In this document: in pieces, positions 1-64,000 of the stretch | Position numbering within the stretch: position 1 is the stretch's first letter | How the letters are laid out: every line of letters begins with the position of its first letter | Assembly: GCA_030704615.1 (NCBI GenBank) | Contig: CM060731.1 | Coordinates: 81,964,001 to 82,028,000, forward strand | Direction of reading: 5' to 3' | DNA from: Takakia lepidozioides | Taxonomy: Eukaryota; Plantae; Bryophyta | DNA length: 64,000 nucleotides | Translations under genes and position numbers: made by a program | The notes under the pieces: generated by a model | Database searches by the model: none | The model's input: only the letters and a program-made list of their open reading frames with translations | What the model was told of the DNA's origin: nothing

Positions 1-826
1 CGTTGTTAACCACGTCATCGTCATTATGCCATGTCATCATCGCGTTCAAGCCATGTCATCGTCGTCATCCACGTCATCGTCGTCGTCTTTTTTTAAAGCT
101 GCCCATATCGCCCAAAGCGAAAACCACAAAAATTAAAAACTTCCTGAACGGGCGTACCTGCCGGCGCGTGTGTTTCTGTTGTAAAGGAAACTCGAAAGTT
201 GACAAGCGTGCCGAAACTCTTGTGACCATTATATACAGATCTTGTGGGAGCTCGTGTCAAGCAGAAATTGCTGTGTACCAATTGCAATACATACCAGACA
301 GGTATTCGCGAGAAGAGAAGATCAACAACTTCACCGTCAAGGAGGCTCTCATCAGACCAAGAGAGACGGAACCGGGCAGCACGTTTCCCAGTTTTCCTAA
401 AGTAACAGTCCTCGACAATCACAAATTCCGAGACTTCCAAAAAACCGAGTACATCAACCTCAGCTGTCACGAGTTGTGCAGCAAAGAGTAGATTTTCTGA
501 GTATTTCTTTTTAGGAGCAAAAACAATTGGCAGCTACCAGCTCATGATCCGTGCAAACCTCAATTCCAGCCTGCACAGAATGGCTAAAAGAGAAACTTCT
601 CACATTGAAAGAATGTGTAATAAATGGATCACTGCTAGACTATCTAAGTAAGAACTAAGTAAGAATTGTTGAATCGGACGCTTACAATGGCAATAGCGTC
701 GATAATATTGTACACAGAAGATGTTTCTTCGAGTATGTCTCCTCAAAACTTGTATGATTCTGCAGTCGATGGACTGCAAACCTAGGCTAGTGGAGGTCGA
801 TCAAGATGGATGCATCATCAAGCGTC

Positions 827-2956
827 CTACACCGGGAAGGCTTTCGCCATGGCGTAGATTTTGGACACAGACATGTCTCGAATCCACCCAGCATCCAAAA
901 CCTCTTTCTCCTTCTTCCCGTTTTCGTTCTTTCCACTCAGAGTTACATTCTTTGCACAAAGTGCGATCTTCGGCAGCGGTGCACTACGATAGTGCAACAT
1001 GTGCGCCTCATCTCCCAAGAGGTTCAGCCCCGTCTTTGGTATGAGCGCCCAATGAACTCCACCTGCAAATGTCTGCATAAGAACATCGATCGAAAGGCAG
1101 CAAAAGGTAAGGATCTCTGTGGTCATCGAAATCCTAACTGAGCTCTGCATGTGTTGGAACTTGGATGGGATGTGATGATCTCACCACTCGAGGATTGACG
1201 ACGTATTTGCGTCTACCGAGTGGACCTATACAAAGCCACGGATTCGCCGTCGGGAGCTTCTCTCTACATTCAGGTGCAGGACGACGCCACAGCATGCGCT
1301 CCACCGCCGCTTCCGTGTTCCCTTTTGGAGCATTCCGGCAATCGTGCGTGTTGGCGTAAATGCTCCCGAAGCTGATCCACGGCTCGTCCTTATGCCGGCT
1401 TATGAACTTCGTCAGAGTGTCCGGAGCAGGAATCTAACCCAAAAAACCCCCAAAGTCAAAATCGCATTCCAAAACTCACACACCCCTGAAACATTCACAC
1501 TCTCAAATGAGAAGCTGCATCCCCACCTGCAAAAACTCGTCGTAATCAAAGAAGAAGACGCGCTCGGCCATGAAGCGAGACCGGTGCAGGCAGTCGTTGA
1601 TGAGGAGCACTTGATGGTAGTACCAAGTCGGGTAATCCGCTGCCAAGTTGGGATCCAGAATGTCGGTGATGCTCAACAGACCTGCATCCAAAAACCGCTG
1701 GAACGTCGACTTGTCCTCCTCCGCCAACCCTCCCATGTTATAGAAGAAGAAATGCCCCTTGCCCTCTGCGAGATAGTGATGGTATGTCATCCATTGCAGA
1801 ATCCAGTCCGCGCGCACCGTCCCGTGCATGGGCGCGCCACAAAACGCATACTTAAACGGAAGCTGGAACACAAACAAAGGAAACCTCATATCATCGACCC
1901 ACCTCAACAATCTTCGCATACTCAACCGGAAGCTGCAAACAAAGGAAAGCAGAGCTGATGATCGACCGACCTCAACATGGGCACAATGAGAACATCTGGC
2001 AGCGATCAAGATCAGGAGTTGGGGTTCACCTTCTCCGGCGGGGTCATGACGACGTCGACATCGCCGGGCTGCTCCTCCAGAGCCACGACGGGGAGATTGG
2101 GTTCCCAGCGGTCGTATCCCGTGGAGATTCGAAGCACAAGCAACCCGCCCTTGCGATCCGCACCCACTTCGTCAGCGAATGTGCAGTTGATGATGGTCGC
2201 ACTATACGTCCCGCGATTCTCATCGCTCTTCATGTACATCATGCGCGCCTCCGTTTCCACGAATCCGCTGTGGCCCTCCATCGGGAGGGTGCCATCGGTC
2301 GGGTGCCACTCGCAAGTGTGCGCTATCTTGTCCTTGTCGAAGGCTCTCGCGACGTAGGAGGTGATCCCCGTGACGAAGAAGGTGTGGAGCGACTGCCGGT
2401 ACGCGCTGAACTTGACGAACGAGTAGTGCGGGAGGCTCGCGGGCTGGAACACCCGCTGCCGCTTCGCCTCGCTCCTGTTGACCGAATTCTGATCCGGAAT
2501 CCCACTCGTGGACGAAAAGGTGGCGACCGGGATGGTGACCGCAATCTCAGCACCTTTTGGTGACGATGAAGACGTTGGCGGCGCTGTGGGATCTAGAGAT
2601 TGCAATGTAGTTGAGTTCTCGTTTGAGGCGAGAAGATCATCGCCATCCGCCCCACTCTCAAATTCCTCAAATGGAACCGTCTGATTGTCAGCTACTGCTT
2701 CCTTTAAGTTGCTAGATTCATCTGCGTTGATGATCCCTGCTGTTACCTTCGGGACGTCGCCAGTTGGCGGTACTGATGCGGCCGGCTCCTGAGTATGCAA
2801 CCCTCGCGAGTACGCGAAAATCTCCGCAAGGTTGAACCCCTGGCTGGGTCCTAAGGAGATGCGGTTCAGCACAACAGAGAGCGGAATGAGGAGAACGATT
2901 GCAACCAGCAACGACACCACCACCCCGCGCACCGTGGAGTCCTTCGACAGACTCAT
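827..2956 (-). CDS. Glycosyltransferase family 92 (GALS-like galactan beta-1,4-galactosyltransferase), type II membrane protein; exons 2956-2030, 1862-1527, 1433-1185, 1072-827
   Basis: N-terminal TM helix (VVVSLLVAIVLLIPLSVVL). GT92 motifs FVKFSAYR, YAFCGAPMHG...WMTYHH, YYHQVLLINDCLHRSR...FFFDYDEF and GRRKYVVNPR-TFAGGVH. The GT-AG junctions join all four exons in frame. Confidence 0.88.
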
Positions 2957-4381
2957 CGTGCTCACAACCTCATCAAACAGACCAGTCCTCACAGATCCAA
3001 TTTCCGAGTTTCAAAGACTCCCGCACTCTGTTTACGACACCTTCGCAACCCATTCGCCGCCTTCATGGCACTCTTCCCTGTGCAGCAATCTCTAGATCTC
3101 TCTCACCTACACAAACCACTCCACCAAATCTGTCACATGCATTGTCTTCAACCTCTTCACTTAGTGTCAACCAATCCAACATGCAAATCTGCCGCAGCTC
3201 ACTAGCTTCTTCAAAATTGTTATGCACCTCCTCAACTGCAGCTGTAGCCCTGCTCTTGCTCCCGAGATTCATTATTCTAATGCTTCGATTTCCATCGCTA
3301 CAGTTGTCTAGTAACTGCATCCTAGGGTCCCACTGAGGCGTGACATAAGAACATCGTGATGGATCATCAAGAGTGTCCCTCCTATATATACTAGCGAGTT
3401 GGGAGTGAGCTGGGTGCAAGGTTTTGAAGGGTGGTGCAATATTTTGGATTTTGCTATCTTTAACTTTCTGTTTGGAAAGAGCACAGCGGAGTTGACATGG
3501 TGAGGATCAACTTCGAAGGCTGCGTTTCTTGCAGAATAAGATAAGATGGATTAAGTTATGGTACACTTCCAATTTTCTGTCACGTGTGCCCAGCACTGAC
3601 ACCGATACTAGAAAGTGTCAACGATAATCTGTTTTCCTGTCTGCGTTGGACGATGCATCATACTACAAAGTGAACAATTTGCTTTGAGTGTGAACCACTA
3701 AATTAAGCTGATGACCCTTCCAGATTACTGTACCTGAAGCAATCTAAAATGAACTGTTTGAAAGGAACACTTCAGGCTTGAGCTGCACTAGAAGAGTCCA
3801 CGTCGGAGGATGGAGTGGCATTTTCTTATGATGTACTGCATCTGCGTAAAGCTCATTTGGGACTGTTTGGGCCTGCACATGATGGAAGTGTGAAGCAAGT
3901 TCTGCTGAAAAATAAAATACAGTTTCCTTTTCTCACTCAGCCCAGCTAATATCAATGGAAGCCATCTGAACGTATCTGCTAAGCCTCAGATTGCAATGGA
4001 ATTGATGAACTAGAGCACAAACCTTATAGTAGACGCCCAGCCCTCGGAACGCTGCATTGAACACGATGATGAAGACATGGTCTTCAGAAAGATATTCCAT
4101 CACAACCTCATACTAATACCATAGTCACTTTGGTATGGCATCTTCATGCAACAGTGCTGCTAACAGAACTCTTTGGGGGGCATCCTCATGACAACAGTGC
4201 CACACAATACTGGGCCTGCATGAATCACATAGTAATTTAAGTGCCACCAAAATAAGAAGGACAGTCTCTACGCAATTAAGTATACCTTCTCTAAGTATGG
4301 GCAAACATTGCCTACTCTGATCTGGACCCATTCAACTATTATATCACCTGTATTAAAGGCGTCTAAATTTATACAACATAT

Positions 4382-5981
4382 GGGCCGTCGTCAATTATCA
4401 CTCCAGCCGAGAGGCAATGAATAATCCAAGTCTGGTACACGACCTGAATCTGCTAAATTTGACCAAGCTCCTTTCGAAGTCACTCTTCAAAACCGCACCC
4501 AAGTAACACATGAGAAGAATGCTCAACCATCCAAAGGACTGAGACCAGTGTTTTTTTTTGACAGGTAGCCCTACCTTTTGTGACAGTTTTTTTTTTTTTT
4601 TTACTTTCACTGTGACAGACAACTTCGAGAAAATGCCTTTCACATGACAGGTTGACAGATTTTTGACCTTTCACACAATTTTATCATATGAAATTAAAAC
4701 AAAAATTGAAAAGAAGTGTGAATTTCTTACAACTACAATTAGTGAAGCTCCAGTCCGTGAATACATATGATATTGTCTTTACTATTTTCATGGGTTCCAA
4801 CCCAAACATGTAGCATTCGTACCACTTATTCTCTAACTATAAGACTTTAGCATTTTTAACCTCGTCATACGCCCAAGCCTCTCTTCTTTGAGAGATATTT
4901 TCTTGGCTTATCAATGAGCTAGGAAATACAACATGCCAGATGATTGTAAGTTTGTAAGTAAAGATTTAGTTTTCCCATATCATCTTCGATTTTTAGACTC
5001 CCCCCCTGCAGGGTGTTCCCCTTTCGATATGCTCTTACGGCCTTCTTGGAGGTTATTTTTTCCTCCCTCTGATCTGCTTTATACGTACCTTTTTTAATAA
5101 AGTACCCAGGGCCACTGTCCACTGTTCTCTTAATTGTTTTTAAAAAAAAATCATGCAGGATGGCAGCGTGGGTGCAGTTGTTTGAATATGGCACCTCCTC
5201 CACAACAAATGCTTTTGAAATAGGATCAGGAGATGGACTCAAGAAGAATTTTTTTGGCACTGCTGTGGGCTGCGGGTACCCCTGTAAGGGAGAACAAGTC
5301 AAACAGGCACTACATGTTTTGAACCAGCAATTCATTTTGGCCGCCAAACTCCAATACTTAATTGTGCATTTTACAAGGGTGTATCAAGAGTGACGACCCT
5401 AAACAGGAAAGCAAGTGCATGCCCACATTATCCAAAATGGATTCGAGCCAAATATCCGTCTACGCAACACCCTTGTCCAAAAAAAGAAAAAAAAGAAAAA
5501 GAAAATCAAGAATGGAGGCTAGAGCACGCATAGGAAACAAAGAGGGAGAGCCTACTTAGAGGTTTAAGGCTTGAAACACAAAAAAGAAGGGCTGGCAGTG
5601 CCTTGGTGAGGCTCCCCTAGGTGGAACTAGTAAGATCAACAATAACTACTAACAATTTGTACCTTTTTAGCCTCTCCTAGGTGGACTTACTAATAAAATT
5701 ACTAATAACTATCAGTAATCTCTGGTAGATTCTCTATTCATAACTTGTACCTTTCAGGCTTTGTGAGCCTCTCCTAGGTGGACTTAGTAATAAAATTATC
5801 CCTAATTATCAGAAATTTCTGCCATTCTTTTGACAGGCTATTTTTGTTTTTGACTTCCACTGTGACAGGCATTTTTTTCTCATTGCCTTTCTTTTGACAG
5901 GCTCATTTTTTTTTGGCCTTTTTTTGCCTGTCAAATGCCTTGTGACAGGTGCAAAAATCAGCCTTGACTGAGACGGGCCGA
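4382..5981. mobile_element. Possible non-autonomous DNA transposon (imperfect GGCC(C)GTC..TCAA ends, clustered subterminal TGACAG motifs)
   Basis: GGGCCGTCGTCAA at 4382 versus TTGACTGAGACGGGCC near 5964-5979. TG(T)GACAG clusters at about 4558-4660 and 5830-5950. Internal CTCCTAGGTGGAC repeats at 5612-5800. No clear TSD. Confidence 0.3.
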
Positions 5982-6043
5982 CGTCCGGGAAATAATTTCA
6001 GTTGAACCAGCCAGTAGCCGCTCATTCCCAGCAGCAATCGGCT
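5982..6043 (-). mobile_element. Terminal fragment of the hAT-like element family seen at 53803-54618
   Basis: 62 bp that are the exact reverse complement of 54554-54615. Confidence 0.75.
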
Positions 6044-7386
6044 TGGAGACAGTACTTATTACCAAACTCACCTGCGTAAGAAGCTCGTCATCGTAATTGC
6101 CATGCTTTCACTCCTGTAGCAAATGATGTGTGAAACAGCCTCATCCAACTTGTCTGAGACCACGGCACCTTTTCAAACTGCCTCATTACCTAGCCTTCTG
6201 AGAACGAGAGAGGCAACTGATTCGGAATCCGGGTAACTTAAGTAAATAGGATGAGCATACTCAAAATTGCACATAAGTGCTACAGACAACCAATTGGGAA
6301 GTTAAGGACAAAGTCTGAAACCTACTTGGAATGTATGGGCCTTGCAAGGTATAGGGTGATCCCTTCGAAACAGCCCTTTGGAACTCACGACTGGTAAATA
6401 TGTGCACGAATGCTGTGATGGCATTGATTCTACTCACCTAAATATTCTCTAGCTATGAATGAAGTTGGATGACCATTAGGATGAAGCCAGGATGACGAGC
6501 TGGTGTATCTATGATAAATAAAGTGCAAAGGTGTGTAAGAGCTCTAGATGAAGTCGTGTGACTAACCCGCAAGGAGGGGATGATGCCAGATCGCATGACT
6601 AGAATCTTGGTGGAGACGGTTGACCAGATTTTCTGTCCCCTGAATGGACGAAACATTCTCTGCAGGTACTGGGGATAGGGAAAAGCTGCACAGCTATGGC
6701 GGTGCTATCTGCTCTGCGAAAGTCGTGTCATCATTTAAGGCTTAAAGAAGGGGCGACAGTGGCCCTCAGATTTTAGTAGCGGGAAAAAAAGATTGATTAT
6801 GCTTTCTCAAAAGAGAAATAATAAATGTTTCTCAAGTCTCAAATCTGAAGTCTCAACATGGTTACTAATGCATTATGAATGACAACACAAAAATATCAAC
6901 TATAAAAATGCACATTACGCAAGGACACCAATGTGGCTACAACCTCCCATAGTCTATAAAACTCTCGTTCTTCCTACTATCCACAACGGCCAATGTCAGC
7001 TCACCACCGGTGCAAAATCACCAACAACTTGTTTGTGTTCCTCATCGGTCGCATTTGTCTTTCCAATTGCTCCCATCAGTCTTCACAGTCCCATTGTATC
7101 ATAGTCGGCATCTTCATAGCCATTTCATGAGGTTCATAGTTCGTACAATAAGATTTCCATTGGGCCGCACGGGTATATGTGTGTATTGGCACAAGATTAC
7201 ATAAGACAGTCCCACATCTTTGAGATATGATTCACCAATGTTACAGTCTAGTGCAGGCCGAGTGTCATATTTCTGAGCTAACATTTGTGACAGTAACCAC
7301 TGGAAAAGCATCACTTCATTTGAGAGGGTGTCCACACAACATGCAATCATTGTATTTGAGCGCACCACTCCAAGGGCTTTCCAGCT

Positions 7387-10300
7387 CTACAAGATATCCG
7401 AAGGATGATGGGAGTTGGACCAGTACTCAGCAACCAGTTTGGCAAACAATGAGGAACTATTCTCCAATAGCTTCGTAGGTTGGTCAAACTCTGCCAACAT
7501 CCCTGCAACCAAAATCCCACCATAGCAAGCAATCAACAGACAAATCAACCTGTACACATACCCAGAGCTGTACAAGAGTATCCTTGGGAATGATTTTTTT
7601 AACTAGCTGGCCTTGAGTTCATCAAGGTGTCAGGTTAGATACAGTTTTCCCGACTTTTAAGATGACATCATAACAAGAGAGCAGAAATTCAAGTGAGAAC
7701 AAGTTAGTGGACGGCACATTGTCATACCATCATGCAGGGCTAGAACCATGTCGCTATCGACCACGGTTGGGATGCGATGAGCCACCGTTATGACTGTACA
7801 ATGAGAAAATTCCTGGCGGATGATTCGCTGGAGGATTGCATCGGTGGTATTATCAATGGATGCTGTAGCTTCATCCAGCACCAATATGCGGCTGTGCTTC
7901 AGAAGTGCACGGCCCAAACAGAAGAGCTGCCGCTGCCCTACGCTCCAATTCTCTCCATCATCTCCCACTGAAAAGCTCCCCAATAAACCACAATGACAAG
8001 AATATCAGCATGATTTCTTTGGCACTGCACTAGGTGAGGGAGAAATGAAATGAAATGGTGCTTTATAACATCCGAGAAAGCAGACAGCAAGACAGATTAC
8101 TGCATCTCAGAGAGGCCCAAAGAGAGTGGTATACTACAAAAGACTGACCGCACCTGGAGCATCAAGAAGCTCCAGTTTCTCTCGAATGCTATCACCCAGC
8201 TGACATTTGTCCAATGCCTGCAATCCATACACAATTAAGAAAGAGCGAAACTTTATCATGTTCACAACGGGGCCACGAGTGCCCATGGGACATGGTAGAA
8301 CAAACCAAGTTTGTGTGCGCTGTGTGAGAAATGAAATGGTACTTTATGTGAGAGAAGGGATTTATTACGTCCATGGGAGGCCCAGAGGAGGTCCATGGGA
8401 CAGAGTAGACCAAATGGAAAATCAAAGCCCCAAAACTTGCAGAGACGAACTGCCTTGAGAGAGAGTACTATGTACGAAAGAAAAAAATTCAGTCGGAGTG
8501 GTAACAGCTTTTCTCCTCATCTACATGTACAATATACATACATGCTTATTACATCTCGTAACACATAACAGAAGAGCTTGCACTCTAGTTTGAGCTGATG
8601 AAGATATTCCTATGCTCCAAACTAGTATGATTTGCATGGATGTATTTAGCTCCAGAAAAGCGAACATACACACCTCCCAGATTTCAACATCAGAGTGTTG
8701 GGCAAGAGGATCCAGATTGAATCGAACAGACCCTCGAAACAGGGTGGGCTCCTGCGGGATGATGCCCAAGCTTGACCGCACATCATGTAATCCAAGGGTG
8801 GTTATATCCAAGTTGTCTATCAAGATCTTTCCACCAGCTGGCTCCACTAGGCGGAAGAGAACGCTGATGAGGGTGGATTTGCCACTACCAGTGCGGCCCA
8901 CAATCCCGACTCTTTGACCCCCTTCAAAAGTACATGTAATTCCCCGCAGCACTAGAGGGGTATTTGGCCTATAGCGAACCTGTTTCAGGGGATGAAAAGC
9001 TTTCAATTATTCACAAGATGCAGATTTCCATTACAATCACACTTTCTAGACTTTTGGATACAACTGCATCATAAACAGACAGAGAAATACAGACAAAGAC
9101 ACTACACAAAGGCTGAGGAGCAGGTGGATTTCGAGATGATAGCTCAATTTTAGGACCAGGACGGATGCCTTGGGAGAGTTGACAGAGAGAAACAAAAGTA
9201 AAGATCTGGGAGGACCAATAACCCACCTGCAAGTTTCGAAGCTCCACTTTGCCCAAGCTGGGCCAATGGGATGGAGGCCGTCTGTCTTCAATGACAGCTG
9301 GAGCCTCACTTACAAGATGCATATATTGCTTGATTCGCTCCACAGAGATGATAACATTAGCCAGAGTGCACTGATTTTGGACAGCAAAAACCTGGGAGGT
9401 GTTCAAAGAGAGCCCGTAGCTGATTGCCAGCCCCGCAAACCCTGCAAGAACACCCCAGAGATGATAAGCTCTCAACTTTGCAGTTCAGCTCCGGGTAACA
9501 GTGTGCACACTTGATCCCACTTTAGGCAGTGATAGTTGGACAACTTTGCTACATTGTCGAGATAGCAACCACACCACATCCTGTCCTGGCAGCTTGTGCT
9601 TAGCACCAGTGCAACCCCTTAGACCCTGCATATCTCCTCTCGGTGGCTCTCAAGTTTCACCAACTTGGCTTCTATACTCTACTCTCTGTCTCAAAAACTT
9701 TGACCCACAACTCTTCTTCCTTTTTGGCCTGTTTCATTCAATCTTACTGCCTCTTCTTTCAACACCAAACAGCAAGGAAAATTCCGCTTCTACACACTAC
9801 GCACCTGGATCGACTTGGCCCTCAGGCAAAAGCACAATCACAAGAGCAGATGCGCAGAGAACAGTAGCTGACAGAATCTCCAAGCGCTGAATGAGCCACT
9901 CGTTCGCGGCAAAACTGTGAAAGAAGGGACTAGCATTGGCATCAATAAGCTGCAAATTAATCCGGGCAAAAGCATCCTCCCTCTTGAATGCACGGATTGT
10001 GGCTGCTCCAGCAATTGCCTCACCAATATGGTGCACGATGGGTGACTTCGTTGTGCCATTTATCCGCATCAGCTCTCGTGCCGATGTCAGATAATAATCC
10101 TGTTCCAGCACATCCAAAATATAACTCAGAACTAATGTTTGACAAGATTGTGAAGAGCCATCTATCACCACCTCCAAAGGCATCACTGTCGAAACACACT
10201 CTGCTCTTTTCTGCTCTACCTCCCTTTCTTTAGCTTTTCTTTCAATCTATGCCCATAATTGGACCTAGGAACCGGGAACCTTGAAATAAAAAGTCTGAAT

Positions 10301-13300
10301 GCCTTCAGTAATTATAGACCACACCCTGCTTTCTGCAGAATTGTTCACACCTCTCCATATTGGCATGGTTTAATTGCCAGGGGTTCAACCCCTATCCTGT
10401 CCGAAAGAGACTAAACACTTCCTCCATTCAACCATTTCAAATGCCTCTACTCAACTGTGCACACTATGTTGTTCCCAACAATGCAAACTCTCAAACATGC
10501 TGCAAACAGTTTGAGAAAAACAAGAAGGGTAAGAGCTGTTGCACCTGAAGCCGCCTGTTTATGTAGATCATGGGAATGATAATGATCACAACTTGCCATG
10601 TCACCAAAGCAGTAACTGCAAGGCTACTCAGCGCATTCAAGACGGCTGACATTGAGAAGCCGAAAGCAAATGGCACATCCATGTCCACTATGGCTAAGTC
10701 GGAAGATATCTGCAACATGTATTTCCCAGTCTGTATATGTCAGCTCTATCTAACTCTGTTTTTAGGTATATGCTTCCACAACAGCTTCATAATCACCTCG
10801 CTCTCCACCATAGTTCACAGGGAAAAAGGTTCTGTTCTTTATTAGTTCCTTTTTCATCTCTCTACTGCATAATCCAAAAAGTTTTATGTGCAACACACAT
10901 GGGTTTTGAGACAGATAACTCACAAGCACTCTCAAATTTTACAGAGACAATTTCCCCCACATCAGGGAGAGCCACATTATCATGCCCTCATACCTCTCAG
11001 GGAATCTTCTACAGCCCTCAGACTGGCCCCAGGAGCTTACGAGTTTCCTTGCAGATGGTCTACAGACAGAAAGCAAGAGGCTACAATCTGTCCAGTGGCA
11101 GTGGAAGTAGAGCATCAGTTTTTCTTCTCCTGCCCTACACCTACGAGATCTGATCAAATTGTCTCTTTAGAGATTCCAATCTTCAGCAGAGGCCTTCTGC
11201 TTTGAAGAGCCCACGTGCCTTGTGGCCTACCAGATTGAGGCACCTCGTCTTCTGTGGACAATATGAAGTCTCTTTCCTTTGTTCTTTCATTCTCTCTCTT
11301 TCTGTGTGACTCTGTGGCCACAAGGCTATGGTAAACATCTGACTGACTCTGTCCCATGGGCCCTTGGGGCATTGTGCACATCATAAGTTTTTCTTCTATC
11401 ACAGGAGCGCCATAGAATTTTTTTTCGTTTCTTCTCTCTTTGACACACTATTTTGGTATTCTTTCATGTAGTTCATTTCATTTCTCAGTATCTTCTTTAT
11501 AATCTGAACACCTAATAAATCTGTAGATACACAAGGACATTAGGGAAAGAAGACAGGCTATGATCAGTTCGAAATAGGGAGTAGGTGTCACCAAGATGCA
11601 GACATCATAAGTTCCAAATTTACCCGACTAAGAATCCTTCCGGTTGAAGTTGAATCAAAAAATGCCATTGGGGCTTGAAACAGAGAATCCATTAGTGCTG
11701 AGAAGAATGACCGGGAAGCTGCAATTCCCATCATGGCGACAATTGCAGAACGAAAGATCACAAAAAACCCAGTGGAAATTGCTGTGCTGGAGTACACTGT
11801 AATTAATTTGGTCATGCTGGTTGCAGCATTCCCAACCTCAGACGCCATCCACCAGTTGGAGGCGATTTGTCCCCCTACAAACACACAGTGTGAAAGTACT
11901 GAAAGAGCCAAATAAGTGGCTCCATTAGCCTGTCTCAGGTAGTCCAAATATGCTCTTAGGCCAGGGTCTCCCGTCTCTTTTTCCTCCTGCTGGGTCAGCT
12001 GGATGTCCTTCGTAGCAGCCTCAGCTGCCTGGTTGCGATCCCCCTCTTTCTGTGATCTACTTCTACTGGGCAACTTCATTGGTTGTTGATAATGAGGACT
12101 TGGGAAAGACATTGGAGCTGCAAGATCTTTGGAATCTGAGAGACCACCCATAGCTTCCTCATGAGCAATAACAAGTTCCTCAAAGGCAGTACCGGATTTG
12201 AGAACTTCGTCATAAGGACCTGCTTGCCATATCTCTCCATCTCTCATCAACTGTAGAACCAGAAAATCCCACTTCAGAATAACTGCTTTTATTGAGATGC
12301 ATCAGCTCTCCCTCTTTCTCCTGCTCTCTGAAGGAATACAACCTAAATACAAAGGAGAATTTCCATTGGAAGGCTGTGGACACCCTCAACTTGAAAAGCA
12401 GGTATGAGAGAGACATAAAGAAAACCTCATATCAATCGCCTAGCAAATACGTAATGAGTGTCGTAAAGACTCTCCTCAGTCAGGAAAGGAATGGGCAGGA
12501 CTTTACCAGGATAAGATCAGTGGCTGGAAGGAACTCCACTTGATGAGTAACCAAAATGACCGTTTTTTTGGCTAGAACGCCCATTATACAGTCCTACAAC
12601 CGACACAACCCATCCCCGTGACTGCTAAGATAGGATTATAAAACAACTTGCAAACATACCAAATCTTCTTGTACTAAATGTCTCCCGTCACACATTCTAG
12701 GCCACATTTGTTTCTGAGAGCAGATGAAAGAAATCTACCAAGCCCACAAGAGTCCCAGAAAGCATCACAACTGAACTCATTGGAGACATGTACACAATTA
12801 ACCCCACATAGCCTAGTGGCCATATGGGCTTCACTTAGCACCTTGCTCCTTTAGGGACTGACGAGGAAAGATTGTACTCATAAGACGTTGTTACTGACGA
12901 GGAAAGAAATAAACTTAATGAGTCAATATGTTTATATGACGTGAGGGATGTGCTAGCTGTGGTTCGGGCTTGTAATGTATCTGACCCTACGCCAGAAAGA
13001 AAAACTCTGTAATGCCAACATTTGGGGCGGAGGGTGAGGATGGAAGGAAAATGGGACACAAGAGGATATCAAGTCTGAACCACGTCAACAAAAAGGGGGC
13101 CATTGGCATCCACTGTTTCCTTTAAGGAAATTGCACTTCATGGAAGTAGAACGAAAAGAAGCAAATATCATGCAGCCCAGTAGAACAGCACAGAGAGAAC
13201 TAAAGATGCTTTATAACATCAAAATGGGAGACACAGAAAACAAGGAGAAATAATATTCTTATGTCCCCAGGTGACCAAGAGTGTGTGAGAAAAGAAATGA

Positions 13301-16300
13301 AATGAAATGGCCGAGAGTGTGTGAGAGGAAGGATGGAATGTGTAAAGTAAACAATGGTCACTTTGAGGGCTTACTCTGAGGTGTATTTCCAGCATTGGAC
13401 CAATTGAAATTCTTGTATCTTTGGTTGGTCTTAAAATATACATAAACAGGGGGACAAAGAAAAGAAATTACGAAAAGAAACCTTATAACATTCACAGATG
13501 CTAGGAAGGAAATGAAATGAAATGGTACTTTATACCGTCCGTGGGAATCTCAAAAAGCTTATGGGACAAGAGGAAGAAATGAAATGAAATGAAATGGTGC
13601 TTTATAACGTCCGCGGAAAGCTCGTAGAGCTTATGGGACAAAATGGAAGAAAACATGAGAGAGGAACAAATCCAGAAACCACAATTAATGTTCTAGCGAT
13701 TGTCTAAGGGTGAAGGCCTCGTGTAGGTAGGCTGCCAAGCATTTTTGATCCTCATAGTGAAAGACATCAGTGAGAGTTTGGGTTCCACTGAATAAACTGA
13801 AGAAAGAAACAAGAAAGAGAGGGGCCACAAGAAGGAACTTTATAACATCCAAAAGAAGACCTAAGAGCTCATGGGAGAGTACCTTGAACAGGCTAGAACT
13901 GGTGTGAGCATCGACAGCGCTGAAGGGATCATCTAGCAGATAAATGTCAGCATCTTGGTACACAGCCCGAGCCAACTGAATTCGCTGCTTCTGCCCTCCA
14001 CTCATATTAATCCCCCTCTCACCTATCTCTGTTTGATCCCCATAAGGAAAGCTTTCCAAATCCTTGTCCAATGCACAGGCTCGTAATGTCTGCTCATACT
14101 GGACTTTATTCATCTGCTGCCCAAACAAAATATTGTCCCGTATTGTTCCACTCTGAATCCACGCTGATTGAGCAACATATGCAATGCTTCCCGACATTCT
14201 TACCTGTAACAGCAGTGCCCCAAGTATATTAGTCTTGAAAACCACTCGAGGTAGCAGCAATAAAACAGAACAAACAAGAAAAGGTAAACTTATAAAACCA
14301 GTCCTTGGCCTATAGTGGGTGACATGGAAGCAATCAGGCAAGGAACGTAACAGCAATGAGACAAGCGGATATAGACACCTATCTACGTACATTTAGAGGA
14401 ACCATATGCAAACTTGCACCTGTGAATAGTTTTCATATGTGAGCAGTAGGGACCTGCTTGCAGCTGCAAGTTAAGAATGTACTCATAAGACGTTTGCCAT
14501 AGCCTTGTGGCCATTGACCCCGCGCCCAGTTTGAGTGGAAACCAAAGGGACAGAACCTACCTCTGTCAGGGGCTGACATTGGTAGTAAGACTTACCTTCA
14601 TACAAAGAATTGATTCGGGTTTTCCAGATATCCTCTAGAAATCCCTTCACACAAGCATCAATCTGCTGTGTGCGACTTGCCCAAAAACTAGGCCTCAGAA
14701 GGGCCTGGGCTTTTGGCTCAGCCTCGAGACTTTCAAAGTTGGTAAACAGAGGTACAGGCACAATTCTCTTGATAGATTGGAGGAGAGCTTCTCTCTGGTG
14801 AGAGTACCCCGGACAGTGACTCAGAAAATGAATATTGTCTTCGGGTAGCCCACACGACGGGCAATTGCACTCTCCCTTTCCTCTCTGCTTCTGTTTACTG
14901 TTCAAAGGTAGGCTTCCTGCCCTGGGTTTAAATTTCAGTCTGGTGCCAAGAGTGGGTAGACCCTTGAGGTCATCCATGATATCCTCCCCCATGTCACAGA
15001 CTGGAAACAGGTTCAGGGAAGTTTTCTGCCTAACTTCATTTGCATCAGACAATTTACTGGTAACAGACATGGCTTTGGACACTACAGTCTCTAAGTCAGA
15101 TTTATCCAGCAAGGTCAAGACTTGCCGGTCCAGATTCAGATCCTTGAGAATCTCTTCTACTCTCTTCAGCCAGGACTTAGCTGCAAGTATAAGAAGCAAG
15201 CGTAGAGGATCCGAAAGTTCAGTATTTACCACGCCAGACACTTTGGGAATCTCCCCGAGGATAGCAGAGAGGAGTGTAGACTTTCCTGAGCCAACTTCTC
15301 CACACACAGCCACATGCTCCCCATGCTTGACCTTCACATTTATGTTCCTGAGAGTGGGTTTTCTTGCATCAGGATCCCAACTCAGCACACCTCCCTCTAT
15401 TTCAACAGCATATTCCGAGCTCTTCTGAGATTGTCTCACAACTGCATCATCTTGCAGCTCATCTTCTTGAAGGAACCGGCCTACCCGGGCGAGTGAGACT
15501 CGCACCTAACAGAACAAACAAGGTTTCAGGAAGTTATAAGGTGGGACTTAGTACACAATGAGGATGTGATCAAGCTTTAGTGAACTAAATCCCAGTAGAA
15601 TATAATGTTACAAATAAAACCTCACTTGAATAGTGATGCCAATCAAATCAGGAACAATGCGAATAGGCTCCTGGACGATCCGTAGTGTAGCAAGTGCTGT
15701 AAACACATTGCTTGCCGTGAGAGGAGTGCCCAAAAACAAGCACGCAATGAATGTGGCTGTTGACACAAACACAGGTAAGAGCCAAAACAGCATGGAGTTG
15801 TAAGTCCTTCGAAACTGAACGGCTGATAGCCATTCGACCTCAACTTTTCGCAAGTTATCAATCTCCTTTCTGAATCTGTCCTCCCAGGCCTGCACATAAA
15901 AGTGCATAGATCATGAATGTCTTCAATGTTCGTGTATTAGTGATAAGGTTTGGCAGCACACCTTCAACTCTCATCTCCATGAATGAGAGAATCAGAAATG
16001 TCAGGCAAATAAGTCCATGGCTGAACAACATCTCCAAAAGCCATGAAATACACATACTCTTGGACCAGTCATGAAGTTCACATCCACACAGGGAGAGCAA
16101 AGCAAAAGCAGATCAGAGTGACAAAAAATACTCATTGATGGGGAGACAAATAGAAGGAAGAAACTTCATAATGTCCAGAGTGGACCCTGAGGACCCATGG
16201 AGTGAAGTGGCACAACCAAAAAATGACAGACAGAGACAATTCAGTTAGGCAATTGACAGATTTTTGTTAAGAACCTTAGACATGAATGAACAATCATCTT

Positions 16301-18301
16301 GCAACAGCAAGAGATGAAATAAAACACAAGCAGAGAGACGTGCCATCAAACCAGGAGTCCCAATACCTGCAACTTGAGAATTTTCATGTTGTGGATGGCT
16401 TCAGTGGAGGCCCGTAACCGCGCATCTTGGGCAGCCATCAGATGGGTCTGACATCTCTGTTGAGCTTTTGCCATTGGAGTGTTTATAGACATGGCAATGA
16501 GTAAGACTCCAAGGGCTGCTAGGGTGGCCCAACCCACAGCATATGCCAGAATAACCAGGGCAATGATGACCTGAACTCCAATGGCCCATACAAAATGCAC
16601 CCAAAAGGAGAACTCGCCAATCCGATAAGCATCAACTGTCATATAATTGACAATCTCACCAGACGCATGTTTTTGCCTTCCTGTAACATGGCAACTCCTT
16701 ACAAAGTTAAGACAAGCTGGGAATAAGACAGATTGGAGGGGAAAGGGACATAGCAGAAGAAGAAATAAAAAGACAATAAATCCTTGAGGACTCTCTCAAA
16801 TCTAAAATAGAGCAAGACTTGGATATGATGACAGAGATCCACACCCACCCCCACCCCCCCAAAATAATGTGCTCTGTTAACATTGATGGTCAATGGCAAT
16901 ATGGTATTGGGGAGGGGATGGAGGATAGTCAAATACTTAACCATTTCACCCTACTTCCCTTATAAGATTTTTCTTCTAAGAAGAAAACTAGGGAACAGGT
17001 TCACCAAGTATGAACTGCAGGCAGTTGCAGTAAATTACAAAGCTTACAGTGCTGACCTATCCCAGGTGGGGTTGAAGTCCAAAAGCAGTATACTAACTGG
17101 TGCAGTCAACCTGACCTGTGCTAGACAGTCGTAGCTCTTTCTGGTAGATGGCCGCAATGAGGGCTGATCGGATCTGCACACCCACTCTCCGGCTACCAAA
17201 GTACCCCTGCCGCTGTGAGAGAGATTCTAGCATTTTGGCCAAAAATAGTCCAGCCACCAGCACATAGCCCTCATACTTGAATGTCTGCTTCCCCCCTGTA
17301 AAATCTATGAAAAGCTTAAGGACGATGGGACCCATTGATAGTGTAGCAGATTTGACGAGTGCAAAGACACCATTTAGAGCAAGTGGCTGCCAGAAGCATG
17401 ATGACAGCGCCCAGAAGATTGAGAGGGGTCGGTCAGGATCCTGTGAGGCTTGATTAGCCAAGGCCCGAATAAATTTGTTGTAAGCTGTCTCAGCTTCATC
17501 CTCCTTGCCGAGACGTGGCATATCTGCTTGATTCAAAGGTCTACTGGAACCCAGTAATAGAAGGGGGTTAAGCCACAAAAAGCTCATGCGGCTCAAGAAA
17601 CCAGCAGTCGCAAAGGGTGTAACATTTCTACCATCTTTTTTATTCCCACTCAAGGGGTCCCTCCCCTTGAGGAGAGGGTCGCGTAAGTTGTCAATTTCTA
17701 TGACAGGATTATCTTCTCCCTTCACAGCGCAATAGAGTAGTAGACAACACACCGGCCAGGAAGCCATCCCAAGGACAGTTGAAACTGAAAGTCGGTGCTT
17801 ATTGATTGAATCTAACAGCGCTGCAATGGCAGCAAATGTTCCTAATATGAATGTATAAACACACCAACATCGGCTGAATATTGCAAACGGAGGTCTTCGC
17901 CTGAGTCTTAGTGTAAGAGCGAGACTTATCCAAGCAATCCCTTGCATTAGAAAGAAAACCCATTCTTGCATTGGGTAAATTACTCCCTCCCTGCTCCAAC
18001 CATTGGCTATCTGCCATGTGGCAACTCCTAGATTCGCCAGACCCACTAAAGCAGTGAAGCATATGACAACCCCAGCGAAGATTGACCCCCTTCGCACATA
18101 TCTCTGAGGCTCTGACCTAAAGGCATTCCAGCTGAAAGTAAGAAACAGAAGCAGATCAATGCCGGAAATCATGGCATGTTGGGAGCATGGTGCAAGTACT
18201 ACAGCCCCGAACCAAGCCATAGTGTCTGTTACCTCCCCCATAGGTGCGCATCTTTCTGTGCAAGTACTGTCTATGGAGGTCACTGGGTCGCCACAAAACA
18301 T
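7387..18301 (-). CDS. ABCC: ABC transporter subfamily C (MRP), ABCC10/MRP14-like; coding exons 18301-17116, 16680-16367, 15889-15626, 15505-15230, 14203-13883, 12593-12507, 12250-11624, 10709-10545, 10099-9805, 9441-9227, 8979-8674, 8217-8154, 7967-7728, 7502-7387 (the start may lie on a short upstream exon)
   Basis: TMD0-TMD1-NBD1-TMD2-NBD2 layout. Linker [25 protein letters not shown]1: Walker A GEVGSGKS, signature [28 protein letters not shown]2: [34 protein letters not shown]-terminus [16 protein letters not shown] boundaries found for every intron. Confidence 0.95.
8330..8346 (-). mobile_element. Ultra-short (CATTT)n-tailed retroposon 3' end with 7-bp TSD
   Basis: TGTGAGA at 8323-8329 and 8347-8353 flanks AATGAAATGGTACTTTA, the family 3' end. 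Confidence 0.55.
12872..12892 (-). mobile_element. 21-bp 5'-truncated LINE insertion with 15-bp TSD
   Basis: ACTGACGAGGAAAGA at 12857-12871 and 12893-12907. The insert shares TGTACTCATAAGACGTT with the 3' end of the LINE fragment (14478-14494). Confidence 0.7.
13291..13313 (-). mobile_element. Ultra-short (CATTT)n-tailed retroposon insertion with 13-bp TSD
   Basis: AGAGTGTGTGAGA at 13278-13290 and 13314-13326 flanks AAAGAAATGAAATGAAATGGCCG. Confidence 0.6.
13509..13797 (-). repeat. Two adjacent (CATTT)n-tailed retroposon ends; 13581-13797 is duplicated at 19296-19512
   Basis: Shared consensus GAAATGAAATGAAATGGTRCTTTATAMCGTCCGYGGRAA..CTC....AGCTTATGGGACAA. The 217-bp copy differs from 19296-19512 at 2 positions. 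Confidence 0.75.
14472..15178 (-). mobile_element. 5'-truncated non-LTR retrotransposon (LINE) 3' fragment encoding the C-terminal CCHC (zf-RVT-like) region, in ABCC intron 4
   Basis: Open frame with RAGSLPLN...[20 protein letters not shown]...FLEDIWKTR. 10-bp TSD AGCTGCAAGT at 14462-14471 and 15179-15188. Confidence 0.85.
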
Positions 18302-18741
18302 TGCCCATGACTCTACACATCCACAGACACAAGAAAGCCAAAAGATTAATTCAGAGGAACCAAGTTTTCTTCTAATGTAAAATCTCCTAGTTGGGGTTAC
18401 CTCCACATCCTTCAAAATGGTTCGACTAAAATTAAACTGAGTTATTGACAAACACATAGCTGCAGACACCCTTCCCTGTCCACAATAATGCTGGGCACAA
18501 AGAACAAAATCAGGGATCATACATAGAGAGATCCGTACCTGAGTTGGGTCTGCCTAATGCTCAAGTAGCACAAATACATATTTCTAAACAGATAAAAAAT
18601 TTGGTATATCTAGGTGTTTAGAGACAAGCTAGAAAGCATCCATGATCCAGGCAATTCGAAAATGATAGAATTGAAGAGGTAGCATGCAGAGACACAATAC
18701 AGATCCTGTTGCACTCCACGAAAAACACAGTAAGCAGATTG

Positions 18742-18744
<3 letters not shown>

Positions 18745-18786
<42 letters not shown>
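18745..18786. repeat. (CT)n microsatellite
   Basis: About 21 CT units. Confidence 0.95.
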
Positions 18787-18788
<2 letters not shown>

Positions 18789-19295
18789 GTACAGATGTAA
18801 CCACATGTGTGCCATACAGATAAGTACAATAGGTATCCAACTTTTATGTATTAGGTGTACAGAAGAAAACGCCATGACCTTCACTGAATTCCAGATGTTC
18901 AGCAACTCCCGTTCCTCCATCAACAACAGCTTACGCTATTGCGATTTGAATTATATTTGAGAAGACATGTGGAGAATACAGTTATGTAGTTTCCAAACCC
19001 AGGGTTTAAGTGCCACAGTCAAGGGTTCAAGTATCTCACTTGAAAACATTGATGCGTCCATCGAAGTCCGCCTGTAACAGCACCTCGAGAGAAAAAAATA
19101 TTCCTCGGTGAAAATATATGTGGATGATATTCCAATAGAAACCTGTATATACGCCCGGCGAGTGTGTGTGTGAGAGAGAGACAGAGACACACAGAAAATA
19201 TTCAGCTGATGTCCTGATTATCACGTGCTTGCCATACCCTTCTCTCCTTGAGATAAGTAGGGAAAGGAGTGAGGTATTGTGTCCAGAAGGAGCGA

Positions 19296-19512
19296 GAAAT
19301 GAAATGAAATGGTGCTTTATAACGTCCGCGGAAAGCTCGTAGAGCTTATGGGACAAAATGGAAGAAAACATGAGAGAGGAACAAATCCAGAAACCACAAT
19401 TAATGTTCTAGCGATTGTCTGAGGGTGAAGGCCTCGTGTAGGTAGGCTGCCAAGCATTTTTTATCCTCATAGTGAAAGACATCAGTGAGAGTTTGGGTTC
19501 CACTGAATAAAC
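19296..19512 (-). repeat. Near-identical copy of ABCC intron segment 13581-13797
   Basis: 217 bp with 2 substitutions by eye. Confidence 0.85.
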
Positions 19513-19947
19513 AGTGGAATCTCCCACGGAAAGAAAGGAAAAAATTGAAGGGAAGGGAAATTTCTCGCGAGAGAAGGGAAATTTAGTACGGCCACGGGAG
19601 GTCCACATCGTCTAGGAAAACGGGGGTAGTATGTATTTGCAAACGGTTAACTTTGGAGACACTGGAAGCCTCTGTTTCACTTGTTCCTTCATAAGGAAAG
19701 TTCGGATGGCAACCAGTCCAGCTGATTGAGCCTATCTATAAGATATGTAAGTACGATAGTCATGTAAGATATCCCACGAAATTCCAAGACTGACCCGTCC
19801 TTCTCACTCCCTCCTATAGCACTGAATATGTTAGGAGAGTGTCTGTTCGCTAGAAGATTTTTCCATACTTTCGGAGTCGCCAGCAGTTTCATGCGCCAGA
19901 TTGCAGTCCATGTCTCTTGCCTCTCAACAAATCATTCTTTCTGACAT

Positions 19948-19950
<3 letters not shown>

Positions 19951-20020
<70 letters not shown>
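19951..20020. repeat. (CT)35 microsatellite
   Basis: Read directly from the sequence. Confidence 0.95.
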
Positions 20021-20022
<2 letters not shown>

Positions 20023-20337
20023 CAGGCTTGAGCTCCAATTCAACAAATAAATTGAATGTATAATACATAATTCTCCGTTACACCTGTAGCGAGGCCAATC
20101 TTTTCTCCAACAGCCAAAAACACTAAAATTGCACGAACAATCTCGTCAATATCGAGTACAACTTCAATAAGTCTGCCAAAACTCAATAAGACTGTGACAA
20201 GTACCAAGCTAAAATTGAAGAGTCCTCCCAAATTCCAAAAGCGGGCAAGACATCCACATTTCTCCTATGAACAGATAAGCCTGAGATCACCAACAGCCGG
20301 TGAGAATTCTAAAAAACAACACCGGCACTCATGATGG

Positions 20338-20440
20338 CAAGCTTCACTCCTGTCTCTCTCACTCACTCGCATATCGCAGTACAGGAAAGAATCATTCCCT
20401 ATTGTCTATAAATCCCTGTCTCAACACCCTGCAAGCTTCA

Positions 20441-20502
<62 letters not shown>

Positions 20503-20760
20503 CATTTCATTTCTCTCACAGATCGCACTGGAAAGAATCATTATATAAATCCCTGTCTCAACAGCCTGCAAGCTTCACTCTCTCTTCTCTTCTAGGTCAG
20601 ATTGCACAGTTTTTTTTTTTTTTTTGAAAGAATCATTCCCTATTGTACATTAATCCCTGTCTCAACAGCCTGCAAGCTTCACTACTCTCTCTCTCTCTAT
20701 CTCTCTCACAGATCGCACAGGAAAGAATCATTCCCTATTGTACATAAATCCCTGTCCTAC
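20338..20760. repeat. Degenerate tandem repeat, about 4 units of GCAAGCTTCACTC-(CT)n-...GAAAGAATCATTCCCTATTGT..ATAAATCCCTGTCTCAAC
   Basis: The motifs recur at about 20338, 20431, 20568 and 20672, with an embedded (CT)n tract at 20444-20498. Confidence 0.75.
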
Positions 20761-22852
20761 AACACTACACTTCTTCTCCTCTCCCTCTCTCTCTCAATAT
20801 CAGCAAAGAATCATCCTCTAGCATGCCTACATTCCCGTCGTAACAGCTCGGATCTGTAGCAGTGGATTCGCCGCAAATATCTGCGGGATCTCTGTTCTAC
20901 ACTCTCAAGAATTGTTGAATCGCAGATAGAATTCACAGGCAGGTCCGACGGCTACACTTTCAACCAACGCCCGGGGGCCAACCACGTGAGGGGCGAAACA
21001 TGCTGGTGGCTGACGGCGCGGCGACAGTGGGTTTCCCATCTGTTGTTTCCCTTTCTCTTAGGAGACCACGAATCTCAACACGCCCATAATCATCCACCTT
21101 CATTTTGCTCATATGTACGTTGTATTTTCAATGCCCTATGACTGGTGGCTTTATGCGCTCGCGTTGTTTACGGAAGAGGTAAAGCCCTGGCCCTAGGGCG
21201 AGGCCTTTACCTTTCGTAAGAAACGTAGCTGCCCGTTTTCGAGAGTGACCCGTTCTCCTCTGCGTTGCCACTAGGGTTTGAAAATCGTCTGACCAATATT
21301 AAGAGTAATAGATCCATAAAATATGCCAGCCATGCCAAGGGGACACATTCCATAATCTGGCGATACAGCCCCGAAAACCTGTAATCACGTGCGAGGGAAA
21401 ATTCCTGTCCCCTAATTTTAACAAAGCCAAAAAATCTGAAGGCTTTTACGTGTAGGGTAAGGCCCCTGCCGCACAGCCGGCTATCGCCTGCTACACCCTA
21501 CAACTACTGCTACATAGAAAAATTGCGGCCGCACTAACATGTTTAAAATGTTTTAGCCATAACTATAGTTATCTACCCTAAAAACTTCCTTCCTACTTTA
21601 GAGCGAATCTAGCACTACCCCCGTGCTAAATCTAAACAGGCGCGCCATTTTTGGGCAGATGACCGCGCCATTCTCTGCCATCGCCATTCCCATTCGCCAT
21701 TGAAAGCCTCGAGTAATGTGCAGCATTGTGCTCCTAGCCCGTGATCTTGTCTCGTTTGGCTATGGCGAAAAGGAAGGAGGCGCGAGAATATGGCGAGAGA
21801 AGTCGACAGGGGCAGGCGAACGCATATTTAAAAACTAACAATATGCACTTAAAAACATGTTAAGCTAAAATGTTGGTGCGGCAGGGATATTGTTAGTTGG
21901 AGCAGTTGTTATGAAAACGGGCCTGCTAACCGTTAGCAGGTGTTCTACGCGAACAGCCCGGTGCGGCGGGGCCTGGGGATTACCGGAATGAGCCCACTCC
22001 CTCGTGGCGGGCCGAGTGTAGGTAATCCCCCACACGAGGAGGCTTACCGTGCGTGAAGAACGTGCAGGGAACGGTGCAATGCACGCGCCAGGCTGGCTAG
22101 TGAGTTACACGATCCTATAATCTACCCGCCAGGCTGTCGAGTGACTGTAATCTACCCGCCAAGGCTGGTGCGTAGATTCACAGGTTTAAGTCACTGGTTT
22201 CCTTTGAGGGAAAAAGCTGAAAGTTCTTTACAGTATGCTCATACATTGACTAGATGCTGTTTAGGGAATGAGAAAAAATTCTTTGGCAAAGCTCTCTCAA
22301 GATTGGTTAATCTGGTCTCAAAATCCGAAAGGAAAGACTCCAGGAATGACTCCAAAAGCTAACCCGGCTCTAAGAGCCGTTCGGTGGGCTCTATCCTCCT
22401 CTCGTACATAAAGTGGGCTTCAAACCGTATTTGTGCCCACGAATGCAGACCTACCACATCGCCCCACCGTTTCCATGATGGAGTACATCCAACGGAGCAT
22501 AACAAGCTTGGATGGATCTAACGGCATAAGTGAGGCTACCAAATGGGCATGCGTCAGCACATTACAGCATGTAGGGGTCCACCACTTGTGGCCCATAGGC
22601 TCATGTATCCTCACTGTGCGGTGAGGGGTTACACATGCGCATTATCTTAGTTCTTGTTCAAAAGTGAAAGGTATGTGGGTCCCAAGCCGGACAAGAATCT
22701 ATTTGTAGGAGATACGTGTCAGACTTCGAACCTTTGTCGGGGGCATTGAGATTTTCTTTGGTAGAAGGTAGTATTTGAATGGGCACTGAAATTTTCATTG
22801 GTAGAAGGTTCTACTTTTCTTGTAAGAGGAGACTAGGCATCAGTGTCAAAAC

Positions 22853-23196
22853 CACTGTTGGGCCGTAATTTGATTTCTTTCATAACCTCCAGTTTGGTTT
22901 TTTACAAATCTTGAAATCCAAGAACGACAGTTCCAGTTTTTTTCAGATTTTTATGAAAGAACACCGGATCCAGTTAATTGTGAGAACCTCAAAGAACTGG
23001 CGGTTTTCATCAAATAATCGGTGGGTCTTCGGCGGGTCTTTGATGGTTTTCAGGCTGGTTATTTCAAAACTGCGTAACTGGTGGTTATGAGCCTTTGTCG
23101 GTTCTTTCTTTTGTACGAACCGTAGTTATATATCCATATAAATTTTTCAATGACCTCCAGAGGTTTGTAGCTGAATCAAAAAACCTCCCAACACTG
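22853..23196. mobile_element. hAT-type MITE
   Basis: TIRs CACTGTTGGG / CCCAACACTG. 8-bp TSD GTCAAAAC at 22845-22852 and 23197-23204. Confidence 0.85.
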
Positions 23197-23445
23197 GTCA
23201 AAACCACTTTGATCTTGTTTCACTTCCCAAAGATGACACCTCTTTCGTTGTGTGATATTTGATGAAAAAGAAATAGATGAAGCCATAACCTTGGAGGAGT
23301 GGTGAGGTTACATGATCACAATGACATGATGATTATTTTGGATGAAATATATCTCTTTATCATATGACACCTCCCACAGCGTAAATTATGGTGTCTCCTG
23401 ACTCAATGCCTTCAGAATCATTCCTATTCACATCTAAGAGGCGAC

Positions 23446-24071
23446 GAGGTTGGTAGCGCGTGAGCACACCACGCCGCTGTGCAACTGCTCGCGGGAGCAG
23501 AAGACAGCCGCGGGAGCAGAAGACAAAATGTCGAAAATTCGTGAATATTCCCGAAAAGATGTGCGACGAAACAAAATTGGAAATTTGCGCTCACAAGGAC
23601 CAAGATGGGGTTGTCACCCTATCACCAAACACAATACATATTGTTTTGCCCACGAAACCATAGGATAATGACCTACGCAGCGATACCTGAAAATTTCGCC
23701 AGCGAAACCCATTATTCTACTGGCAAAATCCACTATTTCGTTGGAGAAACCCGATACCTTGATTTATTTCGTTAACGAAACCCGTTGTTTGCCTCGATAT
23801 ATTAATTTGTTCAACTATTGTTTGGTATTTGTGGTTTTGGATGGTGTTGGTTATTGTGACTTTGTTTTTCTCTAACATGTTATTCTTTTGTAGAATACCA
23901 AAGATGTAGATATATGGAACTTGGAGCTCGTGGATATAGGGTTTGGGGATTTTATTCCGTTTTGAAAACATATAGCTCCTATGACCGCGGTTTAAAAACA
24001 TAAAACCCCATGACCGTGGTTTGTGCTCACGCCATTTGTGCTCACCAGTGCGCTCACGTTCTACCAACCCC
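23446..24071. mobile_element. Mutator-like (MULE) MITE
   Basis: TIRs GAGGTTGGTAGCGCGTGAGCACAC / GTGCGCTCACGTTCTACCAACCCC. 10-bp TSD (A/T)AGAGGCGAC at 23436-23445 and 24072-24081. Confidence 0.8.
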
Positions 24072-24361
24072 TAGAGGCGACAAGGAGGAGCCCCAATGCC
24101 ACTAGTCGTTTATTGTATCCACATATGAGAGAGAAGCGAGTCCGGCCAAAGCCGGGGTAACTAAGAGTCACTTCACATTTTGGCGGCTACGATCTTTTAG
24201 GCAGGTGAGCTTTATATCTATGGAGATAATATGCACTTTTGTTGTCAACTAATTAACTGATCTCTTATGCCTTGGGACCTATTTCGTCATAAAAAAAACT
24301 TCATGGTCAACATTTTTCTCCCTTTTCCTTGAAACCCAACGTTGTCATTTCTTTGGGCTCC

Positions 24362-24536
24362 ATTTTTTTTTTTTTAATATAGACGTCTCCCCAAGGGAGC
24401 GTAAATTATGGTGTCTCTTCACCACAAGGACTACTGCCTTCCAGCTGAAAGGTGGACACCTTCATGACGCACACCAGACCGTGGTTGGAACCCACAACAT
24501 CATCCAACATGGTATGTGCCCTTACCACTGGGCTCA
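24362..24536 (-). mobile_element. tRNA-derived SINE with poly(A) tail
   Basis: The minus strand has A-box AGCCCAGTGG, B-box GGTTCCAACC and an A tail at 24363-24375. Homologous to 56894-57030 and to a fragment at 23366-23413. Confidence 0.75.
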
Positions 24537-24740
24537 GAATACAAATTGTGTCCTACCTTCTCAATTGAGTATGCTAAGCATCTGAAAAAAAAAATTCCAC
24601 GGTCATTGTTACTTTCTGCCATTGATCAATGAGAGATGAAAAACATGTTTTCCAAGATTTAATGACGAAACACAAACACGCACACAACCACCAAACCCTT
24701 TCTTGGATACACATATTCCACCATTTTTATTTCCGTACAC

Positions 24741-25000
24741 GTTTGCCTTAGTGGAAGTGGTGTTGGCAGCTTTCATTACGTCCTTCAGTGTCCCGCCAAA
24801 CTGTGCCAGAAGCCCTTCCCAAAAGGCTGCTAGCATGGGAGACATCTATTGGTCTGACGGAACCTTTTGGAAGTCCTCGGGCTCCGTCCCCTCAAATTCC
24901 TCCCGCTCTCGAGCGACCTCACTATCAGAAGCATAAATTGCCTCGTCCAGTGGCCACTCCGGTGACACGTTGCTCCCACCGGGCTCACCAGGATCATCAT
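24741..25000 (-). pseudogene. gag: gag 5' remnant of a chromovirus (same family as 40799-41200), interrupted by the DNMT element
   Basis: DDPGEPGG...AFWEGLLAQFGGTLKDVMKAAN matches ORF 40799. It continues at 37761-37850. Confidence 0.85.
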
Positions 25001-25190
25001 TGTCGTGCGCATACATATCGCTACACAACTACATCGCTGTCCAAAACCACACAACACATGTGCACACCACACACTAGTATACCACTAGTCTACCACTAGT
25101 CCAGCCACTAGTCCAACCACTAGGCTACAACTAGTCAGTCACTAGGCTGCCACTACGCTGCCCACTATGGCAGTCACTAGTCCACACAAT
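25001..25190 (-). repeat. Repeat B2 (190 bp; 3' terminus of the element)
   Basis: Identical to 25518-25707. Rich in CCACTAG(T) motifs. Ends in CA on the minus strand. Confidence 0.95.
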
Positions 25191-25515
25191 GATAAAGAAG
25201 AAGAATACAAGCACAAGCTCATGCGAGCTCACAAAGCTGAAGCATAAACTCATGCATATATAACCTCATCACTCAAATACAAGTCAAGCCAAGTGCACCC
25301 CACGCCATGGGAATCCACACTACGGCGCCATAGCTAGGCGCGGTGAGGCTCAACTCGAGAAAGATGAGCCTCCCGCGCTTGCCGTGAAGATAACCACTCC
25401 AGGGCCTAAATCTGCCTTGACCCCTGGATTGACACTTGGGCCAATCCCAAATGTCAATATGTAAAAGCTAGCTATTTCCTAGCTAGTTTCACACTAGTGG
25501 TAAAATAACTTGACA
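25191..25515 (-). repeat. Repeat A2 (325 bp)
   Basis: Matches 37434-37760 apart from 1 substitution and 2 homopolymer indels. Confidence 0.95.
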
Positions 25516-25517
25516 GC

Positions 25518-25707
25518 TGTCGTGCGCATACATATCGCTACACAACTACATCGCTGTCCAAAACCACACAACACATGTGCACACCACACACTAGTATACC
25601 ACTAGTCTACCACTAGTCCAGCCACTAGTCCAACCACTAGGCTACAACTAGTCAGTCACTAGGCTGCCACTACGCTGCCCACTATGGCAGTCACTAGTCC
25701 ACACAAT
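25518..25707 (-). repeat. Repeat B1 (190 bp), preceded by a PPT-like AGGGGGCG
   Basis: Identical to 25001-25190. Purine tract at 25708-25715 on the minus strand. Confidence 0.95.
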
Positions 25708-25964
25708 CGCCCCCTAGCTGGTGCTTAGGTCCCTCTAAGTCCAGGTAGCCACAAGATGTGATAGTGACCATAGCCTCACTAAGTCCTCCACCACTATCCC
25801 TACTACACTCAAACTCGATAGATCAAGAGGCCGGGTGCAAGAGTTGCCCCATCGTTAGTCGCCGTCTTGCAACCTGTGAACTTGAGCTTGGGATCTCATG
25901 TATTGACTCCTATGAGCTTGGCCTCCCATGTCTTGTTAGCTGCCTCCAGTCATGTCCACTGCCA

Positions 25965-28900
25965 CTATCCCAAGCAGTGTGGACACAACCAATCTCCGTC
26001 AGGAACCTTCTCAAGAGGTGGTGTCAAGCATCCCATATGCCAACCCTTGAGCACCGATCACACACCAGCATGGTGGCTGCCCCTTTGGCAGACCCACAGA
26101 GCATGCACCTCAAACCTGCAGGTACCACTGCCAAGTTTGGGTCAACTCTGCCATCGACATTGGGAAGGTGACATGGCGCACAATTACGCACATGGTCTTT
26201 CCAAGTCATGCCATCCCGACCCTCTAAGATCAGGACCCCTGAGGGCAACACCTCTCGAACCCTCAGAATAACACGCCCTGCAGTAACATCCAGAGTCGTA
26301 GGAGCAGTCTGCTGCAAATAAACATAGTCACCAGGGCTAAACCTCCGAACCCCAGGACGATATCCTCCACCACGTATAGTGGCATACCTCAACGTATCAC
26401 GGTGCTGTGCAATGGCAAGGTTCTCAAAAGCCATGGGCATGACTTTCTTGAACAACTCTGCACGCTGATCACATGCACGTACCCACACGTCCGGATCGTC
26501 AAGGTTAAGGACTTGAGCAGTGTCCCTACGAATGGCTGCAGGCAAATCCGGCTCTCGGCCAAAGAGAAGGAAATATGGTGAGAAGGAGGCAAGTGATGCT
26601 TGTTTGCTGAACCTGTAGCCCATGGCTAACCAAGGAACCTGAAGATCCCAATCTCCTAGGTGTCCCTTCTGCAAGCCATACTTGCGCAAACCCCTCTTCA
26701 CCGTCTGAACAACTCTCTCTGCTAAGCCATCGGCCTCAGGATGATCCCGAGAAGTGGTGCGGTGGTCTATCAAGGCTTTATCACACAAAGCCTGAAACTC
26801 CCCAAGAACTCTCTCCCTTGGTCCGTGAGTACCTCAGCTGGAGCACCAAATCGGCTAAGCACACGATCCAAGAATGCATACGCAGCCCCCTCACTAGCCT
26901 TGTCAGGCAATGGAACCAACTCAATCCACTTGGAGAAGTGCTCCACCATCACCAACACATATCTGTGGTGGCGCATAGTCAGTGGCAACGGTCCTGCGAA
27001 GTCAAGACTCCATCTGTAGCCCAATCCCATGATAGGTAAAGGATGCAACTGTGGTGTAGGGGCGTTGAATGAAGCACGCACCCTGTCACACACCATGCAC
27101 CTAGCCACAAACTGTTGCACCTCTGTATGCATACCACGCCACCAATACTGCCCCTGCAGTAAACTGTGAGTGCGTCGCACTCCAAAATGCCCCAACTCCT
27201 CATGGGCATGCCGCACTAACCGTGCACGCTGTGTGGGGTGAGGCACAATCCTCACCCGACCACCCTCCCACACTCGAAGTAGGTGTATCCCCTCCCACTT
27301 GAACCTCTTGGCTCGTTGCAGGATCCGATCCCTCTCCCTGGCAGTCACAATGGCTGCCGTGTCTCCCGTGCGGAGGTAGTCCAACACAGCCGAATCCTCA
27401 TGTATATCTCTGGCACCACCTAGCTCATCACTAGCCTCAGGGTCCTCAGACACTCCGTCTACAGTCATCCCTGTTGTAGGTCCAATCTGACCTCCCGATG
27501 CCAAGATACACAAAAATGCAGATGCGTGCCATCCCGGCACCATCTCCTCGTCCGTCTCACCATGCCACCGAGCTCCAGTGTCATCCTGCTGGCTCATGCA
27601 TGGATTGCGACTCAATCCATCCGCATCCCGATTGACCAAACCCGGTCGATGCACAACCTGAAAGTCATACTCCTGGAGTATAAGTGCCCACCGTGCAAGC
27701 TTCCCCGTAAGCTTGTCTGACTCCATCAACCACTTGAGTGGCTGGTGATCCGTGACAAGGGTGAAAAGATTGCCGTATAGATAGCACCTGAAGTGTGCCA
27801 CGGCCCACACTGCAGCTAAGCACTCTCCCTCATATGAGCTGTACTTAGCCTCTGCAGCGTTGTTCGAGCGGCTAGCGTAAGCCACTACGAACTCTCTTCC
27901 CTCATCATCCACCTGTGTGAGCACCGCTCCAAGCCCCAGCATGCTCCAATCCGTATGCAGCTGAAAGGGACGCCCCTGATAGGTCGTCTCAAGATAGGCG
28001 CCGAGGTCAACCTCGCCTTGAGCTCTTGAAAAGCTCGTTCCTGCTCATCTTCCCACTGCCACTCCTGGTCCACCTTGGTCAGCTTGGTTAGAGCCTTTGC
28101 AATGGTACTAAATCCCTTGACAAACCGTCTATAATAGTTTGCCAACCCCATGAAAGCTCGAACTCGGCTCACATCCGTGGGGCGTGGAATTTGTGCAATG
28201 GCCTCTACCTTAGTCTGCTGTACCCCCAATCCTCCAGGATATATCATGTGACCCAGATACTCAATCTGGTTGTGGAAAAACTTGCACTTCCCGGATGCAA
28301 CTTCAATCCGTGCGCTCTCAAGCGCTCCAATACCACCTGAAGGTGTCTCTCATGCTCCTCCATCGTAACACTAAAGATGATGATGTCATCTATGTAGCAC
28401 CGAGCAAAGTCCACCCCTGCTAGAATCCTATCCATGACTCTCTGAAACTCTGCAGGAGCATTCTTAAGCCCAAATGGTAAGAACCGCCACTGATATAGGC
28501 AATCCTTGCCGTGCTCATTGATCCCCCAGAATGCCGTCTTCTGCTTGTCCGCCTCCTTGATTGGCAACTGGTGATATCCGGATCGTAAATCCAAAGTGCT
28601 AAAGGCCTTAGCATGCCCGATGGCATCAAAGATCTCCTCTGGTGTTGGCATGGCATACTTATCGGACTTGGTCTGACGATTTACAGGCCGGTAATCACCG
28701 CACATACGTCTCTCCGTCCAATTGCCATAGACATCCTTCTTGGCTGGCATCACTGTGGCTGAAGCATACTCTCCACCAGAGAGCTCCACCAAACCTGCCT
28801 CCCAGAGATCTTGAGTCCTCATCTGAATCAAAGACCTCTCCATGTCACTGTATCTATAGGGTCTCCGAAAGATTGGCGTGTCAGTGGCCAACTCAATACG

Positions 28901-29040
28901 GATCTCTTGACCCTTCAGTGCTCCCAAGTCCTTCAAACTGAAGGCAAAAGCAATTCCTGTAAGCCCTCAGGAACCGCCGTATACGTCGTCTCTCTCCTCC
29001 GGTGACAATGGGTCCAATGTCAGGCTCCCAATTGTCCTCC
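25965..29040 (-). CDS. pol: pol region: RT - RNase H - DDE integrase - C-terminal PHD finger (broken by single-base frameshifts as assembled)
   Basis: RT: RMCGDYRPVN, FSTLDLRSGYHQL, LPFGLKNAPAEFQR, YIDD. RNase H: LHTDWS, YEGECLAAVWAVAHFRCYL, VTDHQPL, DADGLSR. Integrase: HEELGH...CMVC, SLDFAG, LTDQGREF, GLAER. PHD: CMLC...CDRC(SRGW)HMGC...WLCPHC, stop at 25965-25967. Confidence 0.93.
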
Positions 29041-29399
29041 GTAACTACAACCTTAAGTCCAGTGGGCTTAGAGGTAGAGGACGCGTCCCGTGGTTGCTAT
29101 GCTGCAACCTCTTGAGCAGTACTCCCTCCTGCTCAGTCAATGACAAGGCATCATCCTGCCCCATCATCTCATCCTTGAGGACCTCCTCAACTCGAGAAGA
29201 ATCCCCAACCTCATCCATCACAGCCGCCTTGGCTGCCAACTCCCTCTGAACCTCGAGCACCTCCCACGTGTGCCATGGATGCATGCACCCCGTGGTCCTC
29301 ATATGCTCGCCCCCACTCACTGCCTGTACCGTCTCGGTAGGCAGAGAGACCATTGAGGGAAGTGTATTCCGCACTCTGCGTTGCTCAGCTAGAGCCAAG

Positions 29400-30345
29400 C
29401 TGATAATCCAGGTCAAGCAATTGAGATCCATTGCTTGCCCCAACACTTGACGACGTGATGCCTCAGAAAGAGACGACACCGCCGTGGTACCAGTGGTAAA
29501 ACCCATTGCCCGCTCACGCTCGTCAGCATTAGGCTCCACTAACTGCTGCAACTGAGCATCCCACAGGAGGCCAGGTCCACTATCCCGGAAAGCATGCGAT
29601 CCTGGGAAGCTGAGCAGTGTAGGTAATGCTGCTCGTGGTTGACCCACCTTGTTGACCACTGCCAAAGGCGAACGGTCATCGTGTCTCACACGTTGAGACT
29701 GCCTCCCTGTGTCCAGAATGTTATCCACTGTGAGATGTGCTGGCCGCTGCACCCCATCAAATGCACGCTTGAGCAGTGCGGGTGGCATCATGTTAGTCCA
29801 CCATAGCCGTGGACGATGAGCCCGTGACCCCACTGTAGCTGCATCTAGCAACACTGCTGACCCAAGCCACGACCGGACTTGATGCACACTGGCCATCACC
29901 CTGGCCCGAGAATCGCCCATCAGTGGCACATTCTCCAAGATGTATGCTGGAGATACAGCTTGATGAAGCTGCAAGTGGCGCAAAACCCGCACCATCTCCC
30001 AAAACAGACCCGACCTCGAGTCTCGCAATCCATTGCCATGCCCGGCTGATGAATGCCCTTGGCAGGGCCAACCTGCCACTACCAGATCAATGGAGCCAAC
30101 CCGCTCCAAATCCTGCGCCCCCAGCAACGAAATGTCTGCTGGCAAGGCCTGCTGATATCCACGAATTGCAGACACCGACAACAACTCAGGGTACCGCTGC
30201 ACCAACTGAGCAACATGGCGAAGTGAAACGCGTCGTGCAGTCTCATCCCTCTCCACATACAGGTAACGCCGAACTCGTACACCTGCCTGTAACACAGCAG
30301 CCAATCCGGTGCTGATCCCGCCAAACAAGTCCAGAAGACAAATGC
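29400..30345 (-). CDS. C5 cytosine DNA methyltransferase domain (DNMT3-like, non-permuted) within ORF 29045-31429
   Basis: Motif I LLDLFGGISTG; II YVERD; IV DLVVAGWPCQG (catalytic Cys); V SGLFWE; VI ILENV; VIII DAATVGSRAHRPRLWWTN; IX ERERAMGF; X RRQVLGQAM. The frame is uninterrupted. Confidence 0.95.
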
Positions 30346-30739
30346 CTTCATCCGGAGACTGCCACACAATAGGTGTGGTGTCCAATGGAGACAATTGAGG
30401 TGGTCCTGGTGCAATCCCCACACTCTCCTCCTCTCCTGACGGTACAAAAGCCTCCACCCAGGCTTGTTGCACCCGTCGATCAGCATCCCGCTGCAAATCC
30501 TTGCTCGTGCCCCACAATGGAGTCTGAGCAACCATGGTAGGCAACTCCGCCATACCATACATGTCATCCTGCTCTCCCGGAGGTGGTACATCCTCTGAAT
30601 GAGCATTGCCCTCAAGCAACTCTCTAGGCCAACTCACTGCCGCTGTGAATGCTGCTAGTGTCGGCATCTTGCCTCGCTGGGCAACCGCAACTCCTCCTAT
30701 GAACGTCACAGGGAGCTGCACACGCCGGCCCTCCCCTGA

Positions 30740-31080
30740 CTGCCATGCAGGCCTATAGGAAGCTGACTCCTCCCAAAAATCCAGGGTGAAGCCCATGGGG
30801 TACAACACTGCCCCACCAACCAGGACATCGTATGAGACTGCGTCTGTCACAATGGCCTTGGCTCGCATCACTGAGCCATCTGTAGGGTGATCCGGCCGTA
30901 GTCTGATAGCCAACTCATGCCGTGTCATGCCCCGAGCCTGCTCCGATCCTCCCAGAGACGTCTGTATCTGGAAAGGACAAGGCTCCATATCCGCCTCCGT
31001 GAGGCCCAAGCCTGCAATAGCAGCTCTGCCCAGCATCAGTGGCTGAGCTCCCGAGTCCAACAAGACTCGCAGTGGCCGGT
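30740..31080 (-). CDS. Retroviral-type aspartic protease domain, in the same ORF as and upstream of the DNMT
   Basis: VLLDSGAQPL active site and YDVLVGG C-terminal motif. Confidence 0.85.
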
Positions 31081-31419
31081 ACCTCTTGCCTGCCGGTCCA
31101 CTCAAACAGAAAATGCCATCCTGGTTGTCTAACATGACAACTCCAGGTGTCACCATGGCGCGCTCAATGGCTGGCCTAGCTGGCAGCTCCATCAACCTGG
31201 CAGCTGCAGCTTGCCATGGCGCCGCCGTGGCAGTCTTGACCCTCAAATCCGAGGATCCCTCCGGCACTACACCTCCCACTATCTCCGCAGAAGATGAAGT
31301 AACCTCCCCACTCTCACAGAGTGTAGCTGCCAGCCTGAACACCTCAGCTGGTCTTATCCCCGGCGTCGCAATCATGGTAGCCGAGAACAATGGAGCCTGG
31401 CACACAGATGTGGCCGCTC

Positions 31420-33267
31420 CTAGCAGCACACTAGCTGCCGTAGCCTTGGCAACACTAGGTAGTGGTGCTGCCCGTGTAGCTCTCCCAATGGCATAGTAAC
31501 CTCCGCCTCGGTAATAGTCGGGCGAGAACTAGGTGCCATGGATGGCGTCGACACTGTCTCCGCCAATGTGAATGACTGAGGAAGCCTAGCCTGACGGCTT
31601 GCCTCCCCACGCTGTGGATCCAACTCCACCTCTGCACCTCGTGGCTCAGGAACTCGTGCTGCTCCTCGAGTCACGGCTGCAGCAGACTCCACCTGCACTA
31701 GTGGTAGTGCTGCTCCACACATGAATCCCATGCCTCCCATATCTCCTCCCTCAGGAGCAGGAGGTGGACCATCCGGCCTTAGAGCCGGTACCACCTGAGC
31801 TGTAGCCATGGCAGCGAGCCTCTGCTCTAGCTGCTGAAGCCGGTTGGCCATGCCTTGGTCAACACCCTGACCTCCGCGTCCTTGGCCACGTTGAGCTTGC
31901 CCTTGGCCTGCACCTCGTGGCTGGCCACCTCGTCCTCTCTGGGCTGCTCCACCTCGCCCCCGGCCACCATTGTTCCCTTGGAACTGGCCTGGGCGCAACT
32001 CAGGATGCAAACCATAACACTGGGCCTCTCCATGCCCGTGCTTGCCACAATGCCCACACTGCAACTGTGCAGGCTGTGCATGTGCCGACCCTTTGCCTCC
32101 CTCTGGGCAATCCTTCTTGACATGGGGTCCTCCACATGTCCAGCACACCACATCCGCCCGTTGTTGGCCAGCAAATGAAGGGAGAGACCCCTGCATCTGA
32201 GGTCCTCTCTGCCCTTCCCTGAGCTTCACCTGAGCCCCCTTGTTGCCTTGAGCACGTTGAGGTAGTGGTTGGCTAGGAGCACCACTACCCCGTGGTGTCT
32301 CCTTAGCAAATCCCACCATGACCACTCGTTCCTCCACCATGTTGAGCTCTATCCGCTCTGCCAGCAAAAACACATTTGCTAAGGTGGGTTGGGCCGCTTG
32401 TAGGAGAGTTGCATCCCGCACCCTTCTCCTCAGCTCCTTGTCCAATATCCCATACCAGAATTGGACTGCCTGAGCTTCCGTAACCCCTTGGGTTACATTT
32501 ATCAAGCGCCTCATGCGAGTGAAAGCCTCCCTCAAGCTCTCGGTCGGCTTCCGTTGGAACTCTTGCAAGCTCCGCAACTTCTCTGTCCTCACCCCTTGGT
32601 AGTTCCCTCTCAACTCTTCGAAGAACTCCACAACAGGGTTGAAGGCAGGCACGGGTGCTAGTGCTGGTGCGGTAGTGGCTTGGGTGGACGTCGTAGCTAC
32701 TGTACCACCAGTCCCACTGCTACTTGCTGAAGCTGCCGGTGCAGCGGCAGGTGTAGCCACTGCCCTCGTGGCTCTAGTGCCCCTAGTGATGGAGACATAG
32801 TCGGGTGACCAGTACATCCTCCACTCCTCGATCTCAACCTCATGCCCCCGCCTGAACTCATGGTAATCATCCATAGGCGGCCCCTCAAGGTGCTGAAACA
32901 GCCCTTTCCATGCCATGAACGGCGTAAATAGTTGTGGATTGCGCATTTGCTGCAAATCACACCAACTATCAAACTCTTGGATAAAATCATCCAACTCAAT
33001 GGTGCCCACCGCCCCAGAGTACCTTCGTGGCCCCTTGGTAGCTCCATACATCTCCTCCATTGTGTCCCACAACAATGGCAAAGAAACAACTTGCACCGCC
33101 GGTATGAGCCCTCCTGATTCACAATCCGAATCAGAACCTTCCGTGGAAGACACAGGAGGTGAAGGTGGCCTAAACCGCACACCTCGTCTCGTGTACCCAC
33201 TAGTATCGCTAGTGCTCGAACCGGCACTGTCCCCAGCAACTAGTGGCACCTCCGTGTTGACACTCAA
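31420..33267 (-). CDS. gag: Gag with two CCHC zinc knuckles (first in-frame ATG at 33060)
   Basis: LDDFIQEFDSW, FQRKPTESLREAFTRM (MHR-like), CWTCGGPHVKKDC and CGHCGKHGHGEAQC, followed by an RGG-rich region. Confidence 0.88.
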   Translation of the reverse strand: MSVNTEVPLVAGDSAGSSTSDTSGYTRRGVRFRPPSPPVSSTEGSDSDCESGGLIPAVQVVSLPLLWDTMEEMYGATKGPRRYSGAVGTIELDDFIQEFDSWCDLQQMRNPQLFTPFMAWKGLFQHLEGPPMDDYHEFRRGHEVEIEEWRMYWSPDYVSITRGTRATRAVATPAAAPAASASSSGTGGTVATTSTQATTAPALAPVPAFNPVVEFFEELRGNYQGVRTEKLRSLQEFQRKPTESLREAFTRMRRLINVTQGVTEAQAVQFWYGILDKELRRRVRDATLLQAAQPTLANVFLLAERIELNMVEERVVMVGFAKETPRGSGAPSQPLPQRAQGNKGAQVKLREGQRGPQMQGSLPSFAGQQRADVVCWTCGGPHVKKDCPEGGKGSAHAQPAQLQCGHCGKHGHGEAQCYGLHPELRPGQFQGNNGGRGRGGAAQRGRGGQPRGAGQGQAQRGQGRGGQGVDQGMANRLQQLEQRLAAMATAQVVPALRPDGPPPAPEGGDMGGMGFMCGAALPLVQVESAAAVTRGAARVPEPRGAEVELDPQRGEASRQARLPQSFTLAETVSTPSMAPSSRPTITEAEVTMPLGELHGQHHYLVLPRLRQLVCC

Positions 33268-33539
33268 CCGGTCATGAACATGTCCCTAACCCCCTCTCCA
33301 CAAGGTAACCGGGTAGAGAACCTGTTGCGGCTTATGGTTTGGAATACTAAGTTCCTAACATAGCCTACACCTGAACTTGCATGACCATGGGAATATCATG
33401 AAGATACTCCTCAAACCGCCCTCCACGAGCTTCAAAATTCGGCCTTCCAGACCACATGCCAGTCCTTAGTCCACCAGTGCCTCCACGAGTCAGCACAGGC
33501 CATCCACAGGTCAACACGGGCCACCACAGACCAGCACAG

Positions 33540-35900
33540 GCCCACACAGCTCACTGGTCACAGCCGTCACAGTCCCACAGGCCACTGGGCACAGCCTGTC
33601 ACAGCCCCTCACAGCGTCACAGCCCAAAGGCCTCAGGCACGGCCTGTCACAGCCCCTCACAGCCCGTCACAGCCCCAAAGGCCTCAGCACGGCCTGTCAC
33701 AGCCCCTCACAGCCCGTCACAGCCTCAAAGGCCTCAGGCACGGCCTGTCACAGCCCCTCACAGCCCTCACAGCCCAAAGGCCTCAGGCACGGCCTGTCAC
33801 AGCCCTCACAGCCCGTCACAGATTCCAAAGGCCATGGGCACGGCCTGTCACAGCCCCTCACAGCCGTCACAGCCCCAAGGCTCAGGCACGGCGTCACAGC
33901 CCCTCACAGCCGTCACAGCCCCAAGGCGATGGCACGCCTGTCACAGCTCCTCACAGCCGTCCAGCTCACAGGGCACAGGCACAGCCGTCACAGCCCATCA
34001 CAGCCCCAAAGGCCTCAGGCACGGCCTGTCACAGCCCCTCACGCCGTCACAGCCCCAAAGGCCTCAGGCACGGCCTGTCACAGCCCCTCACAGCCCATCA
34101 CAGCCCCAAAGGCCATGGGCACGGCCTGTCACAGCCCCTCACAGCCCGTCACAGCCCCAAAGGCCTCAGGCACGGCCTGTCACAGCCCCTCACAGCCAGA
34201 CAGCCCAAAGGCCATGGGCACGACCTGTCACAGCTCCTCACAGCCCATCACAACCTCACAGGCCACAGGGCACAGCCCATCACAGCCCATTACAGCTGTC
34301 ACAGCTCACAGCCATCACAGCCCGTCACAGCCTCAAAGGCCTCAGGCACGGCCTGTCACAGCCCTCACAGCCCTCACAGCCCAAAGGCTCAGGCACGGCC
34401 TGTCACAGCCCCTCACAGCCCGTCACAGCCCCAAAGGCCCAGGCACGCCTGTCACAGCCCTCACAGCCCGTCACAGCCCCAAAGGCCATGGGCACGGCCT
34501 GTCACAGCCCCTCACAGCCCGTCACAGCCCCAAAGCCTCAGCACGGCCTGTCACAGCCTCACAGCCCTCACAGCCCCAAAGGCCTCAGGCACGGCTGTCA
34601 CAGCCCTCACAGCCGTCACAGCCCCAAAGGCCATGGGCACAGCCTGTCACAGCCCGCCACAACCCCACAGGCCTCAGGGCACAGCCTGTCACAGCCCCGC
34701 ACAGCCCGTCACAGCCCAAAGGCATGGGCACAGCCTGTCACAGCTGACACAGCCAGTCACAGCCACACAGGGCACAGGCACAGCCTGTCACAGCCATCAC
34801 AGCCCGTCACAGCCTCAAAGGCCTCAGGCACGGCCTGTCACAGCCCCTCAAGACCCTAACAGCCCGTCACAGCCCCAAAGGGCCAGGGCACGCCTGTCAC
34901 AGCCCTCACAGGCCCGTCACAGCCCCAAAGGCCCAGGCACGGCCTGTCACAGCCCCTCACAGCCCGTCACAGCCCAAAGGCCATGGGCACGACCTCAGCC
35001 CCTCACAGCCCGTCACACCTCAAGGCCTCAGGCACGGCCTGTCACAGCCCCTCACAGCCCCTCACAGCCCCAAAGGCCATGGGCACGGCCTGTCACAGCT
35101 CTCACAGCCGTCACAGCCTCACAGGGCACATGGCAAGCCTGTCACAGCCCATCAAGCCCATCACAGCCCGTCACAGCCTCAAAGGCCTCAGGCAGGCCTG
35201 TCACAGCCCCTCACAGCCCCTTCCAACGCTCAAGGCCTCAGGCACGGCCTTCACAGCCCCTCACAGCCCGTCACAGCCCCAAAGGCCAGGGGCACGGCCT
35301 GTCAAGCCATCACAGCCCGTCACAGCCCCAAAGGCATGGGCACAGCCTGTCACAGCCCCTCACAGCCCATCAAGCCTCAAGGCCTCAGGCACGGCCTATC
35401 ACAGCCCCTCACAGCCGTCACAGCCTCAAAGGCCTCAGGCACGGCCTGTCACAGCCCCTCACAGCCTGTCACAGCCCCAAAGGCAATGGGCACAGCCTGT
35501 CACAGCCGCACAAGCCCCAAGGCCTCAGGGCCAGCCGTCACAGCCCCGACAGCCCGTCACAGCCCCAAAGGCCACTGGGCACAGCTGTCACAGCCTGACA
35601 CAGCCCGTCACAGCCCCACAGGGCACAGGGCACAGCCTGTCACAGCCATCACAGCCCACTCACAGCCGCACAGCCCCACAGGCCAGAGGGCACAGCTGTC
35701 ACAGCCCGTCAACAGCCGTCACAGTTCCACAGGGCACAGGGCACAGCCTACAGCCCCACAGCCTGTCACAGCTTGCCACAGCCCATCACAGCCCGTCACA
35801 GCCCCACAGGGCACAGGGCACAGCCTGTCACAGCCCCTCACAGCCCCTCACAGCTCCTCATAGCCCGTCACAGCTTGCCACAGCCTGTTACAGCCCCACA
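33540..35900. repeat. About 2.4-kb minisatellite in the element leader; unit of about 50 bp (GGCCTCAGGCACGGCCTGTCACAGCCCCTCACAGCCCGTCACAGCCCCAAA) built from 10-bp TCACAGCCC subunits
   Basis: Read directly; dozens of variant units. Confidence 0.95.
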
Positions 35901-36329
35901 CATGGCCGCTCTGGCAGTTTAGCCATTTCTCCAAGGGGTTTAGCCACGCCAAGCTAGGGTTTGTGTCTCTTGGACTCTAGGCTTCTTTCCACCGAGCTAT
36001 GGTGGCTGTGAGGAAATCAGCAAGGTATCCTTGCTCTTTCGGCTCCCACACACCACCATAGTAGCCCTAAGCCATGAGGTGGTTGCCACAAACCAAGCCT
36101 TCTTTCTCACTTAGCCTCCCCAAACACGCCACTAAACTCAATGGCAAACAACCAAGCCCTGCTGGTTCCCAGCCCTTGTGAGCACTCATTCAAGCATTCT
36201 CATTGGCCATAGCATCTGTCTTAGAGCCTATTCCAGCCCTCTACACCTGTTGCTTCAAGAGTTGCGCTCCCTTCAAGCTTGAAGTTGAAACCCCAACTCA
36301 CATAGGCCCTACAAGTGCTTTTCTTTCAC

Positions 36330-36760
36330 TCCAAGTGGAAACCAGCCCTAGACCTTCCGTTCTAGCTCTCTAAGGCTTGAAAACAAGAGCCTCAATGGGC
36401 TGAAGGCATGCTCCACACATGCCCCACTCTCACCATAAGAGAATCAGCTCCTTTGCTTCATTTCTTGCACCCACAAACCTGAAAATACAAGCTTCAGCAG
36501 GCTGAAAGCATGCTCTACATGCCCTACAGGGAAACCAGCCCCTTCCTTCCTTCCTTGCACTCCCACACCTAAAAGTGCAAGCCTTCACCAGGCTGATAGC
36601 ATGCTCCACACATACATTGCCCTCACATAAGGGAAGTCAGCCCTTCCCTCTTCCTTGCTTGCCCTCCAAGCTTGAAGATGGAAGCTTCAATGAGCTGAAT
36701 ACATGCTCCACACATGCAACCTCTTCACACAAGAGATATCAGCCCCCTATCTTGGCTCCT
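36330..36760. repeat. Degenerate tandem repeat with a period of about 95-100 bp (GCTGA..GCATGCTCCACACATGC...CAGCCC)
   Basis: The core recurs at about 36399, 36501, 36591 and 36693. Confidence 0.65.
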
Positions 36761-37433
36761 TGGCTCCTTGATGCTCTCTAAGACAAGACTAAGCACTCCA
36801 CAGCCTTTGCCAAGCTCCTAAAACCCTAAGGCTTACATTTCCAGCCACAAGACACTTCTCTTGTGGTGCAAGAGCTCTTCTTCCAAGCTCTGAAACCCTA
36901 GGTGCACATTCCATGGCCTTGCCGCACCTCTTAGCTCCTGTTCCAGCCCTGCTCTTGCCATGACAAGAGCCCTCTCAATGCTGAAGCTCGAGATTGAAAC
37001 CCAATCTCACCATACTCCACAAAGTGCACTGATTTGCCCCAAGCAAAATCAGCCCTTTCGCTTGGTCTTGCAATCCTTCACACAATGAAAGCTCGCATTC
37101 CCAAGTCCAGTTCTCAGCTTTGCCACCAAAGCCACTATAACCTGCTCTTGACTGGTCCTCTTCCCAATCGTGCTTGCTCATGCATGTACACAATCTGAAA
37201 CCATCAAGGTGCTCTGGAATTACCTGCAGCATGGTGCTTTCATCTCTGAAGCTGAAGATCGAATGCCAAGGTCTACCACCTCGTAACCCACATCGCCTCC
37301 GCTTCTAACAACCAAGAGCTCCACGGTGCTCCTTGCATAACAACTTGGTTTCTCTCATTCTCAAGCAAAAACCACAAGTGCTACAACTAACTCGTATCTG
37401 GCACTCACAGATACGAGCTGATCTTTCTCGAGT

Positions 37434-37760
37434 GATAAAGAAGAAGAATACAAGCACAAGCTCATGCGAGCTCACAAAGCTGAAGCATAAACTCATGCAT
37501 ATATAACCTCATCACTCAAATACAAGTCAAGCCAAGTGCACCCCACGCCATGGGGAATCCACACTACGGCGCCATAGCTAGGCGCGGTGAGGCTCAACTC
37601 GAGAAAGATGAGCCTCCCGCGCTTGCCGTGAAGATAACCACTCCAGGGCCTAAATCTGCCTTGACCCCTGGATTGACACTTGGGCCAATCCCAAATGTCA
37701 ATATGTAAAAGATAGCTATTTCCTAGCTAGTTTCACACTAGTGGTAAAAATAACTTGACA
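37434..37760 (-). repeat. Repeat A1 (5' terminus of the element; starts TGTCAAG)
   Basis: About 99% identical to A2. Abuts the TSD and is not followed by a B repeat. Confidence 0.95.
37499..37506 (-). promoter_or_regulatory. Putative TATA box of the DNMT element
   Basis: TTATATAT on the minus strand about 65 bp before the end of A1, in a U3-like position. Confidence 0.45.
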
Positions 37761-37890
37761 TCATCTTTCAGGCCGTTCCGCTTTCGTGTTGTCTTGCTAG
37801 ACCCTATGATAAGGCCAATCTCAAGAACGATCGCAGACTGAACTCCAAGGTCTGATACCAAGTATCGCGCACCTCCCTTCGGCCCAGTTA
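37761..37890 (-). mobile_element. Host chromovirus remnant: LTR end, tRNA-iMet PBS and gag start
   Basis: Minus-strand GAGGTGCGCGATA-CT-TGGTATCAGA matches 40731-40755. Confidence 0.85.
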
Positions 37891-38029
37891 TCAACGTCAC
37901 ATCTGTCCGTCAGCGTTAGGTCATCTTAGACCTGATGCTGACAGGACCTCCATCACGTCAGGTTCGAGGAATATTCTGGTAAAAATAGTACCAGGTAAAA
38001 TACTGCCACTTAAGCAGTCACGTCGCCGA

Positions 38030-38960
38030 CACGGTGGCGGTGGCAAATACATTTTGAAAATTAAATGACACGGTGGCGATCGTTTTGTTTTTCGAAATTA
38101 AAAAAGAAATAGCGACCACCGTATAGGCGCTCGCTTCAATTTTTATTTTTTTTTAAACAAGATTGGCGGTCGCACTGGCGGACGCTTTATTTTTCGAAAT
38201 GAAAAAAGAAATATCGACCACCATATTGGCAGTCGCTTCAATTTATTTTTAAACAAAAGCAAGATTAACGCATTGGCGGTCGCCTAATGTTTTTTTAAAA
38301 ACAAGCGACTGCCGTATTGGCGGTCGCACAATTTTGCAAATATATACAAAACAAGCGACCGCCATATGGCGGTCGGATAATTTCAAATAAAAATAAAAAA
38401 ACAAGCGACCGCCATTTGGCGGTCACTTAATTTCAAAAATATATAGAAAAACAAGCGACCACCATATGGCAGTCAGTATATTTTTATGACATAGAAAAAT
38501 AAAAGCGACCGCCACACCGGTGGTCGCTTATTTTAAAATAATATAATATTTGCGACCGCCAAACTGGCGGTCGCTTAATTTAATAATATATTAAAATAAA
38601 AGCGACCACCAGCCTGACCGTCGCTAAAACTTGAAAATATAAAGATTAAAAGTGATCGCCTTACTGGCGGTCGCGTTTTTTTAAAGATATTAAGAATAAA
38701 AGCGACCACCATATTGGCGGTCGCTTTATTTAAATATATAAACAAATGAAGCGACCGCCATACCGGCGGTCGCATTTATTTTGAATTAAAAAAAATAGCG
38801 ACCGCCATAATGGGGCGGTCGCTTAAATTTAAAAATATACAAAATAGAAGTGACCACAATATTGCACAAAATGAAAAGAAATAAAAGCGACCGCAATAGT
38901 GGCGGTCGTTTTTTTCCATAAAAAATAAAAAATAGTGACCGCAATATTAGCGGTCGCTTA
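38030..38960. repeat. Array of about 18 palindromes (AAGCGACCGCC-N4-6-GGCGGTCGCTT) at about 50-bp period with A/T-tract spacers; probably a DNA-transposon subterminal region
   Basis: Units at about 38111, 38213, 38303, 38353, 38403, 38453, 38503, 38551, 38599, 38650, 38700, 38749, 38797, 38885 and 38933. Confidence 0.85.
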
Positions 38961-39394
38961 ATTTCAAAATTATAACAAATATGGTTGTATATGGTTGTAT
39001 AGTTTTCGGGGGGGGGGCTATTGGTTCATCATTTATTCATTTCACTTTCATTTCACTTTCATCCTTTCTGGATCATATATAAGGGAGCAAGGTCACCAAG
39101 CTTTTCACTTCTTTTGGCGCAAACACTTGAGGTTGCTTAGGATGTTCTCTTCCATTGAACGAGAGTGTAGCCCAAGAGGAGGGTGCACACCTTTTGCCAT
39201 TGTGGCTTCCATCAAAGCTACTTCAGCAGATTGTGCATAAGCTCAACACTACAACCCACATCGACCCACTTGGGTTGCTGACAGGTGTAGAAGTGTTGGG
39301 CTATCACATTGCACTCTATATTCACAACACGTTCATTTATAGGCGACTGTTTTTTGTTGCTTACATCACTAGGGCCCAGGGGAGTGGATATTGG

Positions 39395-40013
39395 ATGAAG
39401 ATAGGGAGGAATTGAGCCCTTGGTATATGACAATCCCGAACACTGTCAGTGCCACTGGTAGTGTTGAGTGCAACTTATGTGGATTCAAACTTTCTTATTG
39501 TAAGGATCGTTGCTCGCTCACCTCGGCTATGGAGGTGTGAAGAGCGTTTGGGTGGGTTTATGCTTTAAAACATCTATACGGGTAAAAAACCATTTTGCCC
39601 AGTGTGGAGGCAATATTCCAATATCTCTGGATTTGGACATAACCTCTGAGCAGAACACTCCATTTTCCCGTCAGGAAGTCCCGATTAGTACACAAGGCGA
39701 CTCTTGTGAGGCTTCAGGTGTCCTTGGACAAATGGATTGTGCGGGAGCAACACCTGCTTCAACACCTCTTTTTATCCCTACACTTCAACGGAGTAGAAGA
39801 TTACGGCAACAATCCATGTATGAAGGTCTTAACTTGTCTCCGAAAAGGCAGTTGGATAAAAAATAGGCGCAGTTTTTCGTCGAGGCCAACATATCATTTA
39901 ATGTGGCAAGGCTTCCGGCATTTGTTTCTGTCGTTAGAGCAACCTCGGAGTCCAGATCCACGTACGTGCCTCCGACTTATCACAATCTCCATACATGATT
40001 GCTAGAAGACGTC
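39395..40013 (+). pseudogene. hAT transposase 5' remnant (BED zinc finger plus start of a DUF659-like region)
   Basis: W...SVECNLCG...RLLAHL, then KRQLDKK*AQFFVEANISFNVARLPAF...YVPPTYHNL. Contains stops and a frameshift; truncated by the LTR at about 40015. Confidence 0.75.
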
Positions 40014-43000
40014 ATGTGTCGCGGCCCTTCGCCTTGAGGGCAGGGGATCGGGACACAAAAGGGGCTGCCCCTGTGGTGGGGGTAGTGGCAACAATAGATA
40101 CGGGGGCTGAAGCACCTTTGAATGCCCAAGGCACTCAAGGAGGCAGAGGCGCTCACTAGGTGGAACCCCGCACACGGGGTTGCGGTGGGGGTGGTTCCAC
40201 GAGGGATGGTGGTAGCTTAGTGGGATTTAGTGGGGGTGGCATAGGACTCACCATGGGGCGGAGACCTTTGTGGTGGGAATCGTGGGGAGTCTTGGGACTC
40301 ATCACGGTCCAATGGGGCCGTGGTGGGTAGGCCAAGACTCACCGCGACTCACCACCGGGAATGGAGGGTCTTCGTGGTGGTTCGTCATAAAAGGACAGTG
40401 TTGTTTGTGAAACCCCCGCGGACAGTCACAGAAGTATATATAGGAGTAGTAAGTAACTGAGAACGGTGCAAGCCCATTTGTGACCAAAAACTAGTGAGTA
40501 AGCGTGCGAGCCGGAAAACGACCAAGGTGTGGGGAGCTGTTCTGGACTGCCAACAACCAAAGGGAATTTCCACTAGGCCCAAATTGAGAGAGGGTCTTGT
40601 GGAAGAGCAAAAGGGGACCGTTATATCCCGGTGAGCAGCCGAAGCTTCGAGTTGGCCCGGCGGCCAGTTTGGGAGTTAGGCGCGCAGATCAAAGCGAATA
40701 ACTATAACTTAAAGGGGAGCTTACCGAAGTGAGGTGCGCGACACTTGGTATCAGAGCTTAGAGTTTAGTACGCGATCGTCCTTGAGATCGGCCTCATCAT
40801 GGGGTCGGGCAAGCCAAAGCGAAAGCGGAACGGCCCGAAAGATGATGATCCTGGTGAACCCGGTGGAGGCGACATGTCACCGAAGAGGCAATTTGAAGAG
40901 ACGATTCATGCTTTTGAAAGCGAGGCCACTCAAGAACGGGAGGAATCTGGGGAGTTAGAGCTCGAGGACTTCCCGGAGGCTCCGGCAGACCAACAGATGC
41001 CTCCCATGCCAGCAGCCTTTTGGGAAGGGTTGTTGGCGCAGTTTGGCGGGACGTTGAAAGACGTGTTGAGGGCGGCTAATGTCATTTCCACGAAGGCAAA
41101 GTTTAAGGTGAAGCCTAAGGAACCCGACACCTTCGAGGGCATCCAAAATCGGAAGGCACTCAACACGTGGCTCTTGGAGCTAAAGCAGTACTTCCGCGCG
41201 CCTTCAAGCATCATGGACTCCCGAAGGATATTGTCTCGGACTGCGATCCAAAGTTTAGAAGTAAATTTTGGAGGGCACATTTGGAAGAAGATGGGGACGA
41301 GACTCAAGATGAGTACGGCCTTCCGACCTACGACGGACGGCCAAACGGAAAGAGTGAATTCCATGGTGAAGCAGATCTTGCGGAATTATGTATTGGCAGA
41401 CCATCAAGACTGGGTTGGGGGTGGAAGGTGGAACATTTGGAAATGCCGGGGGGGGGGGCAGAGTTTGTTATAATAACACAAAACACGCTGCCAACGGGAA
41501 GGGGAGTTTCCTCTTTCGTATTGGTCAGGGAAAAGCACCTCCGGTGCCGACGACAAGTTGGGCCGCCCAAGGATGTTGAGGAACCGGCCGTAGTAGTTAG
41601 CAGCGGTGCTGGAAGAACACGAGCGTTTGTTGGAGCTTGCAAAATACAACATTGCCAAGCCAGGAAGGGGAAACGTATGAACGGCAGACGAATCAGAGCG
41701 GAAGGAAGAGGGAAGCTAAGTTTGAGGCGGGTACGGAGGTCTGGTTGAACATTAAGAATTTTCGACTACCTTCGGAAGCGAGTCCGAAGTTCGTACCTCC
41801 GTATGCGGGGCCCTTTCGCATACGGAAGGTTATGAATGAGGAGTGTGTATGAATGGAGCTGACGGCAAACAAAAACAAGGTGCATCGGGTAATTCACGTA
41901 TCTCCCCTTTTGCAGCCTTACTTCAAAGATGAAGCGCGTCCGAATCGGCATTAAATGTTGCGTCCCGCCACCTGTGACTGTTGGATCATGAAAAATGAAC
42001 CGGGAGAGTACGATGGTGGAGTGGTGGAGGCAGGAGTGCTTAAGTCGAGGAGGTTCAAGAATCGAGAAAGGAGTAAGGATCTCGTGAAATGGGAAGGGCT
42101 CTATCATGGAGGCAACTTGGGTGCGTGCCTCAGAGAAATGGGGAAACGCATCCGAGGAGGCAGTTGAAGCTTTCGAAGGGCGACCTCAAAAGCGGGGAAG
42201 AAGCGTTGATGGGGCATCAAACCTTGGATCGTGGGGAGGAAAATGCATGCTTAGGCCGGCTTGCTTAGCTCAAGGAGGAATCGATTTGCAAAAAACTTAT
42301 GTTGTACAAATTTTGTTATAAATGAAATGGTTCCAAATGTTGTGTGTCTTCTTATTTTGTTTGGAATGGTGATGCATTGGTTATGGTTGGCTAGTGTGTA
42401 GAATGCATGCTAGCTTACAAAAATGGGAGAGGTAAATTGGGATTAATCGTGTGTTGCGCAGTGCCGAAATCGGGTGACTCCCATCCAAGGGGCAAGGAAA
42501 CTTGCGCCCTTCTTTGGGGAGTTCACGTGCTAGTGCGCACCTGCGCGCGTGCGCGTAGTATAACTGCGCTACCGAGGGGGTTGCCTTGTAGTGCAGGCTA
42601 ACACGAAAGCTACGTGGTTCCGTTCACGTACTATAATCATGTAGCCTCGGGACGAAAAGTCGTAGTGTGGCTTCGGCGTGTTCCCGTACCTCAGGCCAGC
42701 ATTCCAAGGCGGACCCAATTGTAGTGATTTGGGCGCACGGTCAGTTCAAGGTTATCTTCCTAGTCAAAAAAAGGGTTCAAGGTGAACCATTGCTCAAGGT
42801 GATGCCAAAAGCGACATCATGAGTGGTCGCAAACAATGTTGTTGCAGTAAGGTGATTTGATCCTCGGGGAGGATCGTTCCTTGGCCTGAAGTGGGCCAAG
42901 AAGAGTGCACTGGGTGGAGCTTGAGAGCTCCACCTTGGCCGGGGACTTAGAAGAAGCCGGCCGCCGAACTAGCTAGTGGAGAGCTGATCAAGTGGGGGGG

Positions 43001-43658
43001 GTTTGGGTTCTTTGCCATGGGACGCCATGGTACGGAAACAAACTCCTTGATGTGGGACGCCACAACTTGGATGTTCGTTTCTACAAAATGGACAAGTCGA
43101 TGAGGACATCGACTCCCTGTGGGTAGGGGTGTGTGTCGGGGCCCTTCACCATGAGGGCAGGGGGTCGAGACACAAAAGGGGCTGCCTTTGTGATGGGGGC
43201 AGTGACAAAAATAGATACGGGGGCTGAAGCACCCTTGAGTGCCCCAAGGCACTCAAGGAGGCGGAGGCGCTTCACTAGGTGGAACCCCGCACACCGGGTT
43301 GCGGTGGGGGTGGTTCCACGAGGGGGGTGGTTTAGCTTAGTGGGACTTCTTAGTGGGGGTGGCATAGGACTCACCATGGGCGAAGACCTTTGTGGTGGGA
43401 GTCGTGGGGAGTTTTGGGACTCATCACGGTCCAATGGTGCCGTGGTGGGTGGGCCAAGACTCACCGCGACTCACCACCGAGAATGGAGGGTCTTCGTGGT
43501 GGTCTGCCATAAAAGGACGGTGTTGTTTGTGAAACCCCTGCGGACAGTCACAAAAGTATATATATGGAGTAGTAACCCCGAGGAGAACGGTTGCAAGCCC
43601 GTTGGTTACCAAAAACTAGTGAGTAAGCGTGCGAGCCGGAAAGCGACCAAGGTGTGGG

Positions 43659-46600
43659 CGAAGTAAAGTCGCCCCGTCTCCTGCGTCGTTGTCGTCTCCT
43701 TGGTGGGGATGAAATGGCCTATTTTACTAAACCTATCCACCACCACCATGATTGCATCGAATCTTTTTGACAGCGGCATAGCAGTCATGAAATCCATCGA
43801 GACACTTTCCCAAGACCCCTCTGGAATCGACAAGGGTTGTAACAGCCCCGCTTGCTTTTTGTACTCGCTCCAGTTTTGTTGGCATGTGGTGCATGTCTTG
43901 ACATACTCTTCGGCCTCCCCCCTCAGTTTAGGCTAGAAATACTCTTTCTTCAAGAGTGCCGCGGTGCGCTTGGCTCCACCGTGGCCCGCAAGCAGGCCAT
44001 CGTGGCATTCCCTCAAGAGACTATCTCTGATCCCTCCCTTCGGCACGTAGAGGCGCTTTTGCTTGTACCGGAGCAATCCATTGTGCAAGTGGAACTGCGA
44101 TTTAACTCACATCCTCAAGTCCCGCATCACGGACTTCGCCATCTCATCCTTACGGTAAGCCTTCCGGATCTTCCTTTGGAGCGTCGTCTCGCCCTTGTAC
44201 ACCAACATAAGCAGCTGCTTTCTACTTAAAGCATCGGCCACCACATTGTCCCGTCCCGGTTTGTACTGGATATCCACGTCAAACACCGTCAAAGTGTCTT
44301 GCCACCTAAGTTGTTTTGGGGGCAACTTAGGTTGCGTGGCAAAATACTTTACCGTGACATTGTCCGTGAACACCTTTACCGGGTTGGAACCAACATAGTG
44401 GCGCCAAAGCTCAAGGCAATGCACCACTGCCTTCATTTCTTTCTCATGCGTAGGCCACCGTCGCTCCACTTCATTCAGTTTCTTACTTTCATAAGTCACG
44501 GGACGTCCATCCTGCACACCCCCAATTGCAAAGTCCGACGCATCTGTATGAATCTCAAATGGACGGTCGAAACTCGGGATTTTCAGCACTGGAGCTTCCG
44601 CCATCCGCTGCTTCAACTCGACAAAGGCTTGGCCACAAAAGGTGTTCCATACCCATATCTTGGACTTACATAGAAGGTCTGACAGCGGCCCGTGATCTTG
44701 GCAAAATTTCTTACATACTTTCGGTAATAGGAGGCGAGTCCTACGAAGGTTCGCACTCCCGGGACCAAAGTCGGAGGCTCCCAGTCCAAGATCGCTCTCA
44801 CTTTTTTGTCATCCATTTTGATCCCATCCTGTGTAATCACATGCCCTAGGAATTCCACTTTTGTGACCCCGAATTTGCACTTTGAAGCTTTGGCGTATAG
44901 CTTCCCTTCCCCTGGAACCCCATTTTGAGGTGCTCTAGGTGCTCTTCCTTCGTTTTCGAGTACACCAAGATGTCGTCGATGTCACAAAGTCATCCAACCA
45001 CTCCTGGAAAAGGCCGTTCATTAACGTGCGAAAGGTCGCGGGTGCGTTGGTGAGCCCAAAAGGCATCACCAAGAACTCATATGAACCATATCTTGTTCTG
45101 CACACGGTCTTCTCCTCATCTCCTTCTGCCATTCGGATTTGATGGTAGCCGGAGCGCAAATTGATCCGGCTGAAATACTTCGCTCCTGCCAATCGATTGA
45201 AGAGGTCGTCGATCCTTGGCAAAGGGTACCGGTTTTTTATAGTCACCTTATTTAGAGCCCTGTAATCGACACACATCTGCAGCGTCCCATCTTTCTTGTC
45301 GGCGAATAGCACCGGGGCTCCATAAGGTGACTTATTTGGCCGGATGTACCCCTTTGACATTAGATCCTTGAGCTGAGCCTTCAGCTCGACCAACTCTCTG
45401 TGGCTCAACTAAGTTCAATAAAATAGATATGGGTATAGATATTTCATTTGATGACTTCATTTCATTATTACATATTGATACGAGTCCCTACTGCAACAGC
45501 TCCTACTGCAACGATTCCTCTTCAACAGATTACGAGAGAACCAAAGATTAGCATGCCCGAGAAATTTGATGGGACGAGATCAAGATTTCGCGGTTTTGTT
45601 CAACAAGTACGACTGTTCCTACGACTACATCCACAACAGCTCCGTTCCCGGTATCACCTCAATTTTGTGGTCAACTCCTCTTCGCGGTAGCAAGCCGCTT
45701 GGTAAATCCTCCGGCATCACATCCTTGTATTTTTCCAGGATCCCTTTGATCCAGTCTGGGCTAGGCTCCCTATCGTCTTCTCCTTCCACTTGTCTTACGT
45801 AAAACAAAAACTGGGGCTCGTGTGGCTCCTCCGTGGCCCACTCCTTTGCTGACAGCAGGTTTATTTGCCCTCCCACTGGGTTGGGCGTTTCCGACACCCG
45901 TAACACTTTGCCACCATTCCCACACAGTAGCGTGACTATTCTCTTGTGGCCATCTATGACCGCTCCGGATTTGCTCAAAAAGGTCATCCCCAAAATGAGA
46001 TCCACTCCATCGATCTCGCAAATGGTGAAGTTCTCACATCCCTCCCAACTCCCGAGCTGAAGAGGAACATCGAATGCCAACCTCGTCGCCAATTGTGGTT
46101 CTCCTTTAGCCGAACGCACTTCAATGGAGGCCCCCACATCACTTGTCGGGAGCCCCAGCTTCCGTGCCGTTGCCAGTGTCATGAAGGAGTGCGACGCTCC
46201 TGTGTCCACCAACAACGATACGGTAGTTCCGGAACTTATCCCGCTCACGAACATTAACTGACTCCCTTTTCGCAAGGGGCCAGTCTCCTGATACAACTCA
46301 CAAGAGTAGTTGCCTACCTTGCAAGTCTTGGCGACCACCGCTTCCACCAAGCGGCTAATGGAATCTTCGGACAGCTCCGTGGTCGCCCGAGTTATGTTCA
46401 ATTGACGGGGCTTCGCGCACTTCTTAGCCATGTGCCCGAGCTCCCCACAATTAAAGAACACCCCATCAAAGGTCGCCTTCTGTCCACCATAAGCCGTCGC
46501 ACCTGATTTTCCTTTCGGAGCACCGAGTGCCGCATTGACGTGTGAAGGCCCTCCCTTCGATTTCCATGTGCCATTGTCGCCGCGTGGCCTATCCCACTTC

Positions 46601-47067
46601 TTTTCTGGTCGGAATGCGTCACCCTCTCGCCGAGTCTTTTTGTGGTTCAGCTCCGTACGGCCTTTTCTTTCGCCCCTAGGGACATCTAAGAAACATTCAG
46701 CCCTTTCAATTGCCTCGTTCAAAGTCTTAGGTGGCTTCTCCTCCAACTTCCGCCTGGCCCATGGGGCCAGTCCCGCCACAAAGTTGAAGACATTTCTGGT
46801 TCCGCCATATCCGCGACTTCGAGCAACAGCACATTGAAAGCCTGAACATATCCCCGAATGTCGTCCGTTTGCTTCAAATTCCTCATCTTGTCCCAGGCGA
46901 GCCAGGACGCGTTGTGGGGCACAAACTGTCTTTTCATAAGTTCCTTGAACCCACTCCAGCTCAAGGTTTCTGGGTTTGGACCTTGGTCATGAAGGCGTTT
47001 CTGCCACCATTATTGAGCATAGCCCCTCAAATAGGTTGGAGCCACTTCCACCCGATCCTCGTCACTC
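43659..47067 (-). pseudogene. pol: Inverted gag-PR-RT-RH-IN(N-terminal) core of the chromovirus, lying inside its 3' LTR
   Basis: gag SWSGFKELMKRQF, zinc knuckle [35 protein letters not shown] and [12 protein letters not shown], RNase H HTDASDFAIG, integrase WESVSMDF...VVDRFSK. Many frameshifts. Confidence 0.88.
45410..45637 (+). mobile_element. Filler fragment from a different Ty3/Gypsy gag
   Basis: REPKISMPEKFDGTRSRFRGFVQQVRLFLRLHP. It replaces about 7 codons between protease and RT of the host core. Confidence 0.7.
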
Positions 47068-47349
47068 AGCTGTTCCGGACTGCCAACAACCAAAGGGAAT
47101 TTCCACTAGGCCCAAATTGAGATAGGGTCTTGTGGAGGAGCAAAGGGGGTGACGATACTGAGTCTAAGAGGGAATCATCTGCCTCCGATAGTGAAGATAG
47201 ATCCGATGATGCTCCCGAAAATGCGTATGACCCGTTTACGTTCACAGAAGATAATGCTTACATCCAACCGACCTTTGACGACCTTCTTGAGGAAGTACGT
47301 ATCGCAGATGAAGGTGAAGCTGCAATTGTGTTTATGCACTTTGCCTAGT

Positions 47350-47930
47350 CCTGTAATTTGTGTACATTTGCGATTTTGTAGTTGCAGTTAAAGTCTGCAA
47401 GGGCCAATTATACTCAATTAATTACTATGATCGTAGCTCATCTTTTTTGTCTAATGAATTTTATGCTTTAAAGAACCTCTTGAATTGCAGCCATGAGCAG
47501 ATCCACCCCAAGTGGTTCACTAACTTGAATAACACCACAGTTGATATAGCCGGATGGGAAGTAAACTTGGGCCATGATAAGAAAAACCTTCAATATGCGG
47601 TTCGGGAGATTGTGACTTGAGAGACCTTTGCAATCATGGTAGACAAGATGAAATCCGAATGCTCAAGTGTACACCTAAATTCATAATCTGGCATTTTAGT
47701 GTGGTTCCGTTTCTGTTACTTTGTAAACCAGGCTAATATATTGATGTTTGATCTGTTGGATCACAGGTGTAGCCACTCAGCTCATTGATAAATTCAAGTT
47801 TTGCTTTCTCAAACATTCAGTTCTCGATACTATAGGAATTATAAACTCCAATACCAGTTGTGAAAGAAGCTGAGAAGGGTTTTCCCAAGCATTCAATGGA
47901 TATTTTCAAATTGTTTTTTGGAATTATCCT
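47350..47930 (+). pseudogene. Probable hAT-family transposase internal remnant
   Basis: ICDFVVAVKVCKGQLYS...EF..L...HEQIH.KW..LN and QLIDKFK..F.KHSVLDTIGII resemble bryophyte hAT-like transposases from memory. Contains stops and frameshifts. Confidence 0.45.
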
Positions 47931-50499
47931 AATATGGCTCCAAGAATATTAGCGAAGAACGTTGTGGATCATGGAGGATGGCGGATTGAAGAAAAATGAT
48001 GTTTGCTATTTATTTATTTATAAGTCTCAAGTATGAAATGTGGCGATGATCTTAGAAGTGCAATAGAAAAGTAGTGGCGATGTATTTTCATACGAGGGGA
48101 AAAAATATTGGCCATAATTTTCAAAAAAAAAAAACATTAATGAAGTTAATGTATCATTTGCGATAGTGCAATATAGATGACATGTTCTACAATGTGATTT
48201 TAGTGATCAGATGTGATTCAATGAGATTAGCTCTCCACTTGTTATTCTACTTCCTCTACATGCAAAGTTAATAGCATAAGGGATATGCGTAGATGAGCCA
48301 TGAAACTAATAGTAGGGGAATGTGCTATAGAGGACTTCAGACAGATGCCTTACAAACTTTACGAACGTAAAATAACACCAACCTTCATCGAAAGCACAAC
48401 AAATCCACTTACATCAACTACCTCAATGGTTATTGTTGTTCAACACAAATTCACCTGAACTACTTGAATTAAAAATCATGGTTAGCCTTCCAATACAGCC
48501 ATAGTGTTAGGCAACTTTTTTTTATCCCCATGAAATATGGACAGCCAGCCATGCTCTCAGTTCCTTCACAGTCAAAATATACCACATCTTCATCCCCTTC
48601 CGCTTACCCTGAAAGTTCACACCTTGTGCATACAAGTTGGTTTATATGCAGATGTTTCTCATGAAAGCAATCATCCAAAACAAGTTGAAAAATCAATTGG
48701 GTGGCATCATCACTCAAAGGAATTGTCCCGCCAGATGCACCTCCACTTAACCTAACCTCGAGAAGTGTAGATTCAGTACTATTCCACATGACATCCCTAA
48801 ACATTTTTGCTGCACCCCAATCCACCCAATCTGTAGGCAGGGAGTACAAACCAAGTTCATGGTTGGGGTTTCCGGTATCCACACAAAATTCCCTTAGATT
48901 AGGATCAACAACAGATCAGGCAGGGTTAGTTTTTACCTCTTCTTCCGGATCAAAATGGGAATTTAATCTAACCTTTTAGAGAATTCACAGCACTAGGAGA
49001 TCCATACCAACCATGTCTTATACGCTCATAGTACATTCGAAAGCATTTGAAAGCAGCAAATGCAAAAATGATTACGAAAACAATCATTCTTTCACAAAGT
49101 GCTTGAAGGCCAAAGCATAATTGAGTTTTTCAAATCAGACAAACAGAGAAGAATCAGATCAAAATCTCTAGAAAATTTTGTAATTTCTATATCTCGATAA
49201 ATAGACGGAAGAACTGGTGTCTGGATGTTGGAACGCTAGAAGACACAATACCTAAGGATCTGGATCAGGCACTGGTGCAGAGTCTACAACACAACTTTTA
49301 ATCCTACCTACAAGATGTTCTCATTGCTTCCGCATCTTCTCCAAAATAGCTCCATATCTGTGTGTACAGAAGCTACGTCAATAATTGAGCTCCAATAGAA
49401 CCTCCTAAGACTCCAACCAAGATTTTAAGGTAAAATGACAATTGCAACCATCATTGAGCACCAAATGGGTGCTCCCAATTCCAATTCAAAAGGCTAAAGG
49501 TCCGAACTGAAAACCCTAAATTCTGACCATAGCACTTATCCCGCAAGACAGAAACATCTCTCATGCTCATTGAGCATACCTGAGGACCTTCAAACCAACT
49601 CTAACAACTTACAACAATGATGAATTCTTAAGACTTAAATTTCTACAAGCCTCATATTTATAGATAGCTTCAACAGATAACGAGAGCGCTATAATTCTCA
49701 ATAGCCTCTACAAGAAAGAAGGTTCAAGATTCCCTCCACAAAGTGCCCCTTTGCAAGCATATGCATAACACAAGAAATGCCTGCTTCAATAGTTTTGATG
49801 TACAGATTTACACAAGATCAAGAGTAATGTGATCTTAAATCAAGTGTTGTAAAAAGATTACCATATTATATATTTGGACTTATAGTAGCATATAGCTGAT
49901 TCCAAGTTTAGGTCTAGTGCACAAACATGAGATAGACATTCAAATCTCTATAGAGCATAGCAGATGACTTTTAAATATCAAGGTGAAGCTTCTAAAAAAT
50001 ATCAAGGGCATGCAATTTATGTTGGTTGTTGTAGCTCCATCTTTCTTCGATTAATCAAGGTAATTATCAAATTCATCCCCCAAAGTATAGAACTAATAGA
50101 TTTACTCATGTTTAAAGCTAGCACGGAGGTGAGGTGATCTAAGTAAAAGGCCATAGTTACCTTTAGTCAAGCTACTATAAAATTCTCGATACCGATCCTC
50201 GCATGGTTCTTGCTTACTACCAAGTCCTGGTAATGAACGGGCTCCAACGGCACATAACTTTGACACTTTAGTTCATTACACAGCACAATACTAGTACAAG
50301 AAGATAATTGGTTGAAGAAGATAACTCGTTTCTTTCTTGATTCTATTAGATGCACTCAAAATTGACAGTAACCCAAAATTTGGATTCTATGTGATGTAAT
50401 TGAAATATGTCTGAATTATCACCGGCAAAAAATATATATTGCCAACTTCTGATTTACATATTACATCTTAAACTCTACTTCCCCGCTGATAATGATGCA

Positions 50500-51330
50500 C
50501 TGAAGCTGTACGATTACAATTGCAATGTACATGGTTGCTTCCCTGTCATTTTCAACCTGCAAAACAATATCTGCATTGAGAATGATAACTCTAACCCAAC
50601 CATCCCGGACGGTAATTTCATTTGGTTGCTCAAATTGGTGAACATACCAAGTAGGTTCTTCTTGAGGTCGGGATCAGAGATGACCAGCCCTTCAGCAAGG
50701 GAGCCAAGCAGCTCCCTGACCTTGGGCACACATCTTGCACTGCCACCAACAACATTTTGTTCGATATGCGTGTTGAAGACATGTCATTCTGCAAGTCCCT
50801 CTTGTCTAGAAATTGCCAGAAAAACGTCATATAAGAAATCCGCTCGAAGGGCAAGGAGCATTGAGAAGGGATAAAAACAAACCTTCGTCTATCTTCTCCT
50901 TCAACTTGGCATCGTGCAACATCTTCGTTAGTCTGAACATGATGAGGTTTACCAGCACGTCCGCCACCACGACCGATTTCGGCTGACACAACCGGAAGTC
51001 TGACCAAGAGTCATGCTGGTCTCTCAAAAATGCTATGAACTCGAGACCATCAACCTCTTCGGACAATTCCAGCTTCTTAATCCATCTATTGTAGGGCTTC
51101 GTGCCGCAACCTGCCTTTCGCATCATCATAATAGTGTTGGTTGCACGGAGGGAAAGGGTAGCCATCAAAACCTTGTTCCATTGAAGATTGAGGAAGTTTG
51201 TGTGTCAATTCATCAAACTAGACTCATGCATTTATCGCTATATGTCCCCACTTACCATTTATTGTATTCCACCAATCTTTGCCAAAAGATTGGTGGAATT
51301 GGTCATTTATCGGTGGACTCGATTGGTGGA
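50500..51330 (-). pseudogene. Degenerate protein-coding remnant, possibly a P-loop NTPase
   Basis: Overlapping ORF pieces at 50514-51168. IMMMRKAGCGTK resembles a decayed Walker A and MLLVAVQD a Walker B. Confidence 0.3.
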
Positions 51331-53802
51331 AGTGGACATCTTTTTAGTACACCAAATATTTGAAGTAGTTAATGTTATGAATAGAGCTGCATAGAGATTT
51401 CAATTGGTTAGAAGCGGGTGTTTGCCTTGAAGAGATTGGATCATTCATAAAGCGAAATATGTTGTCACCTAAAGACAAGAATCCTTACTACTAGATCAAA
51501 TATATGGTGTTTGATGTTGACACTCTGGTGATACACAGTCCATACTCAAGGTGATACCCCAGTGATACTCAAGATGATTCCGATATTGTAACTTGTCTAG
51601 TTCCTTGTGATGTATTTTCAACAAAATTCCAAAATTCCTTCAAATTTTGCAAGAACTAATACAGATTCTTGAAACATGATTTCCTAAACAGGATTAGGAG
51701 GGTGTGCATCTAATTAGGTGCCGGCAGCAGGGGAGTGAAGGTTCATCATGTTGTCCCAAAGCAAGGTCGCAAGTGGGCTACAAAGGCTGTGAGGGGTATG
51801 GACAACTATGAGGATTAATTATATGTAACTGATGACGGTGAGCGCTGATTACGGGGAATTTACACCGACCTGAGATTACAATATTTGGAATCTGGATGGT
51901 AAAATGAATTAAGTTCTAAGCTGCTACTGCAGAGGGGAGGCAGAAGTGCAGGCCCGGGCCTTGGCACTGCAAAACAAACTCGTCGCCAAGCCAAGAGAAG
52001 GTGCAAGACTGCAAGTGGCTATGGGTGGCTGACATAATTAATGGATAATAGAGGATTTTCCAGACAAGGATGCAGGGTGATCAGTCATCAGAGCCCAGCC
52101 AAGGGATAGGCAGAGTGATGAGAAGACTTGGTAAGTTGGTAATCTCCAATGGTGCCGTGAGATGGCAAATGGGAGCATGATGCCGGGAGGTTGGAACGTT
52201 GGAGGATTGCTTCATTGCTCCTCACTTGTTTTGCATTGTACATAGCTTTCCACCCACACAAGTGTTGGAGTTCCACAATAAGCAAGTGCAAAATTCATAT
52301 TACACATCCCAACCGCATTCAGAAGTAGGGTTTTGAAGTAGAGTTTTCAAGTGTGAAATTATGTGACTGGGCTATTTTCTTATCATCACTTTCACATTAT
52401 TTATTTATAAAATTGTTGAATTATGTATTTTGTACAAGATTTTCTTAAAGTTTGTGCTTACAAGGATTCAAAAGCAACCCCATATGTAACATACTTGCAA
52501 ACGCATGCACAAACTTGAAATGTTACACATATGTAGTAGTTGTTTAATTCTATTCTTTAAGGTTAAAATTATATACGTGTGTCTGTGTGTGTTCCCGGGG
52601 GGGGGCTGCCTGGGTGCCTGTATGTGATCCTTTGAAAAAAAGATCTCCATCTTAAAAGATGGGATAGAACAAGTGCAAAATTTGTCATACCATTCAACTT
52701 AGATTGAATGGTTGGGATTTATCAAACACGTTAACATTCTTTAGCATTGAGAATTTTCATGTGTGTATGGAAATTAGTTGCTGTTGCATTTGGACGTTCT
52801 GTGTAGGCTAGTGTTGATGTATAGGGTATTTTTCTTGTTTCCTAAGATGATTTACTCCCCTCTTTTGTATGAACCCGCGCCTTCCACCCGGACAAATCAT
52901 TCATGACTGGAGCACACATGCAAGGTCAGGACTTCGTTTGAATCTGACAATGTTTGGGATTGACACTCGGCACATATACTGATTGGCTCGTCAAAGTTTC
53001 ACATGTAAGTATCTGTCAATCCAGCAGGACCTGGGAAAAAGTGGACATGTCCAACGAGCTGCTGTGCGGTTGGAAACTTTCCGGGCGTTTGAACTACTGC
53101 GCGAAAGCCCGGCTGCATTGGATCCTCTCCGTTACTCTTTGCCGACGTTCCAGCTAGTAGCTGACAATTTCCTTTTCGATTGTTCACGTAACACTTTCGT
53201 GTGGATTAAAAGTCAACGGATGATGCTTAGAAGGTAGCTCATCCTCCCTGCATGCAGGTTTGGGTGAGAGAGTACTAGAGTTTGCGCATTCAGAATTCAA
53301 CGTCCCCAAGTCCTGATTCAGTTCAACGTAAAGTGGGTTAAGCCAGAAACTCTGCAGGACGTTTTGTCGCTCATTTCTGCAACACATGCAACACAATCAT
53401 TTCAATTTTCAGGTGATTTTGTAGAACTTACCTCATCCACTATCACTTGCATGCCTTGGAAACGTAAAATTTCCTAAAAGACCAAGACATAGTCGAGATA
53501 TGTACAGCACGTATCATTTACCAGAAAAACCTTGAACAGTTTTTTTGAAATATCATGTAGAGATCATTTTGTCGGGGATTCATGCAAGTTCTCTGGTACA
53601 TGTAATACTTCGCAAACAGTTAGCAATAATTCTTTGAGTATAAGGGAAGTGTGGCCAGAGTTTGAACTGCAGACCACAAGGCATGGAGTAGACACATTAA
53701 TAACAATGTGATAATATGATCAGGCAATCAAGCGCCTGCGCCAACCTGCGCAGAGGGAATTCTGGCTTCTAAGTTCTGACCTAGCTCTTTTGTTGTTGGT
53801 AC

Positions 53803-54618
53803 AAACGTCCGGGGAGAACCGGCAGCCAGTTACATGCTAGCCGACTGAATTCCAGAATTTCCGAATGAAATATGAAACCTCAGGAAATGGATCCGAGGGA
53901 AAAAATGGCCGAAGTGGAAATCAACCGGGTGCCCTACTTTTAGGAAGGATATTTGCCTTCCCATTTCATTACAGACAGGAAATCTGCCTTAGTTGGCAAG
54001 GCATGGACGGATTCCGGCCCTTCTTATATTACAAAAAATGGAAATGGCCGTCGAAGTCCACCACATGGCAGAAATCCAACGTGCCAGGCCGGGTTACATC
54101 CAAGGAAGGGCGTTTAGGTGAAAAAATATTGAACTCAAAGAGGGCGGGCCCGCGGGCAAACCCTACTAAGTCTGGACGTTGCTCTCGCAGCCCCAGCCCC
54201 ACGCCTGCTTGCAATCGCTGCCTGCTATCACAGCTCACCTGTCCACGCGGGTTCAATTCTTGGCCTCCATGTGGTTTGAAGGCATTGACAGGTCCAACTT
54301 CTATAAGGATACAATGTTCTTCACTTGTTTGAATTGCTTAAAACTGGTTGTGATTATTTATTATTATTATTATTTACTTATTGTTGTGCATTTGACACTT
54401 GTGTTGTCAACCGGTTGATATTTATAAGGGCTGGATTTATAGCTGAACACAAAATAAATCATTAGGAATATTACCGGTTGTAAAGAAATTATCTCGGAAA
54501 TTGACCGGGTATAGTTACCACTAAGGGGCAGCAACCGACTGCCCAACCCACTTAGCCGATTGCTGCTGGGAATGAGCGGCTACTGGCTGGTTCAACTGAA
54601 ATTATTTCCCGGACGCTG
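53803..54618. mobile_element. Non-autonomous hAT-like element (816 bp)
   Basis: 8-bp TSD GTTGGTAC at 53795-53802 and 54619-54626. Ends AAACGTCCGGG / CCCGGACGCTG. The right end is also present at 5982-6043. Confidence 0.75.
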
Positions 54619-54674
54619 GTTGGTACTCTAAGCTTATTTATTACCAATGAAGTACCCAGCACTTGAATATACAC

Positions 54675-54979
54675 TGAATATCTCTCATCTGCTCATCTGA
54701 CTCATCTGTGGTAAATAAACCATAAACCACCATCAAGACTTAAGGCCCGAGCTGGACACAGAAGAGTTAGAAGACTCAAGAGGAGAGAGATTTCTGTATC
54801 TGGTAAAGTCCAGGAGTCAAGGTGAATATCTCTCATCTGCTCATCTGACTCATCTGTGGTAAATAAACCATAAACCACCATCAAGACTTAAGGCCCGAGC
54901 TGGACACAGAAGAGTTATAGAAGACTCAAGAGGAGAGAGATTTCATTATTGTATCTGGTAAAGTCCAGGAGTCAAGGTG
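54675..54979. repeat. Tandem duplication of about 150 bp
   Basis: 54675-54823 versus 54822-54979, differing by two small indels. Confidence 0.9.
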
Positions 54980-56893
54980 CACCGTACGTACGTGTGCACA
55001 AGGGGACGCACGTTCCTGAAAAACTAATTCATCCGTAGATCCGTACTCACTGACAGGAATTTCGCATGCGATTCGGGTTGTGAACTTTAGGTTACTGTTA
55101 ATTTACGGTTTGAGTGTGGCAGACTTCTGTTCTTCGAAAAACTGTCAAGGTTCAACGACGGAACATGTACTCAAATGATGTCTTAAGACCTATCAGTATT
55201 CACACACACCTCGAGAACTTCACATTCATGACCGACGTCGTGTGTGGAGACGCCGATTCTCACCTGGGTTGGGTTGCGGGCAGTATTGAAGGTGCTGGTA
55301 AGTAGCCTAGTCCATAGTCAAAGCCCGTCAAAGTCCCTTACTCGGCGGGAAATTGGAATAGAGAGCTTGCCAGTGGTTTAGTGCTAGCATTATTGATTAG
55401 ACGTAGTTGAGATCACTCATGTAGCCCGCCACTGCAGGCAGTTCTCCGACTAAGACTCATTAAATAACTAAGATCAGATCTTGCAGCCTAGCAATTGAAA
55501 AATTCTGCTGCTGGGACTTCAGACAAATGATTGGGATTCACTATTGTTTTGACGATGAAAACATGATCCAGATTCCAAATACATTGAAATGCAGACGTTG
55601 ATGGTGCCATCAGATAAGTTAGTCGATTTCTGGTGGATTTTGAGAGAACGGCTATCCAACTGATATTTTCGATTCTCTCCCTTTCCTGTACATACACGAT
55701 TCTCACCGAGTCTACAGAAGTACAAGTATTTGCAGTACTAAGTGAAATGGTTACTAATGGATCTCTTATGATTTCTCTTGATGCGAGTCTTAATTGACTA
55801 GTTTTATGACCGCTTGTACCAGTTATACAGACACCTAGATATCCAGTATCCATGGGCAGGCAATACATAAGTTATCACTAAACACTTGAATTCTCACACT
55901 TGATAGCTACAGAAGCATGTGTGCGAACCAAAGCTTCGTGCTCGATTTCATGCTTTCAATAAGTTCCTGTGTGAAACCAAGGACAGGGAATACTCCTAGG
56001 CTACCGGGCTTCGGTCTAGTCACGGTACAGCACGCATTTCACACACAATGATACGATGAGATACGAAAATACATCATACGTATACCCGTATAAAAGTTGG
56101 TGAATACTAAGTATAGAAGAGGGTTAAAACCAATCAAATTACAGGAACGTTTGCACGACACCCAAAGTGTGGCCTATTCTCTTTGCCCTAATTTTAGCTC
56201 ACATTTAATTGTGCAAACATGAAATCCTTCATCAAACCATGATGCTCCTGATGGATATCATTCAAGGATGAAAAAAGAGAGTAATTCTAGCATTTCTTTC
56301 CCTTCTCATAATTTTTTCGCTCTCGTTCATTCATGGAACTTGGGCTTTTGATTTGGTTTTGAATAGTATTTTGGATGAAAAAGATGGGATAAAATGAATC
56401 CCATATCAAATGAATCCCGGAATCTCTCATGGCCGCTATTTTTTCCATGACTCCTCTTACTATGACTTAACGGGCTTCTATCGACCGTTTCTTCTCCTTT
56501 GAGACACAAATATATATCAAAGCCGGAAGGCTATGGATTTTGCGTCGTCATAATTTCCATAGGTCAATCATTCTGGAATCATTTATAAGGTCAATGAAGT
56601 TTGGTATCACATTGAAGTTTGGTATGGGATGCTAATAATAATAATGTTCGTGAATCCATTTCCTCATCAAACCTTCATTCAAAACTCTATAATGATTCAT
56701 GATCATACAAACCTCATAAAGATTGTTATCATTGGATTCCATGTTTCAAATTTGCACTCTAATATGCGTTTGTTGGCTCAGGGAAAACTTGTACATATGT
56801 CACATTGTCAACACCGCCATGCTTTGTACTTTAAGACCTTAATTAAAGGGGTCAAATCCTGCTACCTTGATGAGTGTGGTGAAAATAACATAT

Positions 56894-57030
56894 GACGCCT
56901 CCCCAAGGAAGCGTAAGTAAATTAGGGTGTCTCTTGAAGGGCTACTGCCTTCCAGCAGGAAGTGGACATTTGTGACACCAATCGGTGGATTGAACCCACA
57001 ACCACTTCCGCCCATTACCACTGGGCTACA
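56894..57030 (-). mobile_element. tRNA-derived SINE
   Basis: A-box TAGCCCAGTGG and B-box GGTTCAATCC. Homologous to 24381-24536. Confidence 0.75.
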
Positions 57031-60000
57031 ACTTGGTCGCTTAGGCCCAAGCGAATTACTGTGAAAGAGGTTATTTTTTCCTCTCACTATAATTAAGGGG
57101 CCTGATTTGTGAGCCAGGTGTTTCCCTTTGAAAAACATAAAAAAATAAAAGGTTTAAAACCAACACTGATAGGAAGGACGCATTAAAAAACCGCCCAGCA
57201 TATCTAATGTATGTCACATCCAAGGGGAAGGGGCTCTTATTTACGGAGGCTTCGGTGGCAGTCTTCTTTCTGTTGGTGTGTCACATCCATTTATTTGACG
57301 TTCCCATTTCTGTTGATTGCTTGTGAATTGCGTATGGCCTACTACAAAGGAAAAGGAATGCTTTTTAAATTTTGTTCATGGAGAACCGTATAATTGAGGA
57401 CCCACATTTCTCGTATCGTTAAATTTAAAATTTTATAGGGGGGGTTTCTATGAGGAAGTTTGTTTGTTTGTGGATGATGGTGCCCACAGTAAGACTTTAT
57501 ATGACTCATCTAATGTAATATATAAGTATGTTGCTAGCATCAACCATTCCAACGTATGCATTGGTGAAAGCAATGCTTTGTATGCATCTCCTTTTCCCTC
57601 AAAAAAGTAACAGTAAAATAGAAAATCATCGCCCCACAGAAGACAATGATGATACTTATAAAAAAAAAGAGAAGTTATCATGGTCCCAATAATAAGACCA
57701 GGCCCCGGGATCCTGGCAGCTTACAAATGAGTAGGTGTTATTAACTGGTTATTGGTGTGGCACAGGTCAATCTACATGATGTCACTCTGACATTAGCAAA
57801 CAAACAAACGAGCAGTTCACCTCCCCACACTCACACTCTGCCACACTGTGCAGGTAGCCGCTGCACATTGCTTGGCTTCATTCACAGTCTTCAAGATCTC
57901 TTCACGGATCCTCATCACAATTGTGTGTATGTGTGTGTGCGCTTCTGCATCTCCCCATGCACTTGCTTGTGTGGAAGTTCACCTTCTGCAGTGTCTTGTC
58001 CTGCACACTGCAAGTTGATCACCTTCTCCCTGCAAGCTGTCTGCCAGGACTCCAACTTTTGAACGCAGGACTGCCCTATTGTGGATTTATCCTAGCCCAC
58101 CTTCAGTTTAATATATTTCTTTCTACTGAACAAAAAAGAAGAAAGCCTACTACCTAGTTCTGGGTTCAATTTACTAAGTTCCCGTTATGAAAACCGATCA
58201 ATGAAAACAGTTTGTTTTTAAATTCTACAATTCCGGGAGGCACTACGTGTCCAGTTCTAACGTTCCCGGAATCTGATGATTCCTTGCCGGGAATTATGGA
58301 GAGTAACGGCGACCACGCACGCGACGTGTGGGCGATGTTGGCACGGTGCCACGGACAGTTCGTAGTCGGCCGCTGCGGCGTCGCGTCGCACGGCCGTGCT
58401 ACACGTGCCGCGGTAGCCCGGTTTTATGGCGCCCGGGCCCGCCTGCTCCCCGTTGCACCAATGCTCCAGCCGGCGTCCGCCTTACCAACTGACCGAGCTG
58501 CAGAACGGGGCCGTGCTCGGGTTCTGGCGAAAGGCGGCGCCGCACGCCGCGCGGGTGTCCACTGTCCGTGTTGGGCATCGAGCCCGGCTGCTCGTACTGG
58601 AGGTGGGAAAGCGGGCCCGGTCCGTGCTGTCGCGGCCGCGGCGCGCTTTATTGATACCCATCGAAGAGGTCCCTTTACGGGGTTGTACGTTATACGATAC
58701 ATTCGCACGTATTTGAAAGGTATATGTATACTCATTTAATATTCATTACAGCGGCCGTAAGCGTAATTCAAAAAGTAGCGTCCCGGGAACTTCCTCCGGC
58801 CGGCGGATATCGCCGGGCCAGCTTGCATTCTCGAGAGAGAGAGAAACGCGGGAGAGCGAGGAGGAGGGTGGCAATGTGAGCGCTGCAGAGGGAGGGAGAT
58901 GATCCGGGGAGGGAAGGAGGCAGTTTGCTTGATTGAGCGAGTGAGAGCCTAGTGGAGAGATTGTCAATTTGGGGAGATGGGTTGCTGTTCCGGGAATGGT
59001 TTTACGGGTTCTGGCAGAACGATGCGCGAGTTGGATAGATTGTTGCATTACAATGCAGCTTGGATGTAGGAATGGATTGCATCAACGAGCTGGGGGATGA
59101 AGCTGAGGAAGTCATGTAAGGAGGCGGAAATATTTGTGCTTTACTGAAGTAGTCTTGTGCCTCGTAAGTAATCTCGATCTCGTTTTGTATCGGTCCGGTC
59201 ATTTTCGTCCGTGTCGGATTCATGGGGCACAAAATTCGATCTGAAATCCTCCGGGTTTTTCTCTCTCTGGGATTTCCTCTTTTTCTAAGCTCACTGCATC
59301 ACCGCATTTATAGGACGGGAGAGAGATACAATTACACAAACTTGAAGTTCTCCGGGGCTCAAGAATGACCTGGCGATTCCAGAATGAGGTTTATCAATGC
59401 CTCGAGGTAATACCATGGTATGACCGAAGGATTTTCGACCGGCTTGCTCCGTTTCCGACACTGCCTTCTCGAGGCTGGATGTGCAATGCAAGATTGGACC
59501 CTTCTTGCTAGGACAAACGTTCTTCCAAAACCTACTGGTACGTACGTGAGTCAGGAATGCACTGGATTTTGAAATCCTTTAGACACGGAAGCAAAAAGCT
59601 GAAATAGGAAGTTTTACTTCTGTAGGCGCCAAGAGATGTGTCCATTATGGTGGCGATAATTTCCTTGGGTACAGAATGATGTGCTATAAATCGCGCTCTT
59701 CAAATACTCCAATGATGCGAATGATGCGATAGCGTTCCAGAGATCCACGCTTCGTGTTTCTGGTGTCTGCATCATTTCTCAGTCAGAATCGTTCCCACAA
59801 TTCAAATCGATCGGGGACCGTCTCTGTACTTGGAGGCTGAATGTCACATTCCCATCCAGTAATTTTGAGCCCTTCTCTAATCCTTTGTAACTCCAATCAC
59901 ATCAACACTACATTTGACCAGTGGAACTAGGTGTGACCAATGGTTGAAGGCTGAATCTACGTCATTGGACGCTGGATCTTCCTTCAGACAAGTAACAGGG

Positions 60001-61023
60001 GCTGTTTGCTGCAAAATTTTCTTTGGTGATGAGAACTTCGGATTCGCCGAATGGCAGAAACATGGCCTGAGTATGGTCATCTGGTTGTTTTTGTAAGCCA
60101 CAAAGGTGGAAGGTGACAGCTCCAGACCTCCGAGGGAGTGCTTGCCAGCTTCTAGATGATATAGCACATGGATGTCTCCTGCCCCATTTCACTGAAACAG
60201 TGGAGACTTCTATTAATTGGGTAGCATCCTTAAATGTGAGTTGCGGAACTCTTACACAGAAGTCTGTCTCCTTTGGAATGGTATTCATCCTAATACAAAT
60301 GTGAGTTGATGCTACTGTATTTATGGTGCTGTTATGGACTGAAGTTGATGAAGGGAAAACCTCTGGGCTGGCATGGGTAGGGGTCCTTCCAAAAGTTCCC
60401 TCTCCATTTTTAAAGAAGGTCAGTATACATCTGTCAATCATAACTCGAAGATGTGGTACTTTTTGGGCGCAATGGGTGCTCCTCTCTGGACAACTGCAAA
60501 GATAAGGAGATTAGGAGAAAGCTGTGAGGGTAAATTTTTTCTTGCTGTAGACATGAGGCTTTGGGTTTCACTCAGAGCCCACAACCCTATTGGATTAGCT
60601 TTTGCAATGCTGAAAGCTACTTCAGTCGCTTTTGGATATTTTGAGACATGGTCTCAGTGCTGTACAGATATGTAAGCAGTTCTTCGGCTGAGATTTGGAT
60701 GCATTCAAGGGGACTCATTCAGGGTCTTTGATGTTTGCTGAAGGAAGTTTTCTTCATTACTCTACATATATTTATTGACTCAGTATTAGACTATCTGGGG
60801 TCTGTTGGACTCTTGCAGGTCTGGTGGGATGTGCAAACTTTTGATACTGGATTGTTATTGGAGAAAGAAATGCCGCTTGAATATGGCTTGTAGGGAATCA
60901 ACAAGCTGCTGTCATAGCCCTCCCCACAGCTGCAAACGATTGGGTTTGCTGTCACATTGGCAGCATTTGGAACCCTGCTGAAAGTGTGTGAGAGTGACGG
61001 CTGCTGAAGAGGAGAGAGTTGCT

Positions 61024-63993
61024 ATGACAGGACTATTCCAGATATTTGACCGCTACAAGAAAGGTTCCAAAAATGGCCAAAAGAATGGCTCCAAGAAAGG
61101 TAGCAGCAGTGGCTGGGGACTCTATCTTTGCCTACAATTTCCTTCTGTGTTTCATCCTTGGGCGTGGTTTGATGCGTTTTAACTTGTTTCTTGTTGTTGT
61201 ACTGTCCCATCGGCCGTGAGGGCCCCATGTGGTCTCAGTAAAGTTTTTCTTTCTTTATGGGAGATTCAACTATCCGGATACCCAATCTCTCATGGAGATC
61301 TTCCATTGCAAGGATCAGAAATGCTTTGCAGCTTACCTGCATCAGTCGTCGAGTCTTAGGCGATTTGGACAATAGCTGCTTTTGGGCTGCTTGTGGCCCC
61401 TCTCTCTTTCTTGTTTCTTGCTTCCTCCAGTCCCATAAGCACTTTAAGCTTTCCCTGGACGTTATAATTACCATTTCATTTCATTTCAGCAGACTTCCTC
61501 ACAGCTGTCCTTGTCTGCTGTGCATTCCTGGAGAAAACAATTGCCAGTGGAGAGGATGAAAACTCACTGTATGATGTGCTTGTCTGTGTGGATGAGCAGG
61601 GCAAGCAAATCGGCACCCCAGCTGCATTCCTGCCTACTACATGGTACTCTTTCTTCTCAGTCCTTGTGCCCATGATTTTGTTACCAAATTACTCACTGGG
61701 AGAGTCTTAATATTATGCCTTGTTTATAATCTGTCAAATGCTGAGGAGTTTGAAGTCTGTGAATTTGATTTGTGTTCTGGTAATTGGCTGTGCAGTTTCA
61801 GGATGAGGGGGCAAACAGGAGGGCTACTTTGGACAATTGTGGACAATCCAGGGAACAAAAGGTCTCTACGGAACCCCGCAGGGCATCTATTGACAACAGT
61901 GAAGTGGTTTTGGCCAAGGCGACCAAAGGATCTCAACTTTTGGTAGACCCAAAGCCACAGCCAGCTCATATAGCACTCAACTCTAGACCAAAGCCTCGCT
62001 TGTCTTTCTATTTTAAAGAAGAGACGCAGGCAGTGTCTGACAGCCCAAAAGAACCCCCTCGAAACTCATTCAGTGGACTCCTTCAGAGAAAAAACCAAGA
62101 GACTCCCCTAGTCCCAGCCAGAGCCTCTGTTGATGGAAGCATAGTTTACAACGATCCACCAAGGACACCATCCCGGGACTTCAAGGGTATCTTGAAAGCC
62201 TCTTTCCTGAGGGAAAAGCCGAGGGTGTCAGCAGACAACTGTAAGGAGGCTGGAGGAGTTTTAGTTTGTCAGGAGGAGGTTACTGGGGGTGAAACTTGGC
62301 AGCCAAAAGATGTGTCACAGATGCTTGCCATTGGAAAAGAACAGATGCAATCATCTGTTGAGTTACCCAGTTCAGCTCTTAGGGAGAAGGACTGGTCATC
62401 AGGAGATAGCAGAGAGAAGCTGTCAGTTATGAGAACTGTCGCCAGCCCAAGGCAGTTGATTGGGGGCAAGGATATACCCAGTTTGCCAGTGTCAGTGGAG
62501 TGTGTCAGTGACCAGCTAGATGCGTCCACGGATGCTGTTGTGACTAGTGATGCAACCAGGTTATCCAGCCATAAGGATTCTGGTCGATATGCTATTGAGA
62601 CCAGCGTCACACCCACACCAGTCCTGGACTTCAGGGAGTCACTCCGTGCTATTGATTCCAAGGACTGGCCCAGAGCTTCTGAGAAAGGGCGAGATACGTC
62701 TGGAGGTTCTGATGGCAGAGACCCACCCCGTGCTTCTTCTGTATCCAGGCATTCTGTTGATGGAAGGACTGGGGTCCGTCAAATCAGTCTGCCTCGGCTG
62801 TCCCTTGATGGCAGAGACCAATTGCGGCCCAGTAGTCTTCATATGGAATCCAAGTATGCTTTGAAACTCTTTCTGGAGAACTTAACCAATGTTTCTCCTT
62901 ACTTAAGCAAGGAGAACTCCATGGATACTGATGGAGAAGAGAAAACCAGGTGGCGGGCACCAAGTGTAGTAGCTCGGTTAATGGGTCTGGAAGCTCTGCC
63001 AAAGTCTACAGTGGTTCCGTCCCCGCCATCAGGAAGGTCTCCTGCAAGGGCATGCAGATCCCCGCAGAAGTTGGTCCACTCTAACAGGCCAGAAGGATTC
63101 TCCCTGGCAGCTTCAAATGACTTCAACTTGAACCAACGACCCTGTGAGGGACCACAGCATCGAAATCAAGTTTCTGTGTGTATGCCAGAAGAATCACAGT
63201 CAAAGTTTAGGGCTTCTTCGCCCTCTCCTGGGCAGGAAGAAAGCCTTCCGAACAATATGCCACCGCAGTTTCAACCGGACCATGCGCCCTGGCAACATCA
63301 AGTGGAGAACATGGGCCATCATTCTCCAAAGGTGTCTCCCAAGCACCACCGAATGGAAGGAATGCCCCATGTGCTCAAACATCCAGGCGAACAGTATTCC
63401 CCAAAGGAGGGACTGCTATACGGTGACATGGAGCAATGGCTACAGCAGCTGCGTCTCAGGAACACCATCCAGGAACGGAAAACACTCAAGCAAATCCTAG
63501 AGGCCATGCACCTTAAAGGCCTGCTACACCCTCCCCAGCACATGCATTCCAATGACTTCAAATTAACTCTTGCTAGACTAGAACCAACAATGGAGGAGGC
63601 ACAACCAGTCGTGCAACAGTCAAAGCAGCTGCCCTCTTCCCATGTTGTCACCTCTTCCAAGCTGGAGCAACCTTATCTGGGTTATTCGGATGCAAAGGAG
63701 GCAAAAGTGCACCAAGAGCCAGGCCTGGAAGTTGACACTAATAAGCTGAATCTTTCTAACAGCGGGATGCAGATGCCTAGTTACAATGGAGAGGCGTCAA
63801 TTGTGGTGATGAAGCCTCTCAACCTGAAACTGTCTCCTAAGTCATCAGCTTCTAGGCCTTTATCACCCTCTCTCCGATCCAAAGAAATGGAGAGTATGAG
63901 CAGCCACAGAACTAGCAGTTCAGGGAAGTTGGCAGCAGCTGGTGCACCTCTTGCCAGTAATGGTCGAAAGACTTCAATTGGCAGCAGCAAAAG
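61024..63993 (+). CDS. TRM: TON1-recruiting-motif / LONGIFOLIA-like protein, 5' part (first coding exon about 61024-61099, large exon about 61802-63993; the link between them is unresolved; the gene continues beyond the window)
   Basis: MTGLFQIFDR N-terminal motif, PSVVARLMGLEALP, LYGDMEQWLQQL...TLKQILEAMHLKGLL, SIVVMKP. Donor AAG|GTAT at 63994. Confidence 0.85.
61430..61487 (+). mobile_element. (CATTT)n-tailed retroposon 3' end in a TRM intron
   Basis: Its reverse complement, GAAATGAAATGAAATGGTAATTATAACGTCCAGGGAAAGCTTAAAGTGCTTATGGGAC, matches the ABCC-intron copies. Confidence 0.7.
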
Positions 63994-64000
63994 GTATTTT

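Follow-up and report, generated by a model that had tools for sequence, protein, structure and literature searches.

The window, a stretch of 64,000 nucleotides from the genome of Takakia lepidozioides (GCA_030704615.1, contig CM060731.1, positions 81,964,001 to 82,028,000), contains a whole Ty3 retrotransposon of 12,760 bp (25001-37760, minus strand) with a DNMT3-like C5 cytosine methyltransferase (MTase) domain. We hold with moderate confidence that the element belongs to a Ty3 lineage with members among green algae, mosses, and liverworts, that its MTase is an ancient, selected domain of DNMT3 type that is predicted to be active, and that this protein would be made at the level of Gag and would methylate newly made cDNA. 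Elements of the Gypsy-Dnmt3 kind are already known; their spread in bryophytes, the conserved stop codon, and the palindromic split repeats were not found in print.

The methyltransferase domain and its element

The MTase domain is 326 aa long (29378-30355, minus strand) and free of stops. It is in frame with the protease in an ORF of 827 aa without a stop codon (29045-31528, minus), and we confirm the first-pass annotation on this point: both the protease motif LLDSGA and MTase motifs I-X are in that ORF. The motifs occur in canonical, non-permuted order from 30331 to 29429 (minus): I (DLFGG, 30331), II (YVERD, 30259), IV (GWPCQG, 30073), V (SGLFW, 30013), VI (LENV, 29938), VIII (RAHRPRLWW, 29824), IX (ERERAMGF, 29521), and X (RRQVLGQAM, 29455). 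The catalytic Cys98 and Glu141 are present, as are Arg181 and Arg183.

By sequence similarity and a predicted structure, rather than by a tree, the domain appears nearer to DNMT3 than to DRM, DNMT1/MET1/CMT, DNMT2, or bacterial enzymes. The HMM search proposed at the outset gave a match to PF00145 (Pfam, E 3e-13), and an atlas search with the MTase confirmed PF00145 only. Among sequences of solved structures DNMT3A ranks first (1e-11), followed by DNMT3B, DRM2 (1e-4), and HhaI. A profile of 65 sequences finds DNMT3A at 2e-24, compared with 1e-12 to 1e-8 for DRM-type enzymes and 6e-8 for HhaI. The AlphaFold model has a mean pLDDT of 97, and its best Foldseek matches are DNMT3A/3B. In a comparison with the folds of 48,161 chains DNMT3B is at the top (Z 29.3, rmsd 2.6, 274 aligned) and DNMT3A scores Z 28.1; lower scores go to M.MpeI (Z 25.7), HhaI (22.9), DNMT2 (21-23), DNMT1 (19.6), ZMET2 (18.5), and MET1 (18.0). 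Motif order, profile search, and fold ranking all agree with the original call of a DNMT3-like enzyme and not a permuted DRM, and the strings that it quoted for the DNMT3 wording of motifs VIII-X are present in the DNMT3A alignment.

The domain has motif order and fold in common with the catalytic domain of DNMT3A/3B (Z 28-29, rmsd 2.4-2.6). It differs from DNMT3A/3B and from plant host DNMT3 in its low structural identity (about 22%) and in having neither PWWP/ADD domains nor introns. The target-recognition loop is also unlike that of DNMT3, so a CG preference cannot be assumed.

The element has the termini TGTC...GACA and the layout A1-internal-B1-GC-A2-B2, and is flanked by a 4-bp target-site duplication (37761-37764 on the 5′ side and 24997-25000 on the 3′ side, minus). 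It was inserted into an older Ty3 element, and the empty-site joint is seen in sequencing run X3. The 5′ untranslated part includes a tandem array (33558-35895, strand unspecified) of 42 copies of a C/A-rich unit of about 50 bp. The gag ORF (31420-33285, minus) has a weak match to PF03732 and, by eye, zinc-knuckle-like Cys/His motifs. It is followed by an aspartic protease (30719-31123, minus; LLDSGA at 31063-31046), relatives of which match PF13650, and then by the MTase. Downstream are reverse transcriptase (RT) with its connection (27888-28966, minus), RNase H (27667-27972, minus; PF17917, E 3e-36), and a DDE integrase with zinc finger, rve core, and C-terminal part (26108-27237, minus). 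A PHD finger (25975-26107, minus) ends pol, and in the relative L034 this finger matches PF00628 (E 3e-10). The distance from A1 to gag is shorter in moss-like relatives than in the window element, where the array occupies 2.3 kb.

The order Gag-PR-RT-RH-INT with a DDE integrase is that of Ty3/Gypsy, as are the TG...CA termini with a 4-bp duplication; the two complete direct LTRs of that group are replaced by the split layout. No chromodomain was found in the window element. The six coding ORFs scanned gave no match to a tyrosine recombinase, and the 5′ part has no minus-strand ORF of more than 109 aa. We rejected membership in DIRS/PAT/Ngaro, given the rve integrase and coding ORFs without a recombinase match.

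The coding frame is shifted near 31484 (gag/protease), 29127, 28946, 28289, 27972, 26799, and 26045; three of these breaks (28946, 28289, and 27972) fall in the RT part, one (26799) in the integrase, and the last interrupts the PHD finger. Many other family contigs differ in length at the first six breaks, and loose ends occur at the seventh. The breaks, about seven and all outside the MTase, are therefore private to the window copy or assembly errors. B1 and B2 are identical and A1 and A2 nearly so, which makes the insertion young. The first-pass annotation had described a young copy with an intact MTase; both points stand, whereas the element outside the MTase is broken.

The older Ty3 copy that hosts the element occupies 24742-25000 and 37761-37882. 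A second copy of this MTase-free family lies at about 40-47 kb (40015-47149), with gag, protease, RT, and RNase H in pieces; it contains repeated stretches and is 79-86% alike where shared with the older copy. To the right of the element is an AT-rich array (38084-38970) of units of about 50 bp with a short palindromic core, which may represent the subterminal repeats of a DNA transposon. The host genes in the window are intron-rich and of plant type. They include a glycosyltransferase family 92 gene (1503-3010, minus), a gene with a VARLMGL motif (DUF761-associated; 61784-64000, plus), and a multi-exon ABCC-type transporter gene (8000-18550, minus), an exon of which has its best named match in Ceratodon (46%, 346 bits), then Diphasiastrum (38%) and Marchantia paleacea (36%), a ranking that gives weak evidence of a moss host. 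An atlas search with a host gene yielded no result. An intron of the ABCC gene (near 14500-15150) contains a Cys/His-rich reading frame, presumably akin to a LINE tail.

Range, origin, and selection

The MTase has its closest relatives in retrotransposon proteins from Calypogeia and Marchantia (as much as 76% identical) and from Sphagnum (60%). Further named relatives are from Klebsormidium, Closterium, Monoraphidium, and Hariotina, and an additional 263 clusters (50% identity) score below 1e-30. Annotated relatives include Mp4g09160 and Mp8g17980 of Marchantia polymorpha (73-76% identical). Another Ty3 domain is present in the same protein in 199 of 259 homologues. The named hits include no vascular-plant members, which is weak evidence. 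A young copy in a land plant had at first seemed a rarity; relatives are instead common across bryophytes and not peculiar to one genome. On the Marchantia V chromosome, the Mp_Vg “genes” P0287-P0289 and P0292 share a 90% cluster with Mp4g09160 (Gag-PR-MTase).

The MTase occurs in two layouts: in one it follows the protease and precedes RT, and in the other (RH-MT-INT) it follows RNase H and precedes integrase. The clade with the latter layout includes P0004, P0010, P0304 (Hariotina), P0260 (Monoraphidium), and about 110 others, and is chlorophyte wherever named. The MTase has descended together with RT: trees of the two domains for 94 proteins that carry both share 24 of 38 well-supported RT splits (patristic r 0.69), with P0042 and P0262 breaking the agreement. 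These two proteins have very divergent MTases ahead of RT, and their RT nests within the RH-MT-INT clade; they possibly reflect a second move or a replacement of the MTase domain. In a quick tree of 60 rows, with SH-aLRT support only, the window element falls with Calypogeia, Marchantia, and Sphagnum into one group of 12 rows (SH-aLRT 100), and the RH-MT-INT layout makes up one side of a branch. The trees, which contained no host methyltransferase sequence, fit one old capture of the MTase, with the domain changing its place later. That the capture is ancient is suggested by the relatives found in Marchantia, Calypogeia, and Sphagnum, together with the sister architecture in chlorophytes. There is no sign of a single recent capture of the host's DNMT3, an origin that the first-pass annotation had considered: the nearest relatives are retrotransposon proteins, in trees from which host DNMT3 is absent.

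The evidence on copies comes from contigs of the sequencing runs and from metagenome loci, and adding up contig depth does not give a copy number. MTase bins are about as deep as those of RT in four DNA runs, which represent three samples (runs X1 and X3 are one sample, possibly the source of the window). In run X3, 14,030 contigs cover the MTase domain and have no common indel. The domain is therefore not missing from most copies. MTase contigs number two in X12 and none in X16 (both guessed to be RNA), and none in X8, counts that are silent on expression or absence.

The MTase is under purifying selection, as shown by variants within the host's own family and by divergence, so neutral evolution of the domain, an outcome foreseen at the start, is not what we found. 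Common variants in that family comprise 19 synonymous and 11 replacement changes, for a pN/pS of 0.21-0.28 (p 2e-5 to 6e-4); these are 30 of 35 rows, each reaching 15% in X3, five rows listed only for X12 having been dropped. In comparisons with metagenome copies, where dS is near saturation, MTase and RT have the same median dN/dS of 0.09, with 39 of 46 pairs unsaturated in the MTase and 8 of 39 in RT. The median identity to these copies is highest in RT (71%), followed by the MTase (67%), Gag (57%), and the protease (55%). We assessed conservation in 210 domains of at least 290 aa, drawn from 259 hits and the window and biased to intact ORFs. The catalytic Cys is present in 208, the Glu in all 210, and both Arg residues of motif VIII in 209. 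Other motif positions vary more: the motif I Phe is found in 162 of the 210 and the motif IV Pro in 118, with Glu replacing this Pro in 80.

The first-pass annotation named a retrotransposon-borne C5-MTase in Klebsormidium as a precedent, rightly so. KnitGypsy-Dnmt3 of Klebsormidium nitens has an intronless, non-permuted DNMT3-like domain in a Ty3/Gypsy polyprotein, with Ka/Ks <0.2 and, according to the legend of Fig. 4c, a “DIRS-like” repeat layout (de Mendoza 2018, PMC5890265). The window element shares the Ty3 domains, the purifying selection, and the DIRS-like repeat layout. The K. nitens protein KFL_009030040 has the order PR-MT-RT-RH-INT, and its MTase is 45% identical to that of the window over 260 aa. 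MTase and RT are in one open frame in this protein, unlike in the window sublineage; the window element also differs in its land-plant host, its very high copy number, and the stop between MTase and RT. The same study treats KnitGypsy-Dnmt3 as an acquisition of the K. nitens lineage, and its available text gives no mechanism for the repeats and names neither Marchantia nor Physcomitrella (PMC5890265). The phrase “streptophytes (Gypsy-DNMT3)” occurs in bioRxiv 10.64898/2026.05.21.726589, and “streptophytes” in PMC12344493, with land plants unnamed in the accessible portions of both. An opinion article (Morozov 2019) describes such elements as absent from land plants “such as tracheophytes”. A PHD-bearing Gypsy-7a appears in a preprint on Chlamydomonas v6. 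We found no account of a bryophyte or land-plant Gypsy-DNMT3, of split Gypsy repeats or a circle route, or of a stop between MTase and RT in the literature, where a mention in subscription papers, Repbase, figures, or supplements is possible.

The stop codon and the split repeats

The first-pass annotation placed the MTase in the polyprotein between protease and RT. The position is correct, but a conserved TAG separates the MTase from RT: in this lineage the domain is part of the Gag-protease frame, upstream of a stop that is likely leaky, instead of sharing an open frame with Pol. The sequence that likely directs readthrough from Gag-PR-MTase into RT-RH-IN is TAG-CAA-CCA (29091-29099, minus); the conserved form of the stop is UAG-CAR-YY(A/C). 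The window sequence is of the UAG-CARYYA type, which in plant viruses is known as the type I motif for readthrough (PMC5382211). The TAG itself is at 29099-29097, and the end of the ORF at 29045 is a by-product of the frame break near 29127.

In L034 a Gag-PR-MTase frame of 1369 aa is followed by one stop and then, in the same phase, by an RT-RH-IN-PHD frame of 1047 aa. The frames of L046, L035, L016, and L031 are laid out like those of L034. Most Marchantia and Calypogeia proteins stop 70-80 aa past the MTase, where “stop” labels mark the ends of records; P0002, labelled “open”, also ends 167 aa past the MTase. An alignment of the 48 spacers that are similar in length, out of 55, has 32 TAG, 15 TAA, and 1 GAG in one column, with CAACCC next in 46. 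The strict CARYYA form is found in 6 of the 55, including the window and the 52%-identical L034, L035, and L046 (in-frame TAG-CAR-YYA); the large moss-like family has CAACCC, the conservation of which (0.96) is barely above the spacer mean (0.93). Taken alone, conservation among these 48 close copies is of little weight, and the divergent relatives carry the argument. From this pattern we predict that the MTase is likely made at the level of Gag and RT-integrase by readthrough. No stop past the MTase was found in Klebsormidium, Closterium, or the RH-MT-INT clade, so Gag-level amounts of MTase would be inessential and the stop is not universal.

Repeat A1 (328 bp; 37433-37760, minus) differs from A2 (25191-25515, minus) by one substitution and two one-base indels. 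B1 (190 bp; 25518-25707, minus) is identical to B2 (25001-25190, minus), which forms the element's end. The B1/A2 junction is a palindrome, GACA-GC-TGTC (25512-25521, strand unspecified), and each half of it equals one end of the element. The junction sequence CACGACA-GC-TGTCA persists in L034 and L046, at identities as low as 52%, and split repeats are also present in L037, L039, L053, L056, L072, and L077. The 4-bp duplication is exact in six of eight two-ended loci and agrees in three of four letters in the other two (L072 and L077 are one insertion).

A primer-binding site, likely self-priming, adjoins A1 (37421-37433, minus), and 13 nt within A1 (37597-37609, minus) are complementary to it and likely serve as the self-primer. 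None of 1000 shuffles reaches 13, and other, different complementary pairs of at least 11 nt occur in 9 of 22 loci. These pairs suggest self-priming of the Tf1 type. A polypurine-tract-like stretch lies upstream of B1 (25708-25719, minus). In Tf1/Sushi and Tcn1, too, the primer site is reported to be complementary to 5′ RNA of the element itself (Neumann et al. 2019, PMC6317226). Compared with those elements, the window element has a PHD finger, an MTase, and split repeats, and no chromodomain was found.

At the A2/B2 join the primer-site boundary directly meets the base after the purine tract. This is what blunt joining of cDNA ends predicts, and we infer integration from a circle, which was likely opened by integrase at the internal palindrome. 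Foamy-virus integrase cleaves the junctions of 2-LTR circles (Delelis et al. 2005, PMC1180852), and is thus also a DDE integrase that cuts a palindromic junction in a circle. The foamy-virus cut is at the LTR-LTR end junction and restores normal LTRs (PMC1180852), whereas the cut proposed here would be at an inherited palindrome inside the repeat and would leave permuted ends. A circle with two junctions should be cut at either one. Among the 22 loci whose 5′ end is visible, none shows the product of cutting the other junction, a one-sidedness that counts against the circle route. Nine loci end directly past B1 (L014, L017, L024, L026, L027, L038, L063, L073, and L076), and the three with both ends visible (L017, L027, and L038) have 4-bp duplications, one of them mismatched. 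This short form could derive from a one-repeat circle or from recombination between B1 and B2.

The repeats of the form A1...B1-A2-B2 and an MTase in the polyprotein are also features of SymbioDIRS-Dnmt3 and of DAM-bearing DIRS/PAT/Ngaro elements (PMC5890265). Unlike DIRS elements, which use a tyrosine recombinase, the window element encodes a DDE integrase, and its ends are TG...CA with a duplication of 4 bp. We also considered and rejected Troyka, which has CG...CG termini, a 3-bp duplication, and animal hosts (Kojima 2025), compared with TGTC...GACA and 4 bp in the window. An initial view of Troyka as a three-repeat Gypsy proved wrong (Kojima 2025).

Proposed function and its meaning for bryophytes

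In the mechanism that we propose, most ribosomes would stop at the UAG past the MTase and make Gag-PR-MTase, and a minority would read through to RT-RNase H-integrase-PHD. The protease would release the MTase within the particle. Self-primed reverse transcription would give DNA with B-GC-A at both ends, and end joining would close it into a circle, creating the A/B junction. Integrase would cut the internal GACA-GC-TGTC, lose the two middle bases, and insert the DNA as A1...B1-GC-A2-B2. The MTase would mark the cDNA inside or near the particle before insertion, so that the new copy would arrive methylated. The idea of cDNA methylation was already proposed by de Mendoza 2018 (PMC5890265). The near-invariant catalytic Cys, Glu, and Arg residues and the purifying selection indicate that the MTase is likely active. 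The SymbioDIRS-Dnmt3 domains of Symbiodinium methylate CG de novo in yeast (PMC5890265), which by analogy likely counts for activity here also. Points against activity are the KnitGypsy-Dnmt3 domain, which gave no methylation in yeast in a test that its authors call inconclusive, and the weaker retention of the motif IV Pro and the motif I Phe. A more inclusive model is tentative and, taken as a whole, rather doubtful: a green-lineage Ty3 clade, abundant in mosses and in liverworts such as the model Marchantia, that no longer follows the standard linear route but self-primes, circularises, cuts an inherited palindrome with a DDE integrase, packages a DNMT3 in capsid-level amounts via a leaky stop, and uses cDNA methylation to steer the choice of junction or the host response.

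The MTase may instead act at or after insertion, on the integrated copy, its flanks, or older copies, for self-silencing or chromatin shaping and perhaps guided by the PHD finger. We consider this unlikely, although it is the strongest of the competing explanations. A PHD finger does end pol, and options of host benefit and of action at the insertion site were raised by de Mendoza 2018 (PMC5890265); the MTase, however, is encoded in the Gag frame, with the stop standing between it and both integrase and PHD. The element has a CpG observed/expected of 0.54 and the nearby MTase-free Ty3 one of 0.87, a comparison of one element with one that cannot separate self from host methylation, and host MET1/CMT/DNMT3 pathways could account for the loss. 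Less probable again is that methylation serves the circle route, by marking the junction or the cDNA body and so steering the integrase's choice of junction or blocking self-insertion. The case is purely circumstantial: the junction, which is kept among the divergent relatives, holds a CG and a CAG/CTG, just one of the two possible cut products is seen, and MTases recur with split repeats in DIRS (with DAM or DNMT3) and in KnitGypsy.

That the domain is kept for nucleic-acid binding or RNA methylation and not for DNA methylation seems slightly more improbable still. The Klebsormidium enzyme gave no methylation in yeast, a result that its authors call inconclusive, as DNMT3B also failed there (PMC5890265), and amounts at the level of Gag would suit a structural job. 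The near invariance of the catalytic Cys, Glu, and Arg speaks against such a role, as does a fold nearer to DNMT3 than to DNMT2. We give very little credence to a neutral passenger recently captured from a host DNMT3 gene. Only 7 of 51 full-length metagenome copies (from 80 loci) are stop-free, though old insertions decay in this way; the pN/pS and dN/dS values argue against a recent capture, as does the fact that the nearest relatives belong to retrotransposons, in two liverworts (76%), in Sphagnum, and in algae, and not to a host gene. Methylation of new cDNA by a Gag-level MTase is the explanation that we prefer.

The known carriers of transposon-borne DNA methyltransferases are algae and dinoflagellates, which have limited genetic tools. 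The relatives in Marchantia polymorpha allow MTase function to be studied in a plant for which CRISPR, methylomes, and a met1 mutant are available. The sequence yields predictions that can be tested, namely an MTase dose tied to Gag via readthrough and integration by a DDE integrase through a circle. Copies of the element could inflate DNMT3 counts in bryophyte annotations, and de-repressed copies could add methylation that is not of host origin.

What the first reader, a model, noticed from the sequence alone, without database searches (positions are those of the whole stretch)
37417..37433. No tRNA PBS: the PBS position is complementary to the loop of a hairpin in repeat A (candidate self-priming or RNA circularisation signal)
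Seen: directly after A1 the coding strand reads ACTCGAGAAAGATCAGC rather than TGG.... It is complementary (16 of 17, the first 13 perfect) to a site in repeat A (37597-37613; 25353-25369 in A2). That site is the 12-nt loop of a 14-bp stem with one bulge (25338-25352 / 25365-25378). A perfect 10-bp hairpin follows (37391-37400 / 37408-37417). If transcription starts after the TATA at about 37500, only the A2 copy near the RNA 3' end is available, and its paired 3' end would abut the A1 boundary where a primer should sit. Known: Tf1-type Ty3 elements self-prime and DIRS elements use an internal complementary region. Inference: a new tRNA-independent priming route, which would argue that the split repeats are functional.
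Basis: partly seen in the sequence, partly recalled or inferred. Interest (0 to 1): 0.78.

Follow-up and report, generated by a model that had tools for sequence, protein, structure and literature searches.

The report
Self-priming signal in split-repeat retrotransposon
This plant-type jumping gene has no tRNA primer site; the spot where one belongs is complementary to a stretch in its own terminal repeat and stays so as both change across relatives, so the element likely primes its copying with the first 13–17 bases of its own RNA, as the yeast element Tf1 does, rather than with the RNA's tail.

Summary
In a Ty3/gypsy element with split repeats (A1–genes–B1–A2–B2, 4-bp target duplication), the primer-site position (37417-37433, minus strand) is complementary to 37597-37613 in A: 16 of 17 here, and 17 of 17 in most sequencing depth of this family. 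Relatives 68–74% identical in RT keep the pairing with other letters: 8 of 13 pairs change on both sides, against 1–4 in slid controls. So priming without tRNA is very likely.

Their TATA is in 1 of 13 copies. A TATA word sits 28–30 nt before the complementary site in 10 of 13, though not in this one. Folding pairs the two sites when the RNA starts at the site; in this copy 10 or more upstream bases mask it in a hairpin, as in A2. This is Tf1-type 5'-end self-priming, a known mechanism. I found no paper reporting it in this lineage, whose split repeats were drawn once in Klebsormidium. It implies that the true LTR is B+A and that insertion likely uses an internal palindrome. No RNA start site was measured. 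The scan noted this lineage before on other DNA.

The parts
37417..37433 (-). Primer-binding site (not tRNA-type); its first base is the last base of the LTR's terminal CA
   Evidence: covariation; no variant at 5% or more in 37421-37433, and 37420 is mostly the matching base
37597..37613 (-). Likely self-primer = predicted 5' end of the RNA (core 37597-37609; start inferred at 37609-37613)
   Evidence: complementarity; TATA spacing in relatives; folding; start site not measured (one search gave no test)
37582..37622 (-). Hairpin around the primer site (arms 37609-37622 and 37582-37596); predicted to mask it when upstream bases are in the RNA
   Evidence: (-30.3 kcal/mol against -22.4 to -28.8 for the primer:PBS duplex)
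25338..25378 (-). Same hairpin in A2 with the second copy of the site (25353-25369), predicted masked
37632..37637 (-). Position where relatives carry a TATA word; here a non-canonical TTATCT, 28 nt before 37609
37500..37505 (-).
37391..37417 (-). Perfect 10-bp leader hairpin right after the PBS; the paired positions 37400 and 37408 both vary at comparable depth
   Evidence: phase not known
37433..37760 (-). Repeat A1, 328 bp, TG...CA (inferred distal U3, R and U5)
33500..35900 (.). Tandem array of about 10/50-nt units in the leader
31420..33285 (-). gag-like ORF
   Evidence: weak PF03732 hit (E 0.003); zinc-knuckle-like motifs in the translation
29045..31528 (-). ORF with an aspartyl-protease-like motif and a DNMT3-like C5 methyltransferase
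   Evidence: PF00145; best solved relatives DNMT3A, E 1.5e-9; protease motif by eye, PF13975 in relative P0053
25930..28966 (-). RT, RNase H, DDE integrase and C-terminal PHD finger, broken over several frames in this copy
   Evidence: PHD and no chromodomain in intact relatives P0002 and P0053
25707..25715 (-). Purine-rich tract (likely PPT) directly before B1
   Evidence: G-run at the same place in relatives
25518..25706 (-). Repeat B1 (inferred proximal U3)
   Evidence: identical to B2
25512..25521 (.). Palindrome GACAGCTGTC at the B|A joint; its halves are the outer ends of the inserted element
25190..25515 (-). Repeat A2, 326 bp, 99% identical to A1
25001..25189 (-). Repeat B2, ending in CA
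24997..25000 (.). 4-bp target-site duplication, downstream copy
   Evidence: empty-site paralog at about 40724-41100
37761..37764 (.). 4-bp target-site duplication, upstream copy

Best explanation
The site at 37417-37433 is complementary to 37597-37613 of the element's own terminal repeat, and it is likely the primer-binding site of a Tf1-type self-primed retrotransposon whose RNA likely starts at 37609-37613. SHOWN: the complementarity, its compensatory change across relatives, the TATA spacing in relatives, the split repeats and the 4-bp target duplications. INFERRED: (1) The first 13–17 nt of the RNA fold back onto the PBS about 165 nt downstream. (2) As in Tf1, RNase H would cut just after the paired stretch (after 37597) and give RT a 3'-OH at the LTR boundary. 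(3) In the 3' copy (A2) the upstream U3 arm closes a hairpin over the same sequence, which likely keeps it from competing for the PBS. (4) With primer and PPT at these places, ordinary LTR replication would give a cDNA with LTR = B+A at both ends. The inserted form A–genes–B–A–B would then arise when the cDNA ends are joined and integrase opens the palindrome inside one LTR. Step 4 is less certain (about 0.6) than steps 1–2.
For: Beyond chance: 2 of 20,000 shuffles. Covariation on 13 copies: 91.7% of 169 cells paired, 8 of 13 pairs with a change on both sides, 0 of 500 column shuffles as high, slid controls 31–46% paired with 1–4 such pairs. These copies are only three lineages (window; L004 and L088; ten family-1 copies), so cells are not independent events. 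Swap test on 5 copies: own partner 12–13 of 13 pairs, other lineage 5–11; even the close pair L004/L088 differs at two primer positions with both compensated. A fourth lineage (L037) has a different sequence again: 13 Watson-Crick pairs and one G-U with one bulge, read by eye, and a TATA word 29 nt upstream. A TATA word lies 28–30 nt before primer base 1 in 10 of 13 copies. When the RNA starts 0–6 nt before base 1, 10 of 13 copies reach pairing probability 0.5 or more; with 60 upstream nt, 7 of those 10 fall to 0.00, the window copy already at 10 nt. Primer-to-PBS distance is 159–173 nt. Within the host family no variant at 5% or more falls in 37597-37613 or 37421-37433. The site meets the operational self-primer test of PMC6317226. 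Tf1's first 11 bases pair with the PBS and RNase H cuts between bases 11 and 12 (PMC7175516 passage).
Against: No start site was measured. The window family lacks a canonical TATA at the predicted place (TTATCT) and has a TATATA 91 nt downstream of the primer site. Masking by upstream sequence is not universal: L012, L020 and L046 stay paired with 60–100 upstream nt, L057 pairs better with them, and L007 and L035 never pair. Complementarity runs to 16 nt in L004, 17 in the host majority allele and up to 21–22 in family 1, longer than a TATA+29 start predicts. The two flanking helices of the Tf1 'pretzel' were not better than shuffles in the window (70 of 300 and 41 of 300 as good). In the window copy the predicted pairing is only 0.57–0.66.
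Confidence: 0.8

Rival explanations
1. One reading: transcription starts after the TATA near 37500, so only the A2 copy near the RNA 3' end can pair with the PBS. It primes from there or circularises the RNA.
For: The window does have a TATATA at 37500-37505 and no canonical TATA upstream of the site. Complementarity in family 1 reaches 21–22 nt, more than a 5' primer needs, and 3 of 10 pairing copies stay paired with upstream sequence present.
Against: That TATA is in 1 of 13 copies. In A2 context the site is mostly paired in a -30 kcal/mol hairpin, and co-folding gives 0.00, 0.00 and 0.30. By inference, an RNA that starts at about 37470 and ends at 25353 would hold the stretch 37596-37471 at neither end, so A could not be rebuilt; if the RNA ran further, a cut at 25353 would separate the strand-transfer acceptor from the template.
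Confidence: 0.08
2. The pairing acts on DNA, like the internal complementary region of DIRS elements: single-stranded cDNA ends anneal here to close a circle, and priming happens some other way.
For: The repeat layout is the A–genes–B–A–B pattern of tyrosine-recombinase elements (PMC5890265 Fig. 1 and Fig. 4 legends), and a circular intermediate is plausible here.
Against: The match is 13–17 nt to a mid-repeat site, not to the element ends. It sits exactly at the LTR boundary where a primer belongs and tracks a TATA at fixed spacing. No tyrosine recombinase was found in 16 element ORFs scanned; a DDE integrase, a PPT and 4-bp duplications are present.
Confidence: 0.05
3. A host tRNA or tRNA fragment primes here, and the cis match is secondary.
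For: Half-tRNA priming exists in bryophyte and algal Ty1/copia lineages (PMC6317226). Host tRNAs could not be searched: no genome is held and there is no tRNA gene in the window.
Against: No TGG follows the LTR end in 13 of 13 copies. At least four different PBS sequences each match their own LTR, which would need several different tRNA fragments plus matching LTR changes. PMC6317226 found half-tRNA use only in Ty1/copia.
Confidence: 0.04
4. The match is chance or the relic of a small inverted duplication, with no function.
For: Element RNA and LTRs are rich in inverted repeats (z -6 to -9), and a leader-wide scan finds several unrelated 10–13-nt matches.
Against: The position is fixed at the LTR end in all lineages and the changes are compensatory.
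Confidence: 0.02

Closest known systems
Tf1/Tf2 (Schizosaccharomyces pombe), Tj1, Tosmo1-3 and the Tf1/sushi group, including plant Tcn1
   Same: Ty3/gypsy domain order; no tRNA PBS; PBS next to the LTR's CA and complementary to a site inside the 5' LTR just downstream of a TATA (PMC4600332, 10.1101/2022.12.06.519325, PMC7175516, PMC6317226 passages).
   Different: PHD finger and no chromodomain; DNMT3-like domain; split repeats; 4-bp duplication (Tj1 has 5); duplex of 13–17 nt against 11; hairpin over the primer copy; flanking 'pretzel' helices not shown.
KnitGypsy-Dnmt3 of Klebsormidium nitens / streptophyte Gypsy-DNMT3 (de Mendoza et al. 2018, PMC5890265)
   Same: Gypsy pol with a DNMT3-like domain and a repeat structure 'the same as that of a DIRS retrotransposon' (Fig. 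4c legend).
   Different: That paper's main text has 0 occurrences of 'priming', 'primer binding' or 'PBS', and its 3 supplementary text files have 0 of 'priming' or 'PBS'; 'PHD' does not occur in the main text. No direct sequence comparison with KnitGypsy-Dnmt3 was possible.
TAR / Houba / Osr-1 Ty1/copia lineage
   Same: Predicted self-priming in plants outside the Tf1/sushi group (PMC6317226): a precedent for separate origins.
   Different: Copia domain order and ordinary LTRs.
Tyrosine-recombinase elements with A–genes–B–A–B repeats (SymbioDIRS-Dnmt3; PAT and Ngaro recalled)
   Same: Repeat layout (PMC5890265 Fig. 1 legend).
   Different: DDE integrase, PPT, PBS-position site and 4-bp duplication here; no recombinase found.
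Integrase cleavage of 2-LTR circle palindromes in foamy virus and HIV-1 (PMC1180852, PMC1905944, PMC4372172; search listing only)
   Same: An integrase cutting an internal palindromic end-to-end junction.
   Different: There it is the LTR–LTR end junction and, as I recall, a side route; here the palindrome lies inside the LTR and all inserted copies seen with an intact 5' end begin at it.

Membership tests
Tf1-type self-priming (works like) | Region starting 0–5 nt after the 5' LTR is complementary over 10 nt or more to a site in the 5' LTR (operational test of PMC6317226) | tested here: met
   12 nt from the base after CA, 13 with the A
Tf1-type self-priming (works like) | No tRNA-type TGG site after the LTR | tested here: met
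   0 of 13 copies
Tf1-type self-priming (works like) | The complementary site is the 5' end of the transcript | tested here: inconclusive
   TATA word 28–30 nt upstream in 10 of 13 copies, not in the window; 0 RNA reads laid in 3 raw runs, so no test
Tf1-type self-priming (works like) | Two further helices beside the primer duplex ('pretzel') | tested here: inconclusive
   Helices form in folds but are not better than shuffles: 70 of 300 and 41 of 300
Tf1-type self-priming (works like) | RNase H cuts the RNA to release the primer | not testable with these tools
   RNase H domain present; activity not testable
Tf1/sushi chromoviruses (member of) | Chromodomain at the integrase C-terminus | tested here: not met
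   PHD finger and no chromodomain in P0002 and P0053 and in the window's C-terminal frames by eye
Tf1/sushi chromoviruses (member of) | RT phylogeny inside the Tf1/sushi clade | tested here: inconclusive
   The window RT lies in a clade of 62 of 109 sequences (support 1.0) holding 27 of 28 PHD-labelled and all 7 C5-methyltransferase-labelled rows in the tree; no labelled Tf1, Tcn1 or sushi reference was available, midpoint root
Tf1/sushi chromoviruses (member of) | Two complete LTRs at the ends | tested here: not met
   A1...B1-A2-B2
Streptophyte Gypsy-DNMT3 (KnitGypsy-Dnmt3) | Gypsy pol (RT–RNase H–DDE integrase) | tested here: met
Streptophyte Gypsy-DNMT3 (KnitGypsy-Dnmt3) | DNMT3-related methyltransferase in pol | tested here: met
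   PF00145; best PDB hits DNMT3A, E 1.5e-9
Streptophyte Gypsy-DNMT3 (KnitGypsy-Dnmt3) | A–genes–B–A–B repeats | tested here: met
Streptophyte Gypsy-DNMT3 (KnitGypsy-Dnmt3) | Same clade as the Klebsormidium element | not tested
   No sequence labelled as that element was in hand; named clade members came from Calypogeia, Marchantia and Closterium
DIRS-order tyrosine-recombinase retrotransposons | Tyrosine recombinase instead of DDE integrase | tested here: not met
   rve integrase present; no recombinase hit in 16 element ORFs
DIRS-order tyrosine-recombinase retrotransposons | Internal complementary region matching the element ends (feature recalled) | tested here: not met
   The complement maps to mid-A, 147–163 nt inside the end; no long inverted repeat between an end and the interior

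The most novel reading that the evidence does not exclude
This is a green-plant Gypsy lineage, separate from the Tf1/sushi chromoviruses, that evolved 5'-end self-priming on its own, with a U3 hairpin that hides the 3' copy of the primer, and that no longer integrates from its cDNA ends. Because self-primed ends are ragged, the cDNA is end-joined, and the DDE integrase opens a conserved palindrome inside the 5' LTR as its normal route, which gives the permuted A–genes–B–A–B insertions.
Probability: 0.45. Interest if true: 0.75.

Novelty: new variant of a known kind. Interest (0 to 1): 0.55.

Why it matters
The priming mechanism itself is known (Tf1) and was predicted for 12% of plant elements in one survey (PMC6317226), so it is not a new route. 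What it adds is threefold. It places self-priming in a lineage without a chromodomain, possibly a further independent origin. It shows a conserved hairpin that likely hides the 3' copy of the primer. And it fixes where reverse transcription starts, which together with the PPT says that the real LTR is B+A and that the genomic copies are cut open in mid-LTR. That turns a layout noted once without explanation (PMC5890265) into a testable model of an LTR element that may integrate from a joined intermediate. LTR finders that demand two terminal LTRs would see only A1 and A2 and misplace the 3' end. The family is abundant in the host's DNA runs, so cDNA ends and circles may be mappable.

Tried and rejected
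RNA start and end sites: three raw RNA runs (X13, X17, X24; 1–2% of each read) laid 0 reads on 36950-37900, which is no test; X12 is contigs only and may be DNA. No RNA holder was listed. Host tRNA search: no genome held, no tRNA in the window, no Rfam match at E up to 1 in 36900-37900. The first alignment (A3) put a gap inside the primer and was not used; A4 was. Rows dropped before the counts: one search gave 18 rows; L008 and L015 repeat L007 and L012, the primer site is deleted in L026 and L031, and L052 is rearranged, which leaves 13. L027 and L028 are too decayed to score. L045 (46% RT identity) has only a 9-nt match at 287 nt and is inconclusive. L006 does not cover the site. Viral contigs gave 7 distant loci with no bearing. 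A recalled claim that Troyka or a lineage called 'Kakusei' has split repeats was not borne out: part 1 of 5 of PMC12440569 describes 3-bp duplications and CG ends only, and the second name gave 2 unrelated papers. The tree could not place the clade relative to Tf1/sushi. Literature searches: 0 papers; 2 papers name the lineage. None listed a paper on priming in Gypsy-DNMT3 elements. The library lacks most subscription journals and Repbase reports, and the supplement of bioRxiv 10.64898/2026.05.21.726589 and the figures of PMC5890265 were not seen.

Full report
OBSERVATION. The finding lies at the 5' end of a minus-strand retroelement spanning 25001-37760. The 17 nt at 37433-37417 are complementary to 37597-37613 (A1) and 25353-25369 (A2) at 16 of 17 positions, the first 13 perfectly. 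The 13-mer occurs nowhere else in the window, and 2 of 20,000 dinucleotide shuffles of A1 reach 13 nt. The first A of the site is the last base of the LTR's CA. The site covers the 12-nt loop plus 5 nt of the stem, and folding leaves only about 5 of its 17 nt open. In four DNA runs the family is highly repeated. 57–80% of summed contig depth has the base at 37420 that makes the match 17 of 17, and no variant at 5% or more is listed in 37421-37433 or 37597-37613 (three runs are one sample that may be the window's source).

THE ELEMENT. The order is A1 (328 bp, TG...CA), the site, a long leader with a tandem array, gag, an ORF with a C5 methyltransferase, RT, RNase H, DDE integrase and PHD finger (broken over several frames), a purine tract, B1, two bases, A2, B2. 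The methyltransferase's best solved relatives are DNMT3A. B1 and B2 are identical and A1 and A2 are 99% identical. An empty-site paralog at about 40724-41100 shows a 4-bp duplication outside A1's TG and B2's CA. The B|A joint is the palindrome GACAGCTGTC, whose halves are the element's outer ends. The nearest named RT hits are from Calypogeia and Marchantia, so the host is likely a bryophyte. De Mendoza et al. 2018 (PMC5890265; section 9 read whole, other passages and 3 supplementary text files searched) describe KnitGypsy-Dnmt3 with DIRS-like repeats and Gypsy domains, and do not discuss priming.

RELATIVES. I fetched 80 metagenome loci (the best 80 of 547), 7 viral loci and 1 genome-collection locus. 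The split layout recurs. Among 7 family-1 copies with both ends, 6 have an exact 4-bp duplication and 1 has 3 of 4. The palindrome is kept while the rest of the repeats diverges. One search gave 18 A–PBS rows; 5 were dropped (2 duplicates, 2 with the site deleted, 1 rearranged), leaving 13 from three lineages. The members measured (L004, L088, L009, L012) are 68–74% identical to the window's RT.

COVARIATION. On these 13 copies, 91.7% of 169 cells form pairs and 8 of 13 pairs change on both sides. 0 of 500 column shuffles reach this, and slid registers give 31–46% and 1–4 pairs. The count of further pair types was not above shuffles (131 of 500). Ten of the 13 are one family, so the real evidence is about ten independent double changes among five representatives (my reading of the pair table), with no uncompensated change in pairs 1–12 there. 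Each primer matches its own PBS at 12–13 of 13 and other lineages' at 5–11. L037, a fourth lineage, has yet another sequence with 13 Watson-Crick pairs, one G-U and one bulge (by eye). In a self-primed element the PBS would be partly recopied from the primer in every cycle, so such covariation is what priming predicts (inference). A tRNA primer would not predict it.

WHICH COPY PRIMES. That word is present in 1 of 13 copies. A TATA word lies 28–30 nt before base 1 of the 13-nt site in 10 of 13, and 29 nt before it in L037; it is absent in the window, L012 and L061. The window has TTATCT at that spacing. Folding shows a switch. With the RNA starting 0–6 nt before base 1, 10 of 13 copies pair primer with PBS at probability 0.5 or more. 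With 60 upstream nt, 7 of those 10 drop to 0.00; the window copy drops by 10 nt. Against this, L012, L020 and L046 stay paired, L057 behaves the other way, and L007 and L035 never pair. Local folds show a hairpin over or around the site in 18 of 18 relative copies examined, though weak in decayed ones (-6.9 to -21.2 kcal/mol). The simplest reading is that the RNA starts at the site. Complementarity extends to 16–17 nt in the window family and L004 and to 21–22 in family 1, so I give the start as 37609-37613 and leave a secondary 5'–3' pairing role open. RNA reads gave no test.

MECHANISM. Shown: complementarity, covariation, TATA spacing in relatives, repeats and duplications. Inferred from Tf1 (PMC7175516, PMC4600332 and 10.1101/2022.12.06.519325, passages only): the RNA 5' end folds onto the PBS and RNase H cuts after the duplex to release the primer. 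Tf1's two flanking helices were not demonstrable here. With the primer at the end of A and the PPT before B1, standard replication yields LTR = B+A at both ends. B1 and B2 share copy-specific letters in L057, as expected if both come from one template. Inserted copies begin and end at the internal palindrome, so integrase likely cuts there after the ends are joined. Tf1 cDNA has single-stranded primer sequences and untemplated bases at its ends (PMC11042837 passages), and a title in its reference list says the self-primer is not removed (paper not read). That offers a reason, untested, for moving the attachment sites inside. Unexplained: 0 of 13 5' A copies in family 1 are preceded by B, so the mirror product of a symmetric two-LTR circle was not seen, and 4 of the 7 copies with both ends have only A–genes–B. 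These may come from recombination, misassembly or a second integration product.

COMPARISON AND NOVELTY. It works like Tf1/sushi self-priming and meets the operational test of Neumann et al. 2019 (PMC6317226, passages), who predicted self-priming for 12% of plant elements (Tcn1 and TAR). It is not filed as a Tf1/sushi chromovirus: it has a PHD finger, no chromodomain and split repeats. A tree of 109 RT–RNase H sequences (11 of the 120 hits were left out for short coverage; the window RT and 108... see below) shows one well-supported clade of PHD and methyltransferase carriers but had no labelled Tf1 reference (the script kept 108 of 120 hits plus the window RT). It is not a DIRS-order element. 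It fits streptophyte Gypsy-DNMT3 on three tested features. Ten searches listed no paper on priming in that lineage; the library is incomplete. Earlier AI notes of this scan reached a similar reading on other DNA. I had formed my reading before seeing them and do not count them as support.

VERDICT. The feature is real and very likely functional. 5'-end self-priming 0.80; 3'-copy priming or circularisation 0.08; DNA-level annealing 0.05; tRNA 0.04; chance 0.02. New variant of a known kind; interest 0.55.

Noticed in passing
L009, L013, L020, L047 versus L012, L035, L057: Two inserted forms in one family: A–genes–B with a 4-bp duplication (4 of 7 copies with both ends) and A–genes–B–A–B (3 of 7). 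No A–B–A–genes–B mirror form among 13 5' ends.
   Followed up: partly
window 25190 and 25707; 37433: One base is shared at the A|B joint: it is the last base of A, the base after the G-run of the PPT, and the first base paired by the primer. It could be a 1-nt microhomology of end joining; the same holds in family 1.
   Followed up: partly
window 37400 and 37408: The two paired positions at the top of the 10-bp leader hairpin both vary at comparable depth in 4 of 4 runs, possibly a compensatory change; 37412 and 37413 vary without listed partners. Phase unknown.
   Followed up: no
window 37765-37900 and 24742-25000; paralog 40724-41100: The element sits inside another repeat, about 90 bp downstream of a TGG-type PBS-like site of that repeat; an uninterrupted inverted paralog lies 3 kb away.
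   Followed up: partly
window 38050-39000: Array of about 50-nt units, each with a short GC-rich inverted repeat and an AT-rich spacer; like a subterminal array of a DNA transposon, not tested.
   Followed up: no
window 33500-35900: 2.4-kb tandem array of 10/50-nt units in the leader, strongly strand-biased; most relatives have shorter leaders.
   Followed up: no
window 44107-46986: A second Ty3/gypsy element (zinc knuckle, protease, RNase H) on the minus strand.
   Followed up: no
window 11588-18553 and 1503-2171: Host genes: an ABCC-type transporter in few, long exons and a glycosyltransferase family 92 fragment.
   Followed up: no
L088 1-9285: A near-complete member of this plant retrotransposon lineage lies in a contig titled as a cyanobacterial genome assembly; likely plant DNA in the bin.
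   Followed up: no
proteins P0067, P0068, P0070: The sister group of the PHD and C5-methyltransferase clade includes elements with an adenine-methyltransferase Pfam (PF05869), one also with a PHD finger.
   Followed up: no
window 37551-37743 (run X12, record 5): A 707-nt contig holds only the first 200 nt of A and then different sequence; similar loose ends at 37524 and 37661 in DNA runs suggest subfamilies or non-autonomous derivatives.
   Followed up: no
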